Part shown: piece by piece, positions 1 to 64,000 of the stretch
Layout: each line of letters opens with the position of its first letter
Position numbering within the stretch: position 1 is the first letter of the stretch
The notes under the pieces: generated by a model
What the model saw: only the letters and a program-made list of their open reading frames with translations
Told to the model about the DNA's origin: nothing
Database searches by the model: none
Origin: Vitreimonas sp.
GTDB lineage: Bacteria > Patescibacteriota > Microgenomatia > UBA1400 > PJMF01
Assembly: GCA_035627515.1 (NCBI GenBank)
Contig: DASPLQ010000012.1
Location: 1,199,705 to 1,263,704 of the forward strand
Length of the DNA: 64,000 bases
Direction of reading: 5' to 3'
Translations under genes and position numbers: made by a program

Positions 1-783
1 TACTTTTTAGATCAAGGTAAAGATGTATTAGTCATCTATGATGACCTGAGTAAACACGCTCAAGCCTACCGGGAAATTTCCTTGCTGCTCCGCCGTCCTT
101 CAGGCCGCGAAGCCTACCCTGGTGACGTCTTTTACTTGCACTCACGCTTATTGGAACGCGCAGCTCGCTTAAACGAAAAATATGGTGGTGGTTCCATTAC
201 CGCGTTACCGATCATTGAAACTCAAGCTAATGACGTCTCGGCTTATATTCCTACCAACGTGATTTCTATCACTGATGGTCAAATTTACTTAGAAACTGAC
301 TTATTTAATGCCGGTATGAAGCCTGCTATCAACGTGGGTCTCTCAGTATCTCGGGTCGGTTCTGCTGCACAAACCAAAGCCATGAAGCAAGTTGCTGGTA
401 CCATGAAGCTCGACTTGGCTCAGTTCCGCGAACTCCAAGCTTTTGCCCAATTCAGTTCTGATTTAGACGACAAAACTAAAGCTCAACTCGACCGCGGTGT
501 CCGCGTCAATGCTGTCTTAAAACAAGGTTGGGATACGCCATTGAAAGTCGAAGAGCAAGTCGTGATTATCTTTGCTGCGGTTAATGGTTACTTAGATGGT
601 ATCAAAGTAGAGAAGATTCAAGACTGGGAAAAACAATACTTAGAATATATCCACACTGCTCACAGCGCTATTTTAGACTCAATTGCTCAAGAGAAGAAAA
701 TTACTGATCAAGCAATTGCTGATCTTAAAGAAGCCATTAGCAGTTTCAATAGTATTCATTCAGAATTTCAAGTTGAAGCATAA
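1..783 (+). CDS. atpA: F0F1 ATP synthase subunit alpha, C-terminal part (5' end cut by the window edge)
   Basis: Frame continues from position 1. The translation ...[42 protein letters not shown] is a conserved alpha-subunit motif. atpG, atpD and atpC follow. Confidence 0.9.
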
Positions 784-790
784 CTAACGC

Positions 791-1660
791 ATGGCAAACA
801 CTCGTCAAATCAAACGCCGCATTACAGCTTCACAAAACATCTCTAAGATTACTAAAGCAATGGAGATGGTGGCTGCCAGTAAGATGCGCCGGGCTCAAGA
901 ACAAGCTACGGCAACGCGTCCTTATTCGCGTGCTTTGCAAGCCTCGCTTTCCAAACTTGGTCAATTTTCAGATTCCAGTTTACATCCTTTGTTAGCTCAC
1001 CACGAAACGGGCGCGAACGCTATTTTGTTGCTCTCGACTGATAAGGGCTTGTGCGGTTCATTAAACCCCACCCTGTTCAAAGCAACACTTCAAGCTTATC
1101 GCCAATTTGAGCAACCAAAGCTGATTGCGGTTGGTAAAAAAGCCATTGCTTTTGCTCGGATTTTTGGCTTAGAGTTACACGCTCAGTTCAGCAACGTCCC
1201 TGAAAGGCTCACTAATGCTGACACCATTGCCATCAGTACTTTGATTATGGATGGCTTTTTAAGTCATGAATTCAAGACAGTACACATTGTGTACATGGAC
1301 TTTATTAATACCTTATCTCAAAAAGTTCGTCTGGTGCAATTATTACCATTGACCCAAGATGTTCAAGCAGATGAAGCGTTAGTCAGTCCTGAACTAAAAG
1401 CAGAGTATGCTTTCGAACCCTCGCCGCGAGAAATTTTATCCCAACTGTTGCCTTATTACTTAGAAAACTCTGTTTATCAAGCCTTTTTAGAAGGTAAAGC
1501 TAGTGAACACAGTGCCCGGATGGTCGCCATGAAAAATGCTAGTGAGAATGCTGCTGAATTGGTCAGTGAACTCAAACTCGAATTTAACAAATCTCGTCAA
1601 GCCAGTATTACTAATGAGTTACTCGACATTACCGTCGCAGCCATGACGTTGAAAAAGTAA
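791..1660 (+). CDS. atpG: F0F1 ATP synthase subunit gamma
   Basis: 289 aa, N-terminus MANTRQIKRRITASQNISKITKAMEMVAASKMRRAQ is gamma-like. Sits between atpA and atpD. Confidence 0.9.
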   Translation: MANTRQIKRRITASQNISKITKAMEMVAASKMRRAQEQATATRPYSRALQASLSKLGQFSDSSLHPLLAHHETGANAILLLSTDKGLCGSLNPTLFKATLQAYRQFEQPKLIAVGKKAIAFARIFGLELHAQFSNVPERLTNADTIAISTLIMDGFLSHEFKTVHIVYMDFINTLSQKVRLVQLLPLTQDVQADEALVSPELKAEYAFEPSPREILSQLLPYYLENSVYQAFLEGKASEHSARMVAMKNASENAAELVSELKLEFNKSRQASITNELLDITVAAMTLKK

Positions 1661-3064
<1,404 letters not shown>

Positions 3065-3147
3065 TAGTAACTAAGTAATTGGAGTAATTAAGTAATCTAT
3101 AGTTAAAGCCATTTACTCAGTTACTTAATTACTTAACGACTCAATCT

Positions 3148-3588
3148 ATGTCCGACAAACCTAAACTAACACTCTCTGTCGTTTCCCAAGATAAAAAACT
3201 CTTGGAAATGACCGTCGATTCCGTCAGTTTGCCCACCAGCGAGGGTGAAATTACGGTCTTGCCGGGGCATATTCCGTTGTTTACGCTGCTCACCACTGGG
3301 GAAGTGATTTATAAGCACGATAAAGATGAGTCAAGTTTAGTGGTCACTCGCGGCTTTGCAGATATTACCCCTGATAACCAATTATTGGTGATGGTAGACA
3401 CTGCTGTCCATGCTCGTGATTTGAGTGAAGAAAAAGCTCATGAGGCTGTGAAAAAAGCCCAAGAAACGTTAGCTCACATGACAGCTGCCCCTCCCAATGA
3501 AAAAGAGCTCCAAATGGCGGAAGCTTCGCTGAGACTGGCTCTGCTGCAATTAAGAGTCGCCCAGAGGACCAAGAGAACAACATTATAA
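3148..3588 (+). CDS. atpC: F0F1 ATP synthase subunit epsilon
   Basis: 146 aa. N-terminal beta-sandwich-like sequence (LTLSVVSQDKKLLEMTVDSVSLPTSEGEITVLPGHIP) with a C-terminal helical part. Operon position fits. Confidence 0.85.
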   Translation: MSDKPKLTLSVVSQDKKLLEMTVDSVSLPTSEGEITVLPGHIPLFTLLTTGEVIYKHDKDESSLVVTRGFADITPDNQLLVMVDTAVHARDLSEEKAHEAVKKAQETLAHMTAAPPNEKELQMAEASLRLALLQLRVAQRTKRTTL

Positions 3589-3652
3589 GTCATTTCTGCC
3601 TGAGAACCTGTTCTTGTCCATATTAGAAAATCCCCTATACTAGACCGGTATT

Positions 3653-4138
3653 ATGAACGACACACTTAATCATAAAGCTATTCAGTTAACTGCCGAAGGG
3701 TTGGAAGAGCTCCAAAAAGAGCTTAAAGAACTCGTCGAGGTCAAACTACCCGAAGCCGTCGCTCGTGTAGCTAAGGCTCGTGAATATGGTGATTTGTCCG
3801 AAAATGCCGAGTACCACAGTGCCCGAGAAGACCAACAATTGTTGGAAGCTCGGATCTCTGAGATTGAAGATGTACTCAGTCGTGCGCAAGTGGTTAAACA
3901 AACCAAGAGTCACACTGCAGTAGGCATGGGCTCACAGGTCACAGTCTGTATGTCTGGTAAAAAAGCTAAGCAAATGGTCATTACTATTGTTGGTGAGTTT
4001 GAAGCCGATCCCACTGCCGGCAAAATTTCTAGCGTCTCTCCCTTAGGTAAAGCCTTAATGAGTAAGAAAAAAGGTGACAAAGTCAAAGTCAAAGCTCCCG
4101 CGGGGGAAGTTGAGTACGAAATTTTAGAAATAAAATAA
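3653..4138 (+). CDS. greA: transcription elongation factor GreA
   Basis: 161 aa. Coiled-coil N-terminus with the conserved acidic tip (AREYGDLSENAEYHSA). Confidence 0.9.
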   Translation: MNDTLNHKAIQLTAEGLEELQKELKELVEVKLPEAVARVAKAREYGDLSENAEYHSAREDQQLLEARISEIEDVLSRAQVVKQTKSHTAVGMGSQVTVCMSGKKAKQMVITIVGEFEADPTAGKISSVSPLGKALMSKKKGDKVKVKAPAGEVEYEILEIK

Positions 4139-4153
4139 CAAATCGCACTTACA

Positions 4154-4186
4154 CACCCCCCCCAAGCTGAGCTGGGGGGGTTTTTA
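4154..4186 (+). terminator. rho-independent terminator after greA
   Basis: CCCCCCCC-AAGCTGAGCT-GGGGGGGG stem-loop followed by TTTTT. Confidence 0.8.
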
Positions 4187-4225
4187 GTTTTAATCAAGTA
4201 CATTACAATACAGAAAGCAAATATT

Positions 4226-6619
4226 ATGACAAATCAATCTTCTTCACCTGTTCTTCAAGCTCCTCATTGGGTCGATAATGTAGTGGAAAATATCTTAAGT
4301 TGGCAAAAAACTAACCAAGTTGCCAAGCTCCACGTCGACGACATGAAAACTCCTTCTGGCAGGGTGCATACTGGCGCACTGCGCGGAGTCGTCCTTCATG
4401 ATTTAGTTGCCAAAGCCTTAGCAAACAAAGCTCAAGGCGTGGTCAGTACCTATGTCTTTAATGATATGGACGTGATGGATGGTTTACCAACATATTTAAA
4501 TAAAGATATTTATGAACAGCACATGGGCAAACCGCTCTATAAAATTCCCGTGCCAGCTTTAGAAGAGTGTGGCATCGATTTGAGCACGGCTTCAGCTGAA
4601 GAAATTGCCGAGCTGCGATCGGCTAAAAATTTTGCTGAGTTATATGCTATGGATTTTGTGCATGCTTTTAGACGCTTGGGCTGCTCACAACGGCTGGTGT
4701 GGAGTCATGAGTTATATGAAGCGGGTGAAATGGATGAACAGATTCGGACAGCTTTAAACAGTGTGGAAATTGCCCGTAAGATTTATCAAGAAGTAGCTGA
4801 CTACAAATTACCTGAAAAATGGTATCCCTTTCAAGTCATTTGTGAGAACTGTGGCAAGATGGGCACCACTCTGGTCACCGACTGGGATGGCGAACAAGTA
4901 ACCTATGAATGCCAACCAGCTAAGGTCACCTGGGCAGTTGGTTGCGGACATACTAGTAAAACCTTACCTTTTGGGGGTAAGGGCAAGTTACTATGGAAAA
5001 TGGACTGGCCAGCTCACTGGACGAAACTTGGTATTACGATTGAGGGTGCGGGTAAAGATCATACTTCGGCAGGTGGCTCGCGTGATATGGCTAATGCTAT
5101 TGTCACACAAATCTTTGATCAGATAGTCCCCTTCGATATTCCTTACGAGTGGATTTTGATCCGTGGCGCTAAAATGAGCTCAAGTAAAGGCGTCGGCACA
5201 TCTGCCCGAGAGTTTGTGGAACTTTTTCCGCCCCAAATTGGCCGCTTCTTATTTGTGAATAAAGATTATAACCAGGTCATAGATTTTGATCCTAAAACCA
5301 TGGCTATTCCAGATCTTTACGATGCCTATGATGCTGGCGCGCGTATCTTCTGGAAACAAGAAGAAGGCGATCAGCGCTTAGCTCGATCTTTTGAGTTGTC
5401 ACAATTAGAGACACTCCCAGAACCACATTTCTTGCCGCGCTTTAGAGACGTAGCAGTGTGGATGCAACACCCTGAAATTGAGCTCGAAACAAAGTGTGCA
5501 GAAATAAAGGGTAGTCCTTTGAATCAATTAGAAAAAGCGGTCTTAAAAGAGCGCATTCAATACGCTAAAGTGTGGTTGAGCCGCTACGCTCCAGAAGAAT
5601 ACCAACTAACGCCATCTGCAGCAGTTCCTGCCGCGGCTAGTTCTCTGACTCAAGAGCAGAGACTTTATTTAAGTGAAGCGGAGAGATTAATTACTTCCCA
5701 AGCTTGGCAACCTCAAGATTTGCAGCAAGCTTTGTTTGAGTTGGCAAAAAGCTCCTTGGGAGCTCGGCCCGCTTTTGAAGCAATTTACTTAGCCTTTTTA
5801 GGCAAAAAAGCAGGACCTAGAGCAGCCTGGTTTTTATTAGCCATGGATCCCGAGTTTCGTAAACAGCGCATTGAACTCCTGAGTGGAAACCAACCTATTC
5901 AAACACAATTCAAGTTTCCGACTTTGAATAACTCTGCACACTTCAGCTTTCACCCCGACTTCGCTGCCAAATATCCCACTGCAAGTGTCGGCATTGCCAT
6001 TATTCGGGGCGTAACTATTACTAAGAGTTTACCGGAACTTGAACAACACAAGGCTGAATTTATTCAAGAAATCAGTGGCTTAACCACTGACGCAATTAAT
6101 CAATATCCTGAAATTCAGGCTTATCGTCGCATGTACAAGTCAATGGGCATTGATTGGCACTCCCGTCGTCCTAGTCCTGAAGCATTACTGAGACGCGTTA
6201 CCCAGGGAAAGGGACTCTACACGGTCAACACCTGTGTTGATGCCTACAATTTAGTGGTCATGAAACATCGAATTTCAGTTGGTGCGTTTGATTTGAGTCA
6301 AGTTCAGTTTCCCACACAATTAAGAATTGCAGAAGGTGGTGAACAAATCTTATTACTCGGTGACACAGAATCAACTACTCTTAAAACTGGTGAAGTAAGT
6401 TACTTCGACCAACAAGGACCTTATAACCTCGACTATAACTACCGTGATGCTCAGCGAACCATGGTGACAGAAAAAACAACTGATTTATTAATTAACATTG
6501 ATGGTATTGATGAAGCCGATCGGAGTAGAGTGGAAGAGAGTTTAGCTGAAACTATAGAAATTATTCAGCGCTACTGTGGTGGTGAAGTAGAAATGGCCGG
6601 CATCGTCACCGCAGACTAA
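4226..6619 (+). CDS. lysS: lysine--tRNA ligase, class I type, with about 240-aa C-terminal B3/4-like (PheT-type tRNA-binding/editing fold) extension
   Basis: 797 aa. Class-I LysRS signatures PSGRVHTGALRG and KMSSSKG. Residues from about 560 onward resemble the B3/4 domain (NTCVDAYNLVVMKHRISVGAFDLSQV). Confidence 0.8.
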   Translation: MTNQSSSPVLQAPHWVDNVVENILSWQKTNQVAKLHVDDMKTPSGRVHTGALRGVVLHDLVAKALANKAQGVVSTYVFNDMDVMDGLPTYLNKDIYEQHMGKPLYKIPVPALEECGIDLSTASAEEIAELRSAKNFAELYAMDFVHAFRRLGCSQRLVWSHELYEAGEMDEQIRTALNSVEIARKIYQEVADYKLPEKWYPFQVICENCGKMGTTLVTDWDGEQVTYECQPAKVTWAVGCGHTSKTLPFGGKGKLLWKMDWPAHWTKLGITIEGAGKDHTSAGGSRDMANAIVTQIFDQIVPFDIPYEWILIRGAKMSSSKGVGTSAREFVELFPPQIGRFLFVNKDYNQVIDFDPKTMAIPDLYDAYDAGARIFWKQEEGDQRLARSFELSQLETLPEPHFLPRFRDVAVWMQHPEIELETKCAEIKGSPLNQLEKAVLKERIQYAKVWLSRYAPEEYQLTPSAAVPAAASSLTQEQRLYLSEAERLITSQAWQPQDLQQALFELAKSSLGARPAFEAIYLAFLGKKAGPRAAWFLLAMDPEFRKQRIELLSGNQPIQTQFKFPTLNNSAHFSFHPDFAAKYPTASVGIAIIRGVTITKSLPELEQHKAEFIQEISGLTTDAINQYPEIQAYRRMYKSMGIDWHSRRPSPEALLRRVTQGKGLYTVNTCVDAYNLVVMKHRISVGAFDLSQVQFPTQLRIAEGGEQILLLGDTESTTLKTGEVSYFDQQGPYNLDYNYRDAQRTMVTEKTTDLLINIDGIDEADRSRVEESLAETIEIIQRYCGGEVEMAGIVTAD

Positions 6620-6628
6620 AGGATAACA

Positions 6629-7168
6629 ATGTCAACAATACCAACTCGTCAACAATCACAACAACTTTTAGATAAGTACATTAAAAATGATGCCCTCAAA
6701 CATCACTGCCAGATGGTGGCTCAAGCCATGGAAGCGTATGCGCAAGAGTTAGATCAAGATTCAGAACTCTGGTATCAAGCAGGCTTGCTTCATGATTTGG
6801 ATTGGGAAATGTATCCCGATGAGCATCCTAACCGAGCTATCAATGAGATTTTGATTGATTATCCTCAGGAACTCAAAGCTGCCATTGCCGCTCATGCCCC
6901 AGATAGAACCGGCAAACATCCTGAAACTTTGATTGAAAAATATCTTTTTGCTTGTGATGAAATTTCAGGTTTTATGCACGCGGTGTCACTGATGAGGCCC
7001 ACACGGTTTGAAGGCATGGAACCTAAATCGATCAAAAAGAAACTCAAAGACAAAGCTTTTGCAGCTAATGTCAGCCGTGATGATATAGAAGATGGCCTGA
7101 CTTTAATTGGCAAAAGTGCTGATGAACATTTTAGTTTTTTGATTAAGGTGTTTAGTTCACCAGCCTAA
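6629..7168 (+). CDS. HD-domain phosphohydrolase family protein
   Basis: 179 aa with H...HD motif (LLHDLDWE) and conserved downstream His/Asp residues. Confidence 0.6.
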   Translation: MSTIPTRQQSQQLLDKYIKNDALKHHCQMVAQAMEAYAQELDQDSELWYQAGLLHDLDWEMYPDEHPNRAINEILIDYPQELKAAIAAHAPDRTGKHPETLIEKYLFACDEISGFMHAVSLMRPTRFEGMEPKSIKKKLKDKAFAANVSRDDIEDGLTLIGKSADEHFSFLIKVFSSPA

Positions 7169-7260
7169 CATTTCTTTATTATTTCTTACCTTCTCCTCAC
7201 TCAAGCTTGATAAAAAATCTTTAGCTTGAAGTTTGTTATAAAAATGAAAAGGAGAATAGT

Positions 7261-7800
7261 ATGAGAAAAATGATTATTAGTTGTCTGATGCTGCTATTTG
7301 CGTTTGTAGTATCGGGCTCGTTTAATCAAGTTGAAGCTGCTGGCAACAGTTACAAAGGTAGTACTACCTATAAAAAAACTACTAAAGTAGCCCAAGCCAA
7401 ACGCTACACCAAAAAAGTCTCCTACAAAGCTCCTCGCAAAACAGCATATAAAGCTACCAAAGTCAGCGCAGCTGGTAAAAAAGCCCCTTATCACGCCCAT
7501 ATTCCCAGTGTCACTTATCGACATGTATCGATGAATAAACATATGCAAATTACGGCGGGTACCGATGGAAAAGTCTTGCTGACTTGGGATGATCGCGGTG
7601 GCACCTGTCATTTTGCCTATGGAACAGGTGGGGCAATGCAACATTCAACCTCAGCTGGGTGTGACGAAGCTCGCCATGTCATTGGCGGACTCCAACCTGG
7701 GGTCACCTATCACTTCAGCTTAACTCAAAATAGAGAACACTGGACACCAGCGGTCGCTGCGACTGCGACTAGTGGTCACATCGCTCAAATTCACATGTAG
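7261..7800 (+). CDS. secreted hypothetical protein, Lys/Tyr-rich repeats plus Ig/FN3-like C-terminal domain
   Basis: Signal peptide MRKMIISCLMLLFAFVVSGSFNQVEA. Repeated (S/T)YK(K/A) units. Strong RBS AAAGGAGAA upstream. Confidence 0.5.
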   Translation: MRKMIISCLMLLFAFVVSGSFNQVEAAGNSYKGSTTYKKTTKVAQAKRYTKKVSYKAPRKTAYKATKVSAAGKKAPYHAHIPSVTYRHVSMNKHMQITAGTDGKVLLTWDDRGGTCHFAYGTGGAMQHSTSAGCDEARHVIGGLQPGVTYHFSLTQNREHWTPAVAATATSGHIAQIHM

Positions 7801-7869
7801 TCACCGGGTAGATAGTAACTGCAGGCTCTCACCACGAGGTGGGAGCTTGTGGTTTATGACTATGGTATA

Positions 7870-8060
7870 CTGCATATAGACTAAAAAAGCGCTGGTGATT
7901 AGCACTCGCCATCTCAATACCATTGAGCGCTGATGGGGGAACATCCCATCCGGGTAAGCCCGTGATTGCAGGAATAAGCATATCGAGGTGGCACCGTTCC
8001 TAACCTCAGGAACCCTCTTATCTTCATCACACGTGTGGTGGGTATAAGAGGGTTTTTTTA
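7870..8060 (+). promoter_or_regulatory. putative T-box leader (tRNA-sensing attenuator) upstream of serS
   Basis: 280-nt untranslated leader. Extended -10 TGGTATACT near 7853. GAGGTGGCACCG (7985-7996) resembles the T-box core GGGTGGNACCG. Terminator CCCTCTTAT...ATAAGAGGG + T7 at 8014-8059 lies immediately before the serS RBS. Confidence 0.4.
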
Positions 8061-8080
8061 TGAGTTAACAAAGGAGACAC

Positions 8081-9349
8081 ATGCTTGATATTCAATACAT
8101 TCGCGACCATGCCGAGGAATTAAAGACCGCTATTAGTAATAAACAACTTAACCCTGAAGTGGTAGATCAGGTTTTGGCACATGATGAGCAACGCCGAGAG
8201 TTGATTGTCAAAGTAGAACACATTCGTCAGCAGATTAATGCTAATACTGAGTCCATCAAAACTTCCCCTACTCAACGGCCAACCCCTGAGCAAATTCAAT
8301 TAGGTAAGGAGCTGAAAGCTCAACTTCAAAATGTAGAACCAGAATTAAAAAGAGTAGAAGAAGCTCTTCGAGATTTGATGTCACAAGTCGCTAATCCTCC
8401 TGCTGGCGACGTACCTGTCGGCAAAGATGAGGATGACAATCAAGTCATCAAACAAGTCGGCACCTTACCAACTTTCGAGTTTGAACCCAAACCCCATCAT
8501 GAATTGATGGAAGCCTTGGACATGCTAGATACTAAACGAGCCACTCGGATTGGTGGCTTCCGAAGTTATTTCTTAAAAAATGATGGTTTACTGCTTGAAC
8601 AGGCGTTACTCCAATATGCTCTGCGATTTATGGTGGATCAGGGCTTTACGCCGATGGGTGTACCGATCATGGTCAATAAAGAAGCAATGTGGGGGACTGG
8701 GTACTTTCCTTGGGGTCAAGATGATCACTATAAAACCCAAGATGAGAGTATTTTGGCTGGCACTTCTGAAGTAGCTCTTACCGCCTATCATATGGGTGAA
8801 ACTTTGTCGGAAAAAGATCTGCCGGTTAAAATGGTGGGGATCTCACCATGCTTCCGCCGGGAGATTGGCTCATATGGTAAGGACACGCAGGGAATTATTC
8901 GTGTCCATCAGTTTAATAAGGTTGAGCAAGTAGTCTATACCATTGCCGATGAGGAAGAAACTCGTCGCTGGCACCAAACCATGGTGGGGTTTTCGGAAAA
9001 ACTCCTCACCGATTTGAAGCTCCCTTACCAAGTACTTTTGATGTGTACCGGTGATATGGGTGCCGGCCAGCGTAAAAAATATGATATCGAAACCTGGTTT
9101 CCATCACAACAAAAATACCGAGAAACGCACTCAGCCAGTTACTTCAATGACTTCCAAGCTCGTCGATTAAATATTCGTTACAAGGCTAAGGATGGGAGTA
9201 TGAAGTTTGTTTATACGTTAAATAACACGGTTGCTGCTACGCCGCGCTTGCTGGCTGCAATAATTGAAAATTATCAGCAAGCCGATGGCTCCATTCTAGT
9301 GCCGGAAGTTTTACAAGCGTATATGGGTAAGAGTGTAATTACTCGATAA
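8081..9349 (+). CDS. serS: serine--tRNA ligase
   Basis: 422 aa. Long N-terminal coiled coil. Class-II motifs (GISPCFRREIGSYGKDTQGIIRVHQFNKVE). Confidence 0.9.
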   Translation: MLDIQYIRDHAEELKTAISNKQLNPEVVDQVLAHDEQRRELIVKVEHIRQQINANTESIKTSPTQRPTPEQIQLGKELKAQLQNVEPELKRVEEALRDLMSQVANPPAGDVPVGKDEDDNQVIKQVGTLPTFEFEPKPHHELMEALDMLDTKRATRIGGFRSYFLKNDGLLLEQALLQYALRFMVDQGFTPMGVPIMVNKEAMWGTGYFPWGQDDHYKTQDESILAGTSEVALTAYHMGETLSEKDLPVKMVGISPCFRREIGSYGKDTQGIIRVHQFNKVEQVVYTIADEEETRRWHQTMVGFSEKLLTDLKLPYQVLLMCTGDMGAGQRKKYDIETWFPSQQKYRETHSASYFNDFQARRLNIRYKAKDGSMKFVYTLNNTVAATPRLLAAIIENYQQADGSILVPEVLQAYMGKSVITR

Positions 9350-9395
9350 CAGCCTGAGCGACTTGCGCTTCAAATAACAGTGTTTTGAAAAACCG

Positions 9396-10379
9396 ATGGC
9401 CATTAAAAAAAATGTTATACTTACCTATATGTCCATGAAAAACTTCATTCTCGCGGTCGTCCTGATATTAATATTGGTTCCCTTATTTGGAGCCTTGCAA
9501 CGAAAAAATCAGAAAATGCAGCTCAGCGAGGTGTCTGCGCCTGCAGTGGCACCAGCAGGCAGACCAGCCTTAGATATGTATGCCGAAGAAGATGTCGCCA
9601 ATGTCGCTAGTGATCAGGTAATGATGAAACGCACTGCAGGTGGAGCTGAAATCCTCCCTGTCCCACCTGGTATGCCAGATAATGGTGGTTTTACTCCTAC
9701 GGCAGATAGAACCATTGTTAAAAATGCTTCGCTTTCATTACTCGTTCGTGATACCCGCCAAACCGTCGAGCGCGCCCAAGCTATTGCCAAAGAAGTGAAT
9801 GGTTTTGTAACTACCTCCAATGTCTATGAAAATGAATACGATCAGGGGGTGATTCGCGCCGATATGACTCTGCGCGTGCCAGTTGAAAGATTGGAAGAAA
9901 CACTCGGCAAACTTCGAGGCCTAGCAGACAAAATCACCCACGACACTCTCTCCGCTGATGATCGGACTGAGCAAAAAGTGGATATGGAAGCCCAGCTTAC
10001 AAACTTGAAGGCTACTGAAACTCAGCTCCTCACCATCATGAAACAAGCTCAAACCGTCCAGGACACACTCAACGTCCAACGGGAATTAAGCTCAGTTCGC
10101 AATCAAATCGAGCGTCTTCAAGCACGGCTGGAAAACTTAACTGGCGATGCCGCCATGTCGACTATCCAACTGTCCATGAGCACCAAAGAATCCGATCTGC
10201 CTATTATTGATTCGTCACAACGCAGCATCTGGGAAGAAATTAAGTTATCTTTTAAAGAAGCTTTAACCCTATATCGAGAGTTGTTTATCGCTGGTTTGCG
10301 TCTAGTAATTTTAATTCTACCCGCTGCGATAGCTGCCTTAGTAGTCTGGATGCTCTTCAAAGCATTTAAGAAAAAATAA
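9396..10379 (+). CDS. DUF4349-like membrane-anchored coiled-coil protein
   Basis: 327 aa. N-terminal TM, central coiled coil (EAQLTNLKATETQLLTIMKQAQ...), C-terminal TM. Precise start uncertain (M1, M12 or M14). Confidence 0.5.
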   Translation: MAIKKNVILTYMSMKNFILAVVLILILVPLFGALQRKNQKMQLSEVSAPAVAPAGRPALDMYAEEDVANVASDQVMMKRTAGGAEILPVPPGMPDNGGFTPTADRTIVKNASLSLLVRDTRQTVERAQAIAKEVNGFVTTSNVYENEYDQGVIRADMTLRVPVERLEETLGKLRGLADKITHDTLSADDRTEQKVDMEAQLTNLKATETQLLTIMKQAQTVQDTLNVQRELSSVRNQIERLQARLENLTGDAAMSTIQLSMSTKESDLPIIDSSQRSIWEEIKLSFKEALTLYRELFIAGLRLVILILPAAIAALVVWMLFKAFKKK

Positions 10380-10433
10380 CCGCTAACTACCAGTGACTTT
10401 TTAAAGCCTATCTGCCATAATCGAGCTTCTCTT

Positions 10434-13370
10434 ATGCTGAAATTTATTACCGATCTTTTCGACGAAAATAAGAAAGCCCTTAAGCGCTACCAGGCTATAG
10501 TGGACCAAATCAACGCCTTGGAGCCCAGTCTCAAAAAGCTAAGTGATACCAAGCTGGCAGCACAAACCAAAAAGTTTAAAACTATCATTAAAGACAGCCA
10601 AACTGCTGGGCGAGCTGATCAAGATATCTTAAACGAAATTTTACCTGAGGCCTTTGCTACCGTCCGTGAAGCTTCACGCCGTGTCTTAGGCATGCGGCAT
10701 TTTGATGTCCAACTTCTGGCAGGCATTGCTCTCCACCATGGTACTGTCACTGAACAAAAAACTGGTGAAGGCAAAACGCTTACCGTCACGGCACCACTCT
10801 ACTTGAATGCTCTTCTTGGCAAAGGGGTGCAGCTGATTACCGTCAATGATTATCTAGCCGAAGTTGGGGCAGGGTGGATGGGGCAACTCTACCATTTCCT
10901 CGGTCTTAGCACCTCAGTGATTGTGCACGATAAAGCTAAACTCTATAACCCAGATGTCGATAGCGAAGAGCGGGGAGATGAACGCTTAGAGCACTTTCAA
11001 GATATTTCCCGCCAAGCCGCTTACTCAGCTGATATTACGTACGGCACCAATAATGAGTTTGGTTTTGATTATCTCCGCGATAACATGGTGCAAGAACTCA
11101 ACCAAATGGTTCAGCGTACCGATACACCTCACTACTTTGCCATCGTGGATGAGGCTGACTCTATCTTGATTGACGAAGCCCGGACGCCATTAATTATTTC
11201 CGCTCCTGATACAGAACCTACCCAAAAGTATTATGAATATGCGCAAATGGTCAACGTCTTGGTCAAAAACATTGATTTTAAACTCGATGAAAAGGCCCGG
11301 TCCGTAACCTTAACAGATTTAGGTGTCAAACGTATCGAACAAAAACTCGGTGTCAGCAACTTATATGAGGAAAGCTTTGACACTATCCACCACGTGGAGA
11401 GTGCCCTCAAAGCCATGACTCTCTACCACCGAGATAAAGAGTACATCATCCGCGATAACCAAGTCATCATTGTCGATGAACACACCGGCCGTTTAATGCA
11501 TGGCCGTCGGTACTCAGATGGTTTACACCAGGCTATTGAGGCTAAAGAAGGTGTGCCTATTCAGCAAGAATCTCGTACATTAGCCACGATCTCACTTCAA
11601 AACTACTTCCGTCTCTACACCAAGCTTTCTGGTATGACAGGTACTGCCGTTACCGAAGCTGAAGAGTTTAAAAAGATTTATGACATGAACGTGTTGCCTA
11701 TTCCTACCAACGTGCCAGTTGTCCGGCATGATGGTACGGATCAGGTGTACAAAACTACAGCCGCTAAATATAGTGCTATTGTTCGCGAAGTTGAAGTTGT
11801 TCATGCTGAAGGCCGACCGATCTTAATTGGTACCCGATCGATTGATCACAATCAAATTATCTCCAACTTTTTAAAGCGAAAAAATATTCCTCACCAAGTC
11901 CTCAATGCTAAAAACAATGAACAAGAAGCCTTTATTATTGCCGATGCTGGTAAAAGGGGCTCGATCACTGTCGCCACTAATATCGCCGGCCGCGGTGTGG
12001 ACATTGTGTTGGGTGGTTCTAAACCTGAATTAAAAGATTACCGGAAACAGAAAAAAGCCAGCGATAAAGCCAGTGCCAAGACCGCCACCAAAAACACATT
12101 AGTAGAGGAACTGCGCTTACCACCGTCTGTAAATCCCGATAACTATAAACTCAAAGAGTATGCAGCTGCTCTGAAAAAATGGCAGGCAGCTCATGACGAA
12201 GTCGTCAGCCTCGGGGGTCTTCATATCATTGGTACTGAACGTCATGAATCGCGGCGGATTGATAATCAGCTCCGGGGTCGGGCTGGCCGCCAAGGTGATC
12301 CTGGCTCATCTCAGTTCTTTGTCTCACTCGAAGACGACATTATGCGTATCTTCGGCGGAGAGCAAATTGCCAAGGTCATGGATTTCCTGAAAATCGATGA
12401 AAATCAAGCTATCGAACATAGTATGGTCAGTAAGTCAATTGAGTCAGCCCAGGTGAAAGTGGAAGGGTTCTTCTTTGATCAGCGCAAACGATTGGTGGAG
12501 TTTGACGATGTGATGAACAAGCATCGTGAAATCATTTATAAACGTCGCCGACGCTTACTGGAAGAATCTGAAATGCTCAAAGAACAAATTTTGGAGTACT
12601 TACGCGACGAAATGGAAGCCATGGTGGCACTACGAGCTCCTCAAAACTTCACTGCCGATGAGTATGATGCCATCGTCAAAGAATTCATTAAAATTATCCC
12701 TTTCGATGATAATTCTCAAGCTGAGCTGCGAAAAACGCTTTCTCAATTGACTCAACCAGATGACATTGTTTCTAAATTAATGGAGATCACTACTACAGTG
12801 TATAAAACTCGAGAAGAGGTGGTTGGGACGTCAGCTATGCGCCAGTTAGAACGTTACGTGACCTTATCCACGATTGACGAAAAATGGATGGAACACCTGG
12901 ATGAGATGGATAATTTGCGTGATGGTATCTGGCTGCGTGGTGATAAAAACACGGTTTTAGCCGAGTATAAAAAGGAAGGATTCTCGATGTTTGAGCAACT
13001 CATCGCTCAAACAGAGTCAACCATTGCCAATCGCATTTTCAGAGTTCACATCCAGAATCAACCCCAAGTTCGAGTTGATTTATCTCAAGCGAAAGAAATT
13101 AAAGATGACGTCTTTGAACCACTTGAAAAAGAGGTCCAAGATGCAACTTTACCAGCTGCCGCGCCACGCCAAATCAAAGGCCAAGCTCAGGATTTAGCCG
13201 CGGCTCTAGCCTCAGCCAAAAGTACTTCTCGTCCATCCGTTTCTAGTTCCGATCCTTATGCCAAAGTTGGTCGTAATGATCTCTGTCCGTGTGGCAGTGG
13301 CTTAAAGTACAAAAAATGTGGTTTAATCAATTCTGCTGAGCATCAGGCCAAAACTGAAAATGCAGCATAA
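10434..13370 (+). CDS. secA: preprotein translocase ATPase SecA
   Basis: 978 aa. DEAD-like motor motifs. C-terminal zinc-binding tail CPCGSGLKYKKCG. Lys-rich insertion around aa 530-570. Confidence 0.95.
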   Translation: MLKFITDLFDENKKALKRYQAIVDQINALEPSLKKLSDTKLAAQTKKFKTIIKDSQTAGRADQDILNEILPEAFATVREASRRVLGMRHFDVQLLAGIALHHGTVTEQKTGEGKTLTVTAPLYLNALLGKGVQLITVNDYLAEVGAGWMGQLYHFLGLSTSVIVHDKAKLYNPDVDSEERGDERLEHFQDISRQAAYSADITYGTNNEFGFDYLRDNMVQELNQMVQRTDTPHYFAIVDEADSILIDEARTPLIISAPDTEPTQKYYEYAQMVNVLVKNIDFKLDEKARSVTLTDLGVKRIEQKLGVSNLYEESFDTIHHVESALKAMTLYHRDKEYIIRDNQVIIVDEHTGRLMHGRRYSDGLHQAIEAKEGVPIQQESRTLATISLQNYFRLYTKLSGMTGTAVTEAEEFKKIYDMNVLPIPTNVPVVRHDGTDQVYKTTAAKYSAIVREVEVVHAEGRPILIGTRSIDHNQIISNFLKRKNIPHQVLNAKNNEQEAFIIADAGKRGSITVATNIAGRGVDIVLGGSKPELKDYRKQKKASDKASAKTATKNTLVEELRLPPSVNPDNYKLKEYAAALKKWQAAHDEVVSLGGLHIIGTERHESRRIDNQLRGRAGRQGDPGSSQFFVSLEDDIMRIFGGEQIAKVMDFLKIDENQAIEHSMVSKSIESAQVKVEGFFFDQRKRLVEFDDVMNKHREIIYKRRRRLLEESEMLKEQILEYLRDEMEAMVALRAPQNFTADEYDAIVKEFIKIIPFDDNSQAELRKTLSQLTQPDDIVSKLMEITTTVYKTREEVVGTSAMRQLERYVTLSTIDEKWMEHLDEMDNLRDGIWLRGDKNTVLAEYKKEGFSMFEQLIAQTESTIANRIFRVHIQNQPQVRVDLSQAKEIKDDVFEPLEKEVQDATLPAAAPRQIKGQAQDLAAALASAKSTSRPSVSSSDPYAKVGRNDLCPCGSGLKYKKCGLINSAEHQAKTENAA

Positions 13371-13420
13371 ATAAATCTTCAATACTTCACAGATGAGTAA
13401 AAACTCTATATAGTAAAAGC

Positions 13421-13807
13421 ATGATTGCTGACTACACCCAAACAATTGTGGTCGCTGAAGACGACCCTTTTTACAGTAGTATTCTCCGCTTTAAATTAAC
13501 TGCTTCTGGCCATAAGGTAATTGTGGTGCAAGATGGAAACGCAGTGTTGGAAACTATCCGCATAAACCAACCTCGATTGCTAGTTTTGGACCTGATTTTA
13601 CCTGGCAAAGACGGTTTTGAAATCCTCAAAGAAATTAAAACTTCTTCAGACTTAGCTCAGTTAAAAGTCGTTGTACTAACTAATCTCTCTCAACGTGAAG
13701 ATCGCGCACAAATCACCAATTTAGGCGCCGAGGAATACATCATCAAAACTAATATCTCAGTCCATGAAATGATGGATGCTCTCTCCCAACACCTAGACAC
13801 TAACTAA
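13421..13807 (+). CDS. single-domain response regulator (CheY-like receiver)
   Basis: 128 aa. Receiver-domain signatures (VVAEDD, LLVLDLILPGKDG, conserved downstream Thr and Lys). Confidence 0.8.
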   Translation: MIADYTQTIVVAEDDPFYSSILRFKLTASGHKVIVVQDGNAVLETIRINQPRLLVLDLILPGKDGFEILKEIKTSSDLAQLKVVVLTNLSQREDRAQITNLGAEEYIIKTNISVHEMMDALSQHLDTN

Positions 13808-13934
13808 AATTCGCCTTTTATTTGTGAGTAATTTAAATTCATCTTGGGCATAACCTCAATAAATGGTACTGTTAGTATAGGAGTGTATTTTTTTTGCCTT
13901 ATCGATAATACACAAGAATAAACTCTAGCTCCGA

Positions 13935-16790
13935 ATGCCAACCGCTTATCTTAACTTTATCAAATGTGCCCGTTGGCAAGCTCAACTGAGCATCGGGATT
14001 GCACTTATAGTGCTCTTGGGGTGGTTATTAAAAATTGAACTCCTCAAGCGGATTTATCCTAGCTTTGTGGCTATGAATCCCACCACAGCCATAGCCTTTA
14101 TCCTCCTTGGTGCCAGTGTAGTGTGGCATTCTCAGCGCAACCATAGCGTTATTGCTTCCTGGGCCAGTAAGCTCAGTGGTCTCAGCGTTGCCATCATCGG
14201 TGCCACAAAAATATTTAGCATTATTACCTCAATAGATCTAAAAATCGATCAAATATTATTTGTTTCTCAGCTCAATGAAACCGCAATTAACTTACCGAAT
14301 CGAATGGCACCAAACACTGCTTTTAATTTTTTATTGTTGGGATCTGCCATCATTTTTTTGAGTACTAAATCCCGCTGGTTACAAAAGGTTTGCCAAATCC
14401 TCATCTTTATCTCGGCGTGCATGTCTATGCTGGCAATCGTCGGTTACTTTTACAACTTTGTGAATTTATACGGTATACCGACATATATTCCTATGGCCTT
14501 ACATACCGCCCTGAACTTTATCAATTTAGCCATTGCTATCGCATTCGTTGAACCTAACACTAGCTTTGTTTCGTGGTTTGTTGACCAAGGACTTATTATT
14601 AATAAGTTTAAAAATTTTGGTGTCCGTACAAAGCTGTTTACTGGATTTGGGATCTTGCTCGTTATTTTTATTACTTTTGCTTTTATTACCCATACCAATA
14701 TAACTACTATTCAAAATAATCTCATTCCATTACGGGCTAAGATCCGCAATGCCCGCATAGCGGCTTTAGAAATGCGTAGGTACGAAAAAGACTTTCTAAC
14801 ACGTGATGTAGCGGGTGAATACAATAACTCTTTTTACACAAACAATGAAAGTGAAAATCTCAAAATGTGGCATAAAAACTATGCTTATTTTATTGAGAAT
14901 TTAGACGCTCTCATAGCTTTTCATCAACAAGAAAATAATACTGCAGAGGTGGAAAAACTCACGACCCTTAAATCTAGTATAAATGAATATTATGCGAATT
15001 TTTTATTGATTGTAGCCAAATATAACATGCGTGGCTTTAAGGACTATGGCTTGGAAGGGGAAATGCGCAGAACTATCCAAGACTTAGAGACTTTAACTTC
15101 CTCGCCAGCTGAAGCAGTTTTCATTTTACAAGCTCGTCGTGGGGAAAAAGATTTCTTCTTGCGCAATGACATCCAAGAATTGGAGCGTTTTAAAACAGCT
15201 ACTGAAAATTTAAAAGTTCTTTATGCCTCTCAGCCAGCCAAGATGGCTTTGCTCCAACGATATATTGACACTTTTCACCATATCGTCAGACTCAAAACAG
15301 AGATAGGACTGCGAATTGACAATGGGTTAACCGGAAAAATGAGAGTAGCCATCAATCAAGCTGAACCCGTTTTAGAAGCAGAAGAAGTATCTATTTTAAA
15401 CCTCACCAATAATCGAATTGATGTCATCCAAAAAACTGTTTTAGCCCTGACCGGTTTGTTTTGTTTAATTGGTATTGGTTCTGCTGTTGCTACCTCACAA
15501 ATCATTTTGCGCTCGTTACGCAAGGTGGAGTATGTCGCAGAACAAATTGCTGCTGGGGATCTTTCTCAACGTATCGAAACTACTGCGAAGGATGAAGTTG
15601 GCCACCTCTCACAGGCATTTAATGATATGGTTACCAAACTGCAATTAGCTCAAAATAAGTTAGCTGCTGCCAAAGCCCAAGATGAAGCTCTATTAAGCAG
15701 TATTGGTGATGGCGTGTTTGCAGTTGATACTGAGCTGCGTTTAATTTTAATCAATAAGGTGGCGGAAAAACTTATTAACATAAAAGCACAAGAGGCTTTG
15801 GGTAAGCACTATCATGACATTTTCGCTTTTAGCTATGAGGATGAACCTGGCAAAGCTTATCCCGATTTTGTGAAACAAGTCATCACTAATGGGCAGGTCG
15901 CAAGTCTGGAATCTCGCACCCTGCTGAAGACAAGCGATGGTAACTTCATCCCGGTAGCCGATAGTGCCTCACCCATTACTGACGCTCAAGGTAATATTAT
16001 TGGTTGTATTGTAGTCTTTAGAGATGTCACACAAGAACGGGAACTAGAGCAAGCCAAAGATGATTTTTTATCAGTGGCCGCACATCAACTTCGAACACCA
16101 CTGGGCAGTATGCGCTGGAACATCGAACTAGTCCAAAATGGTGATGTGGGACCGATTAGTGACACCGTCAAAGAGCGCTTGAGTCAAGTTTACCAAAGTA
16201 TTCATCGCATGATTAGTTTAGTTAATGATCTTCTTGATGTCTCTCGAATTGATCAATCGCGAGTCCAAGAAACCCCACAGCCAGTTGAACTTCATTCTGT
16301 CATAACAGAGATGATTGCCGATCTGAATGGTTTGGCTGAAGAAAAGAAAATAACAGTAGCTTTCAATAGAGAAAATCGGCCTTTACCTAGTTTAGTTATT
16401 GATCAGACACATTTGCGACACGTGCTTCAGAACCTCCTCTCCAATGCCATTAAATACAACCGTCCCAATGGAAATGTCACAATTACTACCTACCTTCAGC
16501 CAGATGGTATTCAAGTTTCCATTGCTGATACCGGAATTGGTATACCTGATGCTGACCAAAATGAAGTTTTCTCGAAATTTTATCGTGGTGAGAATGCTTT
16601 GAAGAGTGCCACAGAAGGTTCAGGCTTAGGACTGTTCGTAGTTAAGTCGTATATTGAAGCTTGGGGTGGCAAAATTTGGTTCGAGTCTAAAATTGATCAG
16701 GGGACCACTTTTTACTTTACTCTTCCCATGCATCCCAACCAACACGCTTTAGGTACCCATTTAGCTTCGGTCCAAAAAACAGTACAATAA
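13935..16790 (+). CDS. sensor histidine kinase with large N-terminal multi-TM sensor, HAMP, PAS, HisKA and HATPase_c
   Basis: 951 aa. More than 6 predicted TM helices in the first about 250 aa. HAMP (AEQIAAGDLSQRIETTAKDEVGHLSQAFNDMV). H-box DDFLSVAAHQLRTPL. N/G1/G2 boxes (LSNAIKYNRPNG; DTGIGIP; GSGLGL). Confidence 0.85.
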   Translation: MPTAYLNFIKCARWQAQLSIGIALIVLLGWLLKIELLKRIYPSFVAMNPTTAIAFILLGASVVWHSQRNHSVIASWASKLSGLSVAIIGATKIFSIITSIDLKIDQILFVSQLNETAINLPNRMAPNTAFNFLLLGSAIIFLSTKSRWLQKVCQILIFISACMSMLAIVGYFYNFVNLYGIPTYIPMALHTALNFINLAIAIAFVEPNTSFVSWFVDQGLIINKFKNFGVRTKLFTGFGILLVIFITFAFITHTNITTIQNNLIPLRAKIRNARIAALEMRRYEKDFLTRDVAGEYNNSFYTNNESENLKMWHKNYAYFIENLDALIAFHQQENNTAEVEKLTTLKSSINEYYANFLLIVAKYNMRGFKDYGLEGEMRRTIQDLETLTSSPAEAVFILQARRGEKDFFLRNDIQELERFKTATENLKVLYASQPAKMALLQRYIDTFHHIVRLKTEIGLRIDNGLTGKMRVAINQAEPVLEAEEVSILNLTNNRIDVIQKTVLALTGLFCLIGIGSAVATSQIILRSLRKVEYVAEQIAAGDLSQRIETTAKDEVGHLSQAFNDMVTKLQLAQNKLAAAKAQDEALLSSIGDGVFAVDTELRLILINKVAEKLINIKAQEALGKHYHDIFAFSYEDEPGKAYPDFVKQVITNGQVASLESRTLLKTSDGNFIPVADSASPITDAQGNIIGCIVVFRDVTQERELEQAKDDFLSVAAHQLRTPLGSMRWNIELVQNGDVGPISDTVKERLSQVYQSIHRMISLVNDLLDVSRIDQSRVQETPQPVELHSVITEMIADLNGLAEEKKITVAFNRENRPLPSLVIDQTHLRHVLQNLLSNAIKYNRPNGNVTITTYLQPDGIQVSIADTGIGIPDADQNEVFSKFYRGENALKSATEGSGLGLFVVKSYIEAWGGKIWFESKIDQGTTFYFTLPMHPNQHALGTHLASVQKTVQ

Positions 16791-16791
16791 C

Positions 16792-17205
16792 TTGATTACG
16801 TCTATGAACTCACCCTCTCCCAACTCCACTGCCACTAAAAGATATGTATTAGTCGCTGAAGACGATGTTTTCTACAGCAACATATTTAAACTTAAGCTAA
16901 CTGCAGCAGGTTATGAGACTGTAGTGGTCAGCGATGGACAACAACTTTTGACTGCTGCCAAAAAAAAGCTTCCTGATTTGATCTTGCTTGATTTAATTAT
17001 GCCTATAATGGATGGTTTTGAGACATTACAAGCTCTCAAAAAAGATCCAAATCTTAAAACTGTCAAAGTAGTGATTATGTCTAATCTAGGACAAGAAGAA
17101 GATGTCCAAAAAACAATGGGCCTAGGTGCGGAAGATTACCTCATCAAAACCAATCTTTCCGTTCAAGAAATGGTCGCTGCAGTTCAAAAATACCTTCTTA
17201 ACTAG
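16792..17205 (+). CDS. single-domain response regulator (CheY-like receiver), paralog of 13421..13807
   Basis: 137 aa. Start is 2 nt after the HK stop. About 45% identical to the upstream receiver (LVAEDDVFYSNIFKLKLTAAGYETVVV...). Confidence 0.8.
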   Translation: MITSMNSPSPNSTATKRYVLVAEDDVFYSNIFKLKLTAAGYETVVVSDGQQLLTAAKKKLPDLILLDLIMPIMDGFETLQALKKDPNLKTVKVVIMSNLGQEEDVQKTMGLGAEDYLIKTNLSVQEMVAAVQKYLLN

Positions 17206-17253
17206 GTTTATCTCTCTAGACTTTCTTCTTGAGAACCCGTACACTTTTCTAGT

Positions 17254-18954
17254 ATGTTGCTGCCCTATGATCCTGCCCAGCTGTTAGCTTCCTTACAAGA
17301 GTTAAATTTGATTGAAGAAACAGCACTTCAAAATGCTTATCAAGAGAGCACAGCAACTAATTTGCCTTTTGATCAAATCCTTCTCAGACTAAATTTAATC
17401 TCTGATGAAAATCTCGGTAAAGTCATCGCTGAATTAATTGGCATTCCATATGTTCATCTATCACATGTGCATATTCCGGCTCCAGTTCTGAATCTCATTC
17501 CTGAAACTTTCGCAAAAAAACACCATGTGATTGTTTACCAAAATGAGAATGGCCAGGTTGCAATCGCTACCAGTCACCCACAGAATTTAGTCGCTCAAGA
17601 ATTCATTAAGCGAGCAGTGAATGCGGAGCTAAAAGTGGCCTATACTACCCAGCGAGAACTGACTCAAGCTTTAAGCCTCTACACCCCTGATATCAAAAGT
17701 GTCATTACGCCCTTGATAGAAACTAAGTCCGGGGAGCAACCCATTATTGAAATTGTAGATAACATTTTAGGATATGGTTATAAGTATAAGGCTTCTGACA
17801 TTCACATCGAACCGATCGATGAATACTCATTGGTGAGAATGAGAATAGATGGCGTGCTCCATGATTCCTTGGAACTACCGATCAAACTTCATGAGCAAGT
17901 TGTAACCCGCATCAAAGTTTTAGCCAAACTGCGCACTGACGAACACCAAGCTGCCCAAGATGGTAAGTTGCAGTTTGACGTTGATGAAGAACCTGTCGAT
18001 GTCCGTGTCTCTATTGTACCCATTACTAATGGTGAAAAGATCGTAATGCGGTTACTGTCAAAACAAGCTCGTGAGTATTCACTTCAAGACCTAGGTATTT
18101 CATCTTCCGATCTCGATAAAATTAACCGTGCATATGAAAAGCCGTATGGCATGATTTTATCCACTGGGCCAACGGGATCTGGTAAAACGACCAGTCTTTA
18201 TACCATCCTAAAAATGGTTAACAAACGCGACATTAATATTATGACTATTGAAGATCCAGTGGAATATACTATTGCCGGTATTAATCAAATTCAAGTTAAC
18301 ACCAAGACAAATTTAACTTTTGCTGCTGGTTTACGTTCCATAGTTCGTCAGGACCCTAATGTCATCCTAGTCGGTGAAATTAGAGATGAAGAAACAGCGG
18401 GCATTGCTGTAAATGCCGCTATGACTGGTCACTTAGTTTTGTCCACATTGCACACCAACAATGCCGCTACTGCTATTCCGCGCTTATTAGATATGGAAGT
18501 TGAACCTTTTTTGGTCGCATCTTCCATTAATGTCATTATTGCCCAACGGCTGGTTAGAAAAACATGCTTACGCTGTCGTGTTTCTAAAGAAGTAACATTA
18601 AGTGAATTGAGTTCTAAAACGTCTGAGCAATCTGACGGCGCCGTTGATCAAATGGGCGAAGCACACTTTACTCAGCTGAAGCATCACTTTGATGACCAGG
18701 AAAAAATCAGAGTTTATGAGGGCAAAGGTTGTGAAGTTTGCCATCATACTGGATATGTGGGCCGGATTGGCATCTTTGAAGTTTTGGAAATCACCGAGGA
18801 AATTCGCCAAGCTATTACCGATCGGCAAGACGCAGGAAATATTCAAACACTAGCAATGAAACAGGGCATGACTACTATGTTCGAGGATGGTTTAGAAAAA
18901 ATGAAACAGGGCCAAACTACCTTAGCCGAAATTTTACGCGTCACCAAAGAGTAG
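17254..18954 (+). CDS. pilB: type IV pilus assembly ATPase PilB (GspE family)
   Basis: 566 aa. N-terminal GSPII_E_N domain. Walker A GPTGSGKTT. Tetracysteine motif CLRC...CEVC. Confidence 0.85.
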   Translation: MLLPYDPAQLLASLQELNLIEETALQNAYQESTATNLPFDQILLRLNLISDENLGKVIAELIGIPYVHLSHVHIPAPVLNLIPETFAKKHHVIVYQNENGQVAIATSHPQNLVAQEFIKRAVNAELKVAYTTQRELTQALSLYTPDIKSVITPLIETKSGEQPIIEIVDNILGYGYKYKASDIHIEPIDEYSLVRMRIDGVLHDSLELPIKLHEQVVTRIKVLAKLRTDEHQAAQDGKLQFDVDEEPVDVRVSIVPITNGEKIVMRLLSKQAREYSLQDLGISSSDLDKINRAYEKPYGMILSTGPTGSGKTTSLYTILKMVNKRDINIMTIEDPVEYTIAGINQIQVNTKTNLTFAAGLRSIVRQDPNVILVGEIRDEETAGIAVNAAMTGHLVLSTLHTNNAATAIPRLLDMEVEPFLVASSINVIIAQRLVRKTCLRCRVSKEVTLSELSSKTSEQSDGAVDQMGEAHFTQLKHHFDDQEKIRVYEGKGCEVCHHTGYVGRIGIFEVLEITEEIRQAITDRQDAGNIQTLAMKQGMTTMFEDGLEKMKQGQTTLAEILRVTKE

Positions 18955-18955
18955 T

Positions 18956-20035
18956 ATGAACATTAGTCTTAATCAAAAAATCCAGTTCTTTTCCCATGTT
19001 ACTTTAGTGGAAAAAGCTTTATTTACGAAGCATTTAGCTACTTTAATTCATGCTGGTATTCCCTTGGCAGAAGCTCTAGCCACCTTACATGAAGACCAAC
19101 ATTCCACTTTAAATACTATTATTGGTGAGATGCAAACAGACATTGAAAACGGTTTATCGCTAGCAGCTACTTTGCACAAACATCCCCAAGCTTTCGATAA
19201 TTTTTATGTCAGTATGATTGAGGTGGGGGAGACGGCAGGAACCTTAGAAGAAACTCTTAGTTTTTTAAGCAACCACCTCTCTAAGGAATATATTTTACGT
19301 CAAAAAATAAATGGAGCCATGATGTATCCAGGTGTAGTTTTCTTTGCTACTCTCATCATGAGTGGTTTTATTGCTTTGTTTGTTCTGCCTAAACTCACCA
19401 CTTTTTTTGATGCTTTTGAAATAGAGTTGCCGCTCAGCACGCAAATTTTATTAGCGGTAGCCAACTTTATGAGCAGCTATGGAATTGCCTTTTTTGCTGG
19501 AGTAATAGGAGTGATTGCTCTTGTAATATGGCTTCTACAACTGCCTATGATTAAACCGCATTGGCATCGAATTGTCTTAAAAACTCCTTTATTTGGCAAA
19601 CTACTCCAGTATACCCAAATCGCTCGCTTCACCAGAAATTTGAGCGTCTTATTAAAAAGTGGGGTGCCTATTACTCAATCTCTCGCAGTTACTACTCACA
19701 CGCTGAGCAATGTTGTCATTCAGCACGATATTGAACGCTTAGTCAACTCACTCAAAGCTGGCACTACCATGGGTAAGGCACTCAAAGAGGGTAATTATCC
19801 TCGCTTCCCGCAGCTGATGAAAAAAATGATTGCCGTGGGTGAAAAAACCGGGAAACTCGAAGACACCTTGCACTACGTAGCCGAGTTTTATGAAGAAGAA
19901 ATTGACACTGTCAGCAAAAATCTTTCCACAATTTTAGAGCCAGTACTATTGATTGTCATTGGCTTAGTAGTAGGTTTTGTAGCACTCGCCATTATCGGCC
20001 CCATTTACAATTTAACGGGCTCCATCGGTCGGTAG
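18956..20035 (+). CDS. pilC: type IV pilus inner-membrane platform protein PilC (GspF family)
   Basis: 359 aa. Two GspF-like repeats with 3 TM segments. Start is 2 nt after the pilB stop. Confidence 0.8.
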   Translation: MNISLNQKIQFFSHVTLVEKALFTKHLATLIHAGIPLAEALATLHEDQHSTLNTIIGEMQTDIENGLSLAATLHKHPQAFDNFYVSMIEVGETAGTLEETLSFLSNHLSKEYILRQKINGAMMYPGVVFFATLIMSGFIALFVLPKLTTFFDAFEIELPLSTQILLAVANFMSSYGIAFFAGVIGVIALVIWLLQLPMIKPHWHRIVLKTPLFGKLLQYTQIARFTRNLSVLLKSGVPITQSLAVTTHTLSNVVIQHDIERLVNSLKAGTTMGKALKEGNYPRFPQLMKKMIAVGEKTGKLEDTLHYVAEFYEEEIDTVSKNLSTILEPVLLIVIGLVVGFVALAIIGPIYNLTGSIGR

Positions 20036-20041
20036 GGAACA

Positions 20042-20464
20042 ATGATGCAACAAGGCGTGACACTCATCGAGTTATTGCTAGTGATCGGTTTAATGCTGAT
20101 CGTCGGCATGATGGCATCTCCATTTATTTCCCAATTCCTGACTTACAACTCATTTGACATAGCAGAACAACAACTACAAGGCAACTTACGCAAGGCTCAA
20201 GCATATGCCATGGATGGCAAACAACCCGGACCTTGGGGAGTATGTTTGAGTGATCGGATGATCCGTTTATTTAGTGGCACCTGTGCCAGTCCCACTCATC
20301 ACGAAGACTTTGAGTTACCAACTACTGTTACTGTCACTGGCCTCAATACGGTTACTTTTAACAATCGGGGTGAGCCCTCCGCAGCCTTATCAATCACCAT
20401 TACGACACCGCTAGAAACAGCCACTATGGTACTTAATCAAAGTGGAGGACTAAGTGTTAATTAA
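20042..20464 (+). CDS. prepilin-type (class III signal) minor pilin/pseudopilin
   Basis: 140 aa. MMQQG|VTLIELLLVIGL with Gly-1/Glu+5 followed by a hydrophobic helix. Confidence 0.65.
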   Translation: MMQQGVTLIELLLVIGLMLIVGMMASPFISQFLTYNSFDIAEQQLQGNLRKAQAYAMDGKQPGPWGVCLSDRMIRLFSGTCASPTHHEDFELPTTVTVTGLNTVTFNNRGEPSAALSITITTPLETATMVLNQSGGLSVN

Positions 20465-22247
20465 GTTTATCGAGCGCCATCATTTTCCTTTCCCATCTCA
20501 CCTTCAGAGTGGATTTGGATTAGTGGAAACCATTGTAGCCGTTGGCTTATTTATGATAATTGCCGGGGGCGGAGCATCGGTTATCCTCCAGAGTTTGACT
20601 CTCAATCGCCTCAGTGAAAACCAAACTGATGCCACATTATATGCTCAAGAAGGTTTAGAGGCCACGCGCTCACTTCAGCGCCAAGGCTGGTCAAACATGA
20701 GCCTAGGCACGTATGGTTTATCTAGTAGTAGTGGCGGATGGGCTTGGACGGGCACAAACAATACCAAAGGCGTGTTTACACGTCAAATTGCCCTCACTTC
20801 TGTTCAACGTAATGGGAGTGGAACAATTGTTACTAGTGGTGGCACAGTTGATCCTGACACGATTAAAGCTACCTCTACAGTGACCTGGAATTTCACGCCT
20901 ACCCGCAGCAACTCTGTTAGCCTCAGTCAGTACTTTACTAACTGGACCAAACAAATTGGACGCGGAGGAATGTTAATTTATGCTGATTACTCGGGAGCCG
21001 ACGACGTCATCCGATATAAAACCCTTGGTGCAGATGGAACTTGGTCAAGTGAGCAAACTGTTCCCGATACTGGTGTCCCGCTTGATAGACCTACCCGGCG
21101 CGTGGATCTTTACACCTCTACCACTCGTAACGAAAAAATCCTTATTTCCAAGCACTTTGCCAATGGCGCTGGCAATGATCAATACGTATATGCCCAAGTC
21201 TGGAATGGCAGTAGCTGGGGCAATGTAGTCCAACTCAGTTCATGGGCTGGCGCCACTAATCCCGAGTTGAGAGGTTATGACGGCGCTTACTTGAATAATG
21301 GTAACTTCTTACTAGTGTATCAAGATAATACTACTACTCCAAAATATCGCCTGTGGAATGGTACTTCATGGTCAGCCGCCACTGCTACGACTAATATTGG
21401 TTCCACCCCGGAATGGATCGTACTCAAAAATAGGCCCGGGACCAATGAAGCTATGGTAGCCACTGCCGATACAACTCTAGATACTAATACTTTTTATTGG
21501 AACGGGTCTAGCTGGAGTGGGGCTACTGAACATGCGACTACTTTACCACTGATCACTGCCCAGCCCATTGATTTCACTTGGAATAAAAATACTTCTACTA
21601 CAGGGGCGTTGGTATATAACGATGCCAATGATGCCACACCGGTAGTAAGAATATGGAATGGCAGCAGTTGGAGTGGGGCTGTGCAAAATCAAAATATCGG
21701 AGGCAACACACGTTCCATGCAGCTGGTAAGTTATCCTAGTAGTAATACTTTTCTAAGTTGTATCAGTGATGCCAACACGCAAGCAGATATTAATTGTTTG
21801 CGCACAGATTTCACACCTTCCTGGAACACAGTCACTAATGGCGAAATTGCTACCGATAGTGATATCGGTACCCAACGTTCATTTTCGCTCGCCTTCGAGA
21901 AAAATACTCCTACCACCGCACTGAGTGTTTATAGTAATGGTGTACTAGCAACTGACCGGAATATTCCAAAATATCGTTTATTCGATGCAAGCACTCACAG
22001 CTTTAGTAGTGAATCAAGTCTGTCCACTGTGGGAGCAGAACTAGAAAGTGTAGAACTTTACCCTCATCCTAGCAGCGATGACATTATGGTGGTAATGGCA
22101 GCAACCGATCAGGATTTATGGACAGTGCAGTGGGACGGCAGTAGCAATCAGTTCTATACCACTGGGGGCAAAGCTCAAACGGAACAAGCTCTCAATGGCT
22201 CCACTGACCAAGATATTTGGTTTGACTTTGCATGGGATGAAAATTAA
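20454..22247 (+). CDS. large prepilin-type protein with repeated WNGSSW(S/G) modules (putative pilus tip adhesin / minor pilin)
   Basis: 597 aa. N-terminus SG|FGLVETIVAVGLF has F+1/E+5. Four or more repeats (VWNGSSWGN, LWNGTSWSA, YWNGSSWSG, IWNGSSWSG) at about 60-aa spacing. Overlaps the upstream gene by 11 nt. Confidence 0.6.
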   Translation: MLIKFIERHHFPFPSHLQSGFGLVETIVAVGLFMIIAGGGASVILQSLTLNRLSENQTDATLYAQEGLEATRSLQRQGWSNMSLGTYGLSSSSGGWAWTGTNNTKGVFTRQIALTSVQRNGSGTIVTSGGTVDPDTIKATSTVTWNFTPTRSNSVSLSQYFTNWTKQIGRGGMLIYADYSGADDVIRYKTLGADGTWSSEQTVPDTGVPLDRPTRRVDLYTSTTRNEKILISKHFANGAGNDQYVYAQVWNGSSWGNVVQLSSWAGATNPELRGYDGAYLNNGNFLLVYQDNTTTPKYRLWNGTSWSAATATTNIGSTPEWIVLKNRPGTNEAMVATADTTLDTNTFYWNGSSWSGATEHATTLPLITAQPIDFTWNKNTSTTGALVYNDANDATPVVRIWNGSSWSGAVQNQNIGGNTRSMQLVSYPSSNTFLSCISDANTQADINCLRTDFTPSWNTVTNGEIATDSDIGTQRSFSLAFEKNTPTTALSVYSNGVLATDRNIPKYRLFDASTHSFSSESSLSTVGAELESVELYPHPSSDDIMVVMAATDQDLWTVQWDGSSNQFYTTGGKAQTEQALNGSTDQDIWFDFAWDEN

Positions 22248-22803
22248 TATGTGGCACTTTAAAAAATCCCCTCCCCAGTCTGCATCTACAGCCGCACAAG
22301 CTGGTTTTACCTTGATCGAACTCATCTTATATATAGCTTTAATTAGTATTTTCTTGAGTGCTGTCATCACCTTTGCCTGGGATATCATTTATAGCCATGC
22401 TAAATCCAGTACGCAACAAACAGTTCTTTATAACCTGCGGTTAGCGAGTGAAAGAATTACCTATGAAATCCGCAATGCTCGCGCCATTAACAGTGTTTCT
22501 GCTACCTCACTTTGTTTAGCATCAGCTGATGCCGCTCGCAATCCTACCAAACTTTATCTCGCCTCCAACGAACTGCGAATTGGCTGGGGTGGAGGAAACA
22601 GTACTTGTGCTACAACCACCAATGATCAAGCACTGACGAGTGCTGAAGTAAACGTAACGGCACTCACTTTCCAAAACCTAACTACCGCAGGAACTGCTTC
22701 ACAGCATATTCAATTTACAATCGGGATTACCAGTACTGCTAATCGCCAAGAATGGCAGTACTCACAAACGTTTAGTAGTAGTGCAGAAGTGAGGTCACAC
22801 TAA
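22237..22803 (+). CDS. prepilin-type minor pilin
   Basis: AAQAG|FTLIELILYIALISIF is a class III signal. Start is either 22237 (overlaps the previous stop) or 22249. Confidence 0.6.
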   Translation: MKINMWHFKKSPPQSASTAAQAGFTLIELILYIALISIFLSAVITFAWDIIYSHAKSSTQQTVLYNLRLASERITYEIRNARAINSVSATSLCLASADAARNPTKLYLASNELRIGWGGGNSTCATTTNDQALTSAEVNVTALTFQNLTTAGTASQHIQFTIGITSTANRQEWQYSQTFSSSAEVRSH

Positions 22804-22806
22804 GTT

Positions 22807-23199
22807 ATGAAACGACACTGCACATTACCTTCTTCACCTGGCTACATTGCTCTCTCAAGTATGCTCATGATAGCTGCTATCATTGTCATCATTGGCACCA
22901 CAGCGTCATTGCTAGCCATCAATGCTGGACAAATTTCCCTGGCAGATACCCGCCAAGAAAATGTGCTTAATTTAGTTGAAAGTTGTATTGAAGACAGTTT
23001 GTTGCAGCTTAACAAAAGTAATACTTTACCATCATCACTCAGTTTGCCTGAAGGTAACTGTACAGTCACGCTTAATTCACAGGTGGGCAGTGTATGGACC
23101 TTCACCATTTCAGCTACCTTAAATGGACACACCAAAACCCTTCAAGTTACCACCAACCGTACTACCCAATTAACAATTACCAACTGGATAGAACAATAA
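22807..23199 (+). CDS. pilin-like protein lacking Glu+5 (GspK/PilX-like minor pilin candidate)
   Basis: 130 aa. SPG|YIALSSMLMIAAIIVIIG hydrophobic N-terminus directly after the pilin genes. Confidence 0.45.
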   Translation: MKRHCTLPSSPGYIALSSMLMIAAIIVIIGTTASLLAINAGQISLADTRQENVLNLVESCIEDSLLQLNKSNTLPSSLSLPEGNCTVTLNSQVGSVWTFTISATLNGHTKTLQVTTNRTTQLTITNWIEQ

Positions 23200-23222
23200 G
23201 GTATTTGTTACAATGAATATTC

Positions 23223-24566
23223 ATGTTTGATAAAAAAAGCTTTGTCCTCACCTTTTTACCTCAGCACCTTTACCTTCATAAAGTAGTAGCTGGTAAACCT
23301 GAAGCTAAAGAATTACTTTTTGAAGCTGATTGGACTAAGGCTACACTGGCCACAGTGTTGGCATCGCTCCAACCACACTTAGAGTCACAGCCGGTGGGAA
23401 TTATTCTCAGCGATCACTTCAGCTATGTACTCAGTGTCCAAGCACCACCTTCTGATTCACCAAATTTAGTAACCACTCTTAGTTCCTTAATCCCTGAAGA
23501 TCTGACTCAGACTTTATGGCACTCAGCAGTTATAACGGAACAAAATGAAGCCCGCACTCTGCAAGTAGTCGTCTTAACTCATCTCTTTTCTACCGAGCTA
23601 TTGCCACTTTTTCACGCTGCTGAGATAGAAATAAAACAGCTCCAACCCATATCTATTATCTTAGCCCACAGCTCTAACCTCGATACCTCATATGTTAGTT
23701 TATATGCTGATTCATATCATTATCTGGGTGCAGTAGTTGAAAAAGACGCAGTAAAATTTACTAAAACCTTTTCCCCTTCATTTAAAATTTCAGATTTAAC
23801 CTCTTTCTTAGCGTTTGCCAAAACAAGTACTCCTGATCTGACAACGATTGAGTTAAATGGCTTACATATTAATGGTGATGACCCCACATTACGTGCTTAT
23901 CACTTGCATGAAAAAAACCTGGACTTACAAACGTCTTCAGTAGCAGACTCACTCTCACACAATACGTTTAGCCCCGAAACCTTAAATAATTACCATCCGC
24001 TTAAAACAGATGACACGATTCCAGCTGGAACTCAGCGGAGCGGTAAACCTTCATCTCCTCGTCATCATAGTAGATCGTGGTGGATGGGGATGGGGGTCTT
24101 GTTTTTGGCACTAGTGTTGATGACCGCGGCTGCCAGCTTTTTCATAATTCCACTCCTCAATCAACGTGCTGCGTCTGTCCAACAATTAGAAACTCAATTG
24201 GAGCAAGTGGCCAGCCCTACACCTTCACCACTTACCTCTCCTTCCCCTGCCACTACGCCTATTCCTGAAGAGAGTCCTGAACCTGGAGTTGTTAGTAATT
24301 TAAGAGTTAATGTCTTAAATGCGAGTGGTAAAAGCGGGGAAGCTCAAAAAGTAAAAACGGCCCTCACAGAGTTTGAGTTTGCAAAAGTCGATCTTGGCAA
24401 CACAGAACCTGGCACCGCTACTACCTCAACTCTTCAAGCTAAAGCCAGTGTACCTCCTCAAACCCTCACTGATATCCAAACTATACTCAACAATTATGAC
24501 TTGATCACCTCTGATCCATTGACACCCTCAAGTGAATATGATGTAGTTATAGTGATTCGCAATTAA
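23223..24566 (+). CDS. pilus-assembly membrane protein (PilM/N/O-like topology) with C-terminal LytR_C-like domain
   Basis: 447 aa. Cytoplasmic N-terminal region of about 280 aa, then a TM (WWMGMGVLFLALVLMTAAASFFIIPLL), a Pro/Ser/Thr linker, and a C-terminal LRVNVLNASGKSGEAQKV (LytR_C-like). Confidence 0.35.
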   Translation: MFDKKSFVLTFLPQHLYLHKVVAGKPEAKELLFEADWTKATLATVLASLQPHLESQPVGIILSDHFSYVLSVQAPPSDSPNLVTTLSSLIPEDLTQTLWHSAVITEQNEARTLQVVVLTHLFSTELLPLFHAAEIEIKQLQPISIILAHSSNLDTSYVSLYADSYHYLGAVVEKDAVKFTKTFSPSFKISDLTSFLAFAKTSTPDLTTIELNGLHINGDDPTLRAYHLHEKNLDLQTSSVADSLSHNTFSPETLNNYHPLKTDDTIPAGTQRSGKPSSPRHHSRSWWMGMGVLFLALVLMTAAASFFIIPLLNQRAASVQQLETQLEQVASPTPSPLTSPSPATTPIPEESPEPGVVSNLRVNVLNASGKSGEAQKVKTALTEFEFAKVDLGNTEPGTATTSTLQAKASVPPQTLTDIQTILNNYDLITSDPLTPSSEYDVVIVIRN

Positions 24567-24593
24567 TAAATATTACTTACGTGAAAGTTTGTC

Positions 24594-25085
24594 ATGTCAA
24601 AATCTGCCCGTCATTACTTGTCTCAGGGATTCACCCTGATTGAGTTATTAGTCGTAATTGCCATTATTTCCATTTTGGCAGTCGTCGTATTTGTAGCTTT
24701 AGACCCTGTGACACGCTTCCGCGATGCTCGCAATGCTCGCCGTACAGCAGATGTTCAAAATTACTTAACTGCCATCCACCAATGTATCGTGGATAATAAA
24801 GGTAGTCTCACTCCTTGTGTAGGTACTTTGACTGCTACCAATACCTATGAAATTGTGAGTAGTGGCGCTGCCGGTTGTGATGATGTCTGTACGGGCGCAA
24901 CCAGTGACTCTAGTTGTGCAGATCTGGACACAAACTTAGCTAAGTACTTAAAAACGTTACCTCTTGATCCTGGTGGTGTTGCCACCGGTCATACTGAGTA
25001 CTCAATCAGCATTGATGCTAATAACTTGGTCACCATCCGCTCTTGTGCGGCTGAGGGTAGCACTACTATCGAGGCCTCTCGTTAA
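24594..25085 (+). CDS. pilA: type IV major pilin (PilA-like)
   Basis: 163 aa. Canonical QG|FTLIELLVVIAIISILA. C-terminal Cys pairs. Strong RBS and strong terminator downstream. Confidence 0.8.
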   Translation: MSKSARHYLSQGFTLIELLVVIAIISILAVVVFVALDPVTRFRDARNARRTADVQNYLTAIHQCIVDNKGSLTPCVGTLTATNTYEIVSSGAAGCDDVCTGATSDSSCADLDTNLAKYLKTLPLDPGGVATGHTEYSISIDANNLVTIRSCAAEGSTTIEASR

Positions 25086-25104
25086 CCTCATTCTTTGATA
25101 CTCT

Positions 25105-25140
25105 TTAAACCGCCTCCGGCTCTGCAGGGGCGGTTTTTGC
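25105..25140 (+). terminator. rho-independent terminator after major pilin gene
   Basis: AAACCGCCTCCGGCTCTGCAGGGGCGGTTTTT. Confidence 0.8.
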
Positions 25141-25174
25141 TTGATAATACGCTAGAAGTGATACAATAGAGCCT

Positions 25175-25576
25175 ATGAAACGGATCACTCCCCGCACGTA
25201 TCAAGGCAAAGTCATCAATGGGGAAAAGGTCGGTCGCAAAATCGGCTTTCCCACGGCTAATCTCGATACTCTCCCCAGTGAGGAAAACTTAAATCCTGGT
25301 GTTTATTTTGGTGAGTGCGTCATCGACGGGCATCACTACTTTGGACTAGCATATTTTGGACCCCGCCTCATTTTTGGAGAAGTCAAACCTAACTTTGAAA
25401 TTTACCTCTATGACTTTACCAGTGATCTCTACGATCAAGTTTTAGAAGTAACTTTAACACATTACTTGCGCTCACCAATGCCGTTTGACTCCTTGGCCGC
25501 CCTGCAAACTCAACTGGAACAGGATAAAGCTATGGGTCAACAATTAATTATCCAAGGTCACACACAACCTCATTAA
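25175..25576 (+). CDS. riboflavin kinase (standalone flavokinase domain)
   Basis: 133 aa. GFPTANL motif and flavokinase-like C-terminal half. No FAD-synthetase domain. Confidence 0.7.
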   Translation: MKRITPRTYQGKVINGEKVGRKIGFPTANLDTLPSEENLNPGVYFGECVIDGHHYFGLAYFGPRLIFGEVKPNFEIYLYDFTSDLYDQVLEVTLTHYLRSPMPFDSLAALQTQLEQDKAMGQQLIIQGHTQPH

Positions 25577-25595
25577 AAAGGTATACTATTGACAT

Positions 25596-26501
25596 ATGAA
25601 ACTTCTTGCTGGCTCATCTAATCTCCCTTTCGCTCAGTCCCTAGCTCACCAAATGGAGCTTCCACTCATCGACGTAGAGATTAGCCACTTTCCCAATGGC
25701 GAAAAACGGGTATGGGTGAAAGATGAAGTCAAAGGCGAGAACGTAACTATCATCCAATCTTTTGCTGAACCCACCGATCAGCACATCATGGAATTTTTAT
25801 TACTTGCTGACGCTCTGGAAAGACTGGGCGCCCGCCACGTCAACTTAGTCTTACCGTGGATGGGGTACTCACTGCAGGATAAAGCGTTCCGAGCCGGCGA
25901 GCCGATTGCCGCTAAAGTCATTGCTAACCTGGTTTCAAATTCTTACATCAAGCGCGTCTTCTTGCTCGACTTACACAACAGTAGTACTCCCGGCTTTTTC
26001 TCAATCCCTACCCAACATCTTTCAGCCTTAACTTTGTTTGCTGATTATGCCCAGCGCAACTTCGACCTGAATAACTTTATTGTGGCCAGTCCCGATTTTG
26101 GTGGTCTGAAACGCGCTCGGCTTTTTGCTGATAGATTGGGCATTCCCTATATCAACATTGATAAACATCGCGATCTGAGTACCGGTGAACCGACTGCCAT
26201 TAGCCTCAGTGGCGATGTGGAAGGTAAATCAATTTTAATTTTTGATGATGTCATCAACGCCGGTGGCACTATCACCACCACTTCAGCCATTCTTAAAAAA
26301 CACGGTGCCCAACAAGTTCATTTTTTTGCCACTCACGGACCACTTGTCAAAGCAGCCTTTACCAAAATTGATAATTCAGAGGCCGATTCGGTAGTCGTCA
26401 CTAACTCTATTCATCACGATCAAACCTCCGCTAAAGTCCGCACCCTCGATGCAGCACCCATTTTTGCGGAAGAATTAAAGACGTGGTGGAAAGCACGTTG
26501 A
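25596..26501 (+). CDS. prs: ribose-phosphate pyrophosphokinase
   Basis: 301 aa. PRPP-synthetase N-terminal region and PRPP-binding loop (ILIFDDVINAGGT). TGA stop. Confidence 0.85.
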   Translation: MKLLAGSSNLPFAQSLAHQMELPLIDVEISHFPNGEKRVWVKDEVKGENVTIIQSFAEPTDQHIMEFLLLADALERLGARHVNLVLPWMGYSLQDKAFRAGEPIAAKVIANLVSNSYIKRVFLLDLHNSSTPGFFSIPTQHLSALTLFADYAQRNFDLNNFIVASPDFGGLKRARLFADRLGIPYINIDKHRDLSTGEPTAISLSGDVEGKSILIFDDVINAGGTITTTSAILKKHGAQQVHFFATHGPLVKAAFTKIDNSEADSVVVTNSIHHDQTSAKVRTLDAAPIFAEELKTWWKAR

Positions 26502-26539
26502 CAACCTCTGTATAATATTTCTACAAGTTAAGTAAATGT

Positions 26540-26790
26540 CTTAAGAGCTCCCAACTCTTTTCTTAAATCATTTTAAGAGACAGAGAAGTAGACTTCGGAA
26601 TAATCATGGATAAACTTCTCCGGCACAGAGCCGTCATCTTCTCTGACACCAATGTCGTTTTTACAGAGTTGGTGAAAAAGTTCTGAGTTAGCAATAATTC
26701 AGAAAAAGCAAAGTGGTACCGCGTCACTACACGCCTTTGCATATCAATCAAACAGTGGTTTGGTGGATATGTAAGGGCGTTTTTTTATTG
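26540..26790 (+). promoter_or_regulatory. putative T-box leader upstream of Trbp111-proS operon
   Basis: AAAGTGGTACCGCG (26710-26723) matches the T-box core. Terminator ACGCCTTTGCATAT...ATATGTAAGGGCG + T7 at 26731-26786. Stem I-like helix CAGAGAAG/CTTCTCTG (26581-88 / 26638-45), then single-stranded ACACCAA. Confidence 0.55.
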
Positions 26791-26860
26791 GCCATCCACA
26801 GGTAGAAAGTATCCTCGGCACTACAGTATCAACGTCTAGCAGCATAAAGGAGATGACAAC

Positions 26861-27196
26861 ATGAACAAAATTACTATTGCTGATTTTGAAAATATTGACA
26901 TCCGGCTTGGCAAAATTGTGGCAGCTGAATTGCTACCTAATCCTCGTTATACCACACACAAACTAACCATCGATTTTGGTGATGAGTTAGGCAAGAAAAT
27001 CTCAGGGGCACGGTTAATCAACTATCAACCTAATGAACTAGTTGGCAAGCTTATGATAGGAGTTATTAATTTGCAGCCTCGTCAGATTGGTAAAATTATG
27101 TCGGAGGTCTTAACACTGGGAGTTGCGGATCATAAAGGTGACTTTGTGTTGTTATCGCCCCTCTCAGATGTTCCTCTTGGAGGTAAAGTCTGCTAA
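26861..27196 (+). CDS. tRNA-binding domain protein (Trbp111/CsaA/EMAP-like)
   Basis: 111 aa. DFENIDIRLGKIVAAELLPN... is an OB-fold tRNA-binding domain signature. Strong RBS AAGGAGATG. Confidence 0.7.
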   Translation: MNKITIADFENIDIRLGKIVAAELLPNPRYTTHKLTIDFGDELGKKISGARLINYQPNELVGKLMIGVINLQPRQIGKIMSEVLTLGVADHKGDFVLLSPLSDVPLGGKVC

Positions 27197-27241
27197 AAAA
27201 TGAATAAAAAGTACTTTATAGTTAACTAATAGAAAGAAAAT

Positions 27242-28687
27242 ATGGCAAAACAACAACTAACACCAAAGTCGCAAGACATGAGTAAGTGGTACACGCAAGT
27301 CATTCAACAAGCTAAACTAGCTGATTATTCTCCAGTTAAAGGCTGTATGGTCATGCGTCCCAGTGGCTACGGCATTTGGGAGAATATTCAAAAGACACTA
27401 GACCCTATGTTGAAAGAATTAGGTGTCGAAAATGCTTACTTCCCTTTATTTATTCCCATGTCTTTTTTAAGTCGCGAGGCAGATCACGTTGAAGGCTTTG
27501 CCCCTGAGCTTGCAGTGGTCACACATGGGGGTGGAGAAGAATTAGAAGAGAAATTAGTGGTTAGACCCACATCTGAAACTATCATGTACGAAATGTACAG
27601 TAAATGGGTTCAATCACATCGAGACTTACCTTTGAACCTCAACCAGTGGAATAACGTGGTCCGCTGGGAGAAACGAACCTATTTTTTCTTAAGAACTACC
27701 GAGTTTTTATGGCAAGAAGCTCACACCGCTCATGCCACTCATGAAGAAGAATTTGAGATGGTTCTAAATGCCTTGGAAAAATATCGGACACTGGTCGAGG
27801 ATAACCTAGCTATTCCCGTAGTCAAAGGTCGCAAAAGTACTGCTGAGAAATTTGCTGGGGCTGATTTAACCACAACTATAGAAGCTATGATGCCTGATGG
27901 CAAAGCCTTGCAAGCTGGAACCAGCCACGACCTAGGTCAAAACTTCTCTAAGAAAGAAGCCTTTAATATCTCATTCCTGAATGCTGAAGGCAAAACTGAT
28001 TATGCTTGGCAAACCAGTTATGGCTTATCAACTCGGGTCATCGGGGCATTAATCATGACTCATGGCGATGATGATGGCTTAGTCATTCCTCCCCGCATTG
28101 CTCCAACACAAGTAATGATCGTTCCTGCCCAATCTACTCCTGAATTATTGGGAGAGGCAGTAAAGATTCAAAAACAGTTAAAAGCACAAAATATTCGTGC
28201 GAAAGTTGATACAGACATAGAACATAGTATGGGTTGGAAACTCAATGATGCTGAAATTCAAGGAATTCCAGTCACATTAATCGTTGGTCAGCGTGAATTA
28301 GACGAGGGCAGCTTAACTGCTAATATTCGCTATTCTAAACAAAAACAAAAAATTAACTTGCAAACTGTTACTAAAGATCTTGATGCTTTACTAGAAACTA
28401 TTCAAACCGAAATGTTTGCACAAGCTCAAAAAAGAACTCAGGCACTAACCACTGAAGTGAATTCATTTGATGAGTTCAAGAACGTTATGGAGACCAAGCG
28501 TGGGTTCTTGAAAGCTTTATGGTGTGAAGATGCTGTTTGCGAAAAAGCTATCAAAGAAGAAACCAAAGCTAGTACTCGCTGCTTACCGTTCATTGATGAC
28601 AAAGGTAATGTCAAAGAAGAAACAGGAGTTTGTGTAAAATGTGGCGCAGCTGCAAATCATCGTTGGTTATTTGCACAATCATACTAA
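27242..28687 (+). CDS. proS: proline--tRNA ligase, archaeal/eukaryotic type
   Basis: 481 aa. Class IIa catalytic core. C-terminal zinc-binding domain ending ...CVKCGAAANHRWLFAQSY with C-terminal Tyr. Confidence 0.85.
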   Translation: MAKQQLTPKSQDMSKWYTQVIQQAKLADYSPVKGCMVMRPSGYGIWENIQKTLDPMLKELGVENAYFPLFIPMSFLSREADHVEGFAPELAVVTHGGGEELEEKLVVRPTSETIMYEMYSKWVQSHRDLPLNLNQWNNVVRWEKRTYFFLRTTEFLWQEAHTAHATHEEEFEMVLNALEKYRTLVEDNLAIPVVKGRKSTAEKFAGADLTTTIEAMMPDGKALQAGTSHDLGQNFSKKEAFNISFLNAEGKTDYAWQTSYGLSTRVIGALIMTHGDDDGLVIPPRIAPTQVMIVPAQSTPELLGEAVKIQKQLKAQNIRAKVDTDIEHSMGWKLNDAEIQGIPVTLIVGQRELDEGSLTANIRYSKQKQKINLQTVTKDLDALLETIQTEMFAQAQKRTQALTTEVNSFDEFKNVMETKRGFLKALWCEDAVCEKAIKEETKASTRCLPFIDDKGNVKEETGVCVKCGAAANHRWLFAQSY

Positions 28688-28698
28688 CCAACTAAACC

Positions 28699-29016
28699 AT
28701 GGAACATCAAGGCTTTATTTTTACCACTCACGCTCAGGAGAGGCTGAAGTTACGCTCAGTCTCTCCTGATGATGTGGTTAAAGTCTTGCGACATCCGACT
28801 CATACCTTCCCCGGTGATAAAGCCAACACTACTAAGTTCATCCGCACGTTGAACCAGCGTGAGATCCAAGTCATCGCCACTTATCTTAAAGATCAAAAAA
28901 AATGGTTGATTGTGTCGGTGTGGGTAAGGGGAGAGGATGATCCTGAATCATGGAGTTGGTGGATGGTAGCTTTGCCATTTAGAATACTATGGTGGTTAGT
29001 GAAAAAGTGTATTTAG
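28699..29016 (+). CDS. DUF4258-like small protein
   Basis: 105 aa. MEHQGFIFTTHAQERLKLRSVSPDDVVKVL is DUF4258-like. Starts 11 nt after proS. Hydrophobic Trp-rich C-terminal tail. Confidence 0.4.
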   Translation: MEHQGFIFTTHAQERLKLRSVSPDDVVKVLRHPTHTFPGDKANTTKFIRTLNQREIQVIATYLKDQKKWLIVSVWVRGEDDPESWSWWMVALPFRILWWLVKKCI

Positions 29017-29350
29017 TCTTTCCCCGCAAAAATTTCGGCAATTACTGCGTCTTATAACGATATTTGTTGGAAAGAGGCGACAAAACTATAGACTGTCCGT
29101 TCAATCCTTTTTATCTATGGGTTTTTTCTGCTTCTAACTGTATATTTCTAAATAACCCGGTGAGGAACCCACTGCAACTGTCCTAGCTAGCTCGACTAAT
29201 TAAGGCTGTTGCGGTGGGTGTTTTTTTTCTTTTTTATATTCCTCACACCTCAGATAATGATGATTTAATCACAGTATTCTTTACTTTAGCTTTACTCAAA
29301 CTAAAGTTTTCTTTAATTTCAAATTTGGAATAAATTGGTATACTTGCTCC

Positions 29351-30223
29351 ATGTCTCGCCGCCTGATTGTTACCCACCACGCTCCAGATTTAGATGCTAT
29401 TGGCGCTGTATGGCTGCTCAAACGTTTTGACAGCCAGCATTATGCCGACGCCAAAATTGCTTTTGTAAATCCTGGTGACACTATCACTTTAGAAGAAGCC
29501 GAAGAATTTGGAGTCCAACTGCATGAAGTCACTCATGTGGATACAGGCTTAAGCGAATTTGATCATCACCAACCCGATCGCGGTTTGCAATATATTAGTG
29601 CCACCTCATTAGTGTATGACCATATTTGTAAAATTCACCCCGACTTAGTCGATGACAAAGCTTTAAAAATTGTGGTTGAGTTCACTACCGAGACTGATCA
29701 CCTTGGCGAAGTCCATTGGCCTGATGCATCATCTGCTCGGTATAACTTCATGATTCATGAATTAATCCGTGGCACTGAGTTTACTGACCCTCACACTGAT
29801 GACTCACAACTTCACTTTGGGATGATGTGTTTAGATAGTGCCTACGCTAGTCTCAAACAACACGTCCGGGCAGCTGAGATCGTCGCTAACGAAGGCATTC
29901 AATTTGATATTAAGATCGGTAAATGTTTAGCGGTAGAAACTCGGAATGACGACACTATTAAGCTGGCTCAAAAACAAGGCTATGTGCTAGTCATTCGCAA
30001 AGACCCTGAAGAAGGTAACATCCGCATCAAAGCCCGCCCTGATGTTGAGCTGAGCCTTAACGCAGCAGCAGAGGCAATCACTAAGCTCGATACTAAAGGC
30101 AGTTGGTACAATCATCCCAGTGGCAAAATGTTAATTAATGGCTCCCGCAAACACCGCAACCAAAAAGCTAGTCCACTGACATTGAATCAAGTGATTGAGA
30201 TTATTAAGAGACTATATTCATAA
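29351..30223 (+). CDS. DHH-family phosphoesterase (NrnA-like)
   Basis: 290 aa. HHAPDLDAIGA (motifs I/II) and FDHHQPD (DHH motif). Confidence 0.6.
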   Translation: MSRRLIVTHHAPDLDAIGAVWLLKRFDSQHYADAKIAFVNPGDTITLEEAEEFGVQLHEVTHVDTGLSEFDHHQPDRGLQYISATSLVYDHICKIHPDLVDDKALKIVVEFTTETDHLGEVHWPDASSARYNFMIHELIRGTEFTDPHTDDSQLHFGMMCLDSAYASLKQHVRAAEIVANEGIQFDIKIGKCLAVETRNDDTIKLAQKQGYVLVIRKDPEEGNIRIKARPDVELSLNAAAEAITKLDTKGSWYNHPSGKMLINGSRKHRNQKASPLTLNQVIEIIKRLYS

Positions 30224-30227
30224 AAAT

Positions 30228-30995
30228 ATGCCAAATGATGAAAGCTCTAAATGGTGGCTTCAAGGACAATTTGCTGAGCGGTGGCAAAAACCCGATGCTT
30301 CACCCCAAACAGCTAATAGTAGTCATAAAAGTGAAAACTCACCCTGGTGGCATAGTCATTTAAAACCCCAGGATCTAGCACTACCCGTTGAACCCCCTGT
30401 AAATAATGAATTTCATGAGAACCTGATCGCGACTTTTGGTTGGAAGTTGCATTTAAATTTCGACGCACAAAACCCCAAAAATAAATCCAATATTGAAGCT
30501 CTTCGATTATTTCTAAGCCAATTAAAAAATGATGGCTCCATTGCTCATTACAAAATTGGCGATGGAGGTGGTAAAGCAGATGATCAGCCAGGCAAAGAAG
30601 CAACAGTGTATGTTGGTTCTAGGAAAAAAGCTAAAGAAGCAGCGAAGAAAATCTTAGATAACAAAACAGTTAAAGAATTTTTACTCCCAGCAGAAGATTC
30701 AACTTTAATTGATGATGTACCATATGATTCATTAACTGGTGATTTCTTAATTAGCGAAGATTCTGTTGCAAGCATAGACAAGTTACCGTCTAACCTAAGC
30801 TATTTAATTATGGGAAGGTTCGATATTAGTAAAAAGAATCCTGACTTTCATCAATATGGTGGACATGGAATTCCACTCTTAAAAGTTGACGCGCCAGTGC
30901 CATGGGATCCGAGAGAACCTGCTGAAAGAATCAATAATAAACGGAAAGCATATAAAGCATTAGTTAAAGAATACGGAACCTTTTTCACAGGATAA
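30228..30995 (+). CDS. hypothetical protein
   Basis: ATG at 30228 lies 4 nt after the DHH stop (the track ORF from 30195 overlaps the DHH gene). No recognisable motif. Gly-rich segment IGDGGGKADDQPGKEATVYVGS. Confidence 0.45.
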   Translation: MPNDESSKWWLQGQFAERWQKPDASPQTANSSHKSENSPWWHSHLKPQDLALPVEPPVNNEFHENLIATFGWKLHLNFDAQNPKNKSNIEALRLFLSQLKNDGSIAHYKIGDGGGKADDQPGKEATVYVGSRKKAKEAAKKILDNKTVKEFLLPAEDSTLIDDVPYDSLTGDFLISEDSVASIDKLPSNLSYLIMGRFDISKKNPDFHQYGGHGIPLLKVDAPVPWDPREPAERINNKRKAYKALVKEYGTFFTG

Positions 30996-30999
30996 CTCT

Positions 31000-31473
31000 A
31001 TGCACAAACCCGACTGTATTTTTTGTTTAATTGCTCAAGGCCAAGCTCCTTGCCACAAAGTGTGGGAAGATGATAAACACCTGGCATTTTTGTCGATTTT
31101 TCCGAATACCGAAGGCTTCACTGTAGTGATTCCTAAAGAACATCATGGTAGTTATGCCTTTGAACAAGATGACCAAGTCTTAAAAGATTTAATTGTAGCT
31201 GTCAAAAAAGTAGCTCACATTTTGGATAACTACTTTGAGGACGTCAGCAGATGCGGGATGTTTTTTGAAGGCTTTGGCGTGGATCACTTACATGCCAAGT
31301 TGTTTCCGATGCATGGCACTGGTAACTTAGCGGAATGGAAACCAATTGAAAGTGAAGCGCAAAATCGCCGTTATTTCGACAAGTATCCTGGTTATTTATC
31401 ATCGAATGACTCTGAACGAGCTGATGATGCCAAGTTGGCAAAATTAGCTGAAAACCTCCGCGAATCATCATAG
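31000..31473 (+). CDS. HIT-like hydrolase family protein
   Basis: 157 aa. CIFCLIAQGQAP...FLSIFPNTEGFTVVIPKEH and DHLHAKLFP (degenerate HxHxH). Confidence 0.55.
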   Translation: MHKPDCIFCLIAQGQAPCHKVWEDDKHLAFLSIFPNTEGFTVVIPKEHHGSYAFEQDDQVLKDLIVAVKKVAHILDNYFEDVSRCGMFFEGFGVDHLHAKLFPMHGTGNLAEWKPIESEAQNRRYFDKYPGYLSSNDSERADDAKLAKLAENLRESS

Positions 31474-31590
31474 TTTGAGTCTAATCTGGACTTCCTGTTA
31501 TTTTTCCGTTATAATTACGAGCTTTGAAAGCATAGCCTAATTGGGGACCAAAGTGATCCAATTAGCCTGGAAAGGAGGTGTTCTTCTCTA

Positions 31591-31842
31591 ATGCCAATTA
31601 TTATTAAAGCTCAAGGTAATGATTCTACTAATGATTTGATTAAGAAGTTTAAGAAGGTAGTGGTGGCTACTGACATCGTACAAACTGTCAAGGACCGTCG
31701 CTATTATCAAAAACCCTCCCGCGTCAAAGCCGTCCGAACTATCGAGAAGAAACGTTTGCAAAAACGTGTCCGTAGTTTGAAACGCATGAAAAACGTTTCC
31801 CCACAAGTTTTGACTCGTATTCAAGAGAGAATTAATTCATAA
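31591..31842 (+). CDS. rpsU: 30S ribosomal protein S21 (bS21), C-terminally extended
   Basis: 83 aa. MPIIIKAQGNDSTNDLIKKFKK...YYQKPSRVKAVRTIEKKR. RBS GGAAAGGAGGTG. Confidence 0.8.
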   Translation: MPIIIKAQGNDSTNDLIKKFKKVVVATDIVQTVKDRRYYQKPSRVKAVRTIEKKRLQKRVRSLKRMKNVSPQVLTRIQERINS

Positions 31843-31859
31843 CTCTTTACTTTGAACCA

Positions 31860-31892
31860 AGGCCCCCTACCTAAAAAGTAGGGGGTTTTTTG
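31860..31892 (+). terminator. rho-independent terminator after rpsU
   Basis: GCCCCCTACCTAAAAAGTAGGGGGTTTTTT. Confidence 0.8.
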
Positions 31893-31920
31893 TTGTAGGC
31901 GAAATGCGTATACTAGTTTC

Positions 31921-33216
31921 ATGACGTACATTGCTGCCCTGCGTGCGCGCACGATTCTTGATTCCCGCGGAACTCCCACTATTGAAACTGATGTTATTCT
32001 CAATGATGGCTCGATGGGCAGAGCCAGCGTTCCTAGTGGCGCTAGCACGGGCACCCATGAGTCTTTAGAACTTCGTGATGGTGATCAAACTCGCTTTTTT
32101 GGTAAAGGTGTCCAAAAGGCTGTTGATTTTGTTAATAATGAGCTTTGTCACGCCTTGACTAATAACAATCCCCTAGATCAAGAAAATTGTGATCAGGAAC
32201 TGGTGATGAGAGATGGGACAGCTAATCTTTCTCGGTATGGTGCTAACACTCTTTTAAGTATTTCCTTAGCCCTCTCCAAAGCCGCTGCTGCTAGTTTAAA
32301 TATTCCTTATTATCAGTATGTGCGCGAACTTTATCATCGCTTAACCCCGCGGTATCACAGTGGCGACTTATCAGCCAAACTGACAGAGCCTTTACCTCAA
32401 CCAATGTTTAACTTAATGAATGGTGGAGCTCACACTGATTGGCAAAGTACTAACTTTCAAGAGTTTATGATTGTGCCACACGCAGCCAAGAACTTCTCCC
32501 AAGCTGTAGAGTGGGGCAGTGAAGTCTACCACCATCTCAAAGCTGTGCTTAAAAGTCGTGGTTATATCACCTTAGTCGGTGATGAAGGTGGCTTTGCCCC
32601 GGCACTTAAAAATGATGAAGAAGCCTTGGAAATTTTACTGCAAGCGATTGAGAAAGCTGGTTTCAAACCTGGTGAGCACATTAGCTTAGCCCTTGATCCT
32701 GCCACCTCTGAGTTGTATGAAAATGGCATTTATAATTTACGAATTACGAATCAACATCTAACGAGTGCACAACTGATAGAGATGTGGCAAGACTGGGTTC
32801 GCCAATATCCGATCATCTCAATTGAGGATGGCCTAGCCGAAGACGACTGGCAAGGGTGGCAAGACTTAAATCAGGCTTTGGGTCAGAAAATTCTACTCGT
32901 CGGCGATGACTTCCTGGTAACCAATACTGAACGCATCGAGCGCGCCCAGCTTCAACCTTCGTGCAATGCGTTATTAACCAAAGTTAACCAAATCGGCACC
33001 TTGTCCGAGACGTTACATGCCATTTTACTCAGCCGGCAAGCAGGGTGGAAAATTATCATGTCACATCGCAGTGGCGAGACAGAAGACACCACTATTGCAG
33101 AGTTGGCAATTGGGGTGGCAGCAGAGTATGTGAAGATGGGTTCTTTAGCCCGCAGCGAGCGGACTGCTAAGTACAATCAGTTATTAAGAATCGAAGAAGT
33201 ATTGTCTAACCGTTAA
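31921..33216 (+). CDS. eno: enolase (phosphopyruvate hydratase)
   Basis: 431 aa. N-terminal region (ILDSRGTPTIETDVIL...GASTGTHE) and Mg-binding/catalytic region (SHRSGETEDTTIAELAIGVAA) of enolase. Confidence 0.9.
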   Translation: MTYIAALRARTILDSRGTPTIETDVILNDGSMGRASVPSGASTGTHESLELRDGDQTRFFGKGVQKAVDFVNNELCHALTNNNPLDQENCDQELVMRDGTANLSRYGANTLLSISLALSKAAAASLNIPYYQYVRELYHRLTPRYHSGDLSAKLTEPLPQPMFNLMNGGAHTDWQSTNFQEFMIVPHAAKNFSQAVEWGSEVYHHLKAVLKSRGYITLVGDEGGFAPALKNDEEALEILLQAIEKAGFKPGEHISLALDPATSELYENGIYNLRITNQHLTSAQLIEMWQDWVRQYPIISIEDGLAEDDWQGWQDLNQALGQKILLVGDDFLVTNTERIERAQLQPSCNALLTKVNQIGTLSETLHAILLSRQAGWKIIMSHRSGETEDTTIAELAIGVAAEYVKMGSLARSERTAKYNQLLRIEEVLSNR

Positions 33217-33273
33217 CCTTGTCATATTTGCTACTCCTTTACCTGGTAGATACCTTTTGAGTACGATAATTGA

Positions 33274-34560
33274 ATGCCAGTTGCTCTGCCCACCAAAAAT
33301 CATGGCCTAAGTTCTTCACACAACTTATTATCAAACTCTTTATTTGCCTTGTTGTACTATTCGGGGCTGATTTTTTTAGTGAGTTGGGCTGATGGCATCA
33401 TGGCGTACGTGACTCCAATTTACATCACAGAGCACGTCAGTCACCCGGTGCTGATGGGATTCGTGATGGCTTTTTCTTCGATCGTCGGTATTAACTGTGA
33501 TTTACTGTTTGCCAAGCGATTACATGGTAAAAGATATAGTTACTTTCTATTTCAAACTTCGTTTTTTGCCTTGTTAGCAGGGTTATGTTATGTAGTCTTT
33601 TCACCTAATGTGGCCATTCTCTTATTGATCGTAGGTTTGTGGGGTATTTACTATGAGTTGCTCCAGTTTTCTAACTTTCATTTCATTCATACTTTTTTAA
33701 GTACATCCCAACATACACTAGGGTGGAGTACTGTGATGAATGCCAAATACATGGCCTTGTTAGTAGCGCCTTTAACCGCTTCTTACCTGATGGAAGATAC
33801 TGAGTTTCCGGCTTTCTACTTTATGATTACCTTGCATCTTATTGCCATCGTGTTTTTATTTATTTTTACTACATTAACACCCAAACAATCTCAACCGACT
33901 TTGCCGGCAGAGAAGCAGCGTCATAACCCTAAAATTCAAGAGTTTCGAATTTGGCAGGTTTTGATAAAGCGATTATGGCCCATTTATTTATTTGTGTTGA
34001 CCTTATCAGTGCTTGACTCAGTGTACTGGACTGTAGGGGCTCTACTCTCAGAACACATGGCGGATCCTTATAAAGGGGTACTGTTAACGTTAAATGCGTT
34101 ACCTGCTTTATTTGTCAGTTACTTCATTCAAAAAGCTTTTGTGAACTACAGTAAAAAAAGGACTGCTTTCTTATTAGCTTTAGCTGGCTCGTGTTGTTTA
34201 TTTTTTGTGGGGTTTGTTACTCATCCAGTCTTATTACTGAGCTTAATTTTCATTTCATCTTGTTTTACGGTCAGTGCCTGGCCACTGATTTTGGCAACCT
34301 ATGAAGATTATGTGGCGCGCAGTGATGAGTATGGCAATGACTTAATTGGCTTCGAAAACTCAGCTATCAGTTTGTCATATATTTTGGGACCCATTTTTGC
34401 GAGTACTACTGCCAGTTTAGTGGGTGAACAACAAACGTTTAGTATCGTCGCTCTTTTATTGGGTAGTGTCAGTTTATTAGCTTTAGCTGTCACACCGCGA
34501 AAAATTCGCTTGCCTCAAAGTGAGATTATTGCCCTAGAAAAGCCATTGCACATGCCTTAG
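33274..34560 (+). CDS. MFS-like multi-pass membrane transporter
   Basis: 428 aa, about 12 predicted TM helices in a 6+6 arrangement with central loop. Confidence 0.45.
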   Translation: MPVALPTKNHGLSSSHNLLSNSLFALLYYSGLIFLVSWADGIMAYVTPIYITEHVSHPVLMGFVMAFSSIVGINCDLLFAKRLHGKRYSYFLFQTSFFALLAGLCYVVFSPNVAILLLIVGLWGIYYELLQFSNFHFIHTFLSTSQHTLGWSTVMNAKYMALLVAPLTASYLMEDTEFPAFYFMITLHLIAIVFLFIFTTLTPKQSQPTLPAEKQRHNPKIQEFRIWQVLIKRLWPIYLFVLTLSVLDSVYWTVGALLSEHMADPYKGVLLTLNALPALFVSYFIQKAFVNYSKKRTAFLLALAGSCCLFFVGFVTHPVLLLSLIFISSCFTVSAWPLILATYEDYVARSDEYGNDLIGFENSAISLSYILGPIFASTTASLVGEQQTFSIVALLLGSVSLLALAVTPRKIRLPQSEIIALEKPLHMP

Positions 34561-34571
34561 TTAGGCGTACC

Positions 34572-34919
34572 TTACTTACGGCGGCGTGACTTGCGAGGTA
34601 ATTTTTTTTCAATGCGGTGCAAACTAGCTTGAATCTCATCTTCGCTGTCACGTGACTCAGCACTGCCTTTGTGAATCAAAAAGCTAGTTAACACCACCAT
34701 GCTTAATAATTGCAGAAATTCTGATTGCCAGTTTTCAAAAGTTGCAGCCCAAAACTCAGGCATAAACTCTTCAACAACCGCTGGCTGTTGATGCGCTTGG
34801 GCATTGGAAACAAATTCTTGCCACTGAAAATAAGCTTGTCCCATCCAACTAAAAATAAAAAGTGCTAACAGGGTTAAACTCAAATTGTAATCTTTTAAAA
34901 GTTTCTCCATCAGCTGCAT
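34572..34919 (-). CDS. small membrane protein, hypothetical
   Basis: 115 aa, two hydrophobic helices, basic C-terminus (KKLPRKSRRRK). Confidence 0.4.
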   Translation of the reverse strand: MQLMEKLLKDYNLSLTLLALFIFSWMGQAYFQWQEFVSNAQAHQQPAVVEEFMPEFWAATFENWQSEFLQLLSMVVLTSFLIHKGSAESRDSEDEIQASLHRIEKKLPRKSRRRK

Positions 34920-35049
34920 GTCGCTCCTTTTTAGTCAAAAATAATATAAATATTGACTAGGAGAGATAGCATATCCAGACACTTTAAAAAAAGCGCCCCA
35001 AATCTGTAAGACTTTGACAAGAATTTTAATGGATTGATAGCTAAAATTT

Positions 35050-35634
35050 TTAAGCCGCTTTTTTACGGGGCTTAACTTTGGCGCGAATGTTGAACTCCCA
35101 CTGGTCTCCATCACTGGTGTCAAAACTGGTGGAGTTAGTCAATTGATAATAATTAACTAAGTGGTTACTTAATGTTTCTTCCAACTCTTTTTTCTGTTCA
35201 TTGATCTCGCCAATTTGAACTTTAAGTGAAGTTACTTGTGGATCAGATTGTAGTTTAGCTTTGCGCTCTTTGAGTTGTTCTGAAACCACTTGCATTTGAG
35301 CTTCGGCTTCACCTAACTGGGTATCATTTTCAAAAATATTTTTTAGTGACTCACGTTTGTGTTTAATTTCCTCACCTAACCGTTCCAGTTCATTAGCATT
35401 CCGCTCGATGACATTTTGCAGTGATGTGAGCGTTTGAGCGATTTGATCAGAGGCTACGGCCTCATCGTCGGAATCAGAACTAGGAGCAGAGGAGTTTGGG
35501 GCAGTAGGCTGACCTGAGGCTTGTGATAAAGCCTCTAAGGCCAAATCATCGCCACTTTTTAACTGTAAAGCATCTTCACCTGCCTCGAGTGCTGGGGTGT
35601 TAGGTTGATTGGATTGAGAGTTATTGTCGTTCAT
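35050..35634 (-). CDS. acidic coiled-coil protein, hypothetical
   Basis: 194 aa. Disordered Asp/Ser/Gln-rich N-terminus and a long heptad-like segment (LERLGEEIKHKRESLKNIFEND...). Confidence 0.45.
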   Translation of the reverse strand: MNDNNSQSNQPNTPALEAGEDALQLKSGDDLALEALSQASGQPTAPNSSAPSSDSDDEAVASDQIAQTLTSLQNVIERNANELERLGEEIKHKRESLKNIFENDTQLGEAEAQMQVVSEQLKERKAKLQSDPQVTSLKVQIGEINEQKKELEETLSNHLVNYYQLTNSTSFDTSDGDQWEFNIRAKVKPRKKAA

Positions 35635-35812
35635 ACGATCCTTAATTGTTGGTCTGTTTCCACTTGGAAAGCAGATCTAATTCTTTAGTGACTACTCTGT
35701 ATACCATATCTCAAAAAGCTTGCCTACGTGGAGTTAATGATCAGCAATAGTTTTTAATTTATTTTTCAGATCGCCTCTTGAACAACATCTGTGATCAATA
35801 GATAATAAAAGT

Positions 35813-37216
35813 ATGAAAAAGTTGACAAAAATAGTAGCGACCATTGGCCCAGCTACCGAAGCAGAAACTATCATGGCAGATATGATCCATGCGGGCATGA
35901 ACGTGGCTCGGTTTAATACTAAACATTCTGACCCTCAATGGCACAATCAGTTTATTCAACAAATCAAAAAAGTAGCTAATGATTTACATCAACCTGTGGG
36001 AGTGTTACTTGATTTACAAGGTCCTGAAGTTCGTATTGATTTACCCGGTGAACCTTTTGCTGTAGCCAAAGGTGATTCTGTCACTTTTACCAGCGATCGC
36101 ACTGTGCAAGGCGATAAAATTGTCTGGGTTCCGGAAGACGTGGTGCGTTCTCTCCAACCCGGCAATAGCATTTTATTAGAAGATGGTGCCTGCGAGTTTA
36201 GCGTCATCAGCCACACTGAAAATGCTTTGATCTGCAAAGCTGAAATAGAGTGTACGGTAAAAACTCGCAAAACCATGAATACACCGGGAGTGGTATTGAG
36301 CATGCCATCTCTGACAGATCGCGATTATCAATTTTTAGACCATGTTGATCTTAACAATGTGGATTTTGTCGGTTTGTCGTTTGTTCGTAACAAGGAAGAT
36401 GTTGCTATTCTTCGCAGTGAGTTAGAAAAACGCAATTCACAAGCAGACATCGTTGCGAAAATTGAAAACCAGCAGGCGCTCGATAATATTGATGAACTGA
36501 TTCAAGTTTCTGATGCAGTGATGGTGGCTCGCGGTGACTTAGGAGTTGAAGTGCCATTTCAGGAGTTAACATACTGGCAAAGATTAATTATTGATAAGTG
36601 TCGCGTTGCTAGTAAACCGGTGATTACTGCTACTGAGATGTTGAAATCAATGATCGAAAAACCTCGCCCGACTCGTGCCGAAGTCAGCGACGTTGCTCAT
36701 GCCATTTATGATGGCACAGATGCCATTATGCTTTCCGATGAGACCACGATTGGAAAATATCCGCTCAAAGCCGTAGCGGCTCAAACTGCGATTGCAGAAT
36801 TCAACGAGCAGCACACTAAATGCTCAATTGAAGTGGGCAAGAGTATCGATAGCACCGCGGCCATTGCTCAAGCCGCTTCCGATATTATTGAAAATAGTAA
36901 TATTCCCTTAGATAAAATTATTTGCTTAACTGAAACCGGCCGTACTGCTCGTCTTATCGCTCGTTTTCATCCGCTCATTCCCATTTATACGTTAACGCAC
37001 TCAACTAGTGTGGCCCAAAAACTGACATTGTCATATGGTGTTTCACCATTGTTCATTGATCCTTCTCAACCTGAGATTCAGACTGAAGAAGGCTTGCTCC
37101 AACAATGTAAAGAAATGAAGATCGTAGATAGTGGTGATCAAATTTTGTTGATTCGCGGTAAATTTTGGCGTCAATCAGGACTTACTAATACGGTATCAAT
37201 TATTACTATTCCATAA
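35813..37216 (+). CDS. pyk: pyruvate kinase
   Basis: 467 aa. KIVATIGP...; MVARGDLGVE; no PEP-utiliser C-terminal domain. Confidence 0.9.
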   Translation: MKKLTKIVATIGPATEAETIMADMIHAGMNVARFNTKHSDPQWHNQFIQQIKKVANDLHQPVGVLLDLQGPEVRIDLPGEPFAVAKGDSVTFTSDRTVQGDKIVWVPEDVVRSLQPGNSILLEDGACEFSVISHTENALICKAEIECTVKTRKTMNTPGVVLSMPSLTDRDYQFLDHVDLNNVDFVGLSFVRNKEDVAILRSELEKRNSQADIVAKIENQQALDNIDELIQVSDAVMVARGDLGVEVPFQELTYWQRLIIDKCRVASKPVITATEMLKSMIEKPRPTRAEVSDVAHAIYDGTDAIMLSDETTIGKYPLKAVAAQTAIAEFNEQHTKCSIEVGKSIDSTAAIAQAASDIIENSNIPLDKIICLTETGRTARLIARFHPLIPIYTLTHSTSVAQKLTLSYGVSPLFIDPSQPEIQTEEGLLQQCKEMKIVDSGDQILLIRGKFWRQSGLTNTVSIITIP

Positions 37217-37224
37217 GGAGTACT

Positions 37225-37485
37225 ATGTCGAAAAAAGGGAGTCTCTTGACTCTAGTCGCTGGCGTTGCAGCTGGAGCTGCCGCTTTATTTTTCTCTAAAA
37301 AAGCCAATCGGGAGATGGCCAAAAAGGAAATTCAAAAAGCAAGCACTAAGGTCAAGCAAGCTAAAAAAGAGGTCAAAAAAGCTGTGACTAAAGTCAAAGC
37401 TCAAACCAAAAAAGTAGCCAGTAAAGCCCCTAAAGCTGCTCCTAAAAAAGCTGTCAAAAAAAGCAAAGCTAAAAAAAGTAAATAA
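37225..37485 (+). CDS. membrane-anchored lysine-rich (histone H1-like / YtxH-like) small protein
   Basis: 86 aa. N-terminal hydrophobic helix (LLTLVAGVAAGAAALFF) then (A/V)KK repeats. Confidence 0.5.
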   Translation: MSKKGSLLTLVAGVAAGAAALFFSKKANREMAKKEIQKASTKVKQAKKEVKKAVTKVKAQTKKVASKAPKAAPKKAVKKSKAKKSK

Positions 37486-37518
37486 TTTTATTTTAGATTA
37501 GTTCATCAAATGGCATCG

Positions 37519-38931
37519 CTATAAGCGGTGCCATTTTTGTAAATGATGATCAATATTGCCATCAAAAAATTGACGCAAATAAACGTCTTTAGTTTGTCTT
37601 CCTAGAAGATAGGGGAGTTGACGAGAAGCCACATACATTCGGGGCATAAGATTGATGAAGATAGCCGCCGCGATTAACGTCAATAACGGGAGTTTCCAAG
37701 CCGGTTTTTTATCAAAAAGCAGTTTAATATACCAAAAGACACATATACCCAAAACAATAAAGCCTGACAACGCATAGCGAGTCGATAAAGGGGGCACAAA
37801 CCACCAAATGAGCCACTGAGCTAAACCAAAAATCCACAACGTGGTCAGTTTACGATCTGCCTTCCTTTGCCAGCAGTCATAGCCTGCTAGAGGCAAGGCC
37901 AGAAATAAAACTGACACATAATCACGACTAAAAAGTGTCAACTGTATCAAAGACCAAGGGAAAGAGATAATACGCTCACTCAGATAACTAACACCGCTAC
38001 TGCCACCACTAATCTCATCTAAACGGCCTAAATGCAGTAGAGCAGACAAAAAAGGTGTGCCGGCATACCAAAAGGTGTAAAGATAAAAAGGTGCAACCAC
38101 TAAGGCACTCGTTACCAAGAACACACATACCTTCTGCCACCGCTTAGTCATTAACCACACGAGGAGTAACATCACTGGCCACAACAACACTGAAAATAAT
38201 TTAGTCGCCAGTGAGGCCCCAAAAAATAAACCACTCCACATCGTGTGCTGATGTCTAGAACTCTGATGATCCACCGCTTGTAACAGCAACCACAAGCTCG
38301 CTACTTCCCACATCGCCTTTGCCACATCCACATAGAAACTACTTGCTTGCCACGTCATAACCTGATAGGTAGAGATGAAAAGCACAGTCGCTAAAGCCCA
38401 GTGACGAGGCAGCACATGGCGTGCCAATGCATAACTCACTGCCATACAACTCAACGCTAAACCATACGCCACTACTTTCGCTCCCATATCACCAGCAGCT
38501 TGATAGCCTAATAAAAACAACACATCGGAAAACAGAGGATTAAGTGATTGGTAATAATCAGGAAGGTATATGATGCGACCTAAAGTCAGGAACTGCTCCA
38601 CGATTGGCAAGTGATACCAAACAGCATCGAACCCGGTTTCCGGCATCAATACTCCCAAACCATGCATCAGCCATATGAGGCCAAACACAGTCACCATTAG
38701 TTTTTCAATTACCTTCAGACCAGAAAAGCTGATTACCACTTGCCAACCTAATCGCATGAGAAAAAAACTGGGAAAAAGTAAAATCAGGTAAAGTGGCAAA
38801 AACAAACCACCTGCCCACCCCACCAGTGTGGTAATCACAGCACAACTAAACCAACTGACCATTAACCAAAAAAGGTGCGTTTTATTTTTTTGCTCTGGTT
38901 TGGGAACTTGAAGCGGTTTCTTTAGTACCAT
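37519..38931 (-). CDS. GT39/GT83-like (PMT/ArnT-type) membrane glycosyltransferase family protein
   Basis: Multi-TM protein with ArnT/PMT-like topology. Start uncertain: ATG 38931 overlaps the RND gene 3' end; alternative ATG 38862; the track ORF begins at 38997. Confidence 0.4.
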   Translation of the reverse strand: MVLKKPLQVPKPEQKNKTHLFWLMVSWFSCAVITTLVGWAGGLFLPLYLILLFPSFFLMRLGWQVVISFSGLKVIEKLMVTVFGLIWLMHGLGVLMPETGFDAVWYHLPIVEQFLTLGRIIYLPDYYQSLNPLFSDVLFLLGYQAAGDMGAKVVAYGLALSCMAVSYALARHVLPRHWALATVLFISTYQVMTWQASSFYVDVAKAMWEVASLWLLLQAVDHQSSRHQHTMWSGLFFGASLATKLFSVLLWPVMLLLVWLMTKRWQKVCVFLVTSALVVAPFYLYTFWYAGTPFLSALLHLGRLDEISGGSSGVSYLSERIISFPWSLIQLTLFSRDYVSVLFLALPLAGYDCWQRKADRKLTTLWIFGLAQWLIWWFVPPLSTRYALSGFIVLGICVFWYIKLLFDKKPAWKLPLLTLIAAAIFINLMPRMYVASRQLPYLLGRQTKDVYLRQFFDGNIDHHLQKWHRL

Positions 38932-41900
38932 ACACCTCAATATACATGGCAGGCAACAAGAACAAAATAAGCAAGCCGGATACAGAAAGACCAGCAATAA
39001 TTGCCCCGCCTAGCCCTCTCCACAAAGGATCTGAAATCGTGACCGGCAACAACCCCACCACGGATGAAAAAGAACTCAGAAAAATAGCTTCTAACCGTGA
39101 GGATGAAGCATCCACGACCGCATCTTTAGTGCTAAAACCATACTCTAAGTTTAGGTTAATTTTCTCTGTCATCATCAGGGCATTGTTAACCACAATTCCA
39201 AATAGTGACAACACCCCAATTAAAGCCGGAAATGACAATGGGATTTGGAACAAGGTAAAGTTAATAGCCACCCCAATCAATGCTAACGGAATCACGATCA
39301 CTACTAAAATGGCTTTGCGAAATGATTTTAGCTGTAACACCATGGTCACTAAAATCATAAAAAATGAGATGCCCATCGCTTGGATAATTGATTGGACTGA
39401 TTTCTCATTTTCTTCATTAGCACCACCTACGTCCCAAGTATAACCAGCTGGCATATCATAGTCCTTCACTTTTTCTTGGAACTGGCGCAAGACTTCAGGA
39501 GAGGTTGTACCTTGAACATCAGCGGTAACTCTCACTACTCGTCGACCATCTTCGCGTTCGATCGAAAGAGGACTGTTTTCAAGTCGCAAAGTAGCCACTT
39601 CTGAAACTGTGTAGGACCCCAGAGCGCTCGGTAGGCTTAAATTAGTCAGCAGGTCGAGGTTCTGTGACGGTGTTTCTAATTGCAAGGTAATGTCACGATC
39701 TTCATTATCAATGATAGTATCAGTGGCTTCACTGCCAGAGAGAGCAGTCCGCAGCCATCCACCCACTTGTTGGGCACTCAAACCTCGCTCTGCCAACTCT
39801 TGAGGGTTGAGCTCGATGGTAATTTGGCCAGCGGATAATTTAAGTGAGTTATCAATATTAATAGTCCCCTGAATTTCACCTAACGTCTTTTGAAAATCTG
39901 CCGCAATCCTTTCCAATTCCTCTAATGACTCACCTTTCAAATTAACCTGAAAAGCTGAGCCCGCCGGCGGACCACCACTCAGTTCAACTACCGTAATTTT
40001 TGCTTCTCTGACTTCATTTAACATGGATCGCAACTCAGCGGTGATCGCTAATGAGTCACGGCCACGATCTTCTAACTCGGGCAATAAAACGGTCATCATC
40101 GCCAAATTACTACTACCACCTCCACCACCAAAGCTATTTAAAAAATTACTGCCCGTTGAACTTTGAATTGATTTAACTTCTGGCAACTGCAACACTATCG
40201 CTTCTACTTTTTCCAATACTTGTTCAGTCTCAGTGACTGTCCAACCGGCTGGCCCTTCGATGTTAATATAGAAGGTCTTGTTATCAGTCTTAGGGAAAAA
40301 CTCGGTTTTTAATAAACCAGTAAAAGCAAAGACTAAACTTACCACTAATAAAGCTGCAACTAACGCGAATACGGCCAATCGCCAGCGTCGGTAATCAACT
40401 ATTTTTGTGACACCACGGCGGTAGGCCTTGATCATTGGGTCTAGCGTCACTAAACTATTTTCTAATAAGCCTCTTTGTTTCACCCATAGCCAAGTGCGAT
40501 GCATAGCAGATGACCGGTTTCCTACCCGGTTAAATCCCGTCCGCACCACTGCTATCACTTTCTGACGAGCGATAAATAGCGCACAGATAAACAGTAAATA
40601 AACTAAAATCACCGGGATAGCTAATAACGAAGTACTCACCACGCTCCAGACAAACAGTAATGATAACAGTAACCCAAGGATCATCAGTAAAGCTTTCACC
40701 CGAGCCGGGATATGAGCTCCACGTAAGACAATGTTTAAAGGTAGGTTTAGCAAGGTCGCAATCGCGGTGGAAGATAACAATGTGGCTGTGACCACCAGTG
40801 GAATGGGTTTAATGAACTCGCCAATAATTCCGCTTGCTAACAACAGCGGCACAAATGACCACACCACCGTGATCGTGCCCACCCAAATGGGAATAAAAAA
40901 GTCTCTAAATACCATTAAACCAGTTTCAATTGAATTAAATTTTCGACCATAAGCCGTGGTCGATTGAGCCATCACAATGGCATCATCACCAATTAAACTC
41001 AACGCTAACAAGAGGGAAAACAACGATAAAAAGTTGAGAGATAAACCCATGATGTTCATGGCCACAAAAGTGCACATAATGACTAAGGGAATTGATAATG
41101 CTGCCACAGTGGCTTGGCGCAAACCGAGGAAAATCGTCAATACTAAAAACATCAAGCCAATGGAATTGACAAAGTTGCGTTGTAAATCCGCAAAGGTCCG
41201 GGTAATTTCTTCAGTAAAATTTAAGATGTCCACAGCTTTAACTTGTGGATATTTTTGGAGCGTTTCGTTAATGACTTGACGGGATTTTTGTTCAGCCGCA
41301 GTGATAGTTTCGTTTTCAGCTTTGAAAATAGCTACCTGAACTGCGTTTTGTCGAGAATTATTTTTTTCAGTATAACTTTGGAAACGTGTAATTTCTTTGG
41401 TTCGCAAATAGACTTGCGCCACTTGGCCAAGCTGAATCGTTTTCCCTTCCACTATGAGCGGTAAGGTCCGAATCTTGTCGAGACTGTCTAACTCACTATT
41501 GAGTGATAAGGTGTACTCTAGGCCGCCAATAGTAACATTGCCAGTGGGAAAGGTCAGATTATTGCCGCGAAGGGCTTGGGCGACTGCTTGCTCAGAGAGG
41601 TGGTAGGTTCGTAAACTACTTGGATCCAATGCCACGACTACTTCTTCTTCCTCAGCCCCAATTAAATCAGCACGACGAATGCCATTGACTTGTTCTAACT
41701 CATCCTTCAGTTCATCAGCCACCCGAGAAATAGTATATAAATCAACTTCACCGGTCAAAGCGATGGTTAAAAAGGGTTGGTCATTGACGTTAATTTTTTC
41801 CACCCGAGGTTCTGTTGCATCATCGGGAAGATCATCAATCAGCAAATCAATTTCTTCTTTAGTGGAACGGACGGCTTCTTCAGGATCCATTGAGCTCAAA

Positions 41901-42271
41901 AATTGAAACGTGACTACAGACACCCCTTGGGTGGAGCTGGAAACCACGTTATCTAAGTTGGGTAAATTTGGGGCAGCTTTTTCTAATTTCTGAGTTACTA
42001 ACTGCTCCACGTCACGAGGTGAAGCACCTGGTAAAGTAGTGATCACATTGACCGCCGGCAACACCACATCGGGATTTAATTCTCTGGGTAACTGCGCAAA
42101 GGAATACAAACCAAAGACCACAATGCCAATCATCATCAAAATTAACAAGCGTGGGTTGCGAAATAAAACTTCGATCCATTTCCCGCGCAGACTTTCATCA
42201 AAACGAAGTTTTTTAAGATACTCGGACTCAGCATCAATTTGAGGAGGTGGGGAAGATTTAGACTTAGCCAT
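38882..42271 (-). CDS. RND family efflux transporter permease (AcrB/HAE1-like)
   Basis: 1129 aa, 12-TM RND architecture with two large periplasmic loops. N-terminus RNPRLLILMMIGIVVFGLYSF. Confidence 0.85.
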   Translation of the reverse strand: MAKSKSSPPPQIDAESEYLKKLRFDESLRGKWIEVLFRNPRLLILMMIGIVVFGLYSFAQLPRELNPDVVLPAVNVITTLPGASPRDVEQLVTQKLEKAAPNLPNLDNVVSSSTQGVSVVTFQFLSSMDPEEAVRSTKEEIDLLIDDLPDDATEPRVEKINVNDQPFLTIALTGEVDLYTISRVADELKDELEQVNGIRRADLIGAEEEEVVVALDPSSLRTYHLSEQAVAQALRGNNLTFPTGNVTIGGLEYTLSLNSELDSLDKIRTLPLIVEGKTIQLGQVAQVYLRTKEITRFQSYTEKNNSRQNAVQVAIFKAENETITAAEQKSRQVINETLQKYPQVKAVDILNFTEEITRTFADLQRNFVNSIGLMFLVLTIFLGLRQATVAALSIPLVIMCTFVAMNIMGLSLNFLSLFSLLLALSLIGDDAIVMAQSTTAYGRKFNSIETGLMVFRDFFIPIWVGTITVVWSFVPLLLASGIIGEFIKPIPLVVTATLLSSTAIATLLNLPLNIVLRGAHIPARVKALLMILGLLLSLLFVWSVVSTSLLAIPVILVYLLFICALFIARQKVIAVVRTGFNRVGNRSSAMHRTWLWVKQRGLLENSLVTLDPMIKAYRRGVTKIVDYRRWRLAVFALVAALLVVSLVFAFTGLLKTEFFPKTDNKTFYINIEGPAGWTVTETEQVLEKVEAIVLQLPEVKSIQSSTGSNFLNSFGGGGGSSNLAMMTVLLPELEDRGRDSLAITAELRSMLNEVREAKITVVELSGGPPAGSAFQVNLKGESLEELERIAADFQKTLGEIQGTINIDNSLKLSAGQITIELNPQELAERGLSAQQVGGWLRTALSGSEATDTIIDNEDRDITLQLETPSQNLDLLTNLSLPSALGSYTVSEVATLRLENSPLSIEREDGRRVVRVTADVQGTTSPEVLRQFQEKVKDYDMPAGYTWDVGGANEENEKSVQSIIQAMGISFFMILVTMVLQLKSFRKAILVVIVIPLALIGVAINFTLFQIPLSFPALIGVLSLFGIVVNNALMMTEKINLNLEYGFSTKDAVVDASSSRLEAIFLSSFSSVVGLLPVTISDPLWRGLGGAIIAGLSVSGLLILFLLPAMYIEVYGTKETASSSQTRAKK

Positions 42272-42276
42272 GCTGA

Positions 42277-43722
42277 TTATCCTAATTCTTGGACACTCCG
42301 CACTGGAGTGCTCTGGATGACTGGCTCTACAGCTTCACCTTCTAAAACTCGACGATCCAAAATCACAATATCATTGGGGAGCGGACCGGTTTTAATTTCC
42401 ACGGTACTACCCACGATCTCACCAGTTTCAATCACTTTTTTGACTGCACGACCATTTTCCGCCACCAGCACATAACTACCATTATTGGTTACAAAAATGG
42501 CATCTAAGGGTAAGAAAGAGTTGCCCTCAATTAAGGTTTGAGTATAAAGAGGCAGCGTCACTGCCACGGCTGATTCTTCGGGAATAAACTCTTGATACTC
42601 CGCTGGAAGAACTGCCAACACTTCAAATAACTGCCCATTGATGGGGGTAGAGGAAACATGGGTAATGGGGACAACAAACTCACGATCATTCAGGACAACT
42701 ATTAAGTCTTGTTGAGCATCTATGCGGCTAGCTACTGCCCCTGCTACCGAAATTTGCAGACTGAGATTGGCATCACCTTTAATCTTAGCTACAGGTGTCC
42801 CTGGTGTGACATACTGGCCAGGATTGACATATACTTTCTCAATTGTCCCTGAAAAAGGTGCCACCACCCGGGTAGATGCCTCATTAATTTTAGCCAACTG
42901 TAAGCTCAAAGCTGAAACCTCTTGATTAATTTGGGCTTGCTTGAGCTGCAGTTCAGTCGTTTTGTAAACTAAGTCTTTGGTAATATCAGCAATTTTAGTA
43001 GGCGGATTGCCAGTTGCTACTGCATACTCGGCTGATCGCAGCCCCGAACGATTTGAGTTTTGAATTCCCCGATAGGTTATCAAAGATTGGCGCAAAGATT
43101 GAATGGTAGTGGCGTTATTAGTACTAGCTTGTTCGGTAGCAATATCACTTTCAATTTTACTAATCACTTGATCAGTAGTAGTCAGTATACTTTTAATCTC
43201 ATCAATTGATTTCTCAGTGATTTTGCGCAGCTCTTCAGTATTATCACGATTTTTATCGGCTAACTCACGATTTTTTGATACCACCTCCACAGTGTTCTTA
43301 AGAGTTTCTTGAGCTAGTTCATAATTTTTACCCGCAATTTGGCGTTGAACGGTAGCGGCGCTGCCAGCGCCATAGGCAGAGGTTTGATTAAGGAGTAACG
43401 TTCCTTTTTTGACTGTTTTTCCTTCAGCAACTTTCACTTGTCCCACCGGACCTGCCGTTTGTGCCACTAACGTAATTGAACTCAAATTTTTAACCGTGCC
43501 CACGGCCTGTTCAGAAATTTCTGTTGATCCAAATCGTAAGGCATTGACCTTGCGAGGGGGAACTTCAGAAGTGGTAACAACCGGCTCAGGCTTTTGAAAG
43601 TAACGCGCTAAAACTAAGCCTTGAGCAAAAACAATTGCTAAGACTACTACAATTACTAATCCAAACCGATGGAAAAAAGACGTTAGAGCAGCTCTCATTT
43701 TCTTCATAAAACCAATCAACAC
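42277..43722 (-). CDS. efflux RND periplasmic adaptor (membrane fusion protein, HlyD family)
   Basis: 481 aa. N-terminal TM, long coiled coil, biotinyl/lipoyl-like and beta-barrel segments (VAPFSGTIEKVYVNPGQYV). Confidence 0.75.
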   Translation of the reverse strand: MLIGFMKKMRAALTSFFHRFGLVIVVVLAIVFAQGLVLARYFQKPEPVVTTSEVPPRKVNALRFGSTEISEQAVGTVKNLSSITLVAQTAGPVGQVKVAEGKTVKKGTLLLNQTSAYGAGSAATVQRQIAGKNYELAQETLKNTVEVVSKNRELADKNRDNTEELRKITEKSIDEIKSILTTTDQVISKIESDIATEQASTNNATTIQSLRQSLITYRGIQNSNRSGLRSAEYAVATGNPPTKIADITKDLVYKTTELQLKQAQINQEVSALSLQLAKINEASTRVVAPFSGTIEKVYVNPGQYVTPGTPVAKIKGDANLSLQISVAGAVASRIDAQQDLIVVLNDREFVVPITHVSSTPINGQLFEVLAVLPAEYQEFIPEESAVAVTLPLYTQTLIEGNSFLPLDAIFVTNNGSYVLVAENGRAVKKVIETGEIVGSTVEIKTGPLPNDIVILDRRVLEGEAVEPVIQSTPVRSVQELG

Positions 43723-43741
43723 ACCTCAACGACTATAATAG

Positions 43742-43753
43742 TTAACATGTTAA
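43742..43753. promoter_or_regulatory. candidate MarR operator (perfect 12-bp palindrome TTAACATGTTAA) in divergent promoter region
   Basis: Perfect palindrome TTAACATGTTAA. It sits next to a TATAAT box (43734-39), between the divergent marR gene and the MFP-RND operon. Confidence 0.4.
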
Positions 43754-43778
43754 TTGTCAACGTGATAAAATAGGCGGA

Positions 43779-44231
43779 TTGAGTATGAAAGAACCTAAAA
43801 TTAATTGTTTACCTACCCATCGCTTTCGATCCAGCCCCCTGATCAAACTCGTACTGACCATGCTCAAAAAAGCTGACTTCATTCTCAGGCGCGAATGTGA
43901 TTTAACACACTCGCAATGCCAAGTTTTGGGCCTTCTTAAGTTTAACGAAGTTTTGTCTCAAGATCAAATAGCGCAAGTTCTGGATTTAACCCCAGCTGCA
44001 GTCAGTCGCCTCACGGAAACTCTTCAGGAAAAAAAATATATTCAGCGCCAAGAAAACCCTGACAATCGTCGCCAGAATCAACTCAAGTTAACCTCAGCGG
44101 GAGAGAAAAACCTCGAAAAGGCTCTTGAGATTATCAAAACTCTAGAGGATAGATTACTGGGGAACTTAAATGATAAACGCAGCCAAGAGTTTCTCACCAC
44201 GGCGGATTATCTCTTAAAACTAATTGAGTAG
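43779..44231 (+). CDS. MarR family transcriptional regulator
   Basis: 150 aa. Winged-HTH region (LSQDQIAQVLDLTPAAVSRLTETLQEKKYIQRQENPDNRRQNQLKLTSAGEK). Confidence 0.8.
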   Translation: MSMKEPKINCLPTHRFRSSPLIKLVLTMLKKADFILRRECDLTHSQCQVLGLLKFNEVLSQDQIAQVLDLTPAAVSRLTETLQEKKYIQRQENPDNRRQNQLKLTSAGEKNLEKALEIIKTLEDRLLGNLNDKRSQEFLTTADYLLKLIE

Positions 44232-44280
44232 CTGGCCTCTAGGCGCCAACCAGACCCCATACTATAATATGTCGTCATAT

Positions 44281-44354
<74 letters not shown>

Positions 44355-44369
44355 CAAAATATTGGCATT

Positions 44370-45233
44370 CTACTTTGGCCAGGGAAGTGTCCAAACATAC
44401 TTTTGCTTATTTCTTGGCCCTCCCCGAGATTTCTTTTTATTTGACGGCTGTTTACTTTCTTCCCATCTCTTGATTTCAAGTTCAGAAAAGGCTAAAGCAT
44501 GAAATCTCGTACTTTGGGTCATCAGGAACACACCAAGCTTTACTTCATCATTTGACGAGTAATAAATTTTTCTTCGGTCTAGATCAATGCGCACCGGCAC
44601 AGGTGAATCAGCAAAGAGGTCGTTGTAATGAATATACTTCCATTTGCTCCGAGAGGTTCGAGTTGTTGAATTCTGATACCAGATTCTAATTGGAATTCTC
44701 AGCTCATTGAGTAAAGACGTCACTAATAGTTGTCGCTTGGGAGAAGGAATTTTCTTAACTTCAGTATTACGATTAGCTGCTTTCTCCAGTGGTAAGCTAC
44801 TCCAGCTCAATCGTTCAGCTAAAACAGGCTGACTGCGTTCTATGCCTTTCAGCAACCGTTTAATAACTTCATCAAAATGAGTCGTAACGCTGTCTCGAGC
44901 TCTTTTTATTTCAGGGCCACTTGGTTGAGGTCGAGAAGGAACATTGCTCGGTTTTAAGTATTGTTGGTAAATTTCCCATTTACTAAGCTCAGTCAAAAAA
45001 TAATGGAGCACCATTTTAAAACCTTCATCTAGCTTTTGGCCATGCTCATCCTCTTCTATTGCCTCACTTAATTCGGTGAACACATTTAACTGAATTGCCA
45101 AAAGAAAAAGTTGAGCCACGTCTCTATTAACGCCTAAGTCTCTAAACCGCACCTCAAAGCTTGTGAGCGTGCCATCTAAGTCTTGGATGCCTAATGCCGT
45201 CAAATACTCGGTTAAATAAAGATTATCTTCCAT
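44370..45233 (-). CDS. hypothetical protein (orphan, between two tRNA genes)
   Basis: 287 aa ORF with no recognisable motifs. Basic C-terminus (KKKSRGGPRNKQK). Confidence 0.45.
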   Translation of the reverse strand: MEDNLYLTEYLTALGIQDLDGTLTSFEVRFRDLGVNRDVAQLFLLAIQLNVFTELSEAIEEDEHGQKLDEGFKMVLHYFLTELSKWEIYQQYLKPSNVPSRPQPSGPEIKRARDSVTTHFDEVIKRLLKGIERSQPVLAERLSWSSLPLEKAANRNTEVKKIPSPKRQLLVTSLLNELRIPIRIWYQNSTTRTSRSKWKYIHYNDLFADSPVPVRIDLDRRKIYYSSNDEVKLGVFLMTQSTRFHALAFSELEIKRWEESKQPSNKKKSRGGPRNKQKYVWTLPWPK

Positions 45234-45298
45234 TGTCAGCTATTATATCTCCTGTGTGGCCAAAGACAGGGGAAACTGTTATAATTTCAGGTCTGAAT

Positions 45299-45373
45299 GG
45301 TGGTATTAGCTCAGTTGGTTAGAGCGCTGCTCTGTGAAAGCAGAGGTCGCCGGTTCGAGTCCGGTATACCACC
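45299..45373 (+). tRNA. tRNA-His (anticodon GTG) with genomically encoded G-1
   Basis: Acceptor GTGGTAT/ATACCAC. Extra 5' G pairs with discriminator C. Anticodon stem-loop CTGCT-CTGTGAA-AGCAG. T-arm GCCGGTTCGAGTCCGGT. TATAAT at 45278-83. Confidence 0.85.
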
Positions 45374-45455
45374 CAAGTGAATCTTCCTCAAATAATCCTT
45401 CTAGATATTGTTAGTTGGGGTCATTTTTGATTATATAAATTGCTACAATGTCTAC

Positions 45456-45815
45456 ATGCCACAAAAAAAGCTAACTCTTAAATTTAAATTACTGCTGATC
45501 TTTGTTTTTATATCATTAATCTATTACAGCTTTACCTCCGCTACTATTTTATATCTGATCTTTAAAGAACACTCTTTTTACATGTTATTAAATGAAATTG
45601 TCCTTTTTATATTACTTTGGACAGTTGCTCAAATTGGGCTAGTTACAGTACAAAAGTGGGGGGTTTATTTAGCAGCAGTACTCTCAATTATAGTATTGGC
45701 CCAAACATTAATGATGGGGTTAGGCATTGGGAATATTCATGGATTTAGTTTACATTTACTCTTTTTTGTCTTGATATTGCTGAACAAGGACGAGTATTTT
45801 TCTCAGTCAACTTAA
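45456..45815 (+). CDS. small multi-pass membrane protein, hypothetical (AT-rich island)
   Basis: Probable start MPQKK at 45456 (the track ORF starts at 45408). 4 hydrophobic helices. Very AT-rich DNA. Confidence 0.4.
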   Translation: MPQKKLTLKFKLLLIFVFISLIYYSFTSATILYLIFKEHSFYMLLNEIVLFILLWTVAQIGLVTVQKWGVYLAAVLSIIVLAQTLMMGLGIGNIHGFSLHLLFFVLILLNKDEYFSQST

Positions 45816-45824
45816 AAGCCAAAT

Positions 45825-46295
45825 ATGGTAAAAATCAGATGTACTGATAACTTTGGCAAGCCACACGAATTCAATGAAAGTGAATATATTGATCGGGAAT
45901 CAGTCCATGGCATTCTCTTACTAAAAGATTCAGTCTTATTAGTTGAAGACAGACACTCAAAATTTTGGGACTTTCCAGGTGGAGGAGTAGAGAAAGATGA
46001 AAATTTAATTCAGGCCTTAAAAAGGGAATTTATTGAGGAAACAGGAATAACTGATATCTCGATTGGAGTAGAAGTAGAAAACTCAATAGATTATTTTTTC
46101 AATGTTCATTCCCAGGAACCTTGGCGATCTCACCGCCACTTCTATTTAGTTAAAGCGAACATACATGAATTAAAGACTCAAACAAATGCTGAAGATATTT
46201 GTGAAGCAAAGCTTATTCCCGTTGCAGAACTCTTAGGATATAAAATTAAAGATAAAGCAAAAGAACTAATTATTAACCTAACAAAGCAGGCTTAA
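45825..46295 (+). CDS. Nudix hydrolase
   Basis: 156 aa. Nudix box GGGVEKDENLIQALKREFIEETGI. Confidence 0.7.
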   Translation: MVKIRCTDNFGKPHEFNESEYIDRESVHGILLLKDSVLLVEDRHSKFWDFPGGGVEKDENLIQALKREFIEETGITDISIGVEVENSIDYFFNVHSQEPWRSHRHFYLVKANIHELKTQTNAEDICEAKLIPVAELLGYKIKDKAKELIINLTKQA

Positions 46296-46367
46296 AACAG
46301 GTTCGAACGTCACCTAGCCAGTGATCTAACCATTTCTATAATTACATTAATTTGATACTATCAAACT

Positions 46368-46793
46368 ATGATTAAAATAAATACTTGGATCAACTTTAAC
46401 GGTAATGCTGAAGAAGCATTTAATTTTTACAAATCAGTTTTCGGTGGAGAGTTTACAAAGGTGGTGCGTTTCAAAGATATCGCAAGTGATGAATTCCCCG
46501 TAGCTGAAAAAGAAGAAAATAAAATAATGTATATTGCTTTACCTATTAGCAACACTGCTATGTTGATCGCCAATGATGTGCCGGAAGTTTTAGGTCAAGT
46601 AAATGAGCGTGAAAATCGCAGTAAAATTATGGTGAGTGCAGAAAGTAAAGAAGAGGCGGAAAGATTATTTCATGGCCTTTCAGCCGATGGGGAAGTCGAA
46701 GGACCTATGGGAAACAGTCCATGGGGCTCATATGCCGGTATGTTTAGAGATAAATACGGTATTGAGTGGATAATTGAATTTTCTCCTAATTAA
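46368..46793 (+). CDS. VOC/glyoxalase-fold protein (PhnB-like)
   Basis: 141 aa. MIKINTWINFNGNAEEAFNFYKSVFGG... resembles PhnB/COG2764. Confidence 0.6.
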   Translation: MIKINTWINFNGNAEEAFNFYKSVFGGEFTKVVRFKDIASDEFPVAEKEENKIMYIALPISNTAMLIANDVPEVLGQVNERENRSKIMVSAESKEEAERLFHGLSADGEVEGPMGNSPWGSYAGMFRDKYGIEWIIEFSPN

Positions 46794-46829
46794 TAGTTTT
46801 TCACATTTTTTTATACGAGGGAAAATTAA

Positions 46830-47141
46830 GTGATAAGAAAAGAAACTCTTATTCCCTTTATAGGAGTTTTAATCTTCTTTGCGTTTGTTTCTTGGTTTGT
46901 TTATGGGCACTGGGTTGAACTCCATTGTATAAGTTATGGGCATAACCATAGGAGCCCTAACAACGAATTAATCCCGGCAACAGAAGAAGAAAAGAAGCGT
47001 TTTGGGCTAAGCGAAACAGCCACTATTTCACTGTCATTACACTATCAGGATCAATGCCAAAGAGCTCTTTGGTTTAATGTTTTTAACCAATCTCCATCTG
47101 CCACGTTCACTAGTTTAAAAGCATATTTACTTGATAACTAA
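46830..47141 (+). CDS. small membrane-anchored hypothetical protein
   Basis: 103 aa, N-terminal TM. Overlaps the next gene by 11 nt. Confidence 0.35.
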   Translation: MIRKETLIPFIGVLIFFAFVSWFVYGHWVELHCISYGHNHRSPNNELIPATEEEKKRFGLSETATISLSLHYQDQCQRALWFNVFNQSPSATFTSLKAYLLDN

Positions 47142-48372
47142 AATAAATTCTCTTATGAGCAATAAGCTAGAATCGCTACGCCAACACTCACAAATTGAGA
47201 CAGACAATCATGCTCTAATTCCTGAACAAGTGTTGAAGCTTATTAATACAGAACTATTACATGCTCCAATCGCCTCACACATTCTCAGAGAACATACAAT
47301 TACAACTGACTTATATGAAAAGAGATTTAAAGGGATCTGTGGGTGGATATTTCAAGAATTTGAACCAGAAGTAAACGAGTTTATTAAACCAGAAATATTT
47401 ATAGTCTTTTTTGGAATTGCCAACCAATTAGTTGAATTAACTCTTGACCCAAAGATAACTGAAGTATCTCAAAATCAAATACTTTTTTTATTAGAAGTCT
47501 TGGAGGAAATGACTACAGAAAAAGCAGATGTGGGAAAAATAGCTGAAGTTGAAAAATTAGTACAAGAGTTAGAAATATTAAAAGATGAAACCTTAACACA
47601 ACAGGTTATAGATTCATTAAAGGCAAATAAACAATTCCGAGATTTTAAAAAGAATATAGGAATTAGAATCACAGGGGAAACTCCTTTTAGTATTTGTGTT
47701 ATTAGTAGTCATGATTGGCCACAATCACGATTTATACCTAATAATTCCACAGCGTTCGTCATAGGCTCCACCTACTATATTAATGCCCTTCAAGCCCAAA
47801 AAATAATAGCCGGTGATAAAACAGAAATATCTGGAGCAATACATGAATACACACATCTTCAAAGACCTTTTAACCGAGGAAAATCTAATAACTTAAACTA
47901 TCTATTTTATGAATTAATTGCGCACTCATATGGTGGAGGAGAACACTATGATGTTTTGGCTTTGTGGTTTTTCCTGAGAGTTGTAACAAAAAATGAAATA
48001 GTCAGAAAAATTGATAAATATGTGATGACTAATGAGCAAGGCAAAATACTTCCTTGGCTAGCACATAAGGTTGGTTATAACTATCTTCTCTATGCTGCAG
48101 TAAAAAAGCCTCAGTATTATGAGTCAAACCAAAATAATAACTTTGCACACGTACCTGAATTAGAAAGAGGATATAAAGGTACTATTCAACTTATCCAAAT
48201 GATGTATGAGGAATATTTAAAAATTAATGGCTATGATAAAGAGCAAGAAATTATCACTTGGTTGAAAGAAGATAAGAATGATTACTTAAGAAAAGGCTGC
48301 AATGTCATTGACGTTGTTTTGGGTAAAGGTTTGCCAGATCCCTTAAATGAAATCATTGTAGAACCATGGTGA
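47131..48372 (+). CDS. hypothetical protein with HExxH zincin-like motif (HEYTHLQ)
   Basis: 413 aa. Single HExxH (AIHEYTHLQRP) in the C-terminal half. Low-GC gene. Confidence 0.45.
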   Translation: MITKINSLMSNKLESLRQHSQIETDNHALIPEQVLKLINTELLHAPIASHILREHTITTDLYEKRFKGICGWIFQEFEPEVNEFIKPEIFIVFFGIANQLVELTLDPKITEVSQNQILFLLEVLEEMTTEKADVGKIAEVEKLVQELEILKDETLTQQVIDSLKANKQFRDFKKNIGIRITGETPFSICVISSHDWPQSRFIPNNSTAFVIGSTYYINALQAQKIIAGDKTEISGAIHEYTHLQRPFNRGKSNNLNYLFYELIAHSYGGGEHYDVLALWFFLRVVTKNEIVRKIDKYVMTNEQGKILPWLAHKVGYNYLLYAAVKKPQYYESNQNNNFAHVPELERGYKGTIQLIQMMYEEYLKINGYDKEQEIITWLKEDKNDYLRKGCNVIDVVLGKGLPDPLNEIIVEPW

Positions 48373-48379
48373 AAACTGT

Positions 48380-48946
48380 TCATAAAAACTTTTTCCCATT
48401 TTCCAACATCTGAATCATTTTCTCTATCCGTCGTTTGCGTGTTTCTTCCTTTTTAGCACGTTGCAGCTGATAGGCGATGTAGAAAGTATTAGTTTTGTTT
48501 AAGGTCTTAAAAAACTCAGCAGCTTTTTTATTGTGCTTTAAGGCAATTAAAAAATCTTCGGGGATTTTAGCATTGGCTGGAGATTCATAAGCTTGAGCCC
48601 ATCTACCATCTGCTTTTGCCGCTTCTACCGCCGCTATCCCAGCTGGCATCATTTTGCCCTCCCGTGTCAATCTTTCGATGTGTTGGGTATTGATCTTCGA
48701 CCACACACTTTTGGCTCTACGAGGTGTAAATCTTTGTGCATAAGAAAGGTCGTCATATTTATTGACAATGCCATCAATCCATCCAAAGCATAACGCCTCA
48801 TCTAAGGCCTGATCATAATTCATACCGGTTTTACCAGAGGCTTTTTTCCAAAAACCAACCCAAATTTCAGTTTCGTTATCATGGTGGGCTGACAGCCATT
48901 TGCGAAACTCGGCCGGTGTCTTAAAGAAAAGGGGTTTAATGTTCAT
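48380..48946 (-). CDS. YdeI/OmpD-associated family protein
   Basis: 188 aa with family-typical segments. Confidence 0.55.
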   Translation of the reverse strand: MNIKPLFFKTPAEFRKWLSAHHDNETEIWVGFWKKASGKTGMNYDQALDEALCFGWIDGIVNKYDDLSYAQRFTPRRAKSVWSKINTQHIERLTREGKMMPAGIAAVEAAKADGRWAQAYESPANAKIPEDFLIALKHNKKAAEFFKTLNKTNTFYIAYQLQRAKKEETRKRRIEKMIQMLENGKKFL

Positions 48947-48992
48947 ATAAAGACTTCGATTATTTTACCTCAAATCCTGATAAAATAACTCT

Positions 48993-49382
48993 ATGCACAC
49001 AGATATTCAAGCCTACCACAACACACTTACTGATGAAGATAAAGCTATATGTGAATTATTAGCTAAAACCATTAATGCCAGTCTTCCCGAAGCAGAGAGT
49101 AAAATGTGGCACGCTCGTCCTGTTTGGTTTTTGGAGGGTAATCCGGTTGTAGGCTATGCCAAACTGAAGCATAACATCCAGTTATTGTTTTGGAGTGGTC
49201 AATCTTTTAATGAACCCAACTTACAAACTGAAGGTACCTTCAAAGCCGCTCAAGCTCGCTACACTTCTATTGATCAAATAAACGTCGATGATTTAAAACG
49301 ATGGTTGGAAAAAGCTAGAGATATTCAATGGGACTATAAAAATATCGTCAAACGCAAAGGTGAGTTAATTAGGCTAAAATAA
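48993..49382 (+). CDS. DUF1801 (YdhG-like) domain protein
   Basis: 129 aa. Confidence 0.55.
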   Translation: MHTDIQAYHNTLTDEDKAICELLAKTINASLPEAESKMWHARPVWFLEGNPVVGYAKLKHNIQLLFWSGQSFNEPNLQTEGTFKAAQARYTSIDQINVDDLKRWLEKARDIQWDYKNIVKRKGELIRLK

Positions 49383-49400
49383 TTTTTATTTTCGGAGGCT

Positions 49401-50081
49401 TTACAGCACCTTAAATAACAGGCCTAAGTAAATGTAGGGGAGTTGTAAGTACATCACTACTAACAGCAGCCAATCTGGCCACATCCAAGTGTTATTGAGA
49501 GCAATCCACTTCATTTCTTTTGAAGGCTCTTCTGGTATTAACAAGCTGTTCTCGGAAATGTGCCAACTTTCAGCTCTGCTGGCCTTCTGAATATACAACG
49601 CTTTTTGACCATTTCCTTTATCATAAATACTCACAAACGATTCATACTCAAACGGGTATTTCTGACCCACCAGCGAACTATAGTCAGTAACTTGCTCACT
49701 ACTCAACTTTAACTCACCAAAAATATACTCAGCATCCTGGCTAGAAAAATGACACTTATTTGAGTCCTTAATTTCTGCCACAGGCGCTTTGGTAAAAACT
49801 GCACAACCATTAGATATTAAGTCTTGTTTACCATCACCATCGACATCATTGAATAAATATTGAGGATCAGGGTTAAAAGGACCCGCAAAAGAGTGGATGG
49901 GTACTCTTTTTTGCTGAAAAATAAGCCAATTGTCAGCTAGGGGCTCACCAAACACATACCAGTTACCACCCAAATAAAAGAGGGTAATAAATAATCCCAA
50001 AGCTAAGTAAATACCCCATAAAGAAAAGATAATCTTCACGAATTTATTTTCTAGCTTTTTAGTGGCCATGATGGAGCTCAT
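49401..50081 (-). CDS. membrane-anchored hypothetical protein with FG-GAP/VCBS-like DVDGDGKQD motif
   Basis: 226 aa. N- and C-terminal hydrophobic segments. Calcium-binding-like loop NDVDGDGKQDLI. Confidence 0.4.
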   Translation of the reverse strand: MSSIMATKKLENKFVKIIFSLWGIYLALGLFITLFYLGGNWYVFGEPLADNWLIFQQKRVPIHSFAGPFNPDPQYLFNDVDGDGKQDLISNGCAVFTKAPVAEIKDSNKCHFSSQDAEYIFGELKLSSEQVTDYSSLVGQKYPFEYESFVSIYDKGNGQKALYIQKASRAESWHISENSLLIPEEPSKEMKWIALNNTWMWPDWLLLVVMYLQLPYIYLGLLFKVL

Positions 50082-50096
50082 TATATCTAAGTATGG

Positions 50097-50351
50097 TTGT
50101 ATAATCCAATTACTATGAAAACCTCCTCACCGTTCCAGTTTTCTCCCCAAGAAATTGAAGATATCAAGGACGCACTCAAAACATATTTCTCTGATGAATT
50201 AGACACTGAGATCAGCAACATGCAAGCTGATCTATTTATCGAATTTTTAAACACCAAAATTGGAAAATATTACTACAATGTTGGGATTGTGAATGCGATT
50301 AAAGAAATGAAACAAAAAACTGATGATTTAGTGTTACTGATTAAAGAGTAG
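50097..50351 (+). CDS. DUF2164-like small protein
   Basis: 84 aa. Confidence 0.45.
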   Translation: MYNPITMKTSSPFQFSPQEIEDIKDALKTYFSDELDTEISNMQADLFIEFLNTKIGKYYYNVGIVNAIKEMKQKTDDLVLLIKE

Positions 50352-50360
50352 AATTAAATC

Positions 50361-50948
50361 ATGACCAACACTCATCCTCTTGCCTCCACCCGACGTCGAA
50401 TGTTTGCAGCCGTGATTGACGTAGTGATTGTGATGTTTTTCTCCCTTCTCTTTTGTATTCCTTTTGGCGGCAGCTTTTCCATGAATGTTGGTTATAGTTT
50501 AGGCGTTTGGGAATTTTCTTATTACAATGGCCATATCTTCCTCCTCACCTTTTTAGGCTATTTTATGATGAGTGATGTCATGGATGGCCGCAGTATTGGC
50601 AAGAAGTTATTAGGTTTAGACATTGTCAGTACCATCAAAGCTAAGCTTGATCGTAATCGCTTAATCATGCGCACCCTGGTGAAGCTCGGTGATTTCTTTT
50701 TCTTAGGTGTGCCATTGATTCTCTTAACTGGTAAAAGTATGGGGGACATGGCGTCCAAAACCCAAGTGGTTTATACCAAAGGCACCAAGCCCTCAACTAT
50801 AAAAGGGTGGAAAGCCACCCTCAAAAAGGGGCTTGGCCTTCTCTTTTTAGCGGTCGCCGTTTGGCTATGGTATGGAATTGTCATTCATATTCCTCAAATT
50901 TGGTCACTGTCACGTGCCGCCCAGAATACTTGGCAAGAGATGAACTAA
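50361..50948 (+). CDS. RDD family membrane protein
   Basis: 195 aa. Arg-Asp-Asp context (RRRMFAAVIDVVIV ... DGRSIGKKLLGLDIV) with 3 TM segments. Confidence 0.55.
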   Translation: MTNTHPLASTRRRMFAAVIDVVIVMFFSLLFCIPFGGSFSMNVGYSLGVWEFSYYNGHIFLLTFLGYFMMSDVMDGRSIGKKLLGLDIVSTIKAKLDRNRLIMRTLVKLGDFFFLGVPLILLTGKSMGDMASKTQVVYTKGTKPSTIKGWKATLKKGLGLLFLAVAVWLWYGIVIHIPQIWSLSRAAQNTWQEMN

Positions 50949-50951
50949 GCT

Positions 50952-51227
50952 ATGGCCACCAATGATTATCATCAGCTCTATTCTAAAGCGGACCCTTTGC
51001 TCCAAAATGACGTTACCGAAGCGGAGTTTGGGGAAATCTTAAACCAACTCAAAGAGCAGGCAAAAATTTCAAATCAGCAGGCTGCTGCGCCATATGAAGC
51101 TCGCTCGTGGATATTTACTAGGACCTTGGGTGAAACTCGTGGGGTAGCAAATCACACGTTTCCTTTTTCACTTACCTTTACTCGTCATGATGGCGAGTGG
51201 CGCTTTGCCGGCTTTCGGTCACCGTAG
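50952..51227 (+). CDS. hypothetical small protein
   Basis: 91 aa ORF in apparent operon with the RDD gene. Confidence 0.35.
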   Translation: MATNDYHQLYSKADPLLQNDVTEAEFGEILNQLKEQAKISNQQAAAPYEARSWIFTRTLGETRGVANHTFPFSLTFTRHDGEWRFAGFRSP

Positions 51228-51239
51228 TCAGATTACCAC

Positions 51240-51668
51240 ATGACCATCTACAATCCCAACCATCAAGAAGAAAAAGCTTTTTTTCGGATTGGTCAAAAAG
51301 CCATTATCTTAAATGAATATGGTGAGATGTTATTGTTGCTGCGGTCACAAAAAAGTGGCAATGGTGGCCAGTGGTCACTTGCTGGAGGTGGATTAGAAGC
51401 TAACGAAGATCCTTACCAAGGCTTAGAGCGGGAAATCAGAGAAGAAACCCAACTAGCAGTCACTCATATTAAGCCTTTCACCTTATTTTCGTATCAGAGT
51501 GATAAAGGTGAATCAATTGTGATCATTGGCTATAGTTGTATGGTCAAAAAAGGTGAAGTCATTTTAAATTGGGAACATGATCAATTTAAATGGGTGAAGA
51601 GGGTAGAGGCATTCACAATGAAACTAGGATCACACGCTCGCTTTTTGATTGAACGATTTGAGTCCTGA
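51240..51668 (+). CDS. Nudix hydrolase
   Basis: 142 aa. Nudix box GGGLEANEDPYQGLEREIREETQL. Confidence 0.7.
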   Translation: MTIYNPNHQEEKAFFRIGQKAIILNEYGEMLLLLRSQKSGNGGQWSLAGGGLEANEDPYQGLEREIREETQLAVTHIKPFTLFSYQSDKGESIVIIGYSCMVKKGEVILNWEHDQFKWVKRVEAFTMKLGSHARFLIERFES

Positions 51669-51670
51669 CT

Positions 51671-52171
51671 CTAACTTTTCTTCCCCAAGTGCTTTTTCTT
51701 AAGCAGTTGGTATTCAGGATCATTTTTAGCTAATAAATACTTTTCATAAAACATACTTGCTGAAACTGCTTTGTCATTTGTGGCCCAATCTTTGTTTTGG
51801 GGTAAAATTCTTTGTCTAGCTTTTCTTTGGTCTGTGGGTAGTTTTTCTTTTTGTGGGTTACTGACATATTTTCTGCCCGAAGTATGATTGGCATATCGTC
51901 TGGAGCGGGTATACCCCATCTGCAAAAATTTTCGTGCCATATCCATACCTACAAAATCCTGATGGCTCTTGTACTTTAAGAATAATTTATAAATTGCTAG
52001 TGAAGACTTTTCAGCAATTTCGGGCGTCTTAAACCGCCAATGAGGCAAGATCTCAGATTTATATGGCTCAACTAGTAACACTCCCTGCTCACCTTTGCCT
52101 ACCATATAGAGATCGGGCTGTTCACGAAAATTAATTTTTTTGAAATCTAAATCATAGTTAAATTTTGACAC
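51671..52171 (-). CDS. DUF4385-like protein
   Basis: 166 aa. INFREQPDLYMVGKGEQGVLLVEPYKSEILPHWRFKT ... FVGMDMARKFLQMGYTRSRRY. Confidence 0.5.
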   Translation of the reverse strand: MSKFNYDLDFKKINFREQPDLYMVGKGEQGVLLVEPYKSEILPHWRFKTPEIAEKSSLAIYKLFLKYKSHQDFVGMDMARKFLQMGYTRSRRYANHTSGRKYVSNPQKEKLPTDQRKARQRILPQNKDWATNDKAVSASMFYEKYLLAKNDPEYQLLKKKHLGKKS

Positions 52172-52255
52172 AGCACATTTTAATCATTGAATGACAAAAT
52201 GCTGTAAGAAATAGCCCAAAAATGCAGCAAAATGCTGCTGTTTTTTTGTATTTAA

Positions 52256-53698
52256 GTGCTCACCACGTATAATCAGCGAGTAATGGCTCATTTTCTTAAA
52301 CGCCTTACCATTCGTCTTAATCACTCTTTAGATGCTGCTTTTACCACTAAAGCTAAAAAAGTGGGCATAAGCAAATCCAAACTCTTGCGGCAGTGGCTAC
52401 AAGAAGACCTTTCCACTCTCCAGCTATTTTCCACAGTTCCAATGACTAAAACTGTCAGTTATTCGTGTGCTTTAAGCGATGATGATTTCACCCGTCTCTC
52501 TGAGATAGCAGATCGCTTTCATCTTTCTCATACTAAATTGATTCAAGTGCTGATTGAAAATAAAACCCAGGTTAAACCCCTGCCTTCTGCTGCCAGCTCG
52601 TCTCCCTTAAATGTATCGTTACTAAGTGAACTGCTTAACCAAGGACATCTCAGAGAGGTTACACAACTCTATACTGGCTATGTTGAAGGTTACTCAGTTG
52701 AATCATTATTTTCATTGCTAGAAGCCAATTTTGAGATGGGAAATGGAGAAGCATCACATCAATTGTTGAACCTGCTACACGAAAAAATTTCTCCTCACCA
52801 TCAGACACACTCATTATTATTGACAACATATAAAGCGTATTATTTGATGAGTTACTATCGTGATTTGAAAAAAAGCACTCAACTCCTTGACCAAGTTGAG
52901 CCATTTATTGCTCATATCCAAGATCGACAGTTTCTGGGTATTTATTACCGGATTAAAGGCCTACTCGCTTACTATAGTGACGATATCCTCAATGGCATTC
53001 AGTTTCTTGATCGCTCAATTGATTATTTAGATCCCATTTATTATCAGCGGCAATTTTTATACAGTGCGGTGGAGCTCCTCAAAATTTATACTGGGCAATG
53101 TAACTGGGAAATGGTGAAACTCTTTCATATCAAAATTCAATCTCTTCTCGATCGTCATCCAAATGTTTTTTTCACTTCATGGTTCAATCGCCATAAAACT
53201 CTCTATTATTTAAGTCAGCGTAATTATCAAACTGCCTTAGATCTCATTAATGAGTCAGTTCGGTGTGATCAAATTTCTGGTTCCAGATGGGCCTTATCCG
53301 TTACCTACCGGGAAAAAGCTAAAATTTTATTAGCACTGAATCGTAAAGCTGAAGCAATACAGTATTTTCAAAATTCAAGCTGGATCGATACTAGCTTTAG
53401 ACCTCATGTGCATTTTAGCCGTTCGAAATTATATTCCAATTTCATGAGTACTGAGTTGCAAAACGAAAGTGCTTTTAAGTGCTTAGAAAATTTAACAGTG
53501 TCTAACTCACAAAGTGTTGAACCTAGCTTAGGTAGTTACGTTTATTACACTGCTCAATTTTTACACGGGAACACTAAAAAAGAGCGCCTCACAGGTGAAC
53601 AGGGTTTAAAGTCATTAACAGCACATGGTGCGTATTCGCTCATCAAAACTGCTGCCAAAGAAACACTCACCAAACACCAGTTCGAAACCGCACTTTAA
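52256..53698 (+). CDS. tandem ribbon-helix-helix (CopG-like) domains fused to TPR-like helical domain; putative transcription regulator
   Basis: 480 aa. Two RHH-like units (RLTIRLNHSLDAAFTTKAKKVGISKSKLLRQWL; KTVSYSCALSDDDFTRLSEIADRFHLSHTKLIQVLI). -35/-10 TTGTAT-16-TATAAT upstream. Confidence 0.4.
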   Translation: MLTTYNQRVMAHFLKRLTIRLNHSLDAAFTTKAKKVGISKSKLLRQWLQEDLSTLQLFSTVPMTKTVSYSCALSDDDFTRLSEIADRFHLSHTKLIQVLIENKTQVKPLPSAASSSPLNVSLLSELLNQGHLREVTQLYTGYVEGYSVESLFSLLEANFEMGNGEASHQLLNLLHEKISPHHQTHSLLLTTYKAYYLMSYYRDLKKSTQLLDQVEPFIAHIQDRQFLGIYYRIKGLLAYYSDDILNGIQFLDRSIDYLDPIYYQRQFLYSAVELLKIYTGQCNWEMVKLFHIKIQSLLDRHPNVFFTSWFNRHKTLYYLSQRNYQTALDLINESVRCDQISGSRWALSVTYREKAKILLALNRKAEAIQYFQNSSWIDTSFRPHVHFSRSKLYSNFMSTELQNESAFKCLENLTVSNSQSVEPSLGSYVYYTAQFLHGNTKKERLTGEQGLKSLTAHGAYSLIKTAAKETLTKHQFETAL

Positions 53699-53847
53699 AT
53701 ACATACATCTGAATCAAATTTAGCCTGGTTTCATTCGCCCTATTGACACTTCTGAGTAATAACTCTTTAATTGAAGTATTACGTAAAGATCCTGCCCGAT
53801 CGCCGACCATTTTTGGTGACGTGGCAGAACCAGAAAAAGGGAGGCAT

Positions 53848-53991
53848 ATGCCTGCAGCTAAAAAGAAGAGCGCTGTTAAATCAGCCAAGAAAACTGTTAA
53901 GAAAGTAGTCAAAAAGGTAGTTAAAAAAGCTAAAACTGCCGTCAAAAAAGTGGCTAAAAAAACCACTAAAAAGACTGCTAAAAAGAAATAA
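53848..53991 (+). CDS. lysine-rich histone H1-like small basic protein
   Basis: 47 aa from ATG 53848 after RBS AAAGGGAGG: MPAAKKKSAVKSAKKTVKKVVKKVVKKAKTAVKKVAKKTTKKTAKKK. The track ORF from 53743 has no RBS. Confidence 0.5.
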   Translation: MPAAKKKSAVKSAKKTVKKVVKKVVKKAKTAVKKVAKKTTKKTAKKK

Positions 53992-54011
53992 TTTAACTTT
54001 TAGTTCGTCTT

Positions 54012-54042
54012 AAAAACGGTGTCATCTGACACCGTTTTTTTT
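54012..54042. terminator. bidirectional rho-independent terminator
   Basis: AAAAACGGTGTCATCTGACACCGTTTTTTTT between convergent genes. Confidence 0.8.
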
Positions 54043-54055
54043 ATACTTAGTCTAT

Positions 54056-54682
54056 TCATTCGGGAAGAATAATATCGTGAGTAGCATAATAAACCTCACC
54101 ATTATCAGTGGTCTGCTTATCTAGTTTTACAATATATGCTTCATCAATTTGCTGATTACGAGCCGCCGGCAAAAACATTTGTGAGGTAATAATTTCTCGC
54201 TGACCATCCCAGACTTTAAAATGAATATGCGGTGGGCGATAAGCGGTGCCTTGACCATATCCCAAGGGGATCACCGTTTCAAAGTAATAACTGCCATCAC
54301 TTTGAGTAGTAACCTGACCGCGGTACCATTCATCTTCATAGTTACCAGACTCATTGGCTTGCCAAATATCAATTACAACGCTGCCAGCTGGTACCTGACA
54401 ATCGCTTTTCAACACCTTACCACTGACAATGAGTTTTTGACCGGTATTTACCTCTGGAGCAATATTCGTTCTAAATGGTGAATTTGCTTGGTAATACGGG
54501 CCACCACCATCCACAAAGGTGGGTATACAGTTAGGATTAAGGCTGGGCGTTGGTAAAGCTGAATCAGTCGGGATGGGAGAAGAGGAAACAGTCAGATTTG
54601 TCTGCAAACGTCGGTTGTTTAGAGAGATCAGTATGCCACTAATTACCAGTAATGTGATCAGGGTGATGTGCTTGGCATTCAT
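54056..54682 (-). CDS. secreted intradiol-dioxygenase-fold protein
   Basis: 208 aa. Signal/TM anchor. RPPHIHFKV matches the intradiol ring-cleavage dioxygenase His motif. Confidence 0.4.
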   Translation of the reverse strand: MNAKHITLITLLVISGILISLNNRRLQTNLTVSSSPIPTDSALPTPSLNPNCIPTFVDGGGPYYQANSPFRTNIAPEVNTGQKLIVSGKVLKSDCQVPAGSVVIDIWQANESGNYEDEWYRGQVTTQSDGSYYFETVIPLGYGQGTAYRPPHIHFKVWDGQREIITSQMFLPAARNQQIDEAYIVKLDKQTTDNGEVYYATHDIILPE

Positions 54683-54705
54683 GCCCTTTATAATACACCA
54701 AAGCT

Positions 54706-55872
54706 ATGGTAAGAAAATCTCGAAAGTTATTGATGGGAATCACGATTGTGGCAGTGGTGGGTGTGATCATAGGCAGTTGGCTGGGCCTGCTCTATGCCTA
54801 CTATGGTCACCAAACCTTTTTCTTTTTAGTCAAAGCTCCTCCTCGAACGATTGTTGAGTACTCCAAAAACATAGTCAGTGCGCCCGTTAGTGCTCCTGAG
54901 CCTAACTCCACTCAAACAACTCCTGATACCACCGCACCACCTGTCCCAACCTCACATACCATTCCTACCATGAGTCATATGTACCAAAAACTTAATAATT
55001 GTGGTCCTAGTTCGGTAGCCATGGCAGCCAGTAGTTATGACATTACCTTTGATCAATTTGCCGCGGCAGAAGTGCTAAAAGGCAACGACAAAGACAAAAA
55101 CGTCTCACCAACTGAGCTAGTGGCTTTTCTGTCTACTCAACATTTATCGGCTATTCACCGTGTCAACGGCACCCCAGCCCAAATTGAAGCACTAGTAGCT
55201 CAGGGCATTCCTGTTATCGTCGAACAATGGTTGGAAAAAAGAGGCACCGGCGAGTTAGTGGGACATTATCGGGTCGTAAGAGGTTACAACCGTCAGCGCC
55301 AACTCTTTATCACTAATGATTCATTTAATGGCCCCAACTTCACCATTCCCTATGCCCAGTTTGAAGAATGGTGGCGACCATTTAACCGAACTTACATTCC
55401 CGTTTATCGACCTGACCAAGCAGAAACCGTGCGCACTATTTTAGGCTCTGATTGGGAAGTGGCAGCTAATTGGCAGCGGGCTAGCCAGCAAGCCCAACAA
55501 GATATTCAAAACCACAACGATGGCTATGCCTACTTTAATGCAGGCATTACTGCTGTGGCATTAGAAAAATATCCTGAAGCCGTAGCCGCCTTTAATAAAG
55601 CCCTCACTTTTAGTTTTCCGGAGCATTTTTTGTGGTATCAATTTGATTTATTCGAGGCCTACTTCCAAGTAGGGGAGTATGACAAAGTTTTGGAATTAAC
55701 AGACCACTTACTGAAAGAGGCGGGTGAGGTAGAAGAAGCTCGGTATTATCGCGGGCTGGTTTTTGAGCACCAAGGTGAGATTGAGAAAGCTAAAGCTGAA
55801 GCTCAAAAAGCAGTCACTGCCAATCCTCGTTACCAACCTGCCCAAGACTTACTTACGCGTTTGGCTTCCTAA
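54706..55872 (+). CDS. membrane-anchored C39-like peptidase domain protein with C-terminal TPR repeats
   Basis: 388 aa. N-terminal TM. Papain-like NNCGPSSVAMA (catalytic Cys context). TPR-like C-terminus. Confidence 0.4.
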   Translation: MVRKSRKLLMGITIVAVVGVIIGSWLGLLYAYYGHQTFFFLVKAPPRTIVEYSKNIVSAPVSAPEPNSTQTTPDTTAPPVPTSHTIPTMSHMYQKLNNCGPSSVAMAASSYDITFDQFAAAEVLKGNDKDKNVSPTELVAFLSTQHLSAIHRVNGTPAQIEALVAQGIPVIVEQWLEKRGTGELVGHYRVVRGYNRQRQLFITNDSFNGPNFTIPYAQFEEWWRPFNRTYIPVYRPDQAETVRTILGSDWEVAANWQRASQQAQQDIQNHNDGYAYFNAGITAVALEKYPEAVAAFNKALTFSFPEHFLWYQFDLFEAYFQVGEYDKVLELTDHLLKEAGEVEEARYYRGLVFEHQGEIEKAKAEAQKAVTANPRYQPAQDLLTRLAS

Positions 55873-57217
55873 GCAACTGCCACAAAGAAATTCCTAGAAG
55901 AAGATCTTGCACGATAAAACCGGTTGAAAACGCTACGGGTAAAGCAAATAAACCTAATGTCGGTAATAACCACGTACTCACACCTAAACTAACCATGATC
56001 GCCACCACATGAATTGCCGACGGACGCAAGGTATTTCGTAACGCATAATGCGCTCTAGCGAGTAAATGCATCATGCTCTCAAATGGAATAGAAATCGCAT
56101 ACACCGACAGCAGGGCAGCCGTGGTAGCTACAGCGTCGGCTGTAAATTTACCGCCACCTAATAACGTGTTTACCAGCGGATAACTGATCATAGCAACTGT
56201 CACAGCAGCGGCAGTGGTGATCACAAAAATCTTCACGGTGTCAAAAATAATGGTGGTCCGGAAGGCTGCAAGTTTCTTTTGGGCAGCTAAATGGCTCAAA
56301 TCTGCAAAGGCTGCCAGGGCAATGGCCACCCCAATTAAACTGACTGGGACGCTTTGAAAGTTATAGGCAAAATTGTACTGAGTGACACCACCCGCTCCGG
56401 TTTGGGTGGCCAAGTTCACAAACCACCACAACATCACTTGCCACATCCCAATTTGAATCATTTTTGGCAACATTAAACGGAATGTCTCGATCATTTCGGG
56501 ACTAAAACGCATCACAAATCGCGGTCGAAAACCATACTGCAACAACTCTGGCACACGAATCGCCATGTGCAGAGCCGCCCCCACAATCGTACCCATCACC
56601 AACCCTGCCACGCCGATATGAGGGTATAACATCACCACTCCTACAATAATGCCCAAGTTGTACATAACCGGCGCCAAGCCATACCATAAAAAGCCCTTCA
56701 AACTTAACAACGCATTCCCAAAGGTATTACTGACTGTAAACAAAAAAGGCGCCATCAACATCAATCGGGTGACCCAAATATATTGGGCTTGTTCAACCGG
56801 CGAAAAACCTTTGACCAACCAGGGAGTCAAAAGCGGGAGAAAAATCGCAAACAACACGCTAAAGACTCCCAAAAAACTTAGTGTCCAACTCAATACTTCA
56901 TTTATATAAAGAATAGCTTTATGACGATTTTTTTCATCGAAGCTCGTAAAAATGGGTACAAAGGCTGCTGAAAGAGCGCCACTCACAAAAACAGCAAATA
57001 AAAAATCCGGCACTACAAAAGCGGCATTATAAATATCTAAGTCAGGCGACGCCCCGATACTATACGCAAAAACTTTATCACGCGTTAAGCCTAACAAATA
57101 ACTTAGTGCTGAAGTACCGGTTAAAGTTAAGCTGGTATGGAAAAGCAGGTTGTACAAACCGCCTTCGGTATTAACACGATGGAGAAAGTTATTTTTTAAG
57201 TTAATAAGGGCAAACAT
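55853..57217 (-). CDS. murJ: lipid II flippase MurJ
   Basis: MviN/MurJ N-terminal signature (LSYLLGLTRDKVFAYSIGASPDLDIYNAAFVVPDFLFAVFVSGALSAAFVPIF) and 14-TM length. ATG at 57217 preferred over the GTG at 57271, which would overlap the upstream gene. Confidence 0.75.
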   Translation of the reverse strand: MFALINLKNNFLHRVNTEGGLYNLLFHTSLTLTGTSALSYLLGLTRDKVFAYSIGASPDLDIYNAAFVVPDFLFAVFVSGALSAAFVPIFTSFDEKNRHKAILYINEVLSWTLSFLGVFSVLFAIFLPLLTPWLVKGFSPVEQAQYIWVTRLMLMAPFLFTVSNTFGNALLSLKGFLWYGLAPVMYNLGIIVGVVMLYPHIGVAGLVMGTIVGAALHMAIRVPELLQYGFRPRFVMRFSPEMIETFRLMLPKMIQIGMWQVMLWWFVNLATQTGAGGVTQYNFAYNFQSVPVSLIGVAIALAAFADLSHLAAQKKLAAFRTTIIFDTVKIFVITTAAAVTVAMISYPLVNTLLGGGKFTADAVATTAALLSVYAISIPFESMMHLLARAHYALRNTLRPSAIHVVAIMVSLGVSTWLLPTLGLFALPVAFSTGFIVQDLLLGISLWQLLRKPNA

Positions 57218-57249
57218 ATTCCTATTGTAACCTACTGCAATAGGGATCC

Positions 57250-58197
57250 TTAAATCACCAACACTTCCCACCCGACAAATAAGACATATCCCAGTAATAA
57301 CAACGCACTTTCAGCGCGTGAAAGGGTATTTTTGGACCGGGCAAATACAAAAAACAACAATAAGCCAATTACTAAAAAACTTAACCGGTGGGCAACAAAG
57401 TTTGGCAAATAAATGGGCTGGCCATAGAAAAGTGTTAAGACACCCAAAATGAGTGTATTGGCACTGGCAGAACCCAAGTAATCAGCTAAAGCCAGTTCTT
57501 CTTGCTTATTAAAAATTGAGCGCGCTACCAAGGATAACTCAGGCAAGTTCGTACCAAGGGAAATCACAATTAAACTCACAAAAAAAGGCGATACTTGAAT
57601 ATACTCAGCAAAAAAAAGTGTTGAGGTCACAATTTGTTGGCTAGCTAACCATAGAATAGCTACGCCAGATCCAATTTTGAGTGCTTCTTTACCAAGACTT
57701 AGTTTTTGAGTTGTGACACTGGCAAGCATTTTTTCCCACCAGGGTCGTTTTTGCATCAAAAACAAAAACAATAAAAAATAAAGTAAGATCAATAAAACTG
57801 CCTCAGCGGCCTCAATTTGCTGATCAAAAGTGAGCAAAGAAGGGGCGAGAACCACTATTAACGTTAGCACAATCTGGTTTTGGGTCAAAAGTTTAGGAAT
57901 TTTGATCCCGGCATTGAGAAAGGCTAGCAAAGGAATGATCAATAAAAAGACTACAATCACCCCACCCAGTAGATTACCCACAAAGATCTCAGGATCTGCA
58001 CCCTGTAATGCGGAAACACCAATGCTGATTTCCGGCAAAGACGTCATCAAGCCCAACACAAAAAATGACAAAGTGAAAACTGGCAGTCGCCACAGTTTAG
58101 CAATCCTCAGCGCTGCTGAGATAACTATACCAGCGGCAAACCAGAGCCCTAAAAAGGACAGTCCATACAAAAATGCGTGCCAATATACTGCTGTCAT
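57250..58197 (-). CDS. Ca2+/cation antiporter (CaCA family, YrbG-like)
   Basis: 315 aa. Two alpha-repeat signatures (LMTSLPEISIGVSA; LGTNLPELSLVARS). Confidence 0.65.
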   Translation of the reverse strand: MTAVYWHAFLYGLSFLGLWFAAGIVISAALRIAKLWRLPVFTLSFFVLGLMTSLPEISIGVSALQGADPEIFVGNLLGGVIVVFLLIIPLLAFLNAGIKIPKLLTQNQIVLTLIVVLAPSLLTFDQQIEAAEAVLLILLYFLLFLFLMQKRPWWEKMLASVTTQKLSLGKEALKIGSGVAILWLASQQIVTSTLFFAEYIQVSPFFVSLIVISLGTNLPELSLVARSIFNKQEELALADYLGSASANTLILGVLTLFYGQPIYLPNFVAHRLSFLVIGLLLFFVFARSKNTLSRAESALLLLGYVLFVGWEVLVI

Positions 58198-59888
58198 GAT
58201 TTAAACTTCAGCCGGCGCTGCTGCTTAGCTTTTTCTTTTTCATAAGCCACTAAGTTTAAGTGGTGAGTTTCTAAAAGACCTGCCGCTAATTCTGCACCAG
58301 CATAGTGAGGCAGAACCACATAACTTGCCCCAGCTTGATACAGCGTTTTTGCTTCTGCTAAGGTTTGAGCCATTGGCAAGACAATGGCATTGGGATTTCG
58401 TGCTAAGACGTCTTTAATAATCAATAAGTTAGTAGCCATATCTGGAATCGTTGAAACTACTAAGCGCGGCTTACGAAGGGGAAGTTCTTCCAAAAACTCT
58501 ACGTCACTCGCATCACCATAGCGATAAGGAATCTCAGCCTCGTTCAAGCGTTCAATCGAGCTGGGATTAAAATCAACTACCAGAAAACTCAGATTGAGAT
58601 CTTTGAAGGCTTCACCAAAAATTCTGCCCACCCGATCATATCCAAATAACACTCCTTGATAATCTTCTCCCACCGAGCCTTTTTGAGTGCGTTTTCGTTT
58701 TAGAAGTTCCAGGAGTTGGAGCACTTTCGAAACGTAGGGGTATAACTTTTCCGAGTATAAAATTAAGTAGGTAGAACCGGCAATCGTAATTAGACCCACT
58801 AACGTAATTAATGACATGGTTTGTTGAGATAAGTGACCGACTTGTAAACCTAAACTCGCTAAAATTAATGAAAACTCGCTAATTTGAGCCACCGTCAAAC
58901 CCGCTAAATACCCTGTTTTACGGTTATAACCTAAGGCATTCATCAATAGAATTACAATAATGGGATTGCCCACTAACACAAACAGTGACAACACCACCGC
59001 GGGAATAACAATACTGGCCAAATCATCGAGCACCATTTGCGAGCCCAACAAAATAAAGAACGTCACGATGAAGAAATCACGCAAAGGCTTTAGACGAGAA
59101 GCCATTTCATCAGCATAGGGAGTCATCGAGAGCGTCACACCTGCGATCAAGGCCCCAATTTCAATCGAGAAACCCAAGATATAAAACAAACTAGCCCAAC
59201 CGGTACCCCATGCCAATGAAAACAAGAACAATAACTCCTGAGATTGCGCCAGAAAACGCGTCAAGCGTGGCAAAATGTAGGTACTAATAAGTAATAGCGC
59301 AATCAGTAATCCCACTCCGATACCCATGGTCACCAGCAAAGTCTGAATAAGACTGCCGGACCCAGCTGAGGTCAATACGGTAATACCAATTAGAATTAAC
59401 GTCGCAATGATGTCTTGAACCAGCAAGAACCCAATGGCAATTTTGGCATAGAGCTTTTGAAGATCCTTTTTATCCGCTAGTAACTTCAAAATAATGATCG
59501 TACTGCTGAAAGTCAGGGCTATCGCCACATAGATTGCTGCCACACGATCTAGTCCTAAAAGCATGGTGATGGCAAACCCGATTGAAGCCGTCAACATCAC
59601 CTGTCCCACACCACCAATCACTGACGTGGCACCAACTTCTTTGACAACCTTCGGGTTAAGATGCAACCCAACAATAAACAATAATAAAACAATCCCAATC
59701 TTAGAAAAAAATTCTAGTTCGTGCTGTGACGTCAAAATATTTAAGGCATACGGACCTACCAAAATCCCTGCCAAAATATAGCCTACCACGAGCGGTTGCT
59801 TCAGTAACTTAGTGATGATCGTCACCACTGTAGTCAAAGCTAGTAAAGCGCTAATTTCGAGAAAAATACTCATAGTATTTCTTATCAA
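58194..59888 (-). CDS. monovalent cation:proton antiporter (CPA2, Kef-type) with C-terminal RCK/TrkA-N domain
   Basis: 564 aa. 12-13 TM segments followed by a Rossmann-like RCK domain (VLFGYDRVGRIFGEAF...VVVDFN). Confidence 0.7.
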   Translation of the reverse strand: MIRNTMSIFLEISALLALTTVVTIITKLLKQPLVVGYILAGILVGPYALNILTSQHELEFFSKIGIVLLLFIVGLHLNPKVVKEVGATSVIGGVGQVMLTASIGFAITMLLGLDRVAAIYVAIALTFSSTIIILKLLADKKDLQKLYAKIAIGFLLVQDIIATLILIGITVLTSAGSGSLIQTLLVTMGIGVGLLIALLLISTYILPRLTRFLAQSQELLFLFSLAWGTGWASLFYILGFSIEIGALIAGVTLSMTPYADEMASRLKPLRDFFIVTFFILLGSQMVLDDLASIVIPAVVLSLFVLVGNPIIVILLMNALGYNRKTGYLAGLTVAQISEFSLILASLGLQVGHLSQQTMSLITLVGLITIAGSTYLILYSEKLYPYVSKVLQLLELLKRKRTQKGSVGEDYQGVLFGYDRVGRIFGEAFKDLNLSFLVVDFNPSSIERLNEAEIPYRYGDASDVEFLEELPLRKPRLVVSTIPDMATNLLIIKDVLARNPNAIVLPMAQTLAEAKTLYQAGASYVVLPHYAGAELAAGLLETHHLNLVAYEKEKAKQQRRLKFKS

Positions 59889-59977
59889 TTACTTTTCGAT
59901 CATTCGACAAACTATTTTCAAAGGCATTTTGCCAATTGAAACTCTAGTTAATTACATACCTGCTAGCTGTCTCTAGA

Positions 59978-61309
59978 TTATGCTAAGTATTTCAACCATA
60001 AAATACCAAAAGTAATCAAGGAGTTGATGACAACTAAAGGCATAGCTAGCAACAAATACTTCATAAAATTAATGTGAATTTTTTCTTTTTCTGCTTGGCC
60101 AAAGGCGATCACGTTACAAGCTGCTGCAATAGGTGAACCAAAGCCTCCAATCGAGGTACCTAAATTCAGTGCCCACCACAGTGGATACACCCAAATGCCA
60201 CTCGCTTCCATAGCTTGAATCGCTCCCACCATCGTAATGTTGTAGGGGACGTTATCTATAAAGGTCGATAAAAATCCTGATCCCAGGGAAATCAAAAAGA
60301 GCAAAGCTGTTAAATTACCACCCGTTGCTTCAATTAAGCCTTCTGCAAGTAAAGTAATCACATGAGTAAACTCGAGGGCACCAACAACAACAAATAAACC
60401 CATAAAGAAAAAGATAATTTCCCAATCAATTAAGTTACGAAAGACTTCTCTAGGTTCTTTATGGAAAATTAAAATTGATAAAAAGGAAGCACCAATTGTA
60501 ATAGTGGCATTATCCAAAGTAATGCCGGTGAGTGCGGCAATTCTTTCTTTGAGAACCATTAATAAAATACTAATGACCACCAACGGTACACCCACCTTCA
60601 TGATGTATCTGTTTTGAATGGCTTTCAGTGGCTTAAATAAGGCTACATCACTGGCTTTAACGTGGGCTTTGTTAAGATCATTTCGAAAAACAAAGAGAAT
60701 GTATATTAAACTGACCACACTCAGGATCATCACAATTAAACCCGAGTTCTGCAGCACCTCCATGAATGTCAATCCAACAGTTTTTGCCTGATAATAGGTA
60801 GTAGGGTCAGAGATGGGCGTCATGGCACCACCCAGGTTGGCCATAGTCACAATCGTGAACAAAAAGGGAAGAGCCGGCAACTTAAGCTCTTTAATTAATA
60901 CCAATACTACCGGGGCTAAGATCAGGACGGTGGGAATATTGGAAAAGAATGCTGTCATGAATAACGTTAAGTAACCTAAAGCCACCACTAAATGGGTGGG
61001 TTTACCCTTGACTACTTTCACTAACCCAATTGCAGCTGCCTCAAAAACCCCTGACTCCCGCACAATCCCTACTAACACCATCATTCCTATCACAAACCCG
61101 AGAATATCTAAGTTGTGACTAATAAACTCAAAGGCATTATCCTGCGATGAACCTTCTGCCGATTTAAAAACCTGCATCATGATTAAAGTGACGCCACCCA
61201 GCACAGCAACTAAAGCTTTAGGTAACTTTTCGGTAATCAAAAAAAAGTAAACAATTACTAAAACAAAAATTGAAATTACAGCGTAAGTGGTAAGACCAGC
61301 AAGGAACAT
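59978..61309 (-). CDS. ArsB/NhaD-superfamily ion transporter permease
   Basis: 443 aa, two-repeat multi-TM permease. Confidence 0.45.
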   Translation of the reverse strand: MFLAGLTTYAVISIFVLVIVYFFLITEKLPKALVAVLGGVTLIMMQVFKSAEGSSQDNAFEFISHNLDILGFVIGMMVLVGIVRESGVFEAAAIGLVKVVKGKPTHLVVALGYLTLFMTAFFSNIPTVLILAPVVLVLIKELKLPALPFLFTIVTMANLGGAMTPISDPTTYYQAKTVGLTFMEVLQNSGLIVMILSVVSLIYILFVFRNDLNKAHVKASDVALFKPLKAIQNRYIMKVGVPLVVISILLMVLKERIAALTGITLDNATITIGASFLSILIFHKEPREVFRNLIDWEIIFFFMGLFVVVGALEFTHVITLLAEGLIEATGGNLTALLFLISLGSGFLSTFIDNVPYNITMVGAIQAMEASGIWVYPLWWALNLGTSIGGFGSPIAAACNVIAFGQAEKEKIHINFMKYLLLAMPLVVINSLITFGILWLKYLA

Positions 61310-61333
61310 AGGCAGATTATTCGTAATTAATAA

Positions 61334-61792
61334 TTATTTTTTCACGTCTCTCATTCCGTAATGCAGAGCTTTTTTAATTTCGCTTCTCGTCACGACGCCT
61401 AACAACTTTCCGTCATTGATGACCGGCACGATATATAAATCATTTTTTAAGAAATCTGCAGTTACCGCCATAATATTATCGTCAAGGTCCACGGCTACAA
61501 ACTCTTTGCGCATCACGGTGCTAATTGGTTGATCTTTTAGCTGCTGACACATCTCAGTAAAAAAACCTGGCTTATACATAGCTGCTGCCATACGGATATT
61601 TTTGCGAAATTGCCTGGGCACAGTTGCGGCAGCAATATCTTGAAGTGATAAAATTCCCACCACCTTTTTATTTTTATCAATAATTACTAACGCGTTTACT
61701 TCGTCTTTGAGTAATTCTTCGACCGCCTCATCAATAGTAGCTGTGGCTACCATAGTTTTGGGTCGGGGGTGGTAAATTTCGGAAATGAGCAT
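61334..61792 (-). CDS. CBS-pair domain protein
   Basis: 152 aa with two CBS motifs (VVGILSLQDIAAA; LLGVVTRSEIKKA). Confidence 0.65.
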   Translation of the reverse strand: MLISEIYHPRPKTMVATATIDEAVEELLKDEVNALVIIDKNKKVVGILSLQDIAAATVPRQFRKNIRMAAAMYKPGFFTEMCQQLKDQPISTVMRKEFVAVDLDDNIMAVTADFLKNDLYIVPVINDGKLLGVVTRSEIKKALHYGMRDVKK

Positions 61793-61832
61793 GACTAATT
61801 ATTAGAATAGCCAAATTTCTGAGTAAATTCAA

Positions 61833-62324
61833 TTAGTCATTCAGCCATTCCACATATGTACAACCCGTCGGCTGGCGGAACTCGCGGTCCCACCCGGCTG
61901 TGGAACATTTCTTCATCTTTTTACCTTTGTTAGTGGTAAATAAGACCAGTTTTTCACCACATTGCGGACACTCTTCATCCAGTTGTTCAGTAGTATTACT
62001 CAGCCACTCCACATAATCACAACCCGTAGCCACCATATTTTCTCGGTCCCAACCACCAGTACTACATTTTTTCATTTTCTTTCCGGTGCGGGTGACTTGA
62101 AGTTGCAGTGGCGAACCACATTTAGGACACTTCTCATCTAAGGTTTGTGGTTCATCTTTGAGCCATTTTACGTAGGTACAGCCTTCCACCTGATGTGTCT
62201 CACTATTCCAGGAGCCTTTAGAACACCGCTGGAGCTTTTTACCAGTTTTAGTTTCTTCAGGTGGGTTGAGGGGAGCGCCACATTGTGGACAAAGGTCTGT
62301 AAGTGAAGGTGAAGAATTTGACAT
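61833..62324 (-). CDS. tandem triple zinc-ribbon protein (three C-x2-C...C...GC modules)
   Basis: 163 aa. Three about 50-aa repeats CP(Q/K)CG..L...TGKK(L/M)(Q/K)(R/K)CS.G.W......GC.YV(K/E)WL, each with 4 Cys. Confidence 0.5.
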   Translation of the reverse strand: MSNSSPSLTDLCPQCGAPLNPPEETKTGKKLQRCSKGSWNSETHQVEGCTYVKWLKDEPQTLDEKCPKCGSPLQLQVTRTGKKMKKCSTGGWDRENMVATGCDYVEWLSNTTEQLDEECPQCGEKLVLFTTNKGKKMKKCSTAGWDREFRQPTGCTYVEWLND

Positions 62325-62370
62325 AGCAAGTTAGTGTAAACCTCTTGCGCGCATTTGATAAGATACAGTC

Positions 62371-63645
62371 ATGAAATGGCGAGAAATAATTAACAAAGAG
62401 GAACCAGATAAGGCACCCCAAGATTTTAGTGATTTGGTAAAGTTAAGGTTTGCCAAGAATGAGCCTGTCTTGATCACTGGAGCTAATTTTCCCAACCTTG
62501 TCACACAAAAGCCTGAACTCAAAAGCTCTAGAGACAACCGGCATTTTGCTTACATGTTTGAAACAGAAACAATTCGCTGGAAAAGTATTCTTAGTCTCCC
62601 ACTTGAGAAAGTTAGTTATAGCGAGTTGGTAACTCATCAAAATGTGCTTTACTACCCCTCACAAGAAACTGTTACATTAGCCGGTGAGGATTTACAGCAC
62701 ATTCAAACAGCGAGCTCTCAAGAACGACTGATAGCCAAACAACTTTTTCCTCTTACTAAACATCCTGATTTAAACTTTCCTTCTCCTACTCAAACTACCC
62801 AAGACGGCGTTAACATTGCCTTGAGCTTAAAGTGTGTGCTTGATCTCATGACCAATCGCTATGCTTCTGCTGAGGAACTCATCTCACATTTATTGGAACT
62901 CAACTGTGATATTAGTCTCTTAATTGATAGCTTAAGCTTTATTGTCGCTGAGAAAAAAATTCCTGAATGGCAATCAAGTAGCTCTCATCTGGAACTTCAA
63001 AATTCCCTATCTGAATTTTATGAAGTGGCTGCCGAACTACTGTTGATGTGTGCGCAAGTTTCTTTAACTTTACATAACAAGCCCGGAAAGTTACCCGCCA
63101 CTTTTCCCTATGTACAACGGTATTATGAATCCACATACCCCTCTCTAGAGTTCATTCCGTATATACTTTTTAATCACTTGTTATTCTTAATTGAATTACC
63201 AGGTTTAATTAAAGAAAATAATGAGTTTGAGTGGATTAATATAATTAACTCTACCAAAAAATTAATGGGGGAAAGTGATGCGAGCGAAGATAATTTGGTT
63301 TTCGATGTTGTCCTACTGAAATTACAACAAGAACACCACGTTTATACTAATAGAGAAGTCATGACCCTTTTCCAACACGCAAATGACAAACTTAAAAAAC
63401 AAATTTCTGACCTAGTAGAGTACACTCAATTAGTGAGAAGCCTTTGTATGCGTGTGATTTCCTTTTATTCTAGAAACATGTATCTGCTCAATAAAACAAA
63501 GCAAACCGAAATGCAAGTCCAACAAGCATTATCACACCCTGAATATGCTTTAATGAGGCAAGAAATACTTGATTCTGGCGGTAGAGCTCCACTCAAAGGA
63601 CTACGCATTAAATATCGTCATAGGACGAAGGGTAATAAGATTTAG
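62371..63645 (+). CDS. hypothetical protein
   Basis: 424 aa ORF, divergent from the zinc-ribbon gene. No recognisable motifs. Confidence 0.4.
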   Translation: MKWREIINKEEPDKAPQDFSDLVKLRFAKNEPVLITGANFPNLVTQKPELKSSRDNRHFAYMFETETIRWKSILSLPLEKVSYSELVTHQNVLYYPSQETVTLAGEDLQHIQTASSQERLIAKQLFPLTKHPDLNFPSPTQTTQDGVNIALSLKCVLDLMTNRYASAEELISHLLELNCDISLLIDSLSFIVAEKKIPEWQSSSSHLELQNSLSEFYEVAAELLLMCAQVSLTLHNKPGKLPATFPYVQRYYESTYPSLEFIPYILFNHLLFLIELPGLIKENNEFEWINIINSTKKLMGESDASEDNLVFDVVLLKLQQEHHVYTNREVMTLFQHANDKLKKQISDLVEYTQLVRSLCMRVISFYSRNMYLLNKTKQTEMQVQQALSHPEYALMRQEILDSGGRAPLKGLRIKYRHRTKGNKI

Positions 63646-63699
63646 AAATTACGTACAATTTTAACCAAAGCTTAACTAGCAAAAGAGTATAATAGCCTG

Positions 63700-64000
63700 A
63701 TGCGTGCTATCGAGTCGGTGGTCAAATCACTTAAAGAGTTCACTCAGCTTACAGCCAATAATCTTGGAACTCTCAGAATTCCTGCAAGCCCTCACCACCC
63801 TCGAACTGATAATCCTAACGTGATTACCGATGAAATTCAGCATCTCGGCACATTAAATATGGGTGAATATGACGAGTATCACCAGATTGGCTTTGCGACT
63901 GGCGTCACCACTAACCCCTCACCTCATACTCCGATTCAGGTTGATCATCAGCAATTTTTAAATGCTTTTAACCAGCACTTTCCTCATCAGGATCCAGAAG
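63700..64000 (+). CDS. hypothetical protein, 3' end beyond the window
   Basis: Open frame from ATG 63700 (MRAIESVVKSLKEFTQ...) to the window end. Not in the ORF track because no stop lies within the window. Confidence 0.3.
   Translation, partial: MRAIESVVKSLKEFTQLTANNLGTLRIPASPHHPRTDNPNVITDEIQHLGTLNMGEYDEYHQIGFATGVTTNPSPHTPIQVDHQQFLNAFNQHFPHQDPE

Follow-up and report, generated by a model that had tools for sequence, protein, structure and literature searches.

To our knowledge, textbooks describe lysyl-tRNA synthetase (LysRS) as lacking a separate domain for post-transfer editing. LysRS is also the one synthetase that occurs in two unrelated structural classes. The editing described so far for LysRS comprises pre-transfer editing in the active site (class II enzyme; Hcy, Hse, and Orn cyclisation) and the ProXp-ST factors (PMC7373986). 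In three other systems (i.e., AlaRS and AlaX, the INS domain of ProRS and ProXp-YbaK, and the N2 domain of ThrRS and ThrRS-ed), one deacylase fold is used in cis, as a synthetase domain, and in trans, as a separate factor, and changes in the pocket set the specificity (PMC12449066, PMC7373986). The family of the module described below can be likened to these systems in both respects; its fold differs from those of the AlaRS/AlaX-type pairs, and the present module is shared by the two structural classes of a single synthetase. The B3/4 editing domain of PheRS beta, which hydrolyzes Tyr- and m-Tyr-tRNA-Phe and belongs to the same Pfam family (PF03483), is an earlier example of post-transfer editing carried out in cis by a B3/4 domain within a synthetase. 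It is embedded among domains B1–B8 of a heterotetramer, whereas the module is a terminal add-on to another synthetase, and its inserts and topology differ from those of the CtdA type (PMC12449066). CtdA, a canavanyl-tRNA-Arg deacylase (PDB 9f7e and 9mkl), shares with the module the fold of the whole protein, a helical insert, and a length of ~230 aa; however, CtdA is free-standing and belongs to the arginine system, whereas the module is covalently fused and linked to LysRS. Both show a patchy accessory distribution, but the phyla listed for CtdA do not include Patescibacteria, in which the module occurs. The published description of CtdA-1 and CtdA-2 mentions neither fusions nor LysRS, and the module falls outside it. 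No report of a LysRS-B3/4 fusion was found in open-access papers and preprints, an absence that is not proof of novelty.

The locus studied here lies in a window of 64 kb, i.e., the whole stretch of DNA that was analyzed, and contains one gene with the following parts:

4226..6619, + strand: lysS-(CtdA-like module) fusion gene, a single ORF of 797 aa plus stop.
4265..5875, + strand: class I lysyl-tRNA synthetase body, aa 14–550, from matches to TIGR00467, PF01921, and 1IRX.
4352..4387, + strand: HIGH-equivalent motif PSGRVHTGALRG, aa 43–54, read from the sequence.
5171..5191, + strand: KMSKS-equivalent motif KMSSSKG, aa 316–322, read from the sequence.
5876..5941, + strand: linker from synthetase to module, aa 551–572, from the full-length AlphaFold model.
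5903..6616, + strand: CtdA-like B3/4-fold module, aa 560–797, from PF03483, the AF2 model, and PDB matches.

Residues 1–550 form a true class I LysRS, as the preliminary description of this DNA had recognized for the N-terminal part of the protein. The NCBIfam model TIGR00467 (lysS_arch) matched aa 14–550 with 306.2 bits (cutoff 147.55; profile positions 2–512 of 515), and Pfam PF01921 (tRNA-synt_1f) matched aa 14–394 (E = 9e-80; 268.7 bits against 27). This body combines a Rossmann catalytic domain with anticodon-binding helical domains, and the full-length AF2 model matched the class I LysRS structure 1IRX over 555 columns (E = 1.6e-34; TMt 0.73). Both hallmark motifs were found where they had been claimed to be; H48 and G50 of HTGALRG (aa 48–54) and the whole of K316–G322 are invariant among 44 aligned homologs. 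Four conserved Cys residues (positions 206, 209, 229, and 240) are also present in the synthetase body. TIGR00467 membership, both motifs, the helical anticodon-binding domain, and the 1IRX fold are shared with class I LysRS of the archaeal/spirochaete type; described enzymes of this type stop at about 500–550 aa and have no editing domain, whereas ~245 further residues are present here. The gene is predicted to encode the lysylating class I LysRS of the cell, as part of an overall explanation that we regard as fairly probable; neither a second LysRS gene, nor a tRNA-Lys gene, nor a second B3/4 gene was found within the 64-kb window. Unfused orthologs occupy the same greA-lysS-HD-serS-secA locus, an observation that indirectly supports a role in lysylation.

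The fusion of LysRS and module is a genuine gene and not an assembly artefact. The ORF opens with ATG and contains no internal stop, in agreement with the 797-aa ORF initially reported, and four contigs encode an identical protein, one of them from an independent Logan assembly of SRR7003767. The same architecture was found in about 80 protein clusters (750–812 aa; 48–68% identity), a continuous ORF of class I LysRS and module was present in 72 of 80 fetched species-representative loci, and the module is encoded in at least 172 species-representative genomes. A scan of the junction DNA (nt 5876–5941) revealed neither a homopolymer run nor a slippery sequence. The notion that a frameshift, a missed stop, or a chimeric assembly joined two distinct genes draws on two relatives (L089 and L094) in which lysS and module are called separately, as adjacent or overlapping genes. 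These split cases resemble frameshifts of a fusion rather than the reverse; in L089, where the module follows a class I lysS, the frame of the module is open upstream through the conserved motif KPEIFSID and has no start codon, and L089 was thus treated as a frameshifted fusion and not as true separate genes. L094, in which the calls for a class II lysS and the module overlap by 14 nt, was treated likewise by analogy. Because the four contigs with the identical ORF come from independent assemblies and the same fusion recurs uninterrupted in relatives (72 with class I and 8 with class II LysRS), frameshift and mis-assembly are excluded and this reading is effectively refuted. The junction, previously placed near 5850–5900, agrees with the position of aa 556–559 (nt 5891–5902), the sole internal stretch with pLDDT < 50 in the full-length AlphaFold model (overall pLDDT 93; pTM 0.68); at this pTM, the placement of synthetase and module relative to each other is undefined in the model.

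The C-terminal part of the protein had been likened to the B3/4 domain of PheT, an assignment that proved right for the fold and too narrow for the type. Pfam PF03483 (B3_4) matched aa 632–785 over its full profile (positions 1–174 of 174; E = 2e-23; 83.3 bits against a cutoff of 29.3). The AF2 model of the module (pLDDT 94.7) fits CtdA (9mkl/9f7e; TMq 0.81, TMt 0.85, 233 columns) better than PheRS beta (TMq about 0.58), and it includes the CtdA-specific helical insert; CtdA also provided the top PDB sequence matches, at ~20% identity. As modelled, the module is the equivalent of a whole free-standing CtdA-type deacylase (~230 aa) and not merely a PheT-like domain. Features apparently in common with PheRS beta are the catalytic-water Asn (E. 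coli N254) and an AFD motif (MHAFD in PheT, VGAFD in the module). In a weak sequence alignment to PheT, N254 (N675 in the module) and F267 (F688) are kept and H265 is changed (G686); this alignment is too weak to place E. coli R244, Y255, A312, G318, and E334.

A survey of relatives, proposed along with the first description, recovered the same module (53–68% identical) at the C-terminus of class I LysRS at 72 of 80 loci and of class II LysRS at the other 8 (e.g., L004, TIGR00499 440.5 bits against a cutoff of 427.6), as well as free-standing copies and repeated loss or gain. Class I and class II LysRS are unrelated folds, yet one module joins both. Ten of ten tested divergent C-terminal fusions (29–41% identity) also involve LysRS (seven class I, three class II), and P0288 is a class II LysRS that carries a related module at its N-terminus. 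Free-standing copies were identified in L002, L090, and L092; one free-standing copy adjoins a gene for a LysO-type exporter, a family that gives thialysine resistance (PMC8498466). One fusion protein, P0254, carries a separate tRNA_bind domain alongside the module. Close relatives with the greA-lysS-HD-serS-secA locus show a clean absence of the module, indicating that it is dispensable for charging, and about 13 gains or losses of the module were counted on the synthetase tree. This patchiness resembles that of CtdA and, by analogy, fits a defence against a conditional toxin. The repeated replacement of one LysRS class by the other, with the module behind it staying in place, represents a clear non-orthologous displacement within a multidomain gene. 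A comparison of 81 fused and 38 unfused synthetases yielded no residue co-varying with the module and no column separating the two groups (maximum mutual information 0.37 bit; none in the catalytic core); nothing thus suggests that enzymes with the module make more errors, a point that we count against proofreading, and a relaxed active site in the fused enzymes was discarded as an explanation.

The pocket of the module was compared with that of CtdA at two groups of positions:

6248..6283, + strand: pocket positions retained from CtdA, N675 (N105 in CtdA; nt 6248–6250) and G686 (G116; nt 6281–6283), from alignments.
6287..6496, + strand: remodelled pocket positions F688 (E118), N734 (C166), D741 (Q173), and N757 (I189), from alignment mapping.

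N675 and G686 map to the same CtdA residues in pairwise as in profile alignments to 9mkl/9f7e, and the CtdA mutants N105A and G116H/W are inactive (PMC12449066). The remaining four CtdA pocket residues, of six in total, differ in the module (E118F, C166N, Q173D, and I189N); these changes are fixed throughout the clade, whose motif YNLDYNYRD lies within the remodelled stretch. Each of the six positions is at least 98% conserved among 95 Lys-type modules; together with the retained Asn and Gly, this conservation of the four remodelled residues points to selection on a working pocket. The canavanine pocket (E118, C166, Q173 or E, and I189) and the motif CRRWNWR are absent from the module, whereas relatives fused to ArgRS retain this pocket (N-G-E-C-E-V/I; motif CRRWNWRE). 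With four of six pocket residues changed, the activity of CtdA is not transferable to the module, and a pocket so different suggests a target other than canavanine; the module is CtdA-like in fold but, judged by these residues, should not be classed as a canavanyl-tRNA deacylase. Because the members fused to ArgRS keep the canavanine pocket, matching the role of CtdA on tRNA-Arg, the fusion partner in the CtdA-like family appears to track the tRNA system that is served. The fusions may thereby label a branch of the CtdA family that has so far been uncharacterized, with a canavanine pocket in the members fused to ArgRS and a different, fixed pocket in those fused to LysRS.

We propose that the module is probably a tethered post-transfer editing deacylase for mischarged tRNA-Lys, with both the hydrolysis and the tRNA-Lys substrate predicted from these comparisons. 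The synthetase part would charge tRNA-Lys, and a flexible linker of about 20 residues would tether a complete CtdA-family deacylase to the C-terminus of LysRS; the module would take up the 3′ end of a tRNA-Lys bearing a wrong amino acid and hydrolyze the ester bond, sparing Lys-tRNA-Lys. The most plausible targets are compounds resembling lysine that might be mis-transferred by either LysRS class, e.g., thialysine, ornithine, or a different basic antimetabolite that could come from the environment or a host; the target is perhaps a lysine antimetabolite. The neighbourhood with the LysO-type exporter speaks for proofreading but is a single case. The occurrence of one deacylase-type module on both LysRS classes suggests a lysine proofreading step that has not been described. 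Its spread over at least 172 species further suggests that mischarged tRNA-Lys poses a real selective problem for these scavenging bacteria with small genomes, and the fusion offers a way in to finding the amino acid at fault.

The preliminary description had left a choice between added tRNA affinity and a proofreading deacylase, of which the deacylase is better supported by the sequence comparisons and added affinity less so: the catalysis-linked Asn and Gly and the remodelled pocket are conserved, free copies exist, and P0254 carries its own tRNA_bind domain, so that the module is unlikely to be a tRNA anchor only. In its full form, the affinity reading is that the module has lost hydrolysis and is a non-catalytic appendage that raises the affinity of LysRS for tRNA-Lys in the manner of Trbp111/EMAPII-type proteins. 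Trbp111 and other tRNA_bind proteins (PF01588) are likewise found as a terminal synthetase add-on and as free-standing proteins; their OB fold is unrelated to that of the module, and no Pfam match to PF01588 was found in the fusion protein. The C-terminus of class I LysRS is located at the anticodon-binding end of the enzyme, at a large distance from its catalytic site (1IRX). Attachment there is consistent with an appendage and was counted against proofreading. Some B3/4-fold proteins are thought to be non-catalytic, e.g., LRRC47, which is among the fold matches of the module. The change of four out of six pocket residues relative to CtdA would also be compatible with lost hydrolysis, and extra affinity could help an enzyme that, as class I LysRS does, requires tRNA for amino acid activation (PMC7373986). 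However, a degenerate pocket would not be expected to keep its replaced residues, together with Asn and Gly, at such conservation; furthermore, the module is shared by two LysRS classes, one of which approaches the acceptor stem from the side opposite to the other, and it has repeatedly been lost without a change in the synthetase. A non-catalytic appendage thus appears unlikely.

The module might also be an active deacylase whose target is other than mischarged tRNA-Lys, acting in regulatory trimming of Lys-tRNA-Lys or in general trans-editing, with the fusion serving co-expression. CtdA itself weakly hydrolyzes the cognate Arg-tRNA-Arg (PMC12449066), free copies away from lysS show that the module can work in trans, and loss of the module leaves the synthetase unmarked. 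However, every long C-terminal fusion examined involves LysRS of one class or the other, down to 29% module identity, and in the sister group, which is fused to ArgRS, a pocket for an arginine analogue is retained; partner specificity is thus systematic and not an accident of co-expression. Futile hydrolysis of Lys-tRNA-Lys would, moreover, be costly in an organism with a small genome. We consider a target of this kind rather unlikely.

A broader form of the proofreading proposal, which we put forward tentatively as a possibility, is that the Lys-type module represents a new specificity class of aminoacyl-tRNA deacylase proofreading tRNA-Lys, and that the large group of uncharacterized free-standing B3/4 proteins with an aromatic residue at position 118 and Asp at 173 (the "NYRD" type, CtdA-2-like) might be editing factors of the lysine system directed against a natural lysine antimetabolite. 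This extension to CtdA-2-like proteins is modelled on the protection that CtdA provides against canavanine. On this broader reading, LysRS would rank among the synthetases equipped with their own domain for post-transfer editing, which each of its two structural classes would have acquired independently. The fusions make the function of B3/4 proteins other than CtdA-1 directly testable.

Downstream of the fusion gene, a further ORF was identified:

6629..7168, + strand: HD/HDIG hydrolase gene (PF01966, E = 4.9e-6; TIGR00277, 31 bits against a cutoff of 27.6).

This gene starts 9 nt past the fusion gene and has its own AGGA ribosome-binding site. Its product had no match in the PDB by sequence and its similarity to the YqeK-like portion of NadD-YqeK (E = 1.4e-4) is too weak to use. 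The short gap, together with the in-frame fusion of an HD domain behind the module in L015, L019, P0246, and P0254 and the presence of an HD gene downstream of seven of the eight class II fusions, might suggest that module and HD hydrolase act jointly in a nucleotide or signalling role, e.g., the turnover of adenylated by-products, instead of in proofreading. Across the 80 loci, the HD gene is adjacent downstream at 18, fused at 2, and within about 1 kb at 5; no homolog was found at the remaining 55, including 2 with too little downstream sequence, which leaves 53 of 80 loci where the roughly 4 kb of downstream sequence covered yielded no HD homolog. The HD gene adjoins lysS equally where the module is missing, and nucleotide hydrolysis is not a known function of the B3/4 fold; a joint role of this kind is therefore highly improbable, and the HD protein was rejected as part of the function of the module. 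HD homologs are very widespread in Patescibacteria, where they bear generic names only. The presence of the HD gene beside lysS genes without a module and the lack of an HD match in the downstream sequence of most loci indicate that its link is to lysS or to the local gene order and not to the module.

The open reading frame (ORF) at 4226–6619 of the window (+ strand; 797 codons, ATG-initiated) encodes an N-terminal half that belongs to the class I lysyl-tRNA synthetases (LysRS). The class I hallmarks named in the preliminary description are present as two motifs, and were joined by matches to the Pfam class I LysRS family (PF01921; aa 14–394, E = 9e-80) and to the NCBIfam equivalog lysS_arch (aa 14–550), the latter at twice its cutoff score.

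Sequence motifs of the synthetase half
aa 43–54, + strand: HIGH-equivalent motif PSGRVHTGALRG, read from the sequence
aa 316–322, + strand: KMSSSKG motif, read from the sequence

Because the synthetase motifs are invariant among aligned homologs, lysS lies at the orthologous locus, and no second LysRS was found in the 64-kb window, this half is probably the housekeeping LysRS. The full-length AlphaFold model (pLDDT 93) consists of two known bodies, the Pyrococcus horikoshii class I LysRS (1IRX; TMt 0.73) and CtdA, a canavanyl-tRNAArg deacylase (TMt 0.83); its sole poorly defined internal stretch (aa 556–559, nt 5891–5902) coincides with the junction as placed by the preliminary description. 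In public databases, these fusion proteins are named plain lysine--tRNA ligase.

The C-terminal half belongs to Pfam B3_4 and folds like CtdA. The expected B3/4 resemblance was borne out by PF03483, which matched aa 632–785 over its full profile (83.3 bits, as compared to a 29.3-bit cutoff). The fold of the PheRS β (PheT) editing domain was thus correctly recognized, but the module is more than PheT-like: in sequence, it matches the two CtdA crystal structures better than any other solved structure, PheRS β included, and a module-only AlphaFold model (pLDDT 94.7) can be superposed on CtdA over its whole length (TMq 0.81, TMt 0.85, 233 columns), as compared to a TMq of only about 0.58 for PheRS β. 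CtdA is a free-standing deacylase of ~230 aa that hydrolyses canavanyl-tRNAArg (PMC12449066). This whole-length superposition indicates that the appendage, as modelled, amounts to an entire protein of the CtdA type, attached to LysRS through a linker of ~20 residues.

A frameshift or assembly artefact was rejected on four grounds: an identical protein, repeated architecture, uninterrupted ORFs, and the junction DNA. The identical 797-aa protein is encoded on four contigs, one of them an independent Logan assembly of SRR7003767, and no slippery sequence was found in the junction DNA. The LysRS–B3/4 fusion is real; it is a single ORF of a class I type that recurs uninterrupted in 72 of the 80 fetched loci. 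The architecture is common to ~80 protein clusters (750–812 aa, 48–68% identity), and the module turned up in 172 genomes when one genome per species was scanned; the named sources (Roizman-, Gottesman-, Woese-, Levy-, Davies-, Dojka-, and Pacebacteria, and CPR3) represent the Microgenomates part of the Patescibacteria.

The same module (53–68% identical) is also found C-terminal to class II LysRS, in complete ORFs of 724–772 aa (eight of the 80 loci); one such protein (locus L004) exceeds the lysS_bact equivalog cutoff (440.5 vs. 427.6 bits) and comprises B3_4 together with an OB anticodon domain and a class II core. The folds of the two LysRS classes are unrelated. In a neighbor-joining module tree, built without support values, modules hosted by class II LysRS and free ones branch in between those hosted by class I, and the nearest neighbor of the window module is from a class II fusion (P0242; 67% identity). 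The module thus appears to follow lineage, not synthetase class, which would fit a swap of lysS in front of a retained module. All ten divergent C-terminal fusions tested (29–41% module identity) involve LysRS (class I in seven, class II in three). P0288 (764 aa) represents a third kind of LysRS fusion, independent of the others, in which a related module is N-terminal to class II LysRS (TIGR00499, 555 bits); this module is CtdA-1-like, with the pocket N-G-D-C-E-V and the motif LCKAWNWRE. The survey of relatives proposed in the preliminary description turned up, besides the fused forms, three free-standing modules in mid-contig positions.

Free-standing modules
L002, 7228–7890, - strand: free-standing module
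L090, 2973–3635, - strand: free-standing module
L092, 3250–3897, - strand: free-standing module

Two other loci (L089 and L094) were considered as true split genes and look like frameshifted fusions instead. The closest unfused orthologs (552–553 aa, 64–69% identical in the synthetase part) are without the module and share the window's gene order, greA-lysS-HD-serS-secA, with a 4-nt overlap of lysS and HD.

Genes flanking lysS in the window
82–3588, + strand: ATP synthase operon (alpha C-terminal part, gamma, beta, epsilon)
3653–4138, + strand: greA
6629–7168, + strand: HD/HDIG hydrolase gene, which follows lysS after 9 nt and has an AGGA ribosome-binding site of its own
8081–9349, + strand: serS
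10434–13370, + strand: secA

For the synthetase part, a tree of 81 fused and 38 unfused sequences required ~13 state changes under parsimony; together with the clean absence in orthologs, this marks the module as a discrete accessory that is dispensable and has often been lost.

The CtdA pocket is set by N105, G116, E118, C166, Q173, and I189 (PMC12449066); pairwise and profile alignments concur on the module equivalents, all six of which are at least 98% conserved among 95 Lys-type (i.e., LysRS-linked clade) modules.

Pocket residues of CtdA and their equivalents in the module
CtdA N105: N675, kept
CtdA G116: G686, kept
CtdA E118: F688, changed
CtdA C166: N734, changed
CtdA Q173: D741, changed
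CtdA I189: N757, changed

Substitution at N105 or G116 inactivates CtdA, and N105 is the only CtdA residue in common with the PheRS editing site (PMC12449066). Canavanyl-tRNA deacylase identity was rejected for the module on its specificity residues. LysRS-linked modules, close or distant, carry an aromatic residue at position 118 and almost always Asp at position 173 (motif NYRD); the arginine-linked group carries Glu and Gln/Glu, respectively. Modules N-terminal to ArgRS (P0303, P0304, P0314, P0328, and P0371) retain N-G-E-C-E-V/I, the CtdA signature, along with CRRWNWRE; therefore, ArgRS fusion goes with an arginine-analogue pocket and LysRS fusion with a different pocket. Judged from these sequences, the ArgRS-fused members serve as an internal control: the tRNA system is reflected in the fusion partner. 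These five proteins and P0287, which has two B3_4 copies, measure 868–1124 aa, with an N-terminal CtdA-type module and the full canavanine pocket signature. Some ArgRS enzymes may thus edit canavanyl-tRNAArg in cis; the published CtdA papers examined make no mention of ArgRS fusions.

Most likely, the module provides LysRS with a tethered site for post-transfer editing, which would strip a non-lysine amino acid from tRNALys; hydrolytic activity, tRNALys as its substrate, which amino acid is removed, and editing on the enzyme versus after release are all points that we infer. A plain tRNA-anchor role is less supported than editing, because the pocket is conserved in Lys-type modules, free copies exist, P0254 has a separate tRNA_bind domain besides the module, and the ArgRS control ties the choice of fusion partner to the tRNA system. 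The C terminus of class I LysRS is located at the anticodon end, and the full-length model (pTM 0.68) leaves the arrangement of synthetase and module undefined; alignment of fused and unfused proteins revealed no synthetase residue tracking module presence. The patchy, repeatedly lost distribution, like that of CtdA, would fit an editing module guarding against a conditional toxin, not a core need. In a single case (L090), a LysO-type gene (PF03956 Lys_export; 4729–5310, + strand) is located ~300 nt downstream of a free-standing module. Members of the LysO family are lysine exporters, and in E. coli LysO confers resistance to thialysine (PMC8498466); as a single case, this neighbor is only a hint.

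The standard account of LysRS editing comprises active-site pre-transfer editing (class II) and ProXp-ST trans factors, and lists no post-transfer editing domain (PMC7373986). Full-text searches of open-access papers and preprints found nothing on a LysRS–B3/4 link, and the published CtdA papers examined mention neither fusions, LysRS, nor Patescibacteria. Here, a synthetase with no known editing deacylase has taken on a module of that type; fold, family, and the cis/trans editing principle are already established. Comparative support is unusually strong because the same module occurs on both LysRS classes, and this two-class recruitment and the implied lysine proofreading would be notable to synthetase specialists and directly testable.

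The ATP synthase operon, greA, serS, and secA have ordinary housekeeping roles, and all of them are encoded on the + strand. Homologs of the HD protein were found adjacent downstream of the fusion in 18 of the 80 fetched loci, fused in-frame behind the module in two (L015 and L019), and within ~1 kb in five; P0246 and P0254 likewise carry a homolog fused behind the module, and homologs also adjoin unfused lysS. This protein is very widespread in Patescibacteria (68–78% conserved) and bears generic names only. Immediately upstream of all three free-standing modules is a conserved, divergently transcribed gene of ~215–220 aa (56–80% mutual identity), whose only Pfam signal is a sub-threshold C-terminal ACT domain (E = 1e-4 to 2e-3); it might encode an amino-acid-sensing partner of these modules. 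In L089 (2088–4902, + strand), genes for an Orn/DAP/Arg decarboxylase (PF00278/PF02784), possibly lysA, and an aminotransferase directly precede the class I lysS, which may represent a lysine-metabolism neighborhood. In two unfused loci (L086, 641–2324; L087, 473–2188), a 354-aa class II catalytic-core-only protein (PF00152) adjoins an EF-P gene a few kb upstream of the class I lysS, which we take to be an EpmA/GenX-type EF-P lysylation arrangement; these genomes thus presumably hold a class II LysRS paralog beside class I LysRS. The window lies on a contig of 1.41 Mb. Vitreimonas is an alphaproteobacterium, and many related TPA MAGs likewise carry the label “uncultured Gammaproteobacteria”; the NCBI label “Vitreimonas sp.” of the source MAG and those of related MAGs look wrong, because the LysRS and HD proteins have their closest relatives, and the gene order its counterparts, all in Patescibacteria (Pace-, Woese-, and Roizmanbacteria).

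Follow-up and report, generated by a model that had tools for sequence, protein, structure and literature searches.

The leader that precedes serS in a Patescibacteria (Microgenomates) bacterium of the candidate phyla radiation (CPR) is, with a probability that we put at about 0.88 on the basis of sequence comparison, a tRNA-Ser-responsive T-box riboswitch acting by transcription attenuation. The match between the codon displayed in the leader and the gene downstream, the covariation of its helices and the overlap between terminator and antiterminator all point to a transcription-attenuating T-box whose Stem I is ultrashort and offers no platform to the tRNA elbow. The leader lies in the 280-nt intergenic gap (7801-8080) 5′ of serS in the window, i.e. 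the whole 64-kb stretch of DNA analyzed, and is composed of the following elements.

7863-7871, + strand: putative extended -10 element TGGTATACT (TG 7863-7864, hexamer TATACT 7866-7871), with a weak -35
7888-7931, + strand: Stem I domain, a three-way junction in both the blind MFE fold and the centroid fold
7888-7892 and 7927-7931, + strand: P1, the base of Stem I (AGCGC/GCGCU), folded and covarying in 21 leaders
7893-7898 and 7906-7911, + strand: 6-bp stem of the specifier hairpin (UGGUGA/UCGCCA), folded and covarying in 21 leaders
7899-7905, + strand: specifier loop UUAGCAC, a 7-nt terminal loop in the blind fold, with the Ser codon AGC (7901-7903) followed by the purine A7904
7914-7918 and 7922-7926, + strand: extra hairpin P1b (UCAAU/AUUGA), from the fold
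7932-7950, + strand: Stem II, a plain hairpin (GAUGGGG/UCCCAUC, loop GAACA), from the MFE fold
7951-7978, + strand: Stem IIA domain and linker, with the IIA hairpin CGGG 7951-7954/CCCG 7959-7962 (loop UAAG)
7959-7965, + strand: F-box-like CCCGUGA, read from the sequence, in a conserved block
7968-7972 and 7976-7978, + strand: conserved linker elements GCAGG and AAG, the latter like the "RAG" motif
7985-8017, + strand: antiterminator (discriminator), GAGG-(UGGCACC)-GUUCC...GGAAC-CCUC
7985-7996, + strand: T-box core-like GAGGTGGCACCG, read from the sequence
7985-7988 and 8014-8017, + strand: A1 (GAGG/CCUC), read from the sequence
7989-7995, + strand: 7-nt T-box bulge UGGCACC between A1 and A2, read from the sequence
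7996-8000 and 8009-8013, + strand: A2 (GUUCC/GGAAC), read from the sequence
8013-8059, + strand: intrinsic terminator, with the outer helix CCCTCTTAT (CCCUCUUAU as RNA) 8013-8021/ATAAGAGGG (AUAAGAGGG as RNA) 8044-8052
8023-8030 and 8035-8042, + strand: inner helix of the terminator, loop ACGU
8053-8059, + strand: U7 (T7) of the terminator, directly 3′ of the 17-bp hairpin
8070-8076, + strand: Shine-Dalgarno sequence AAAGGAG, read from the sequence, 3′ of the terminator and 11 nt past the U-run
8081-9349, + strand: serS (Pfam Seryl_tRNA_N and tRNA-synt_2b; NCBIfam TIGR00414 serS equivalog, 447 bits)

Several of these elements had been pointed out in the initial annotation of the locus, and the extended -10, the T-box core-like motif and the UGGC complementary to a GCCA tRNA end, which opens the bulge between A1 and A2, were all found as described there. 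The terminator with its U7 is present as well, while its helix begins at 8013 and not, as given there, at 8014. From the position of the -10 element, transcription is predicted to start probably near 7878, about 7 nt further on; the 280 nt assigned to the leader by the annotation are those of the intergenic gap, and the leader counted from the likely start covers ~7878-8080, i.e. ~200 nt. In 17 of 21 homologous leaders a -10-like hexamer ends 8-20 nt 5′ of P1, with the TG extension in 12 of these 17. A scan for consensus promoters and terminators flagged neither the promoter nor the main terminator and made the A2 hairpin its sole call; the former was missed because of its poor -35, and the latter because its stem is too long or interrupted for the rule used by the scan. 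Since the -10 element ends only 16 nt before P1, the leader has no space for a long Stem I. With regard to the Stem I that the annotation had proposed from AGCGCU (7888-7893, 7926-7931) and GGUGA (7894-7898), AGCGCU does constitute the base helix, while GGUGA is not a distal-loop motif. GGUGA belongs to the 5′ strand of the 6-bp specifier hairpin.

The specifier, which had not been located in the initial annotation, is the AGC codon in the loop of this hairpin; its predicted partner is tRNA-Ser with the anticodon GCU. The loop is terminal and 7 nt long, and there is no long Stem I that would carry an AG bulge and a distal-loop platform for elbow docking. The window copy is also devoid of the K-turn (GA motif) that canonical T-boxes have at the Stem I base; a three-way junction is found there instead of a UGA...GA internal loop, while in most relatives a K-turn-like UGA...GA internal loop replaces P1b. 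When orthologous serS upstream regions were compared, a check suggested in the initial annotation, 16-17 of 80 related genomes showed the same order of modules before the gene, so that the leader is present at only ~1 in 5 related serS loci. Among the 21 homologous serS leaders, 95.6% of the cells in the decoding module are paired, compared with 28-46% in slid controls, and compensatory double changes are seen in 14 of its 19 pairs, including all five tested in the specifier stem; none of 500 shuffles matched the observed values. In all 19 well-aligned serS leaders the triplet in alignment columns 29-31 is AGC or UCC, followed by A in 15 of them, and Ser is the sole amino acid that has a codon in every serS-leader loop. 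A dedicated model built from the leaders, R1, finds one copy in the window (68.9 bits). Taken by itself, the window offers weak evidence beyond chance: GGTGGNACCG occurs in two copies against 0.15 expected, the second copy lying within an ORF. The 188-nt leader is nevertheless far more stable than shuffled sequences (z = -4.4, with 0/200 shuffles as stable). It is the conservation among relatives that argues decisively for an element exceeding chance, and these comparisons, together with the covariation and the specifier-gene match, support the proposal of the annotation that a tRNA-Ser-sensing T-box attenuates serS.

Stem II is fully paired over 7 bp and lacks the S-turn internal loop, with compensatory changes in 6 of 6 tested pairs and 96% of the cells paired. 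It is followed by CGGG-UAAG-CCCG-UGA (7951-7965), which corresponds to a Stem IIA with the F-box pattern CCGUNA; the F-box consensus CCGUCA and the RAG motif have been described for known T-boxes (PMC7583486, PMC11297988). IIA and the linker form the most conserved block of the leader, with 13 invariant columns, and the residues of a candidate IIB pseudoknot (GC in the loop and GC in the linker) never vary across the leaders. The mere 6 nt between the linker AAG and A1 mean that the window copy has no Stem III, while a Stem III-like insert is present in four relatives (L008, L015, L049 and L145). Two further ideas about this region were dropped. A pseudoknot between the Stem II loop and the linker, for which complementarity was seen by eye in L002, L033 and L008, proved inconsistent over the 21 leaders. 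The other idea, that the S-turn was lost in adaptation to tRNA-Ser and its long variable arm, was weakened by the argS and trpS leaders L151, L170 and L135, which also have a plain Stem II.

In the antiterminator, the conservation of A2 and A1 can be followed separately, as A2 was located by a contiguous-helix rule that makes no use of A1. Directly 3′ of the A2 so located, a 4/4 complement of A1 was found in 16 of the 21 leaders; in the other five A2 was misplaced by the rule, and A1 pairing was seen there by eye. As the 3′ strand is rich in C and U, a slide control discriminates weakly (87% paired versus 64-77% at ±1-2), and the argument for A1 therefore rests on its compensatory variants, namely GAGG/CCUC, AAGG/CCUU, CAGG/CCUG, ACGG/CUGU and AAAG/CUUU. 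Bases 8013-8017 are common to the antiterminator and the terminator, which makes the two structures mutually exclusive, and their evaluated energies are -8.9 and -22.9 kcal/mol, respectively. Translational control, in which a sequestrator helix would release the ribosome-binding site once tRNA is bound, as it does in actinobacterial ileS, deserves consideration here, given that the type of decoding module found (an ultrashort Stem I, a terminal specifier loop and IIA/F-box) has been described only for translational T-boxes (PMC7583486, PMC7778990, PMC11297988). The alternative helix of the serS leader, however, is the 17-bp terminator hairpin that runs straight into U7, and the Shine-Dalgarno sequence takes part in neither of the two structures. 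Moreover, in the wider family described below, the leader closes with a hairpin and a U-run in 39 of 43 members, with the 5′ arm of the hairpin starting inside the antiterminator. Translational control of this leader thus appears highly improbable.

As a transcription-attenuating T-box, the leader could work as follows. The RNA would start a few bases past the TGGTATACT -10 element, and the nascent leader would fold into a compact decoding module consisting of a short Stem I, whose 7-nt loop holds AGC and then A, the plain Stem II, and IIA/F-box with the linker. The anticodon of tRNA-Ser (GCU) would recognize AGC in the specifier loop. The 3′ GCCA of an uncharged tRNA would pair with UGGC in the bulge and stabilize the weak antiterminator, allowing readthrough into serS; with a charged tRNA, or with none, the terminator would capture the shared bases and stop transcription ~21 nt before the start codon. 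Binding of the tRNA and discrimination between its charged and uncharged forms are supposed here by analogy with the established T-box mechanism. The discriminator base of bacterial tRNA-Ser is G73. Genes for tRNA-Ser are absent from the 64-kb window and from 60 related loci, and were found only in a contig that bears a member of the family (L130), where those for tRNA-Ser(GCU) and tRNA-Ser(UGA) end in G-CCA, i.e. G73 and then CCA, which fits UGGC. The scheme would require co-transcriptional decoding in the absence of the platform with which a long Stem I binds the tRNA elbow. Reviews regard that platform as essential for transcriptional T-boxes (PMC7583486), and the function of such a minimal form is therefore not guaranteed.

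The divergence of the leader from canonical T-boxes is also apparent in covariance-model searches. RF00230 gave no match in 7750-8120 even at E ≤ 10, and this search, which had been named in the initial annotation as a check, would if taken alone have wrongly rejected the T-box reading. Over the window, Rfam at the gathering score detected two tRNAs only; matches to the leader at E ≤ 10 (Srn266, eL15 leader and sR20) were on the wrong strand and were judged to be due to chance. Homologous leaders score 31.6-50.2 bits with RF00230, against a gathering score of 93 bits that is reached by no member of the family, and six relatives score nothing. In the relatives L049 (E = 1e-8) and L001 (E = 3e-5), the alignment to RF00230 extends over the K-turn base, Stem II and IIA/F-box as well as Stem III and the T-box; the K-turn motif itself and the hairpin equivalent to Stem II are aligned in L049, and in both leaders the IIA/F-box block is aligned to model IIA plus CGUUA. 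Within Stem I, 7 nt (L049) or 17 nt (L001) take the place of 76 or 65 positions of the model, respectively. Judging from these alignments, the relatives are homologous to RF00230 domain by domain.

The same losses might be taken to mean that the leader is a decayed or constitutive relic, i.e. a 5′ UTR derived from a T-box that no longer senses tRNA and whose terminator merely damps serS expression. The K-turn, the distal part of Stem I, the S-turn and Stem III are all missing, RF00230 is silent on the window copy, the bulge is altered to UGGCAUC in two relatives (L022 and L047), and most related serS genes have no such leader. Yet the contact elements of the window copy, namely AGC with the following A, UGGCACC, perfect A1 and A2 and the terminator overlap, are intact; the helices have been kept by compensatory changes among lineages whose SerRSs are 47-75% identical to that of the window; and the loop varies solely between two unrelated Ser codon boxes. 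The intact contacts, the compensatory changes and the restriction of loop changes to Ser codons indicate purifying selection on function, and we consider decay very unlikely.

The resemblance to T-boxes extends to other aminoacyl-tRNA synthetase genes. A T-box-like leader before the proS operon, also proposed in the initial annotation, is recognized by RF00230 with 35.7 bits (E = 1.7e-6). When a metagenome was scanned with the core alone, blind to the genes, and the downstream genes were then named by NCBIfam, leaders were recovered before ileS (AUC in the loop), aspS (GAC), valS (GUC), argS (CGC), trpS (UGG) and serS (AGC/UCC). The loop holds a codon cognate to the downstream gene in 23 of 24 cases, a result reached by none of 20000 label permutations; the exception is a trpS leader (L173/L186) with the loop AGCGUAA. 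The UGGN bulge also differs according to the gene, being UGGC at serS, UGGU in a leader with CCG in its loop (L108) and in the proS-operon leader, and UGGA together with a Cys codon. Family members other than those for Ser carry GAAGAA...AGUAGA S-turn-like motifs in Stem II. These observations bear on another explanation, in which SerRS or some other protein binds a tRNA-like hairpin for autoregulation, in the manner of ThrRS and the thrS operator of E. coli, and the likeness to T-boxes is coincidental. The specifier hairpin does resemble an anticodon arm, with its 5-6-bp stem, 7-nt loop and purine after the triplet. Its loop, however, contains the codons AGC/UCC and not the anticodons GCU/GGA, SerRS does not read the anticodon of its tRNA, and the same scaffold precedes six other aminoacyl-tRNA synthetase genes, each with its own cognate codon. 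Considering also that the bulge changes with the gene and that RF00230 detects homology in relatives, protein binding seems exceedingly improbable as an explanation.

Whether the serS leader represents an undescribed and widespread class of minimal T-boxes in Patescibacteria (CPR), and perhaps in other phyla, is a matter on which we would give even odds. Such a class would combine class II decoding with a class I terminator and cover at least seven amino-acid specificities. If its elements work co-transcriptionally, transcriptional T-boxes would not in general depend on elbow docking. With its sensing domain of ~95 nt and neither S-turn nor Stem III, the serS form would rank with the smallest T-boxes in nature, and it would have a tRNA with a long variable arm as its ligand. 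According to the kinetic rationale, elbow docking speeds the capture of tRNA before the polymerase reaches the terminator, and a short Stem I is a hallmark of translational T-boxes (PMC7583486, PMC11297988). Ultrashort Stem I domains combined with strong terminators at many aminoacyl-tRNA synthetase genes would provide a direct test case for that rationale, possible outcomes being slow or paused CPR polymerases, compensating contacts or a weaker requirement for the elbow. CPR genomes encode few regulators. As RF00230 and the pipelines derived from it miss such leaders, T-box regulation in CPR is probably under-annotated. In addition, a tRNA-sensing module of ~170 nt with exchangeable codon loops would be an attractive part for engineering. 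Our literature search found no paper joining the T-box with the Candidate Phyla Radiation or Patescibacteria, and an earlier description may exist.

With the canonical T-box (RF00230) the serS leader shares a specifier codon that matches the regulated gene in its amino acid and precedes a purine, the preference for NNC codons, Stem IIA/F-box (CCGUNA), a 7-nt UGGNACC bulge between A1 and A2 in which N matches the discriminator base of the tRNA, and an antiterminator in competition with an intrinsic terminator; UCC and AGC are both known as Ser specifiers of T-boxes (PMC7778990). It differs from the canonical form in the absence of the upper Stem I and hence of an internal, S-turn-containing specifier loop, an AG bulge and an elbow platform. 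In the window copy the K-turn, Stem III and a Stem II with an S-turn are missing as well; this copy scores 0 bits with RF00230 and resides in a member of the Patescibacteria (CPR). Without an upper Stem I, a Stem III or an S-turn in its Stem II, the leader is better regarded as a variant architecture than as a canonical T-box.

The translational ileS T-boxes of actinobacteria ("class II" in TBDB), exemplified by the M. tuberculosis and N. farcinica ileS structures, also have an ultrashort Stem I (Sherwood et al. 2015 as cited in PMC7583486), and it is to these alone that this feature is assigned within the literature consulted (PMC7583486, PMC7778990, PMC11297988). As far as the accounts of them in later papers go, the serS leader resembles them in having an ultrashort Stem I free of the elbow platform, an F-box with a RAG-like linker, and a specifier beside Stem II with a IIA/B pseudoknot module that would compensate for the missing elbow contact. 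A further likeness to class II is seen in the family members not specific for Ser, with their S-turn-like motifs in Stem II. In contrast to class II, its expression platform is an intrinsic terminator and the Shine-Dalgarno sequence is not sequestered; the family regulates serS, aspS, valS, argS, trpS and the proS operon besides ileS and is found outside Actinobacteria, and its serS subclass has only a plain hairpin as Stem II. The glyQS-type T-boxes, in which Stem II and IIA/B are naturally absent, offer a parallel in that they, too, act on transcription and show that whole peripheral domains can be dispensed with as long as the core of specifier and discriminator is kept. The direction of the loss is opposite, however: glyQS has given up Stem II and retains the elbow platform on a long Stem I, whereas the serS leader does the reverse and keeps IIA/B (PMC7583486).

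The leader preceding serS in the window is predicted from sequence comparison to be a T-box, with a probability of roughly 0.88, and the T-box interpretation proposed in the initial annotation is supported by comparative evidence, not by RF00230, the curated T-box covariance model of Rfam. The parts named in that annotation were all located: the -10 element TGGTATACT at 7863-7871, the T-box core GAGGTGGCACCG at 7985-7996, two copies of the self-complementary AGCGCT at 7888-7893 and 7926-7931, and the terminator, composed of CCCTCTTAT (8013-8021) and ATAAGAGGG (8044-8052) with an inner helix (8023-8030/8035-8042), followed by T7 (8053-8059). The ORF at 8081-9349 is serS, which contains the Pfam Seryl_tRNA_N domain and class II core and matches the NCBIfam serS equivalog with 447 bits, and a Shine-Dalgarno sequence lies at 8070-8076, 3' of the U-run of the leader. 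The 188-nt leader folds far more stably than shuffled sequences (z = -4.4), and the helices listed below are already visible in its centroid structure.

Elements of the serS leader in the window (window positions; paired strands separated by a slash)
7888-7892/7927-7931, base helix P1
7893-7898/7906-7911, specifier hairpin
7899-7905, specifier loop UUAGCAC
7914-7918/7922-7926, helix P1b
7932-7938/7944-7950, Stem II
7951-7954/7959-7962, helix IIA
7959-7965, CCCGUGA (F-box-like)
7968-7972, GCAGG
7976-7978, AAG
7985-7988/8014-8017, antiterminator helix A1 (GAGG/CCUC)
7989-7995, bulge UGGCACC
7996-8000/8009-8013, antiterminator helix A2
8013-8059, terminator

Upstream of the leader, a hairpin GGCUCUCACC-ACGA-GGUGGGAGCU (7824-7847, forward strand), followed by a U-rich tract, adjoins the stop codon of the ORF at 7261-7800; it is probably the terminator of that gene, in which case serS would be a separate transcription unit. 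Further upstream, the forward-strand gene at 4226-6619 encodes a 797-aa protein in which a class I lysyl-tRNA synthetase domain (PF01921) is joined to a C-terminal B3_4 domain (PF03483), an unusual fusion. A second exact copy of GGTGGNACCG (GGTGGGACCG) lies at 61885-61894 on the reverse strand, within the reverse-strand ORF 61833-62324; no T-box elements surround it, and it probably matches by chance.

The SerRS relatives in the genome collection, which share 46-75% identity with the window protein, all belong to Patescibacteria/CPR, most of them to the Microgenomates group (Pacebacteria, Woesebacteria, Collierbacteria, Levybacteria and Gottesmanbacteria). Conservation of the motif upstream of orthologous serS, which the initial annotation had named as a check, was seen in the form GGTGG[CT]ACC at 14 of 79 loci; a T-run usually lies 45-60 nt 3' of it. 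Conserved even more strongly than the T-box motif is the block CGGGTAAGCCCGT-NNNN-GCNGG, which occurs in 13 of these 14 loci and in L022 and L047, as one copy per locus and always on the serS strand. The bulge of L022 and L047 reads UGGCAUC instead of UGGCACC, and these leaders may be variant or decaying copies. In another locus (L033, 611-708), two UCCAA-loop hairpins, CCGG-CCUCCAA-CCGG and GUGA-AUCCAAC-UCAC, follow one another. R1, a dedicated model built from serS-type leaders, matched the window at a single place (68.9 bits) and, in 80 genome loci, recovered all 15 training leaders of that set together with a weak new match in L055.

When the 85 nt 5' of the CGGGTAAGCCCGT-NNNN-GCNGG block were folded blind by MFE, all leaders gave a common fold. 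It comprises base helix P1, a hairpin of 5-6 bp whose terminal loop measures 7 nt, a short hairpin for Stem II and a CGGG-UAAG-CCCG hairpin; some leaders have a second small hairpin between the specifier hairpin and Stem II. In alignment A1, built from the sensing domains of 21 serS-type leaders (that of the window, 15 from genome loci and five from metagenome loci), 95.6% of cells in the four proposed helices were paired, versus 28-46% when the 3' partners were slid by 1-3 columns; changes on both sides occurred in 14 of 19 pairs (84 cells), and the covariation score was 0.58, versus 0.07-0.13 in the slid controls. Across 500 shuffles, no observed pairing or covariation measure was attained. 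Helix IIA is near-invariant, with a single compensatory case, U-A. When helix A2 was located independently of helix A1 in the 21 leaders, the next four bases after A2 paired perfectly with the 5' strand of A1 in 16 (variants GAGG/CCUC, AAGG/CCUU, CAGG/CCUG, ACGG/CUGU and AAAG/CUUU); the other five failed because of the heuristic used to locate A2.

In each of the 19 well-aligned leaders, columns 29-31 of alignment A1 hold either AGC or UCC, with A directly after the triplet in 15, and of all amino acids only serine has a codon in each specifier loop of the serS-type leaders. Since these two triplets come from unrelated codon boxes, exchanging one for the other keeps the meaning and not the sequence. 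The metagenome collection was also scanned with the core pattern CGGGTAWGCCCGTNNNNGCNGG alone, which is blind to both downstream gene and loop. Among its 119 matches, 32 were followed by a T-box motif within 200 nt, and only about eight of these preceded serS; the others preceded the genes below (NCBIfam names).

Terminal-loop triplets of the short hairpin, by downstream gene
ileS, AUC
aspS, GAC
valS, GUC
argS, CGC
trpS (L135), UGG
non-discriminating AspRS-type gene (L187, leader ~824-1010), AAC (Asn)
CsaA/Trbp111-like tRNA-binding ORF (L108), CCG
BshB-like thiol-pathway deacetylase (L104, leader ~834-960), UGC (Cys), bulge UGGA

Counting blind-MFE loops only, 23 of 24 contained the cognate codon, a number attained in none of 20000 label permutations (mean 14.9, maximum 21). 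The family is predicted to serve many aminoacyl-tRNA synthetase genes. The sole mismatch is trpS of L173 and L186, with loop AGCGUAA. In family register, this loop (L173 leader, ~1231-1360) gives CGU (Arg) then A and no UGG; the next hairpin, GACC-CUGGAGCC-GGUC, holds UGG then A. In L090 (2961-3739), a leader with a UCC (Ser) loop precedes a PspA-like phosphoserine phosphatase gene, itself 5' of serS. Family specifiers are nearly all NNC, in agreement with the "C-rule," the known NNC preference of T-boxes (PMC7778990). The family-bearing contig L130 encodes tRNA-Ser(GCU) and tRNA-Ser(UGA), both with a G-CCA end, which matches the UGGC bulge.

The initial annotation had relied on RF00230 for a test, and here the serS leader failed: a permissive scan of 7750-8120 (E<=10) gave no T-box match, and when the whole window was run through cmscan at gathering thresholds, two tRNAs were the only matches. 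Taken alone, this result would have refuted the reading on that annotation's own terms. Permissive cmscan of ten family loci gave RF00230 matches in four, none of which comes near the gathering score of 93: the serS-type L049 (50.2 bits), L114 before ileS (45.6 bits), L001, the closest relative of the window (37.0 bits), and L170 before argS (31.6 bits); L002, L008, L020, L059, L145 and L111 gave none. The parts matched in the alignments are Stem I at its K-turn base (AUUuGAGACAG...CUGUCGAG), Stem II, IIA with CGUUA, Stem III, and the T-box together with A2; 76 Stem I consensus positions are replaced by 7 nt in L049 and 65 by 17 nt in L001. This pattern marks the family as a T-box lineage that has lost the whole upper Stem I, including the internal specifier loop, AG bulge and distal loop, and in which the specifier has shifted to the terminal loop. 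In the window, the leader further has a three-way junction in place of the K-turn, a plain Stem II and no Stem III, which accounts for its zero score.

As for the expression platform, the terminator of the window leader has a computed energy of -22.9 kcal/mol versus -8.9 kcal/mol for the antiterminator, and bases 8013-8017 are common to both. A stable hairpin running directly into a U-run, with its 5' arm starting inside the antiterminator, occurs in 39 of 43 family members (median -18.7 kcal/mol), and the other four have, by eye, longer or weaker versions. Terminators have two layouts: in one, that of the window, the A1 3' strand forms the 5' arm; in the other, a 3' arm GCGUGG-U6 pairs back to the T-box sequence CCACGC. 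Both would compete with the antiterminator. A -10-like hexamer ends 8-20 nt 5' of P1 in 17 of 21 serS-type leaders (with a TG extension in 12 of the 17), which would place the transcript start just upstream of P1 and leave no room for a long Stem I further upstream.

The T-box-like leader that the initial annotation had placed before the proS operon (26511-26790) did match RF00230, below threshold (35.7 bits, E = 1.7e-6; gathering score 93). Its elements include a UGGUACC bulge, a terminator with U7, and a hairpin AAGAG-CUCCCAA-CUCUU (26543-26559) whose loop holds CCC (Pro) then A; support for this hairpin is weak, as it is in a local fold (-2.6 kcal/mol) and absent from the global MFE. The leader appears to be of the same short-specifier-hairpin type as that of serS. 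Behind it lie, as the first gene that it would control, an ORF for a CsaA/Trbp111-like tRNA-binding protein (26861-27196), a gene type also found behind the CCG-loop leader of L108, and then proS (27242-28687).

No paper treating T-boxes together with CPR or Patescibacteria was found in the literature searched, and an earlier mention may exist. The class I set of TBDB was drawn from RF00230, and the short-Stem-I class II model was searched only in Actinobacteria (PMC7778990); a 2024 study repeats the division in which a short Stem I goes with translational control (PMC11297988). Two GC-rich metagenome contigs, L088, whose leader precedes a ValRS-like start, and L105, contain the family's IIA/F-box core along with a T-box bulge and hairpins resembling terminators, so the short-Stem-I terminator class may extend beyond CPR. 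The serS leader is best described as a predicted minimal T-box form that combines a terminal-loop specifier with a terminator; its proposed mechanism is that of the classic T-box, while its architecture is different.

Follow-up and report, generated by a model that had tools for sequence, protein, structure and literature searches.

The means by which ultrasmall CPR/Patescibacteria locate and grip host cells are still an open question. In T4aP systems, PilY1 (PilC) is a non-pilin with a Sec signal that docks on the minor pilins, and its modified seven-bladed propeller makes up a domain family of its own. PilY1 presents its beta-propeller at the pilus tip alongside four core minor pilins and has roles in both adhesion and priming. 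The modular pilins PilB and PilC of S. sanguinis, carrying a vWA and a lectin module, respectively, combine a small pilin with a bulky functional module; the tip of the filament is the only place where they are predicted to fit, and they work there in a complex with a GspI-like partner (PMC8179133, PMC9934059). The only characterized Patescibacterial case comes from one oral lineage, TM7x (Nanosynbacter lyticus), whose thin T4P-2 pilus includes PilX2, a minor pilin with a beta-propeller; deletion of PilX2 halves host binding, and filaments still form (PMC11623550, PMC12206443). That work also reported very little conservation of Saccharibacterial pilins from one part of the phylum to another. 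According to a recent review, telling motility and attachment apart calls for knock-down of tip-located minor pilins (PMC11665869).

The giant pilin described here, encoded in a 64-kb window (the whole stretch of DNA that was analysed), is probably a modular minor pilin that presents a ligand-binding propeller at the tip of a pilus. Its architecture, a pilin followed by a propeller, is well supported; tip placement and glycan binding are suggested by gene order, fold, and analogy with known systems, and the protein is a candidate tip adhesin. The original prediction had episymbiotic, reduced-genome bacteria in view, and the source organism does belong to the Patescibacteria: its SecA shares 68-72% identity with named proteins of Woesebacteria, Pacebacteria, and Patescibacteria, and Patescibacteria/CPR labels are carried by 30 of the 37 related loci and by the named giant pilin homologues. 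The genes of the pilus locus are as follows, with positions counted in the window and a slash marking the predicted cleavage site.

13421..17205, + strand: response regulator, 951-aa histidine kinase, and response regulator, directly 5' of pilB (from ORFs)
17254..18954, + strand: pilB/gspE-type assembly ATPase (Pfam T2SSE, 3e-128; MshEN, 1.6e-13), upstream in 32 of 37 loci
18956..20035, + strand: pilC/gspF-type platform protein (Pfam T2SSF, 2e-54; synteny)
20042..20464, + strand: p140, minor pilin of 140 aa in the GspH/FimU/ComGD slot (G/VTLIE; GspH and ComGD matches)
20454..22247, + strand: giant pilin gene, a modular minor pilin with a GspI/PilV-slot pilin module and an eight-bladed beta-propeller (ORF and translation, homologues, AF2)
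22249..22803, + strand: p202, minor pilin, likely about 184 aa, in the GspJ/PilW/ComGF slot (G/FTLIE)
22807..23199, + strand: p130, pilin-like protein of 130 aa lacking Glu+5 (G/YIALS), in the GspK/PilX/ComGG-type cap slot
23223..24566, + strand: 447-aa membrane protein with a C-terminal LytR_C domain (Pfam, 1e-7)
24594..25085, + strand: 163-aa pilin (SQG/FTLIELLVV; Pfam N_methyl, 1e-7; TIGR02532 above its cut-off)

The five prepilin-type genes that had been claimed alongside pilB and pilC are all present (140, 597, 202, 130, and 163 aa), and the T2SSE and T2SSF matches identify the other two. The assembly ATPase and platform protein lie upstream of the giant pilin here and likewise in 32 of 37 related loci, while p140 is encoded directly 5' of it in 29 loci. 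The kinase-regulator-regulator-pilB arrangement recurs in the Woesebacteria and Falkowbacteria loci (Pfam calls) and in most of the 37. The matches of p140 were to GspH of Pfam (5e-4, at the cut-off) and to ComGD of NCBIfam (6e-9, below the cut-off). For p202, the longest ORF begins at 22195 (202 aa), and the ATG at 22249, 2 nt past the giant pilin stop, is the likelier start; the protein matches Pfam N_methyl (7e-6) and, weakly, NCBIfam ComGF, and Glu+5 is found in 22/22 homologues. Because a PDB profile search of p202 for the J class returned generic pilin-helix matches only, its GspJ slot was assigned by gene order. In p130, whose Pfam ComGG match is weak (0.027), Gly-1 is kept in 12/12 homologues, position +5 is never Glu, and C60 and C85 are invariant; the absence of Glu+5 is a hallmark of GspK-type cap pilins. 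The 163-aa protein is the best-conserved pilin of the operon (median identity, 43%) and probably the major pilin, and the LytR_C protein, detected by tblastn in only 6 of 37 loci and poorly conserved at that position, is possibly an assembly accessory. The window was also said to lack pilT and pilD, and neither was detected: a T2SSE Walker A motif occurs only once, none of the ORFs contains an A24 motif, and Pfam searches of 20 of the other large ORFs matched neither gene. In terms of processing and retraction, this counts against our preferred reading.

The predicted 597-aa ORF at 20454-22247 proved sound. It opens with a GTG, the sole canonical start 5' of the cleavage motif, which is preceded by a GGAGGA Shine-Dalgarno sequence, and it shares 11 nt with the end of the pilin gene before it. 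Its N-terminal pilin module consists of three parts.

20454..20513, + strand: leader peptide, aa 1-20, ending in Gly-1 (SG/FGLVE; predicted prepilin-peptidase cut after G20)
20514..20684, + strand: pilin alpha-1 helix, aa 21-77, with a hydrophobic N-terminal half containing Glu+5; membrane anchor and filament core (DSSP; weak N_methyl match)
20706..20939, + strand: pilin globular beta-sheet, aa 85-162, GspI/PilV class

The N terminus, HLQSG/FGLVETIVAVGLF, places G20 at -1, F21 at +1, and E25 at +5, and the class III signal SG/FGLVETIVAVGLFMIIAGGG has the Gly-ended leader, the hydrophobic +1 residue, the Glu+5, and the ensuing stretch of about 20 hydrophobic residues that mark such signals. Among 65 giant pilin homologues (the family members referred to below), G-1 occurs in 55, F+1 in 41, and E+5 in 64, which upholds the proposed class III prepilin signal with Phe+1 and Glu+5; the protein is predicted from this motif to be cut after G20 by a prepilin peptidase. 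AF2 assigned low pLDDT to residues 1-15 and, in both the full-length and the pilin-module model, DSSP found a helix at 23-77. The modelled module has the lollipop fold, a long N-terminal helix on an antiparallel sheet, and its globular part resembles GspI-type pseudopilins. Sequence models scored lower: Pfam N_methyl (PF07963) gave 18.2 bits against a cut-off of 21.2, the PilV model TIGR02523 of NCBIfam gave 15.6 against 52.2, and the GspI model TIGR01707 of NCBIfam did not match. N_methyl matched 31 of the 65 family members at E<=0.01 (best, 6e-6). These sub-cut-off N_methyl and PilV scores likewise weigh against the preferred reading.

The remainder of the protein is a propeller, separated from the pilin module at about aa 163-171 in the AF2 model. 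The AF2 models are confident, with a pLDDT of 92.5 for the full-length protein and 91.4 for the pilin module alone. The proposed pilin-anchored, propeller-like head is specified here as a pilin module plus an eight-bladed beta-propeller. The blades span aa 170-225, 226-282, 283-330, 331-381, 382-430, 431-485, 486-541, and 542-597.

20961..22244, + strand: eight-bladed beta-propeller module, aa 170-597
21201..21221, + strand: WNGSSWG, blade 2, aa 250-256, in the hairpin between strands two and three
21354..21374, + strand: WNGTSWS, blade 3, aa 301-307; neither W301 nor W306 varies in the family
21498..21518, + strand: WNGSSWS, blade 4, aa 349-355
21654..21674, + strand: WNGSSWS, blade 5, aa 401-407
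21759..21797, + strand: Cys436 and Cys448, on neighbouring strands of blade 6
22131..22145, + strand: degenerate WDGSS, blade 8, aa 560-564

The exact motif WNG(S/T)SW occurs four times (aa 250, 301, 349, and 401) and WDGSS once (aa 560); W[ND]G[ST]S was found five times in the protein, compared with at most one in 100,000 shuffles of it. Four repeats of this motif were thus correctly foreseen, whereas the period is 48-52 residues rather than about 60, and the "at least four" units amount in full to eight blades, four of them degenerate. In blade-versus-blade profile comparisons, two blade types alternate, and the propeller is built of four two-blade units. The repeats are old and diverged, since Tandem Repeats Finder detected no tandem repeat in the DNA and they were seen at the protein level only. 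Invariant residues are mostly Gly and Trp, as is typical of structural repeat positions, and the best-conserved stretch, [RS][ND]EK[IV][LMV][IVL][ST][RK]H (aa 225-234), lies on a strand. Cys436 (strand 432-439 in the AF2 model) and Cys448 (strand 446-452) are both present in 63 of 65 homologues and probably form a disulfide, as expected of an extracellular protein; this co-conserved pair and a GAST content of 39% fit an exposed, extracellular location. The net charge of the propeller is -21 (family median, -9; range, -39 to +8).

The propeller is not covered by any model of the Pfam copy that was searched. DUF2510, a short W-x-G-x-x-W-like motif, appeared on it only below threshold (Pfam and NCBIfam), and PF26696, precomputed for some homologues, gave no match for those three in the same Pfam copy. 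Profiles of the full-length protein and of the pilin module, searched against solved structures, returned only weak pilin-helix matches and a chance match to LigA. An Asp-box/BNR reading, suggested by 'DGTWSS' and WNGSSW, was dropped: BNR and sialidase models of Pfam matched neither the giant pilin (E<=0.1) nor the 65 members (E<=0.01), and the motif occupies a different hairpin, WNGSSW sitting in the strand 2-3 hairpin of the blade as sliced and the BNR Asp-box being S-x-D-x-G-x-T-W. By fold, the modelled propeller resembles lectins of the PLL/AFL type. These lectins, PLL/PHL of Photorhabdus and fungal AFL/FleA, have seven or six blades rather than eight and are 9-14% identical to the propeller, and a profile of the 65 sequences found no lectin in PDB at E<=1.

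Comparison with PilX2 places the two proteins side by side as Patescibacterial minor pilins in which a pilin helix at the N terminus is combined with a large beta-propeller at the C terminus, each having PLL-type lectins among its nearest folds, and PilX2 has also been proposed as a tip adhesin. PilX2, however, is described as heptabladed with RCC1 repeats, whereas the giant pilin has eight blades and no RCC1 match (query and 65 members); PilX2 lacks a predicted PilD signal, whereas Glu+5 is conserved in the giant pilin; and PilX2 occupies an X/K slot by the major pilin, in the order pilZ2-pilV2-pilW2-pilX2-pilA2 (PMC12206443, supplementary file 4), whereas the giant pilin occupies a V/I slot directly after pilB-pilC-p140. 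Because blades, RCC1 repeats, Glu+5, and slot all differ, we regard the giant pilin as analogous, not orthologous, to PilX2.

The giant pilin also fits the definition of a modular pilin (Raynaud et al. 2021), a pilin module at the N terminus and, after it, a separately folded module that is not pilus specific. Unlike the modules of S. sanguinis PilB and PilC, its added module is an eight-bladed propeller that no model of the searched Pfam copy covers; it sits on the GspI/PilV-class subunit itself and belongs to a family spanning many CPR lineages rather than one genus. The GspI/PilV-class subunit is normally the smallest minor pilin. Relative to GspI/XcpV/EpsI and PilV/ComGE, the giant pilin has about 430 extra C-terminal residues and stays below the PilV/GspI sequence models. 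The comparison with PilY1 that had been proposed yielded a likeness of function and none of domain or fold: Pfam found no PilY1 domain in the giant pilin or the 65 members, and PilY1 was absent among the fold matches listed. The propeller here is covalently fused to a pilin, whereas PilY1 is no pilin at all. Membership in the PilY1/PilC family was rejected, since a PilY1-type domain was not recognized and the giant pilin, with its conserved class III signal, belongs to the pilins.

The model that best accommodates these observations is as follows. The giant pilin would insert in the membrane, and a prepilin peptidase from another part of the genome would cut it after Gly20; a 57-residue helix carrying Phe+1 and Glu+5 would remain. 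The gene is the second of four minor-pilin genes in H-I-J-K order (p140, giant pilin, p202, and p130), and the small head of the protein is of the GspI/PilV/ComGE class. By analogy with the core minor pilins of T2SS and T4aP, the H-like p140, the I-like giant pilin, the J-like p202 (about 184 aa), and the K-like p130 without Glu5 would together prime assembly on PilC/PilB as a complex and finally cap a filament made of the 163-aa major pilin. At the C terminus, the module of 428 residues, predicted to be a rigid eight-bladed propeller, would then be displayed at the tip because its bulk leaves no room for it within the filament body; modelling of S. sanguinis PilB found bulky modular pilins compatible with the tip only (PMC8179133). 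The conserved Trp-x-Gly-x-x-Trp hairpins, the acidic surface, and the fact that the closest folds are of lectin type together make a carbohydrate or cell-envelope ligand the likeliest, and the propeller would be what the tip uses to bind the host or some other surface.

Conservation bears on this model in both directions. The order pilB-pilC-p140-giant-p202-p130-major pilin is near-invariant across 37 loci from at least 12 Patescibacteria/CPR lineages. Homologues numbered 327, those listed being 35-52% identical, mostly over 94-99% of the length, and median identity is 39% for the giant pilin versus 35% for PilC. Such machinery-level conservation is unusual for a host-specific adhesin and so counts against the preferred reading; a conserved ligand or an assembly role fits it better than a host-strain-specific adhesin does. 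A conserved envelope component, for example a cell-wall glycan, would explain it, and we tentatively raise the possibility that the WNGSSW propeller is an undescribed binding domain and a common docking device of Patescibacteria for such a component, fused to a GspI-class core-operon pilin at the tip in most lineages and found also in proteins of 1.8-2.6 kaa.

An assembly role would make the propeller a mainly structural part of the priming complex, a PilY1-like assembly or anti-retraction factor that starts or stabilizes the pilus and perhaps senses tension, and that is not primarily an adhesin. The giant pilin gene is fixed in the core operon at essentially every locus examined, the protein is as conserved as PilC, and the stretch at aa 225-234, being on a strand, could be an interface. 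The T4aP propeller protein PilY1, moreover, primes assembly with the same four minor pilins, according to Treuner-Lange 2020 as cited in PMC11623550. We consider this explanation unlikely, although it is the strongest competitor to a tip-displayed binding module.

Much less credible is a DNA-uptake (competence) pilus, in which a Com-like operon would use the propeller to capture extracellular DNA for nucleotide-starved CPR cells. The best, though weak, NCBIfam/Pfam matches of the neighbouring pilins are to ComGD, ComGF, and ComGG, and large minor-pilin modules such as ComZ bind DNA elsewhere (PMC8179133). The propeller, however, is acidic (net -21), the opposite of known DNA-binding pilin surfaces; nucleic-acid-binding folds are absent from its top fold matches; and TM7x mutants of the propeller-bearing pilus transformed at normal rates (PMC11623550). 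Least probable of all is a tip-delivered enzyme, a glycosidase, sialidase-like, or lyase domain altering the target envelope, given that TM-scores to sialidases are low (0.28-0.40), that BNR, sialidase, and other catalytic Pfam domains are absent from the query (E<=0.1) and the 65 members (E<=0.01), and that the invariant residues are mostly of the kind typical of structural repeat positions.

In contrast to the Saccharibacterial pilins, the giant pilin family holds a fixed core-operon slot in at least 12 candidate phyla, with 31-48% identity near full length and 1,059 clusters at E<=1e-30. Fixed slot, identity, and family size make aa 169-597 a single, well-folded, expressible target across many CPR groups, whether for screening ligands, for raising antibodies or nanobodies, or for labelling in cryo-ET.

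The family also defines a propeller domain that lacks coverage in the searched Pfam copy and is met again in very large proteins, the longest propeller-containing one reaching 7.9 kaa. The non-pilin proteins of 1.8-2.6 kaa include two with lectin-type LamG domains, and some have predicted N-terminal membrane or signal segments. Tandem paralogues were suspected where gaps of about 2 kb lie 3' of the gene (L010, L012, and L015), and a second long giant-pilin match was absent there. The L012 gap, the only one opened, holds an unrelated gene whose product has a membrane anchor, an 'NLWFTE' propeller, and a C terminus that by eye resembles the M23 type; a true tandem paralogue of the giant pilin is present in the Falkowbacteria locus only.

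The prepilin-type gene under study reads as follows:

20454..22247, + strand, giant pilin gene, GTG start, 597 aa

The GTG is the sole canonical start codon 5' of the prepilin motif and is preceded by GGAGGA; it overlaps the stop of the upstream pilin gene by 11 nt, as translationally coupled genes commonly do. The N-terminus of the product is MLIKFIERHHFPFPSHLQSG|FGLVETIVAVGLFMIIAGGG, where the bar separates Gly at -1 from Phe at +1, and Glu stands at +5. The original prediction of a prepilin-type reading frame, in a locus with pilB, pilC and five prepilin-type genes, is confirmed as a whole: pilB matches Pfam T2SSE (3e-128), pilC matches T2SSF (2e-54), and the pilin-like genes encode products of 140, 597, 202, 130 and 163 aa. 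As also predicted, neither pilT nor pilD was found in the window: a motif scan and Pfam on 20 other large ORFs gave no second T2SSE-type ATPase and no A24 peptidase.

The giant pilin carries WNG(S/T)SW at residues 250, 301, 349 and 401 and WDGSS at residue 560, and the five occurrences of W[ND]G[ST]S compare with at most one in 100,000 shuffles. At least four repeats centered on WNG(S/T)SW had been proposed, with a period of about 60 residues; the repeats are borne out, but their spacing is 48-52 residues, and no repeat was found at the DNA level. AlphaFold2, given an alignment of 64 homologues, produced a confident full-length model (pLDDT 92.5, pTM 0.80) with three parts:

aa 23-77, helix
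aa 85-162, sheet
aa 172-594, propeller, 32 strands including short bridges, making eight four-stranded blades

Because pLDDT falls below 50 only at residues 1-15, the repeats are predicted to be folded and not disordered, and the helix, sheet and eight blades support the earlier interpretation of a pilin-anchored propeller head. When the family alignment was sliced per blade and the slices were compared as profiles, blades 1, 3, 5 and 7 proved mutually similar (93-98% probability), as did the pairs 2-4 and 4-8 (88-95%), and blade 6 was diverged. Since the profiles fall into a 1/3/5/7 set and a 2/4/8 set, the propeller is built from a two-blade unit of ~105 residues in four copies. WNGSSW forms the tight hairpin joining the second and third strands in blades 2-5. 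Cys436 and Cys448, on adjacent strands of blade 6 and both kept in 63 of 65 sequences, probably form a disulfide.

Gene order around the giant pilin is nearly constant: (histidine kinase and response regulators), pilB, pilC, a ~140-aa pilin, the giant pilin, a ~170- to 200-aa pilin, a ~125-aa pilin-like protein and a ~160-aa pilin. This order was seen in Woesebacteria, Falkowbacteria and Saccharimonadales loci and in 37 loci of species-representative genomes, labeled Kerfeld-, Davies-, Shapiro-, Levy-, Ames-, Berkel-, Woese-, Falkow-, Moranii- and Roizmanbacteria, WWE3, Saccharibacteria and Parcubacteria. The first minor pilin (p140) matches GspH and ComGD, the third (p202) keeps Glu+5 in all 22 sequences, and the fourth (p130) has Gly-1 in 12 of 12 and Glu+5 in none of the 12. 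The absence of Glu+5 is a mark of GspK/PilX/ComGG-type cap subunits. By these neighbors, the giant pilin occupies the I slot of an H-I-J-K minor-pilin set. Over the related loci, median tblastn identity to the window proteins was 45% for PilB, 43% for the 163-aa pilin, 39% for the giant pilin, 35% for PilC and p130, 33% for p202 and 30% for p140, values by which the propeller pilin is conserved to the same degree as the pilus machinery. For the third minor pilin, the ORF of greatest length (22195-22803) shares its first 53 nt with the 3' end of the giant gene; the in-frame ATG at 22249, 2 nt past the giant-gene stop, is the more likely start and yields a 19-residue leader before G|FTLIE. Two further features adjoin these genes:

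13421-17205, directly upstream of pilB, response regulator of 128 aa, membrane histidine kinase of 951 aa with PAS/HAMP-like regions, response regulator of 137 aa
23223-24566, between the cap-type and major pilin genes, 447-aa protein whose membrane segment is central and whose C-terminus is a LytR_C domain; it also has a linker rich in Pro, Ser and Thr

The recurrence of the first feature, an HK-RR-RR-pilB arrangement, in most related CPR loci suggests that the pilus operon is under two-component control. The LytR_C protein occupies its position in only 6 of the 37 loci.

A search of 5.8 billion proteins returned 327 homologues of the giant pilin; those among the matches listed are 35-52% identical, most over 94-99% of the query. 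When 1.84 billion cluster representatives were searched exhaustively with a profile, 1,059 proteins matched at E<=1e-30 and 5,234 passed E<=1e-10, mainly full-length proteins of 570-620 aa, and the family also has longer pilin variants of 650-900 aa. Proteins of 1.8-2.6 kaa contain one copy of the propeller without the pilin part (profile positions ~160-585), and proteins of 6.7 and 7.9 kaa contain many partial ones (P0184, P0188, P0159, P0176 and P0181). The N-termini of these large proteins are hydrophobic and signal- or membrane-anchor-like and lack the prepilin motif; two carry five or six LamG_3 (LamG/concanavalin-type) domains, plus DUF2341, Ig or fn3. No model in the Pfam copy searched covers their propeller. 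Precomputed Pfam annotation assigns PF26696, possibly a newer model that covers part of the propeller, to some giant-pilin homologues; in the Pfam copy searched, P0003, P0021 and P0026 gave no match to it even at E<=10.

The named homologues of the giant pilin are CPR, and the window SecA (10434-13370) shares 68-72% identity with Woesebacteria-, Pacebacteria- or Patescibacteria-labeled proteins, so that, judged from protein similarity, the source organism is a Patescibacterium. Vitreimonas is an alphaproteobacterium, and the label "Vitreimonas sp.," which NCBI gives to this SecA and to HYD35665.1, a protein of equal length in the giant pilin's 90%-identity cluster, looks wrong. HYD35665.1 lies on one contig of 1,409,690 bp, a size that would be large for a CPR genome.

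The observed motif, predicted fold, operon slot and distribution invite a mechanism in which a prepilin peptidase encoded elsewhere would cut the giant prepilin after Gly20, and its helix would assemble on PilC with the helices of the three neighboring minor pilins into a priming complex. PilB would then polymerize the 163-aa pilin beneath this complex, which would cap the filament. The ~45-kDa propeller would lie at the tip, because a module of this size cannot pack into the filament body, an argument also made for Streptococcus sanguinis PilB (PMC8179133). We infer an adhesin role. As the putative ligand we favor a glycan or envelope component, since the paired Trp hairpins are conserved, the nearest single-domain folds are lectin-type, LamG domains accompany the same propeller in two very large proteins, and acidic charge argues against DNA. 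A PilY1-like role, in which the propeller would be mainly structural in priming, is a plausible alternative, as high conservation fits it as well as it fits a conserved ligand. There is little support for an enzyme, or for a DNA-uptake component given a propeller charge of -21 here (family median, -9).

The design of the giant pilin belongs among the "modular pilins" (PMC8179133, PMC9934059), and the general idea behind it has been published before. Among characterized proteins the nearest is the minor pilin PilX2 of TM7x, which bears an RCC1-type propeller of seven blades; deletion of PilX2 halved host binding while filaments still formed (PMC11623550; ISME J version, PMC12206443). As described, PilX2 is in the X/K slot adjoining the major pilin (pilZ2-pilV2-pilW2-pilX2-pilA2) and lacks a predicted PilD signal, whereas the giant pilin occupies the V/I slot, with Glu+5 retained and a propeller of eight blades, and no RCC1 match was found in it or in any of 65 family members; these differences point to analogy and not orthology. 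According to the TM7x study (PMC11623550; PMC12206443), the pilins of Saccharibacteria show hardly any conservation in the rest of the phylum, the opposite of the family described here. Full-text literature searches found no paper describing this family; new here is a GspI-class carrier that has a fixed place in the core pilus operon of CPR lineages and bears an eight-bladed propeller outside the Pfam copy searched. What CPR pilus tips bind is an open question (PMC11665869), for which this carrier offers a concrete target of wide use.

Some loci vary the arrangement. In a Saccharimonadales locus (DATIIO010000035.1; L004, 8476-12526), the first minor-pilin slot is taken by a protein of 504 aa that carries DUF2341 and Laminin_G_3 domains and to which the jelly-roll-bearing TM7x PilX1 may be related, and the giant pilin has 841 aa, so that two bulky modules may share one tip complex. 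A Falkowbacteria locus (JBAXJX010000001.1; L003/L026, L026 8001-11475) has two paralogues in tandem (559 and 582 aa), both with 37-38% identity to the window's giant pilin; this is the only such duplication among the 37 loci. In locus L012 (9855-11507), an inserted gene of 550 aa separates the giant pilin from the next minor pilin; its product combines a membrane anchor with a different propeller, marked by "NLWFTE" repeats, and, by eye, an M23-peptidase-like C-terminus, and may be a cell wall hydrolase recruited into the minor-pilin operon.

Elsewhere in the window, seven ORFs of 226-480 aa had no Pfam match at E<=1e-4:

29351-30995
44370-45233, - strand
47131-48372
49401-50081, - strand
52256-53698

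GC is lower (0.34-0.40) at 46-54 kb. The 797-aa protein at 4226-6619 joins a class I lysyl-tRNA synthetase (PF01921, 9e-80) to a C-terminal B3/4 domain (PF03483, 2e-23), more familiar from the beta subunit of phenylalanyl-tRNA synthetase, and is an unusual fusion.

Follow-up and report, generated by a model that had tools for sequence, protein, structure and literature searches.

We predict a proline-specific T-box with a short Stem I ("Class III", resembling actinobacterial ileS leaders) at positions 26523-26786 of the window, the whole 64,000-nucleotide stretch of DNA that was analyzed, where it would place an operon for a tRNA-binding protein and ProRS (proS) under transcription attenuation, with a probability of roughly 0.85. 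The proS leader has a conserved, covarying architecture, mutually exclusive helices, and a loop codon that matches the downstream gene. A sequence-only reading of this locus had already proposed a proline-specific T-box; the T-box call holds on the E-value of the Rfam match, covariation and models built from relatives alone, and the proline call on a CCC Specifier followed by A in the window and CCY in 8/8 proS leaders. The earlier proviso that the organism might be of the CPR type is also supported, as the data point to a CPR/Patescibacteria-type bacterium. Features described below are on the plus strand unless stated otherwise.

The leader region is the gap between prs (25596-26501) and the next open reading frame, which begins at 26861. 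The sole open reading frame of at least 50 aa in this gap is an antisense 62-aa frame (26563-26751), in agreement with the previous description of a non-coding 360-nt gap holding one spurious antisense frame. A consensus scan identified a promoter-like TTGACA-N7-TATAAT (26498-26516, -10 TATAAT at 26511-16), as well as TGGAAA (26487-92) located 18 nt 5' of the -10 TATAAT. The TTGACA-N7-TATAAT arrangement is also kept in two orthologous leaders (L082 and L083). Judging from these letters, transcription of the leader probably starts near 26523, and the conserved ACAAGUUAA (26523-26531) is the probable 5' end of the transcript; it is identical in the window leader, L083 and L082, and L001 has ACAAGCG.

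The first gene of the operon (26861-27196) encodes a 111-aa tRNA-binding protein of the YgjH/CsaA/Trbp111 family (Pfam PF01588, tRNA_bind; NCBIfam NF007495 at 118.1 bits, where the cutoff is 117). It is followed by proS (27242-28687), which encodes an archaeal/eukaryote-type prolyl-tRNA synthetase (TIGR00408, proS_fam_I, 579 bits; Pfam ProRS-C_1). These matches bear out the earlier assignment of the regulated genes to a Trbp111/CsaA-like protein and an archaeal-type ProRS. In L206 and L081, a tRNA-binding protein gene is likewise found directly upstream of proS, and its co-regulation with proS hints that this protein is a candidate cofactor for ProRS or tRNA-Pro. The ProRS of L081 is the closest (78% identity); the sequence of that locus ends inside a small upstream open reading frame.

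The T-box core AAAGUGGUACCGCG is present at 26710-26723, where it had been noted before. On its own the short motif (TGGNACCGCG, at most one mismatch) is not significant, with 11 matches versus 5.0 expected. RGTGGNACC also occurs elsewhere in the window (7597, 9545 and 20273, and 21399, 42857 and 61886 on the minus strand); these sites were rejected, being within coding regions and without leader context. The purines AAG (26678-80) stand directly 5' of Stem III (26681-26704, 9 bp) in six leaders and correspond to the RAG motif described for T-boxes (PMC11297988). This segment (26678-26704) was identified by covariation and conservation, with 5 of 6 Stem III pairs covarying in the aligned leaders. 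The antiterminator (26708-26740) comprises helix A1 (GCAAAG/CUUUGC), a 7-nt bulge UGGUACC (26714-20) and helix A2 (GCGU/ACGC). It is the minimum free energy (MFE) fold of 26705-26745 at -9.0 kcal/mol, the Rfam alignment concurs, and both helices covary. The bulge supports the earlier proposal that UGGU implies a tRNA with an ACCA (A73) 3' end.

Folding also finds the terminator hairpin and U7 that the sequence-only reading had placed at 26731-26786. This intrinsic terminator consists of a hairpin (26731-26780) of 15 bp with a further 7 bp inside it, at -33.9 kcal/mol, and a U-run at 26780-86. The stretch 26731-40 serves both the hairpin, as 5' strand, and the antiterminator, as 3' strand, and the two helices are mutually exclusive; the fold check suggested earlier thus shows that antiterminator and terminator compete for the strand ACGCCUUUGC. 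A hairpin and U-run lie 3' of the T-box in 8/8 proS leaders. These bear on whether the element acts mainly on translation, through Shine-Dalgarno sequestration as in actinobacterial Class III elements. In L001 and L082 the start codon is immediately 3' of the U-run and GAGG lies inside the terminator 3' strand, so that sequestration is possible in those leaders. In the window, however, the hairpin is followed by U7, and the first start codon comes 75 nt later and has its own AAAGGAG (26848-54), outside all switch helices. Furthermore, all eight proS leaders and a second leader upstream of serS each end with a hairpin and then 6-7 U, and we consider mainly translational action very improbable.

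The window was searched with the Rfam T-box model RF00230, which is built on long-Stem-I leaders and has a gathering score of 93 bits. The sole match within the 64 kb was full-length, at 26511-26741, and scored 35.7 bits, below the gathering score, with E = 1.9e-6 on 451 nt and 2.7e-4 on 64 kb. The sequence-only reading had proposed this search and held that lack of a significant hit would count against a T-box; the E-value is significant, but the curated threshold was widely missed. RF00230 also matched the orthologous leaders L004 (33.5 bits) and L001 (24.3 bits). Leaders that score 24-36 bits, or find no RF00230 match, will be missed by automated annotation. The fold of the window leader has a z-score of -5.7.

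Two covariance models were built with the window excluded, R1 from L206 alone and R2 from five relatives. They recovered window positions 26539-26648 at E = 6e-7 and 7.5e-9, respectively (R2 43.1 bits), and relatives-only modelling gave 0 false matches in 530 kb of other ProRS loci. L001 and L205 were not recovered by R1 or R2; their leaders were assigned by inspection and a weak Rfam match.

Eight leaders, that of the window and those of seven Patescibacteria relatives, share the gene order prs, leader, proS and a common architecture. Their 5' halves were aligned on structure through R1 and R2; a MAFFT whole-leader alignment (alignment A1) misaligned them, and alignment A3 misregistered two hairpins. 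In the 3' part (Stem IIA, Stem IIB, Stem III and helices A1 and A2), 98.2% of alignment cells were paired and 13 of 23 pairs showed compensatory change, a level reached in 0/500 shuffles, and slid controls gave 34-47%. The decoding module was 95.1% paired, with compensatory change in 16 of 22 pairs (0/500 shuffles). At the L083 locus the leader stands before a gene for a proB-like kinase (weak match), and proS comes after that gene.

The decoding module begins with a short Stem I, AAGAG/CUCUU (26543-26559), which closes a 7-nt apical loop, CUCCCAA. The comparison places the Specifier CCC at 26550-26552 in this loop, followed by the purine A26553. In each of the eight proS leaders, one hairpin of 5 bp or more, and no other, has CCY and a purine in its loop. 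Such a hairpin arises by chance in 1-7% of shuffles per leader (summed log10 p = -10.7), and the stems that carry the Specifier loop are unrelated in sequence among the eight. In every leader Stem I forms a 5-7-bp hairpin, with 6/6 pairs covarying, and its apical loops of 5-7 nt follow the pattern NN-codon-purine(-N). Both R1 and R2 align the CCC loop of the window to the loops of the relatives. The third codon position is C in 7/9 Specifiers, a bias that has been explained structurally (PMC7583486).

Hairpin X (CUUAAA-UCAU-UUUAAG, 26562-26577) lies between Stem I and Stem II, as identified by comparison; seven leaders have a hairpin of variable sequence at this position, with 3/4 pairs compensatory in alignment A6. 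A basal helix around Stem I and hairpin X, seen in the MFE fold of the serS leader (7888-92/7927-31), was inconsistent across leaders and was rejected. One is possible in the window leader too (GUCU 26538-41/AGAC 26578-81). The lower helix of Stem II (26584-26619), AGAAG(U)/(A)CUUCU at 26584-88/26615-19, occurs in 8/8 leaders with differing sequences (4/5 pairs covarying, 100% of cells paired), and Stem IIA adjoins its 3' strand. The internal loops of Stem II consist largely of purines (GGAAUA, UAA), and aligning the leaders gave no conserved AGUA/GAA pair.

Stem IIA, CGG-N7-CCG, and the F-box CCGUCA (26631-36) together span 26621-26636 and are invariant in the aligned leaders. Rfam puts them on its own IIA and F-box positions, and CCGUCA is also the F-box of Nocardia farcinica ileS (PMC7583486). 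The IIA loop CAGAG (26626-30) pairs with CUCUG (26641-45) to form the Stem IIB pseudoknot (26626-26645), which is paired in 5/5 leaders with 4/5 pairs changed on both sides. Downstream, the MFE fold contains a lineage-specific hairpin P (26647-26674; CACCAA 26647-52/UUGGUG 26669-74). Its ACCAAU...GUUGG sequence is kept in the window, L083, L082, L206 and L004 and is absent from L001, L205 and L207. The helix is unproven because its pairs show no covariation. As pure speculation, it may pair with the UGGU bulge by mimicking an "ACCA" acceptor end.

This arrangement differs from a canonical long-Stem-I (Class I) T-box, which could be read here in two ways. The sequence-only reading took CAGAGAAG (26581-88) and CUUCUCUG (26638-45) as Stem I and a single-stranded ACACCAA as Specifier; the Rfam alignment implies a Stem I at 26517-26605 with an internal Specifier loop, GAA-GUA-GA, and places AAGUA and GAAGUAGA on its Specifier-loop positions. 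The first pair of strands is indeed complementary and forms a helix in the MFE fold, and L004 has an equivalent long-range complementarity (GCGGAA/UUCCGC). By energy the comparative structure reaches -22.7 kcal/mol, scored without the pseudoknot and upper Stem II, versus -57.1 for the single-sequence MFE. That helix is nevertheless not Stem I. The strand CAGAGAAG belongs to Stem II (AGAAG 26584-88), and CUUCUCUG holds the pseudoknot partner CUCUG, which covaries with the IIA loop. ACACCAA is predicted to be paired rather than single-stranded, as 26647-52 pair with 26669-74 in a hairpin whose sequence is conserved in five leaders, and the comparison and relatives-only models place the Specifier in the apical loop of the short hairpin instead. 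Most Stem I and Stem II pairs in the Rfam alignment are non-canonical and have low posterior probabilities, and GUA or UAG, the codons it implies, are not those expected of a proS leader. An AG bulge, a distal loop and a K-turn all lack conservation; the GA-rich, K-turn-like flanks described earlier find no conserved K-turn in the window leader, and a K-turn at the Stem I base, plausible as UGA/GA in L001, is absent from the window and most leaders. Both canonical Stem I proposals and the ACACCAA Specifier were rejected on this comparative evidence, and a Class I element is highly unlikely.

A compact second T-box of the same short-Stem-I class was identified upstream of serS (8081-9349; TIGR00414, 447 bits) at 7878-8059. 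R2 matched it at 7890-7977 (29.4 bits, E = 2.3e-5), and RF00230 gave no match at this leader even at E <= 10. Folds and the R2 match place its Stem I at 7893-7911 with loop UUAGCAC and Specifier AGC (7901-03) followed by A. Hairpin X (7914-26), Stem II (7932-50) and the IIA hairpin (7951-62) follow in the folds, as do an antiterminator (7985-8017) with bulge UGGCACC (7989-95) and a terminator (8008-8057) with a U-run at 8053-59. The serine codon AGC occupies the loop columns that hold CCY in the proS leaders. Bacterial tRNA-Ser usually carries discriminator base G73 and tRNA-Pro A73, and the UGGC bulge of the serS leader and the UGGU bulge of the proS leader are as expected from these bases. 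The bulge of the L207 proS leader reads UGGC, a misfit to A73.

The second leader also bears on whether the proS leader might be a decayed relic, in which a prs-proximal promoter and a constitutive or protein-controlled terminator persist and tRNA binding has been lost. Such decay would fit the sub-threshold RF00230 score, the missing tRNA-elbow platform, and the lack of a leader at 4/12 orthologous loci, from which it follows that the leader is dispensable in the lineage. In addition, a search of the window, about 9 kb upstream of it (10-kb extension) and 15 related loci found neither a tRNA-Pro nor a tRNA-Ser gene; the only tRNA genes found across these sequences were tRNA-Arg(TCT), tRNA-His(GTG) and tRNA-Lys(TTT). 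However, compensatory changes keep every helix even though the ProRS proteins are only 58-75% identical, the loop codon remains CCY on unrelated stems, and the leaders retain UGGN bulge, F-box and RAG, while an independent copy with a matching Ser codon precedes serS. Together these indicate purifying selection on a working tRNA sensor, and we regard a relic as unlikely.

Class III T-boxes are defined by a short Stem I that lacks the elbow platform, a Specifier held in a small apical loop, and the presence of a Stem II domain (PMC10482949), and are known from the ileS leaders of N. farcinica, Mycobacterium tuberculosis and M. smegmatis ("ultrashort Stem I"). Like these, the window leader has a Stem I that is short and lacks the elbow-binding double T-loop, and its Specifier, with A after it, sits in a small apical loop comparable to the loop CUAUCA (NN-AUC-A) of the high-GC ileS leader L178. 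The Stem II domain is kept and directly abuts the IIA/B pseudoknot with its F-box CCGUCA, AAG purines precede Stem III, and the 7-nt bulge has the UGGN form. Unlike the ileS leaders, it has additional hairpins X and P, its Stem II 3' strand has no recognizable AGUAGAA S-turn, the leaders here are predicted to be specific for Pro and Ser rather than Ile, and the host belongs to Patescibacteria rather than Actinobacteria. R2 gave no match to L178. The output differs as well. Class III elements "mostly" act on translation via Shine-Dalgarno sequestration, which is typical and not strictly defining, and the platform in the window is an intrinsic terminator with U7, the Shine-Dalgarno sequence lying outside the switch. 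Stem III, A1/bulge/A2, the competing terminator, Stem IIA with F-box, and the attenuation output are shared with Class I leaders of the Bacillus subtilis tyrS type (RF00230), but the long Stem I, K-turn, internal Specifier loop, AG bulge and distal loop of that class are absent. From its sequence, the window leader is best described as a predicted Class III-like (actinobacterial ileS-type) T-box joined to an intrinsic terminator. Firmicutes proline T-boxes are long-Stem-I elements that control proS in Clostridia and proBA/proI in Bacilli. The proS leaders here share with them a Pro codon Specifier and predicted control of proS or proline-synthesis genes (the proB-like kinase of L083). We know of no Firmicutes proline T-box that co-regulates a free-standing tRNA-binding protein.

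In the proposed mechanism, transcription would start about 7 nt past TATAAT, and the decoding module (5-bp Stem I with CCC+A, hairpin X, Stem II, and IIA/B pseudoknot with F-box) would grip tRNA-Pro by its anticodon loop, the anticodon being NGG and in the simplest case GGG. The 3' ACCA of uncharged tRNA-Pro would pair with the UGGU bulge and stabilize the weak antiterminator (-9 kcal/mol). The stabilized antiterminator would block the far stronger terminator (-34 kcal/mol, U7) and allow RNA polymerase to enter the operon. Charged tRNA-Pro would be unable to stabilize the antiterminator, and transcription would stop at approximately 26786. Both tRNA binding by the proS leader and readthrough are steps that we infer.

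It is an even bet whether the two leaders belong to a family of minimal T-boxes in Patescibacteria (CPR) with the codon in the apical loop of a Stem I of about 5 bp, no elbow platform, transcription attenuation, several synthetase genes under control (at least proS and serS here), and sub-threshold scores in Rfam. A metagenome pattern scan with CCGG-N7-CCGTNA-N{42,72}-GCRARGTGGTAMC gave no further CPR proS leaders among the matches listed, which were mostly gut Firmicutes T-boxes upstream of cstA-like transporters; only L178 and L090, an AspRS/AsnRS-like leader, were useful among them.

T-boxes are mainly known from Gram-positive bacteria, and forms with a short Stem I are regarded as actinobacterial elements that act on translation (PMC7583486, PMC10482949). 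Transcriptional T-boxes have been reported generally to require an elbow-binding distal Stem I for rapid tRNA capture (PMC7583486, PMC10482949), and this element is absent from the window leader. What sets the leaders here apart is the combination of a short-Stem-I decoding module with an intrinsic terminator in ultrasmall CPR bacteria, with predicted Pro and Ser sensing. The serS leader, at about 180 nt, would be a compact engineering scaffold. If the proposed family is real, its members would speak, as natural examples, against a distal Stem I being required in co-transcriptional T-boxes, and would offer a natural system for asking if an anticodon-only grip (Stem I, Stem II and pseudoknot) suits the speed of a co-transcriptional decision. 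T-box regulation would then extend to a superphylum, Patescibacteria, for which the literature examined contains no such description.

The proS leader (26523-26786) appears to be a real, proline-specific short-Stem-I T-box that works by attenuation in a CPR-type host, a reading drawn from sequence comparison to which we assign a probability of about 85%. The sequence-only reading had described the gap as non-coding, with a T-box core and a terminator, and this part of it holds. Downstream of prs (25596-26501), up to the ORF that starts at 26861, an antisense 62-aa frame is the only ORF of at least 50 aa; AAAGUGGUACCGCG is present at 26710-23; and a long hairpin at 26731-80 leads into U7 at 26780-86. 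The fold of 26530-26800 has a stability of z = -5.7 against shuffled sequence. T-box-like decamers with at most one mismatch gave 11 matches versus 5 expected, which by itself is not significant, so the T-box claim must stand on structure and comparison. The segment 26705-26745 folds into an antiterminator (-9.0 kcal/mol) made of A1 (GCAAAG/CUUUGC), the bulge UGGUACC, and A2 (GCGU/ACGC). When downstream sequence is included, the terminator (-33.9 kcal/mol) takes strand 26731-40 from it, and the competition raised as a check in that reading is thus found, with a default state predicted to be "off", as in T-boxes. Directly 5' of Stem III lies AAG, in the same place as the discriminator "RAG" purines (PMC11297988).

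Two further motifs flank the leaders. TTGACA-N7-TATAAT is kept upstream in the window (26498-26516), L082 (2215-2233), and L083 (1307-1325); the 7-nt spacer does not fit a sigma-70 -35/-10 pair, and TTGACA may thus serve otherwise, or the -35 could be a different element (TGGAAA, 26487-92). Right after the terminator, GGCCAUCC(A/G)YAGGUA is kept in the window (26790-26805) and L206 (about 1802-1817), the two leaders with a tRNA-binding-protein gene in the operon.

All eight proS leaders, from the window and seven related contigs, contain one short hairpin whose apical loop holds CCY followed by a purine: AAGAG-CUCCCAA-CUCUU in the window, UUAAGAG-CCCCA-CUCUUAA in L083, UUCGAAG-CCCCA-CUUCGAA in L082, CGUGAG-CCCCUAA-CUCACG in L206, CUAGG-CUCCCA-CCUAG in L205, GCUUGGG-UACCCCG-CCUAAGC in L001, GAUAG-UUCCUAC-CUAUC in L004, and UGCGAG-CCCCA-CUCGCA in L207. 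Dinucleotide shuffling of each 5' region produces such a hairpin by chance in 1-7% of cases; every real leader contains a single one. L207/L208 (2285-2295) has CCC in the Stem I loop but a UGGC rather than UGGU bulge, which in L207 would imply either that the organism has a tRNA-Pro with G73 or that the mismatch is tolerated.

Stem I is followed by a variable hairpin X, Stem II, whose 3' strand adjoins Stem IIA (CGG-N7-CCG), Stem IIA itself, the F-box CCGUCA, and a IIB pseudoknot in which the IIA loop pairs with the strand 3' of the F-box. The IIB pairing is CAGAG/CUCUG in the window, GGCAG/CUGCC in L083, GGUAG/CUACC in L082, CAUGG/CCAUG in L206, and GGCGG/CCGCU in L004. An alternative Stem I, an 8-bp helix at 26581-88/26638-45, had been proposed from the sequence, with the Specifier in a single-stranded ACACCAA. 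Judged against these comparisons, both assignments are wrong: the 3' strand of that helix is the IIB strand, and the helix arises solely because CAGAG is present twice (26581-85 and 26626-30), while ACACCAA is predicted to pair as the 5' strand of hairpin P (26647-52/26669-74) and CCY sits in the Stem I loop. The sequence of hairpin P is kept in five leaders and missing from the three shortest.

Covariation is evident in both halves of the proS leader. When five leaders were aligned with MAFFT over IIA, IIB, Stem III, A1, and A2, 98.2% of cells were paired, with changes on both sides in 13 of 23 pairs, a result equalled by 0 of 500 shuffles; slid-partner controls were 34-47% paired. In a model-based alignment of 7 sequences, the decoding module was 95.1% paired with 16/22 pairs compensatory (6/6 in Stem I), again equalled by 0/500 shuffles, and this alignment leans towards structure because it was fitted to the model. 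Covariance models of the decoding module were also built with the window left out. R1, made from L206 alone with our own structure, matched the window at 26539-26648 (30.8 bits, E = 6e-7) as well as L004, L082, L207, and L083. R2, made from these five relatives, matched the window's proS leader at 43.1 bits (E = 7.5e-9), with CUCCCAA falling on the relatives' loops. ProRS loci of other phyla, 530 kb in all, gave no R2 match at E <= 1 except the L207 duplicate; L001 and L205 were missed by both models.

R2 had a second match in the window (7890-7977, 29.4 bits, E = 2.3e-5), directly upstream of serS (8081-9349; TIGR00414, 447 bits). This serS leader (7878-8059, + strand) is a further T-box, compact at about 180 nt and of the same short-Stem-I class. 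The unguided MFE fold of 7878-8066 gives, all on the + strand, Stem I (7893-7911, loop UUAGCAC), hairpin X, a 7-bp Stem II, IIA as a tetraloop hairpin without pseudoknot, a small Stem III, and a terminator with U7. The sub-fold of 7980-8022 is an antiterminator with the bulge UGGCACC; the IIB pseudoknot and hairpin P are absent. In the structural alignment AGC (Ser), then A, occupies the exact CCY columns of the proS leaders, which fixes the Specifier assignment. The T-box bulge changes from UGGU to UGGC, as predicted from the usual bacterial discriminators, A73 in tRNA-Pro and G73 in tRNA-Ser.

At gathering thresholds Rfam reported two tRNAs and nothing else in the window. With E-value reporting, the proposed RF00230 search gave a full-model match at 26511-26741 that is significant (E = 1.9e-6 on 451 nt, 2.7e-4 on the whole window) but, at 35.7 bits, falls below the gathering score of 93. 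Posterior probabilities were high over its 3' elements (Stem IIA, F-box, Stem III, and T-box), and alignment was poor in Stems I and II, with numerous non-canonical pairs. RF00230 had no match on the serS leader even at E <= 10. The TBDB short-Stem-I model derives from Actinobacteria and RF00230 hits (PMC7778990), so low-scoring leaders such as these would escape it.

Other synthetase and T-box loci were also observed. A class I (archaeal-type) lysyl-tRNA synthetase (4226-6619, + strand) is fused to a C-terminal B3/4 domain, whose fold also occurs in the PheRS beta subunit; the 88-nt gap 5' of its gene had no T-box match with Rfam or R2. A sediment contig (L090, 3700-4100) carries a T-box with a UGGUACC bulge and a terminator with U-run before an AspRS/AsnRS-like gene. 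Two candidate GAC loops are present, and AUCAAGUUA lies close to the 5' end; this could be a further leader of the short-Stem-I type, although R2 had no match on it. Among the metagenome-scan matches listed, many human-gut contigs (within L084-L203) have a T-box leader 5' of a cstA-like carbon-starvation/peptide-transporter gene.

The identical ProRS (P0001) is recorded under "Vitreimonas sp.", an alphaproteobacterial genus. This label is probably wrong, since the contigs that carry the closest ProRS genes (58-78% identity) bear the labels Patescibacteria, Woesebacteria, Roizmanbacteria, and Pacebacteria, and they share with the window the order flavokinase, prs, proS, DUF4258, and farther on HIT, S21, and enolase, all of which indicates Patescibacteria/Microgenomates. 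A restricted literature search found no paper joining a T-box to CPR, Patescibacteria, or Saccharibacteria, which is absence of evidence only. Leader status was scored in 12 informative orthologous loci: a leader lies between prs and proS in L001, L004, L082, L083, L205, L206, and L207, and prs adjoins proS without one in L003, L204, L209, and L212. L081 is arranged as L206, and its sequence ends before the leader position, which is thus outside view. The leader is directly 5' of proS in L001, L082, L205, and L207, and in L206 it is followed by a small ORF and then the tRNA_bind gene. The same leader before different first genes indicates that it predates the tRNA-binding-protein gene. In L083, a 229-aa amino-acid-kinase gene (1787-2476) lies between leader and proS, with glutamate 5-kinase (proB) as best NCBIfam match (47 bits, under cutoff).

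The decoding module of the proS and serS leaders matches that of Class III T-boxes such as N. farcinica ileS, in which a short Stem I lacks the double-T-loop platform, the Specifier lies in an apical loop of five or six nucleotides, and Stem II is required (PMC10482949). [quoted passage not shown] A high-GC ileS leader among the scan matches listed (L178) is similar, with an NN-AUC-A loop and CCGG-N7-CCGUCAUC. [quoted passage not shown] In L001 (2940-3003) and L082 (2445-2503), the proS start codon lies directly 3' of the terminator U-run. The GAGG Shine-Dalgarno sits inside the terminator 3' strand in both, so that one helix could block transcription and translation, and these two leaders may act at both levels.
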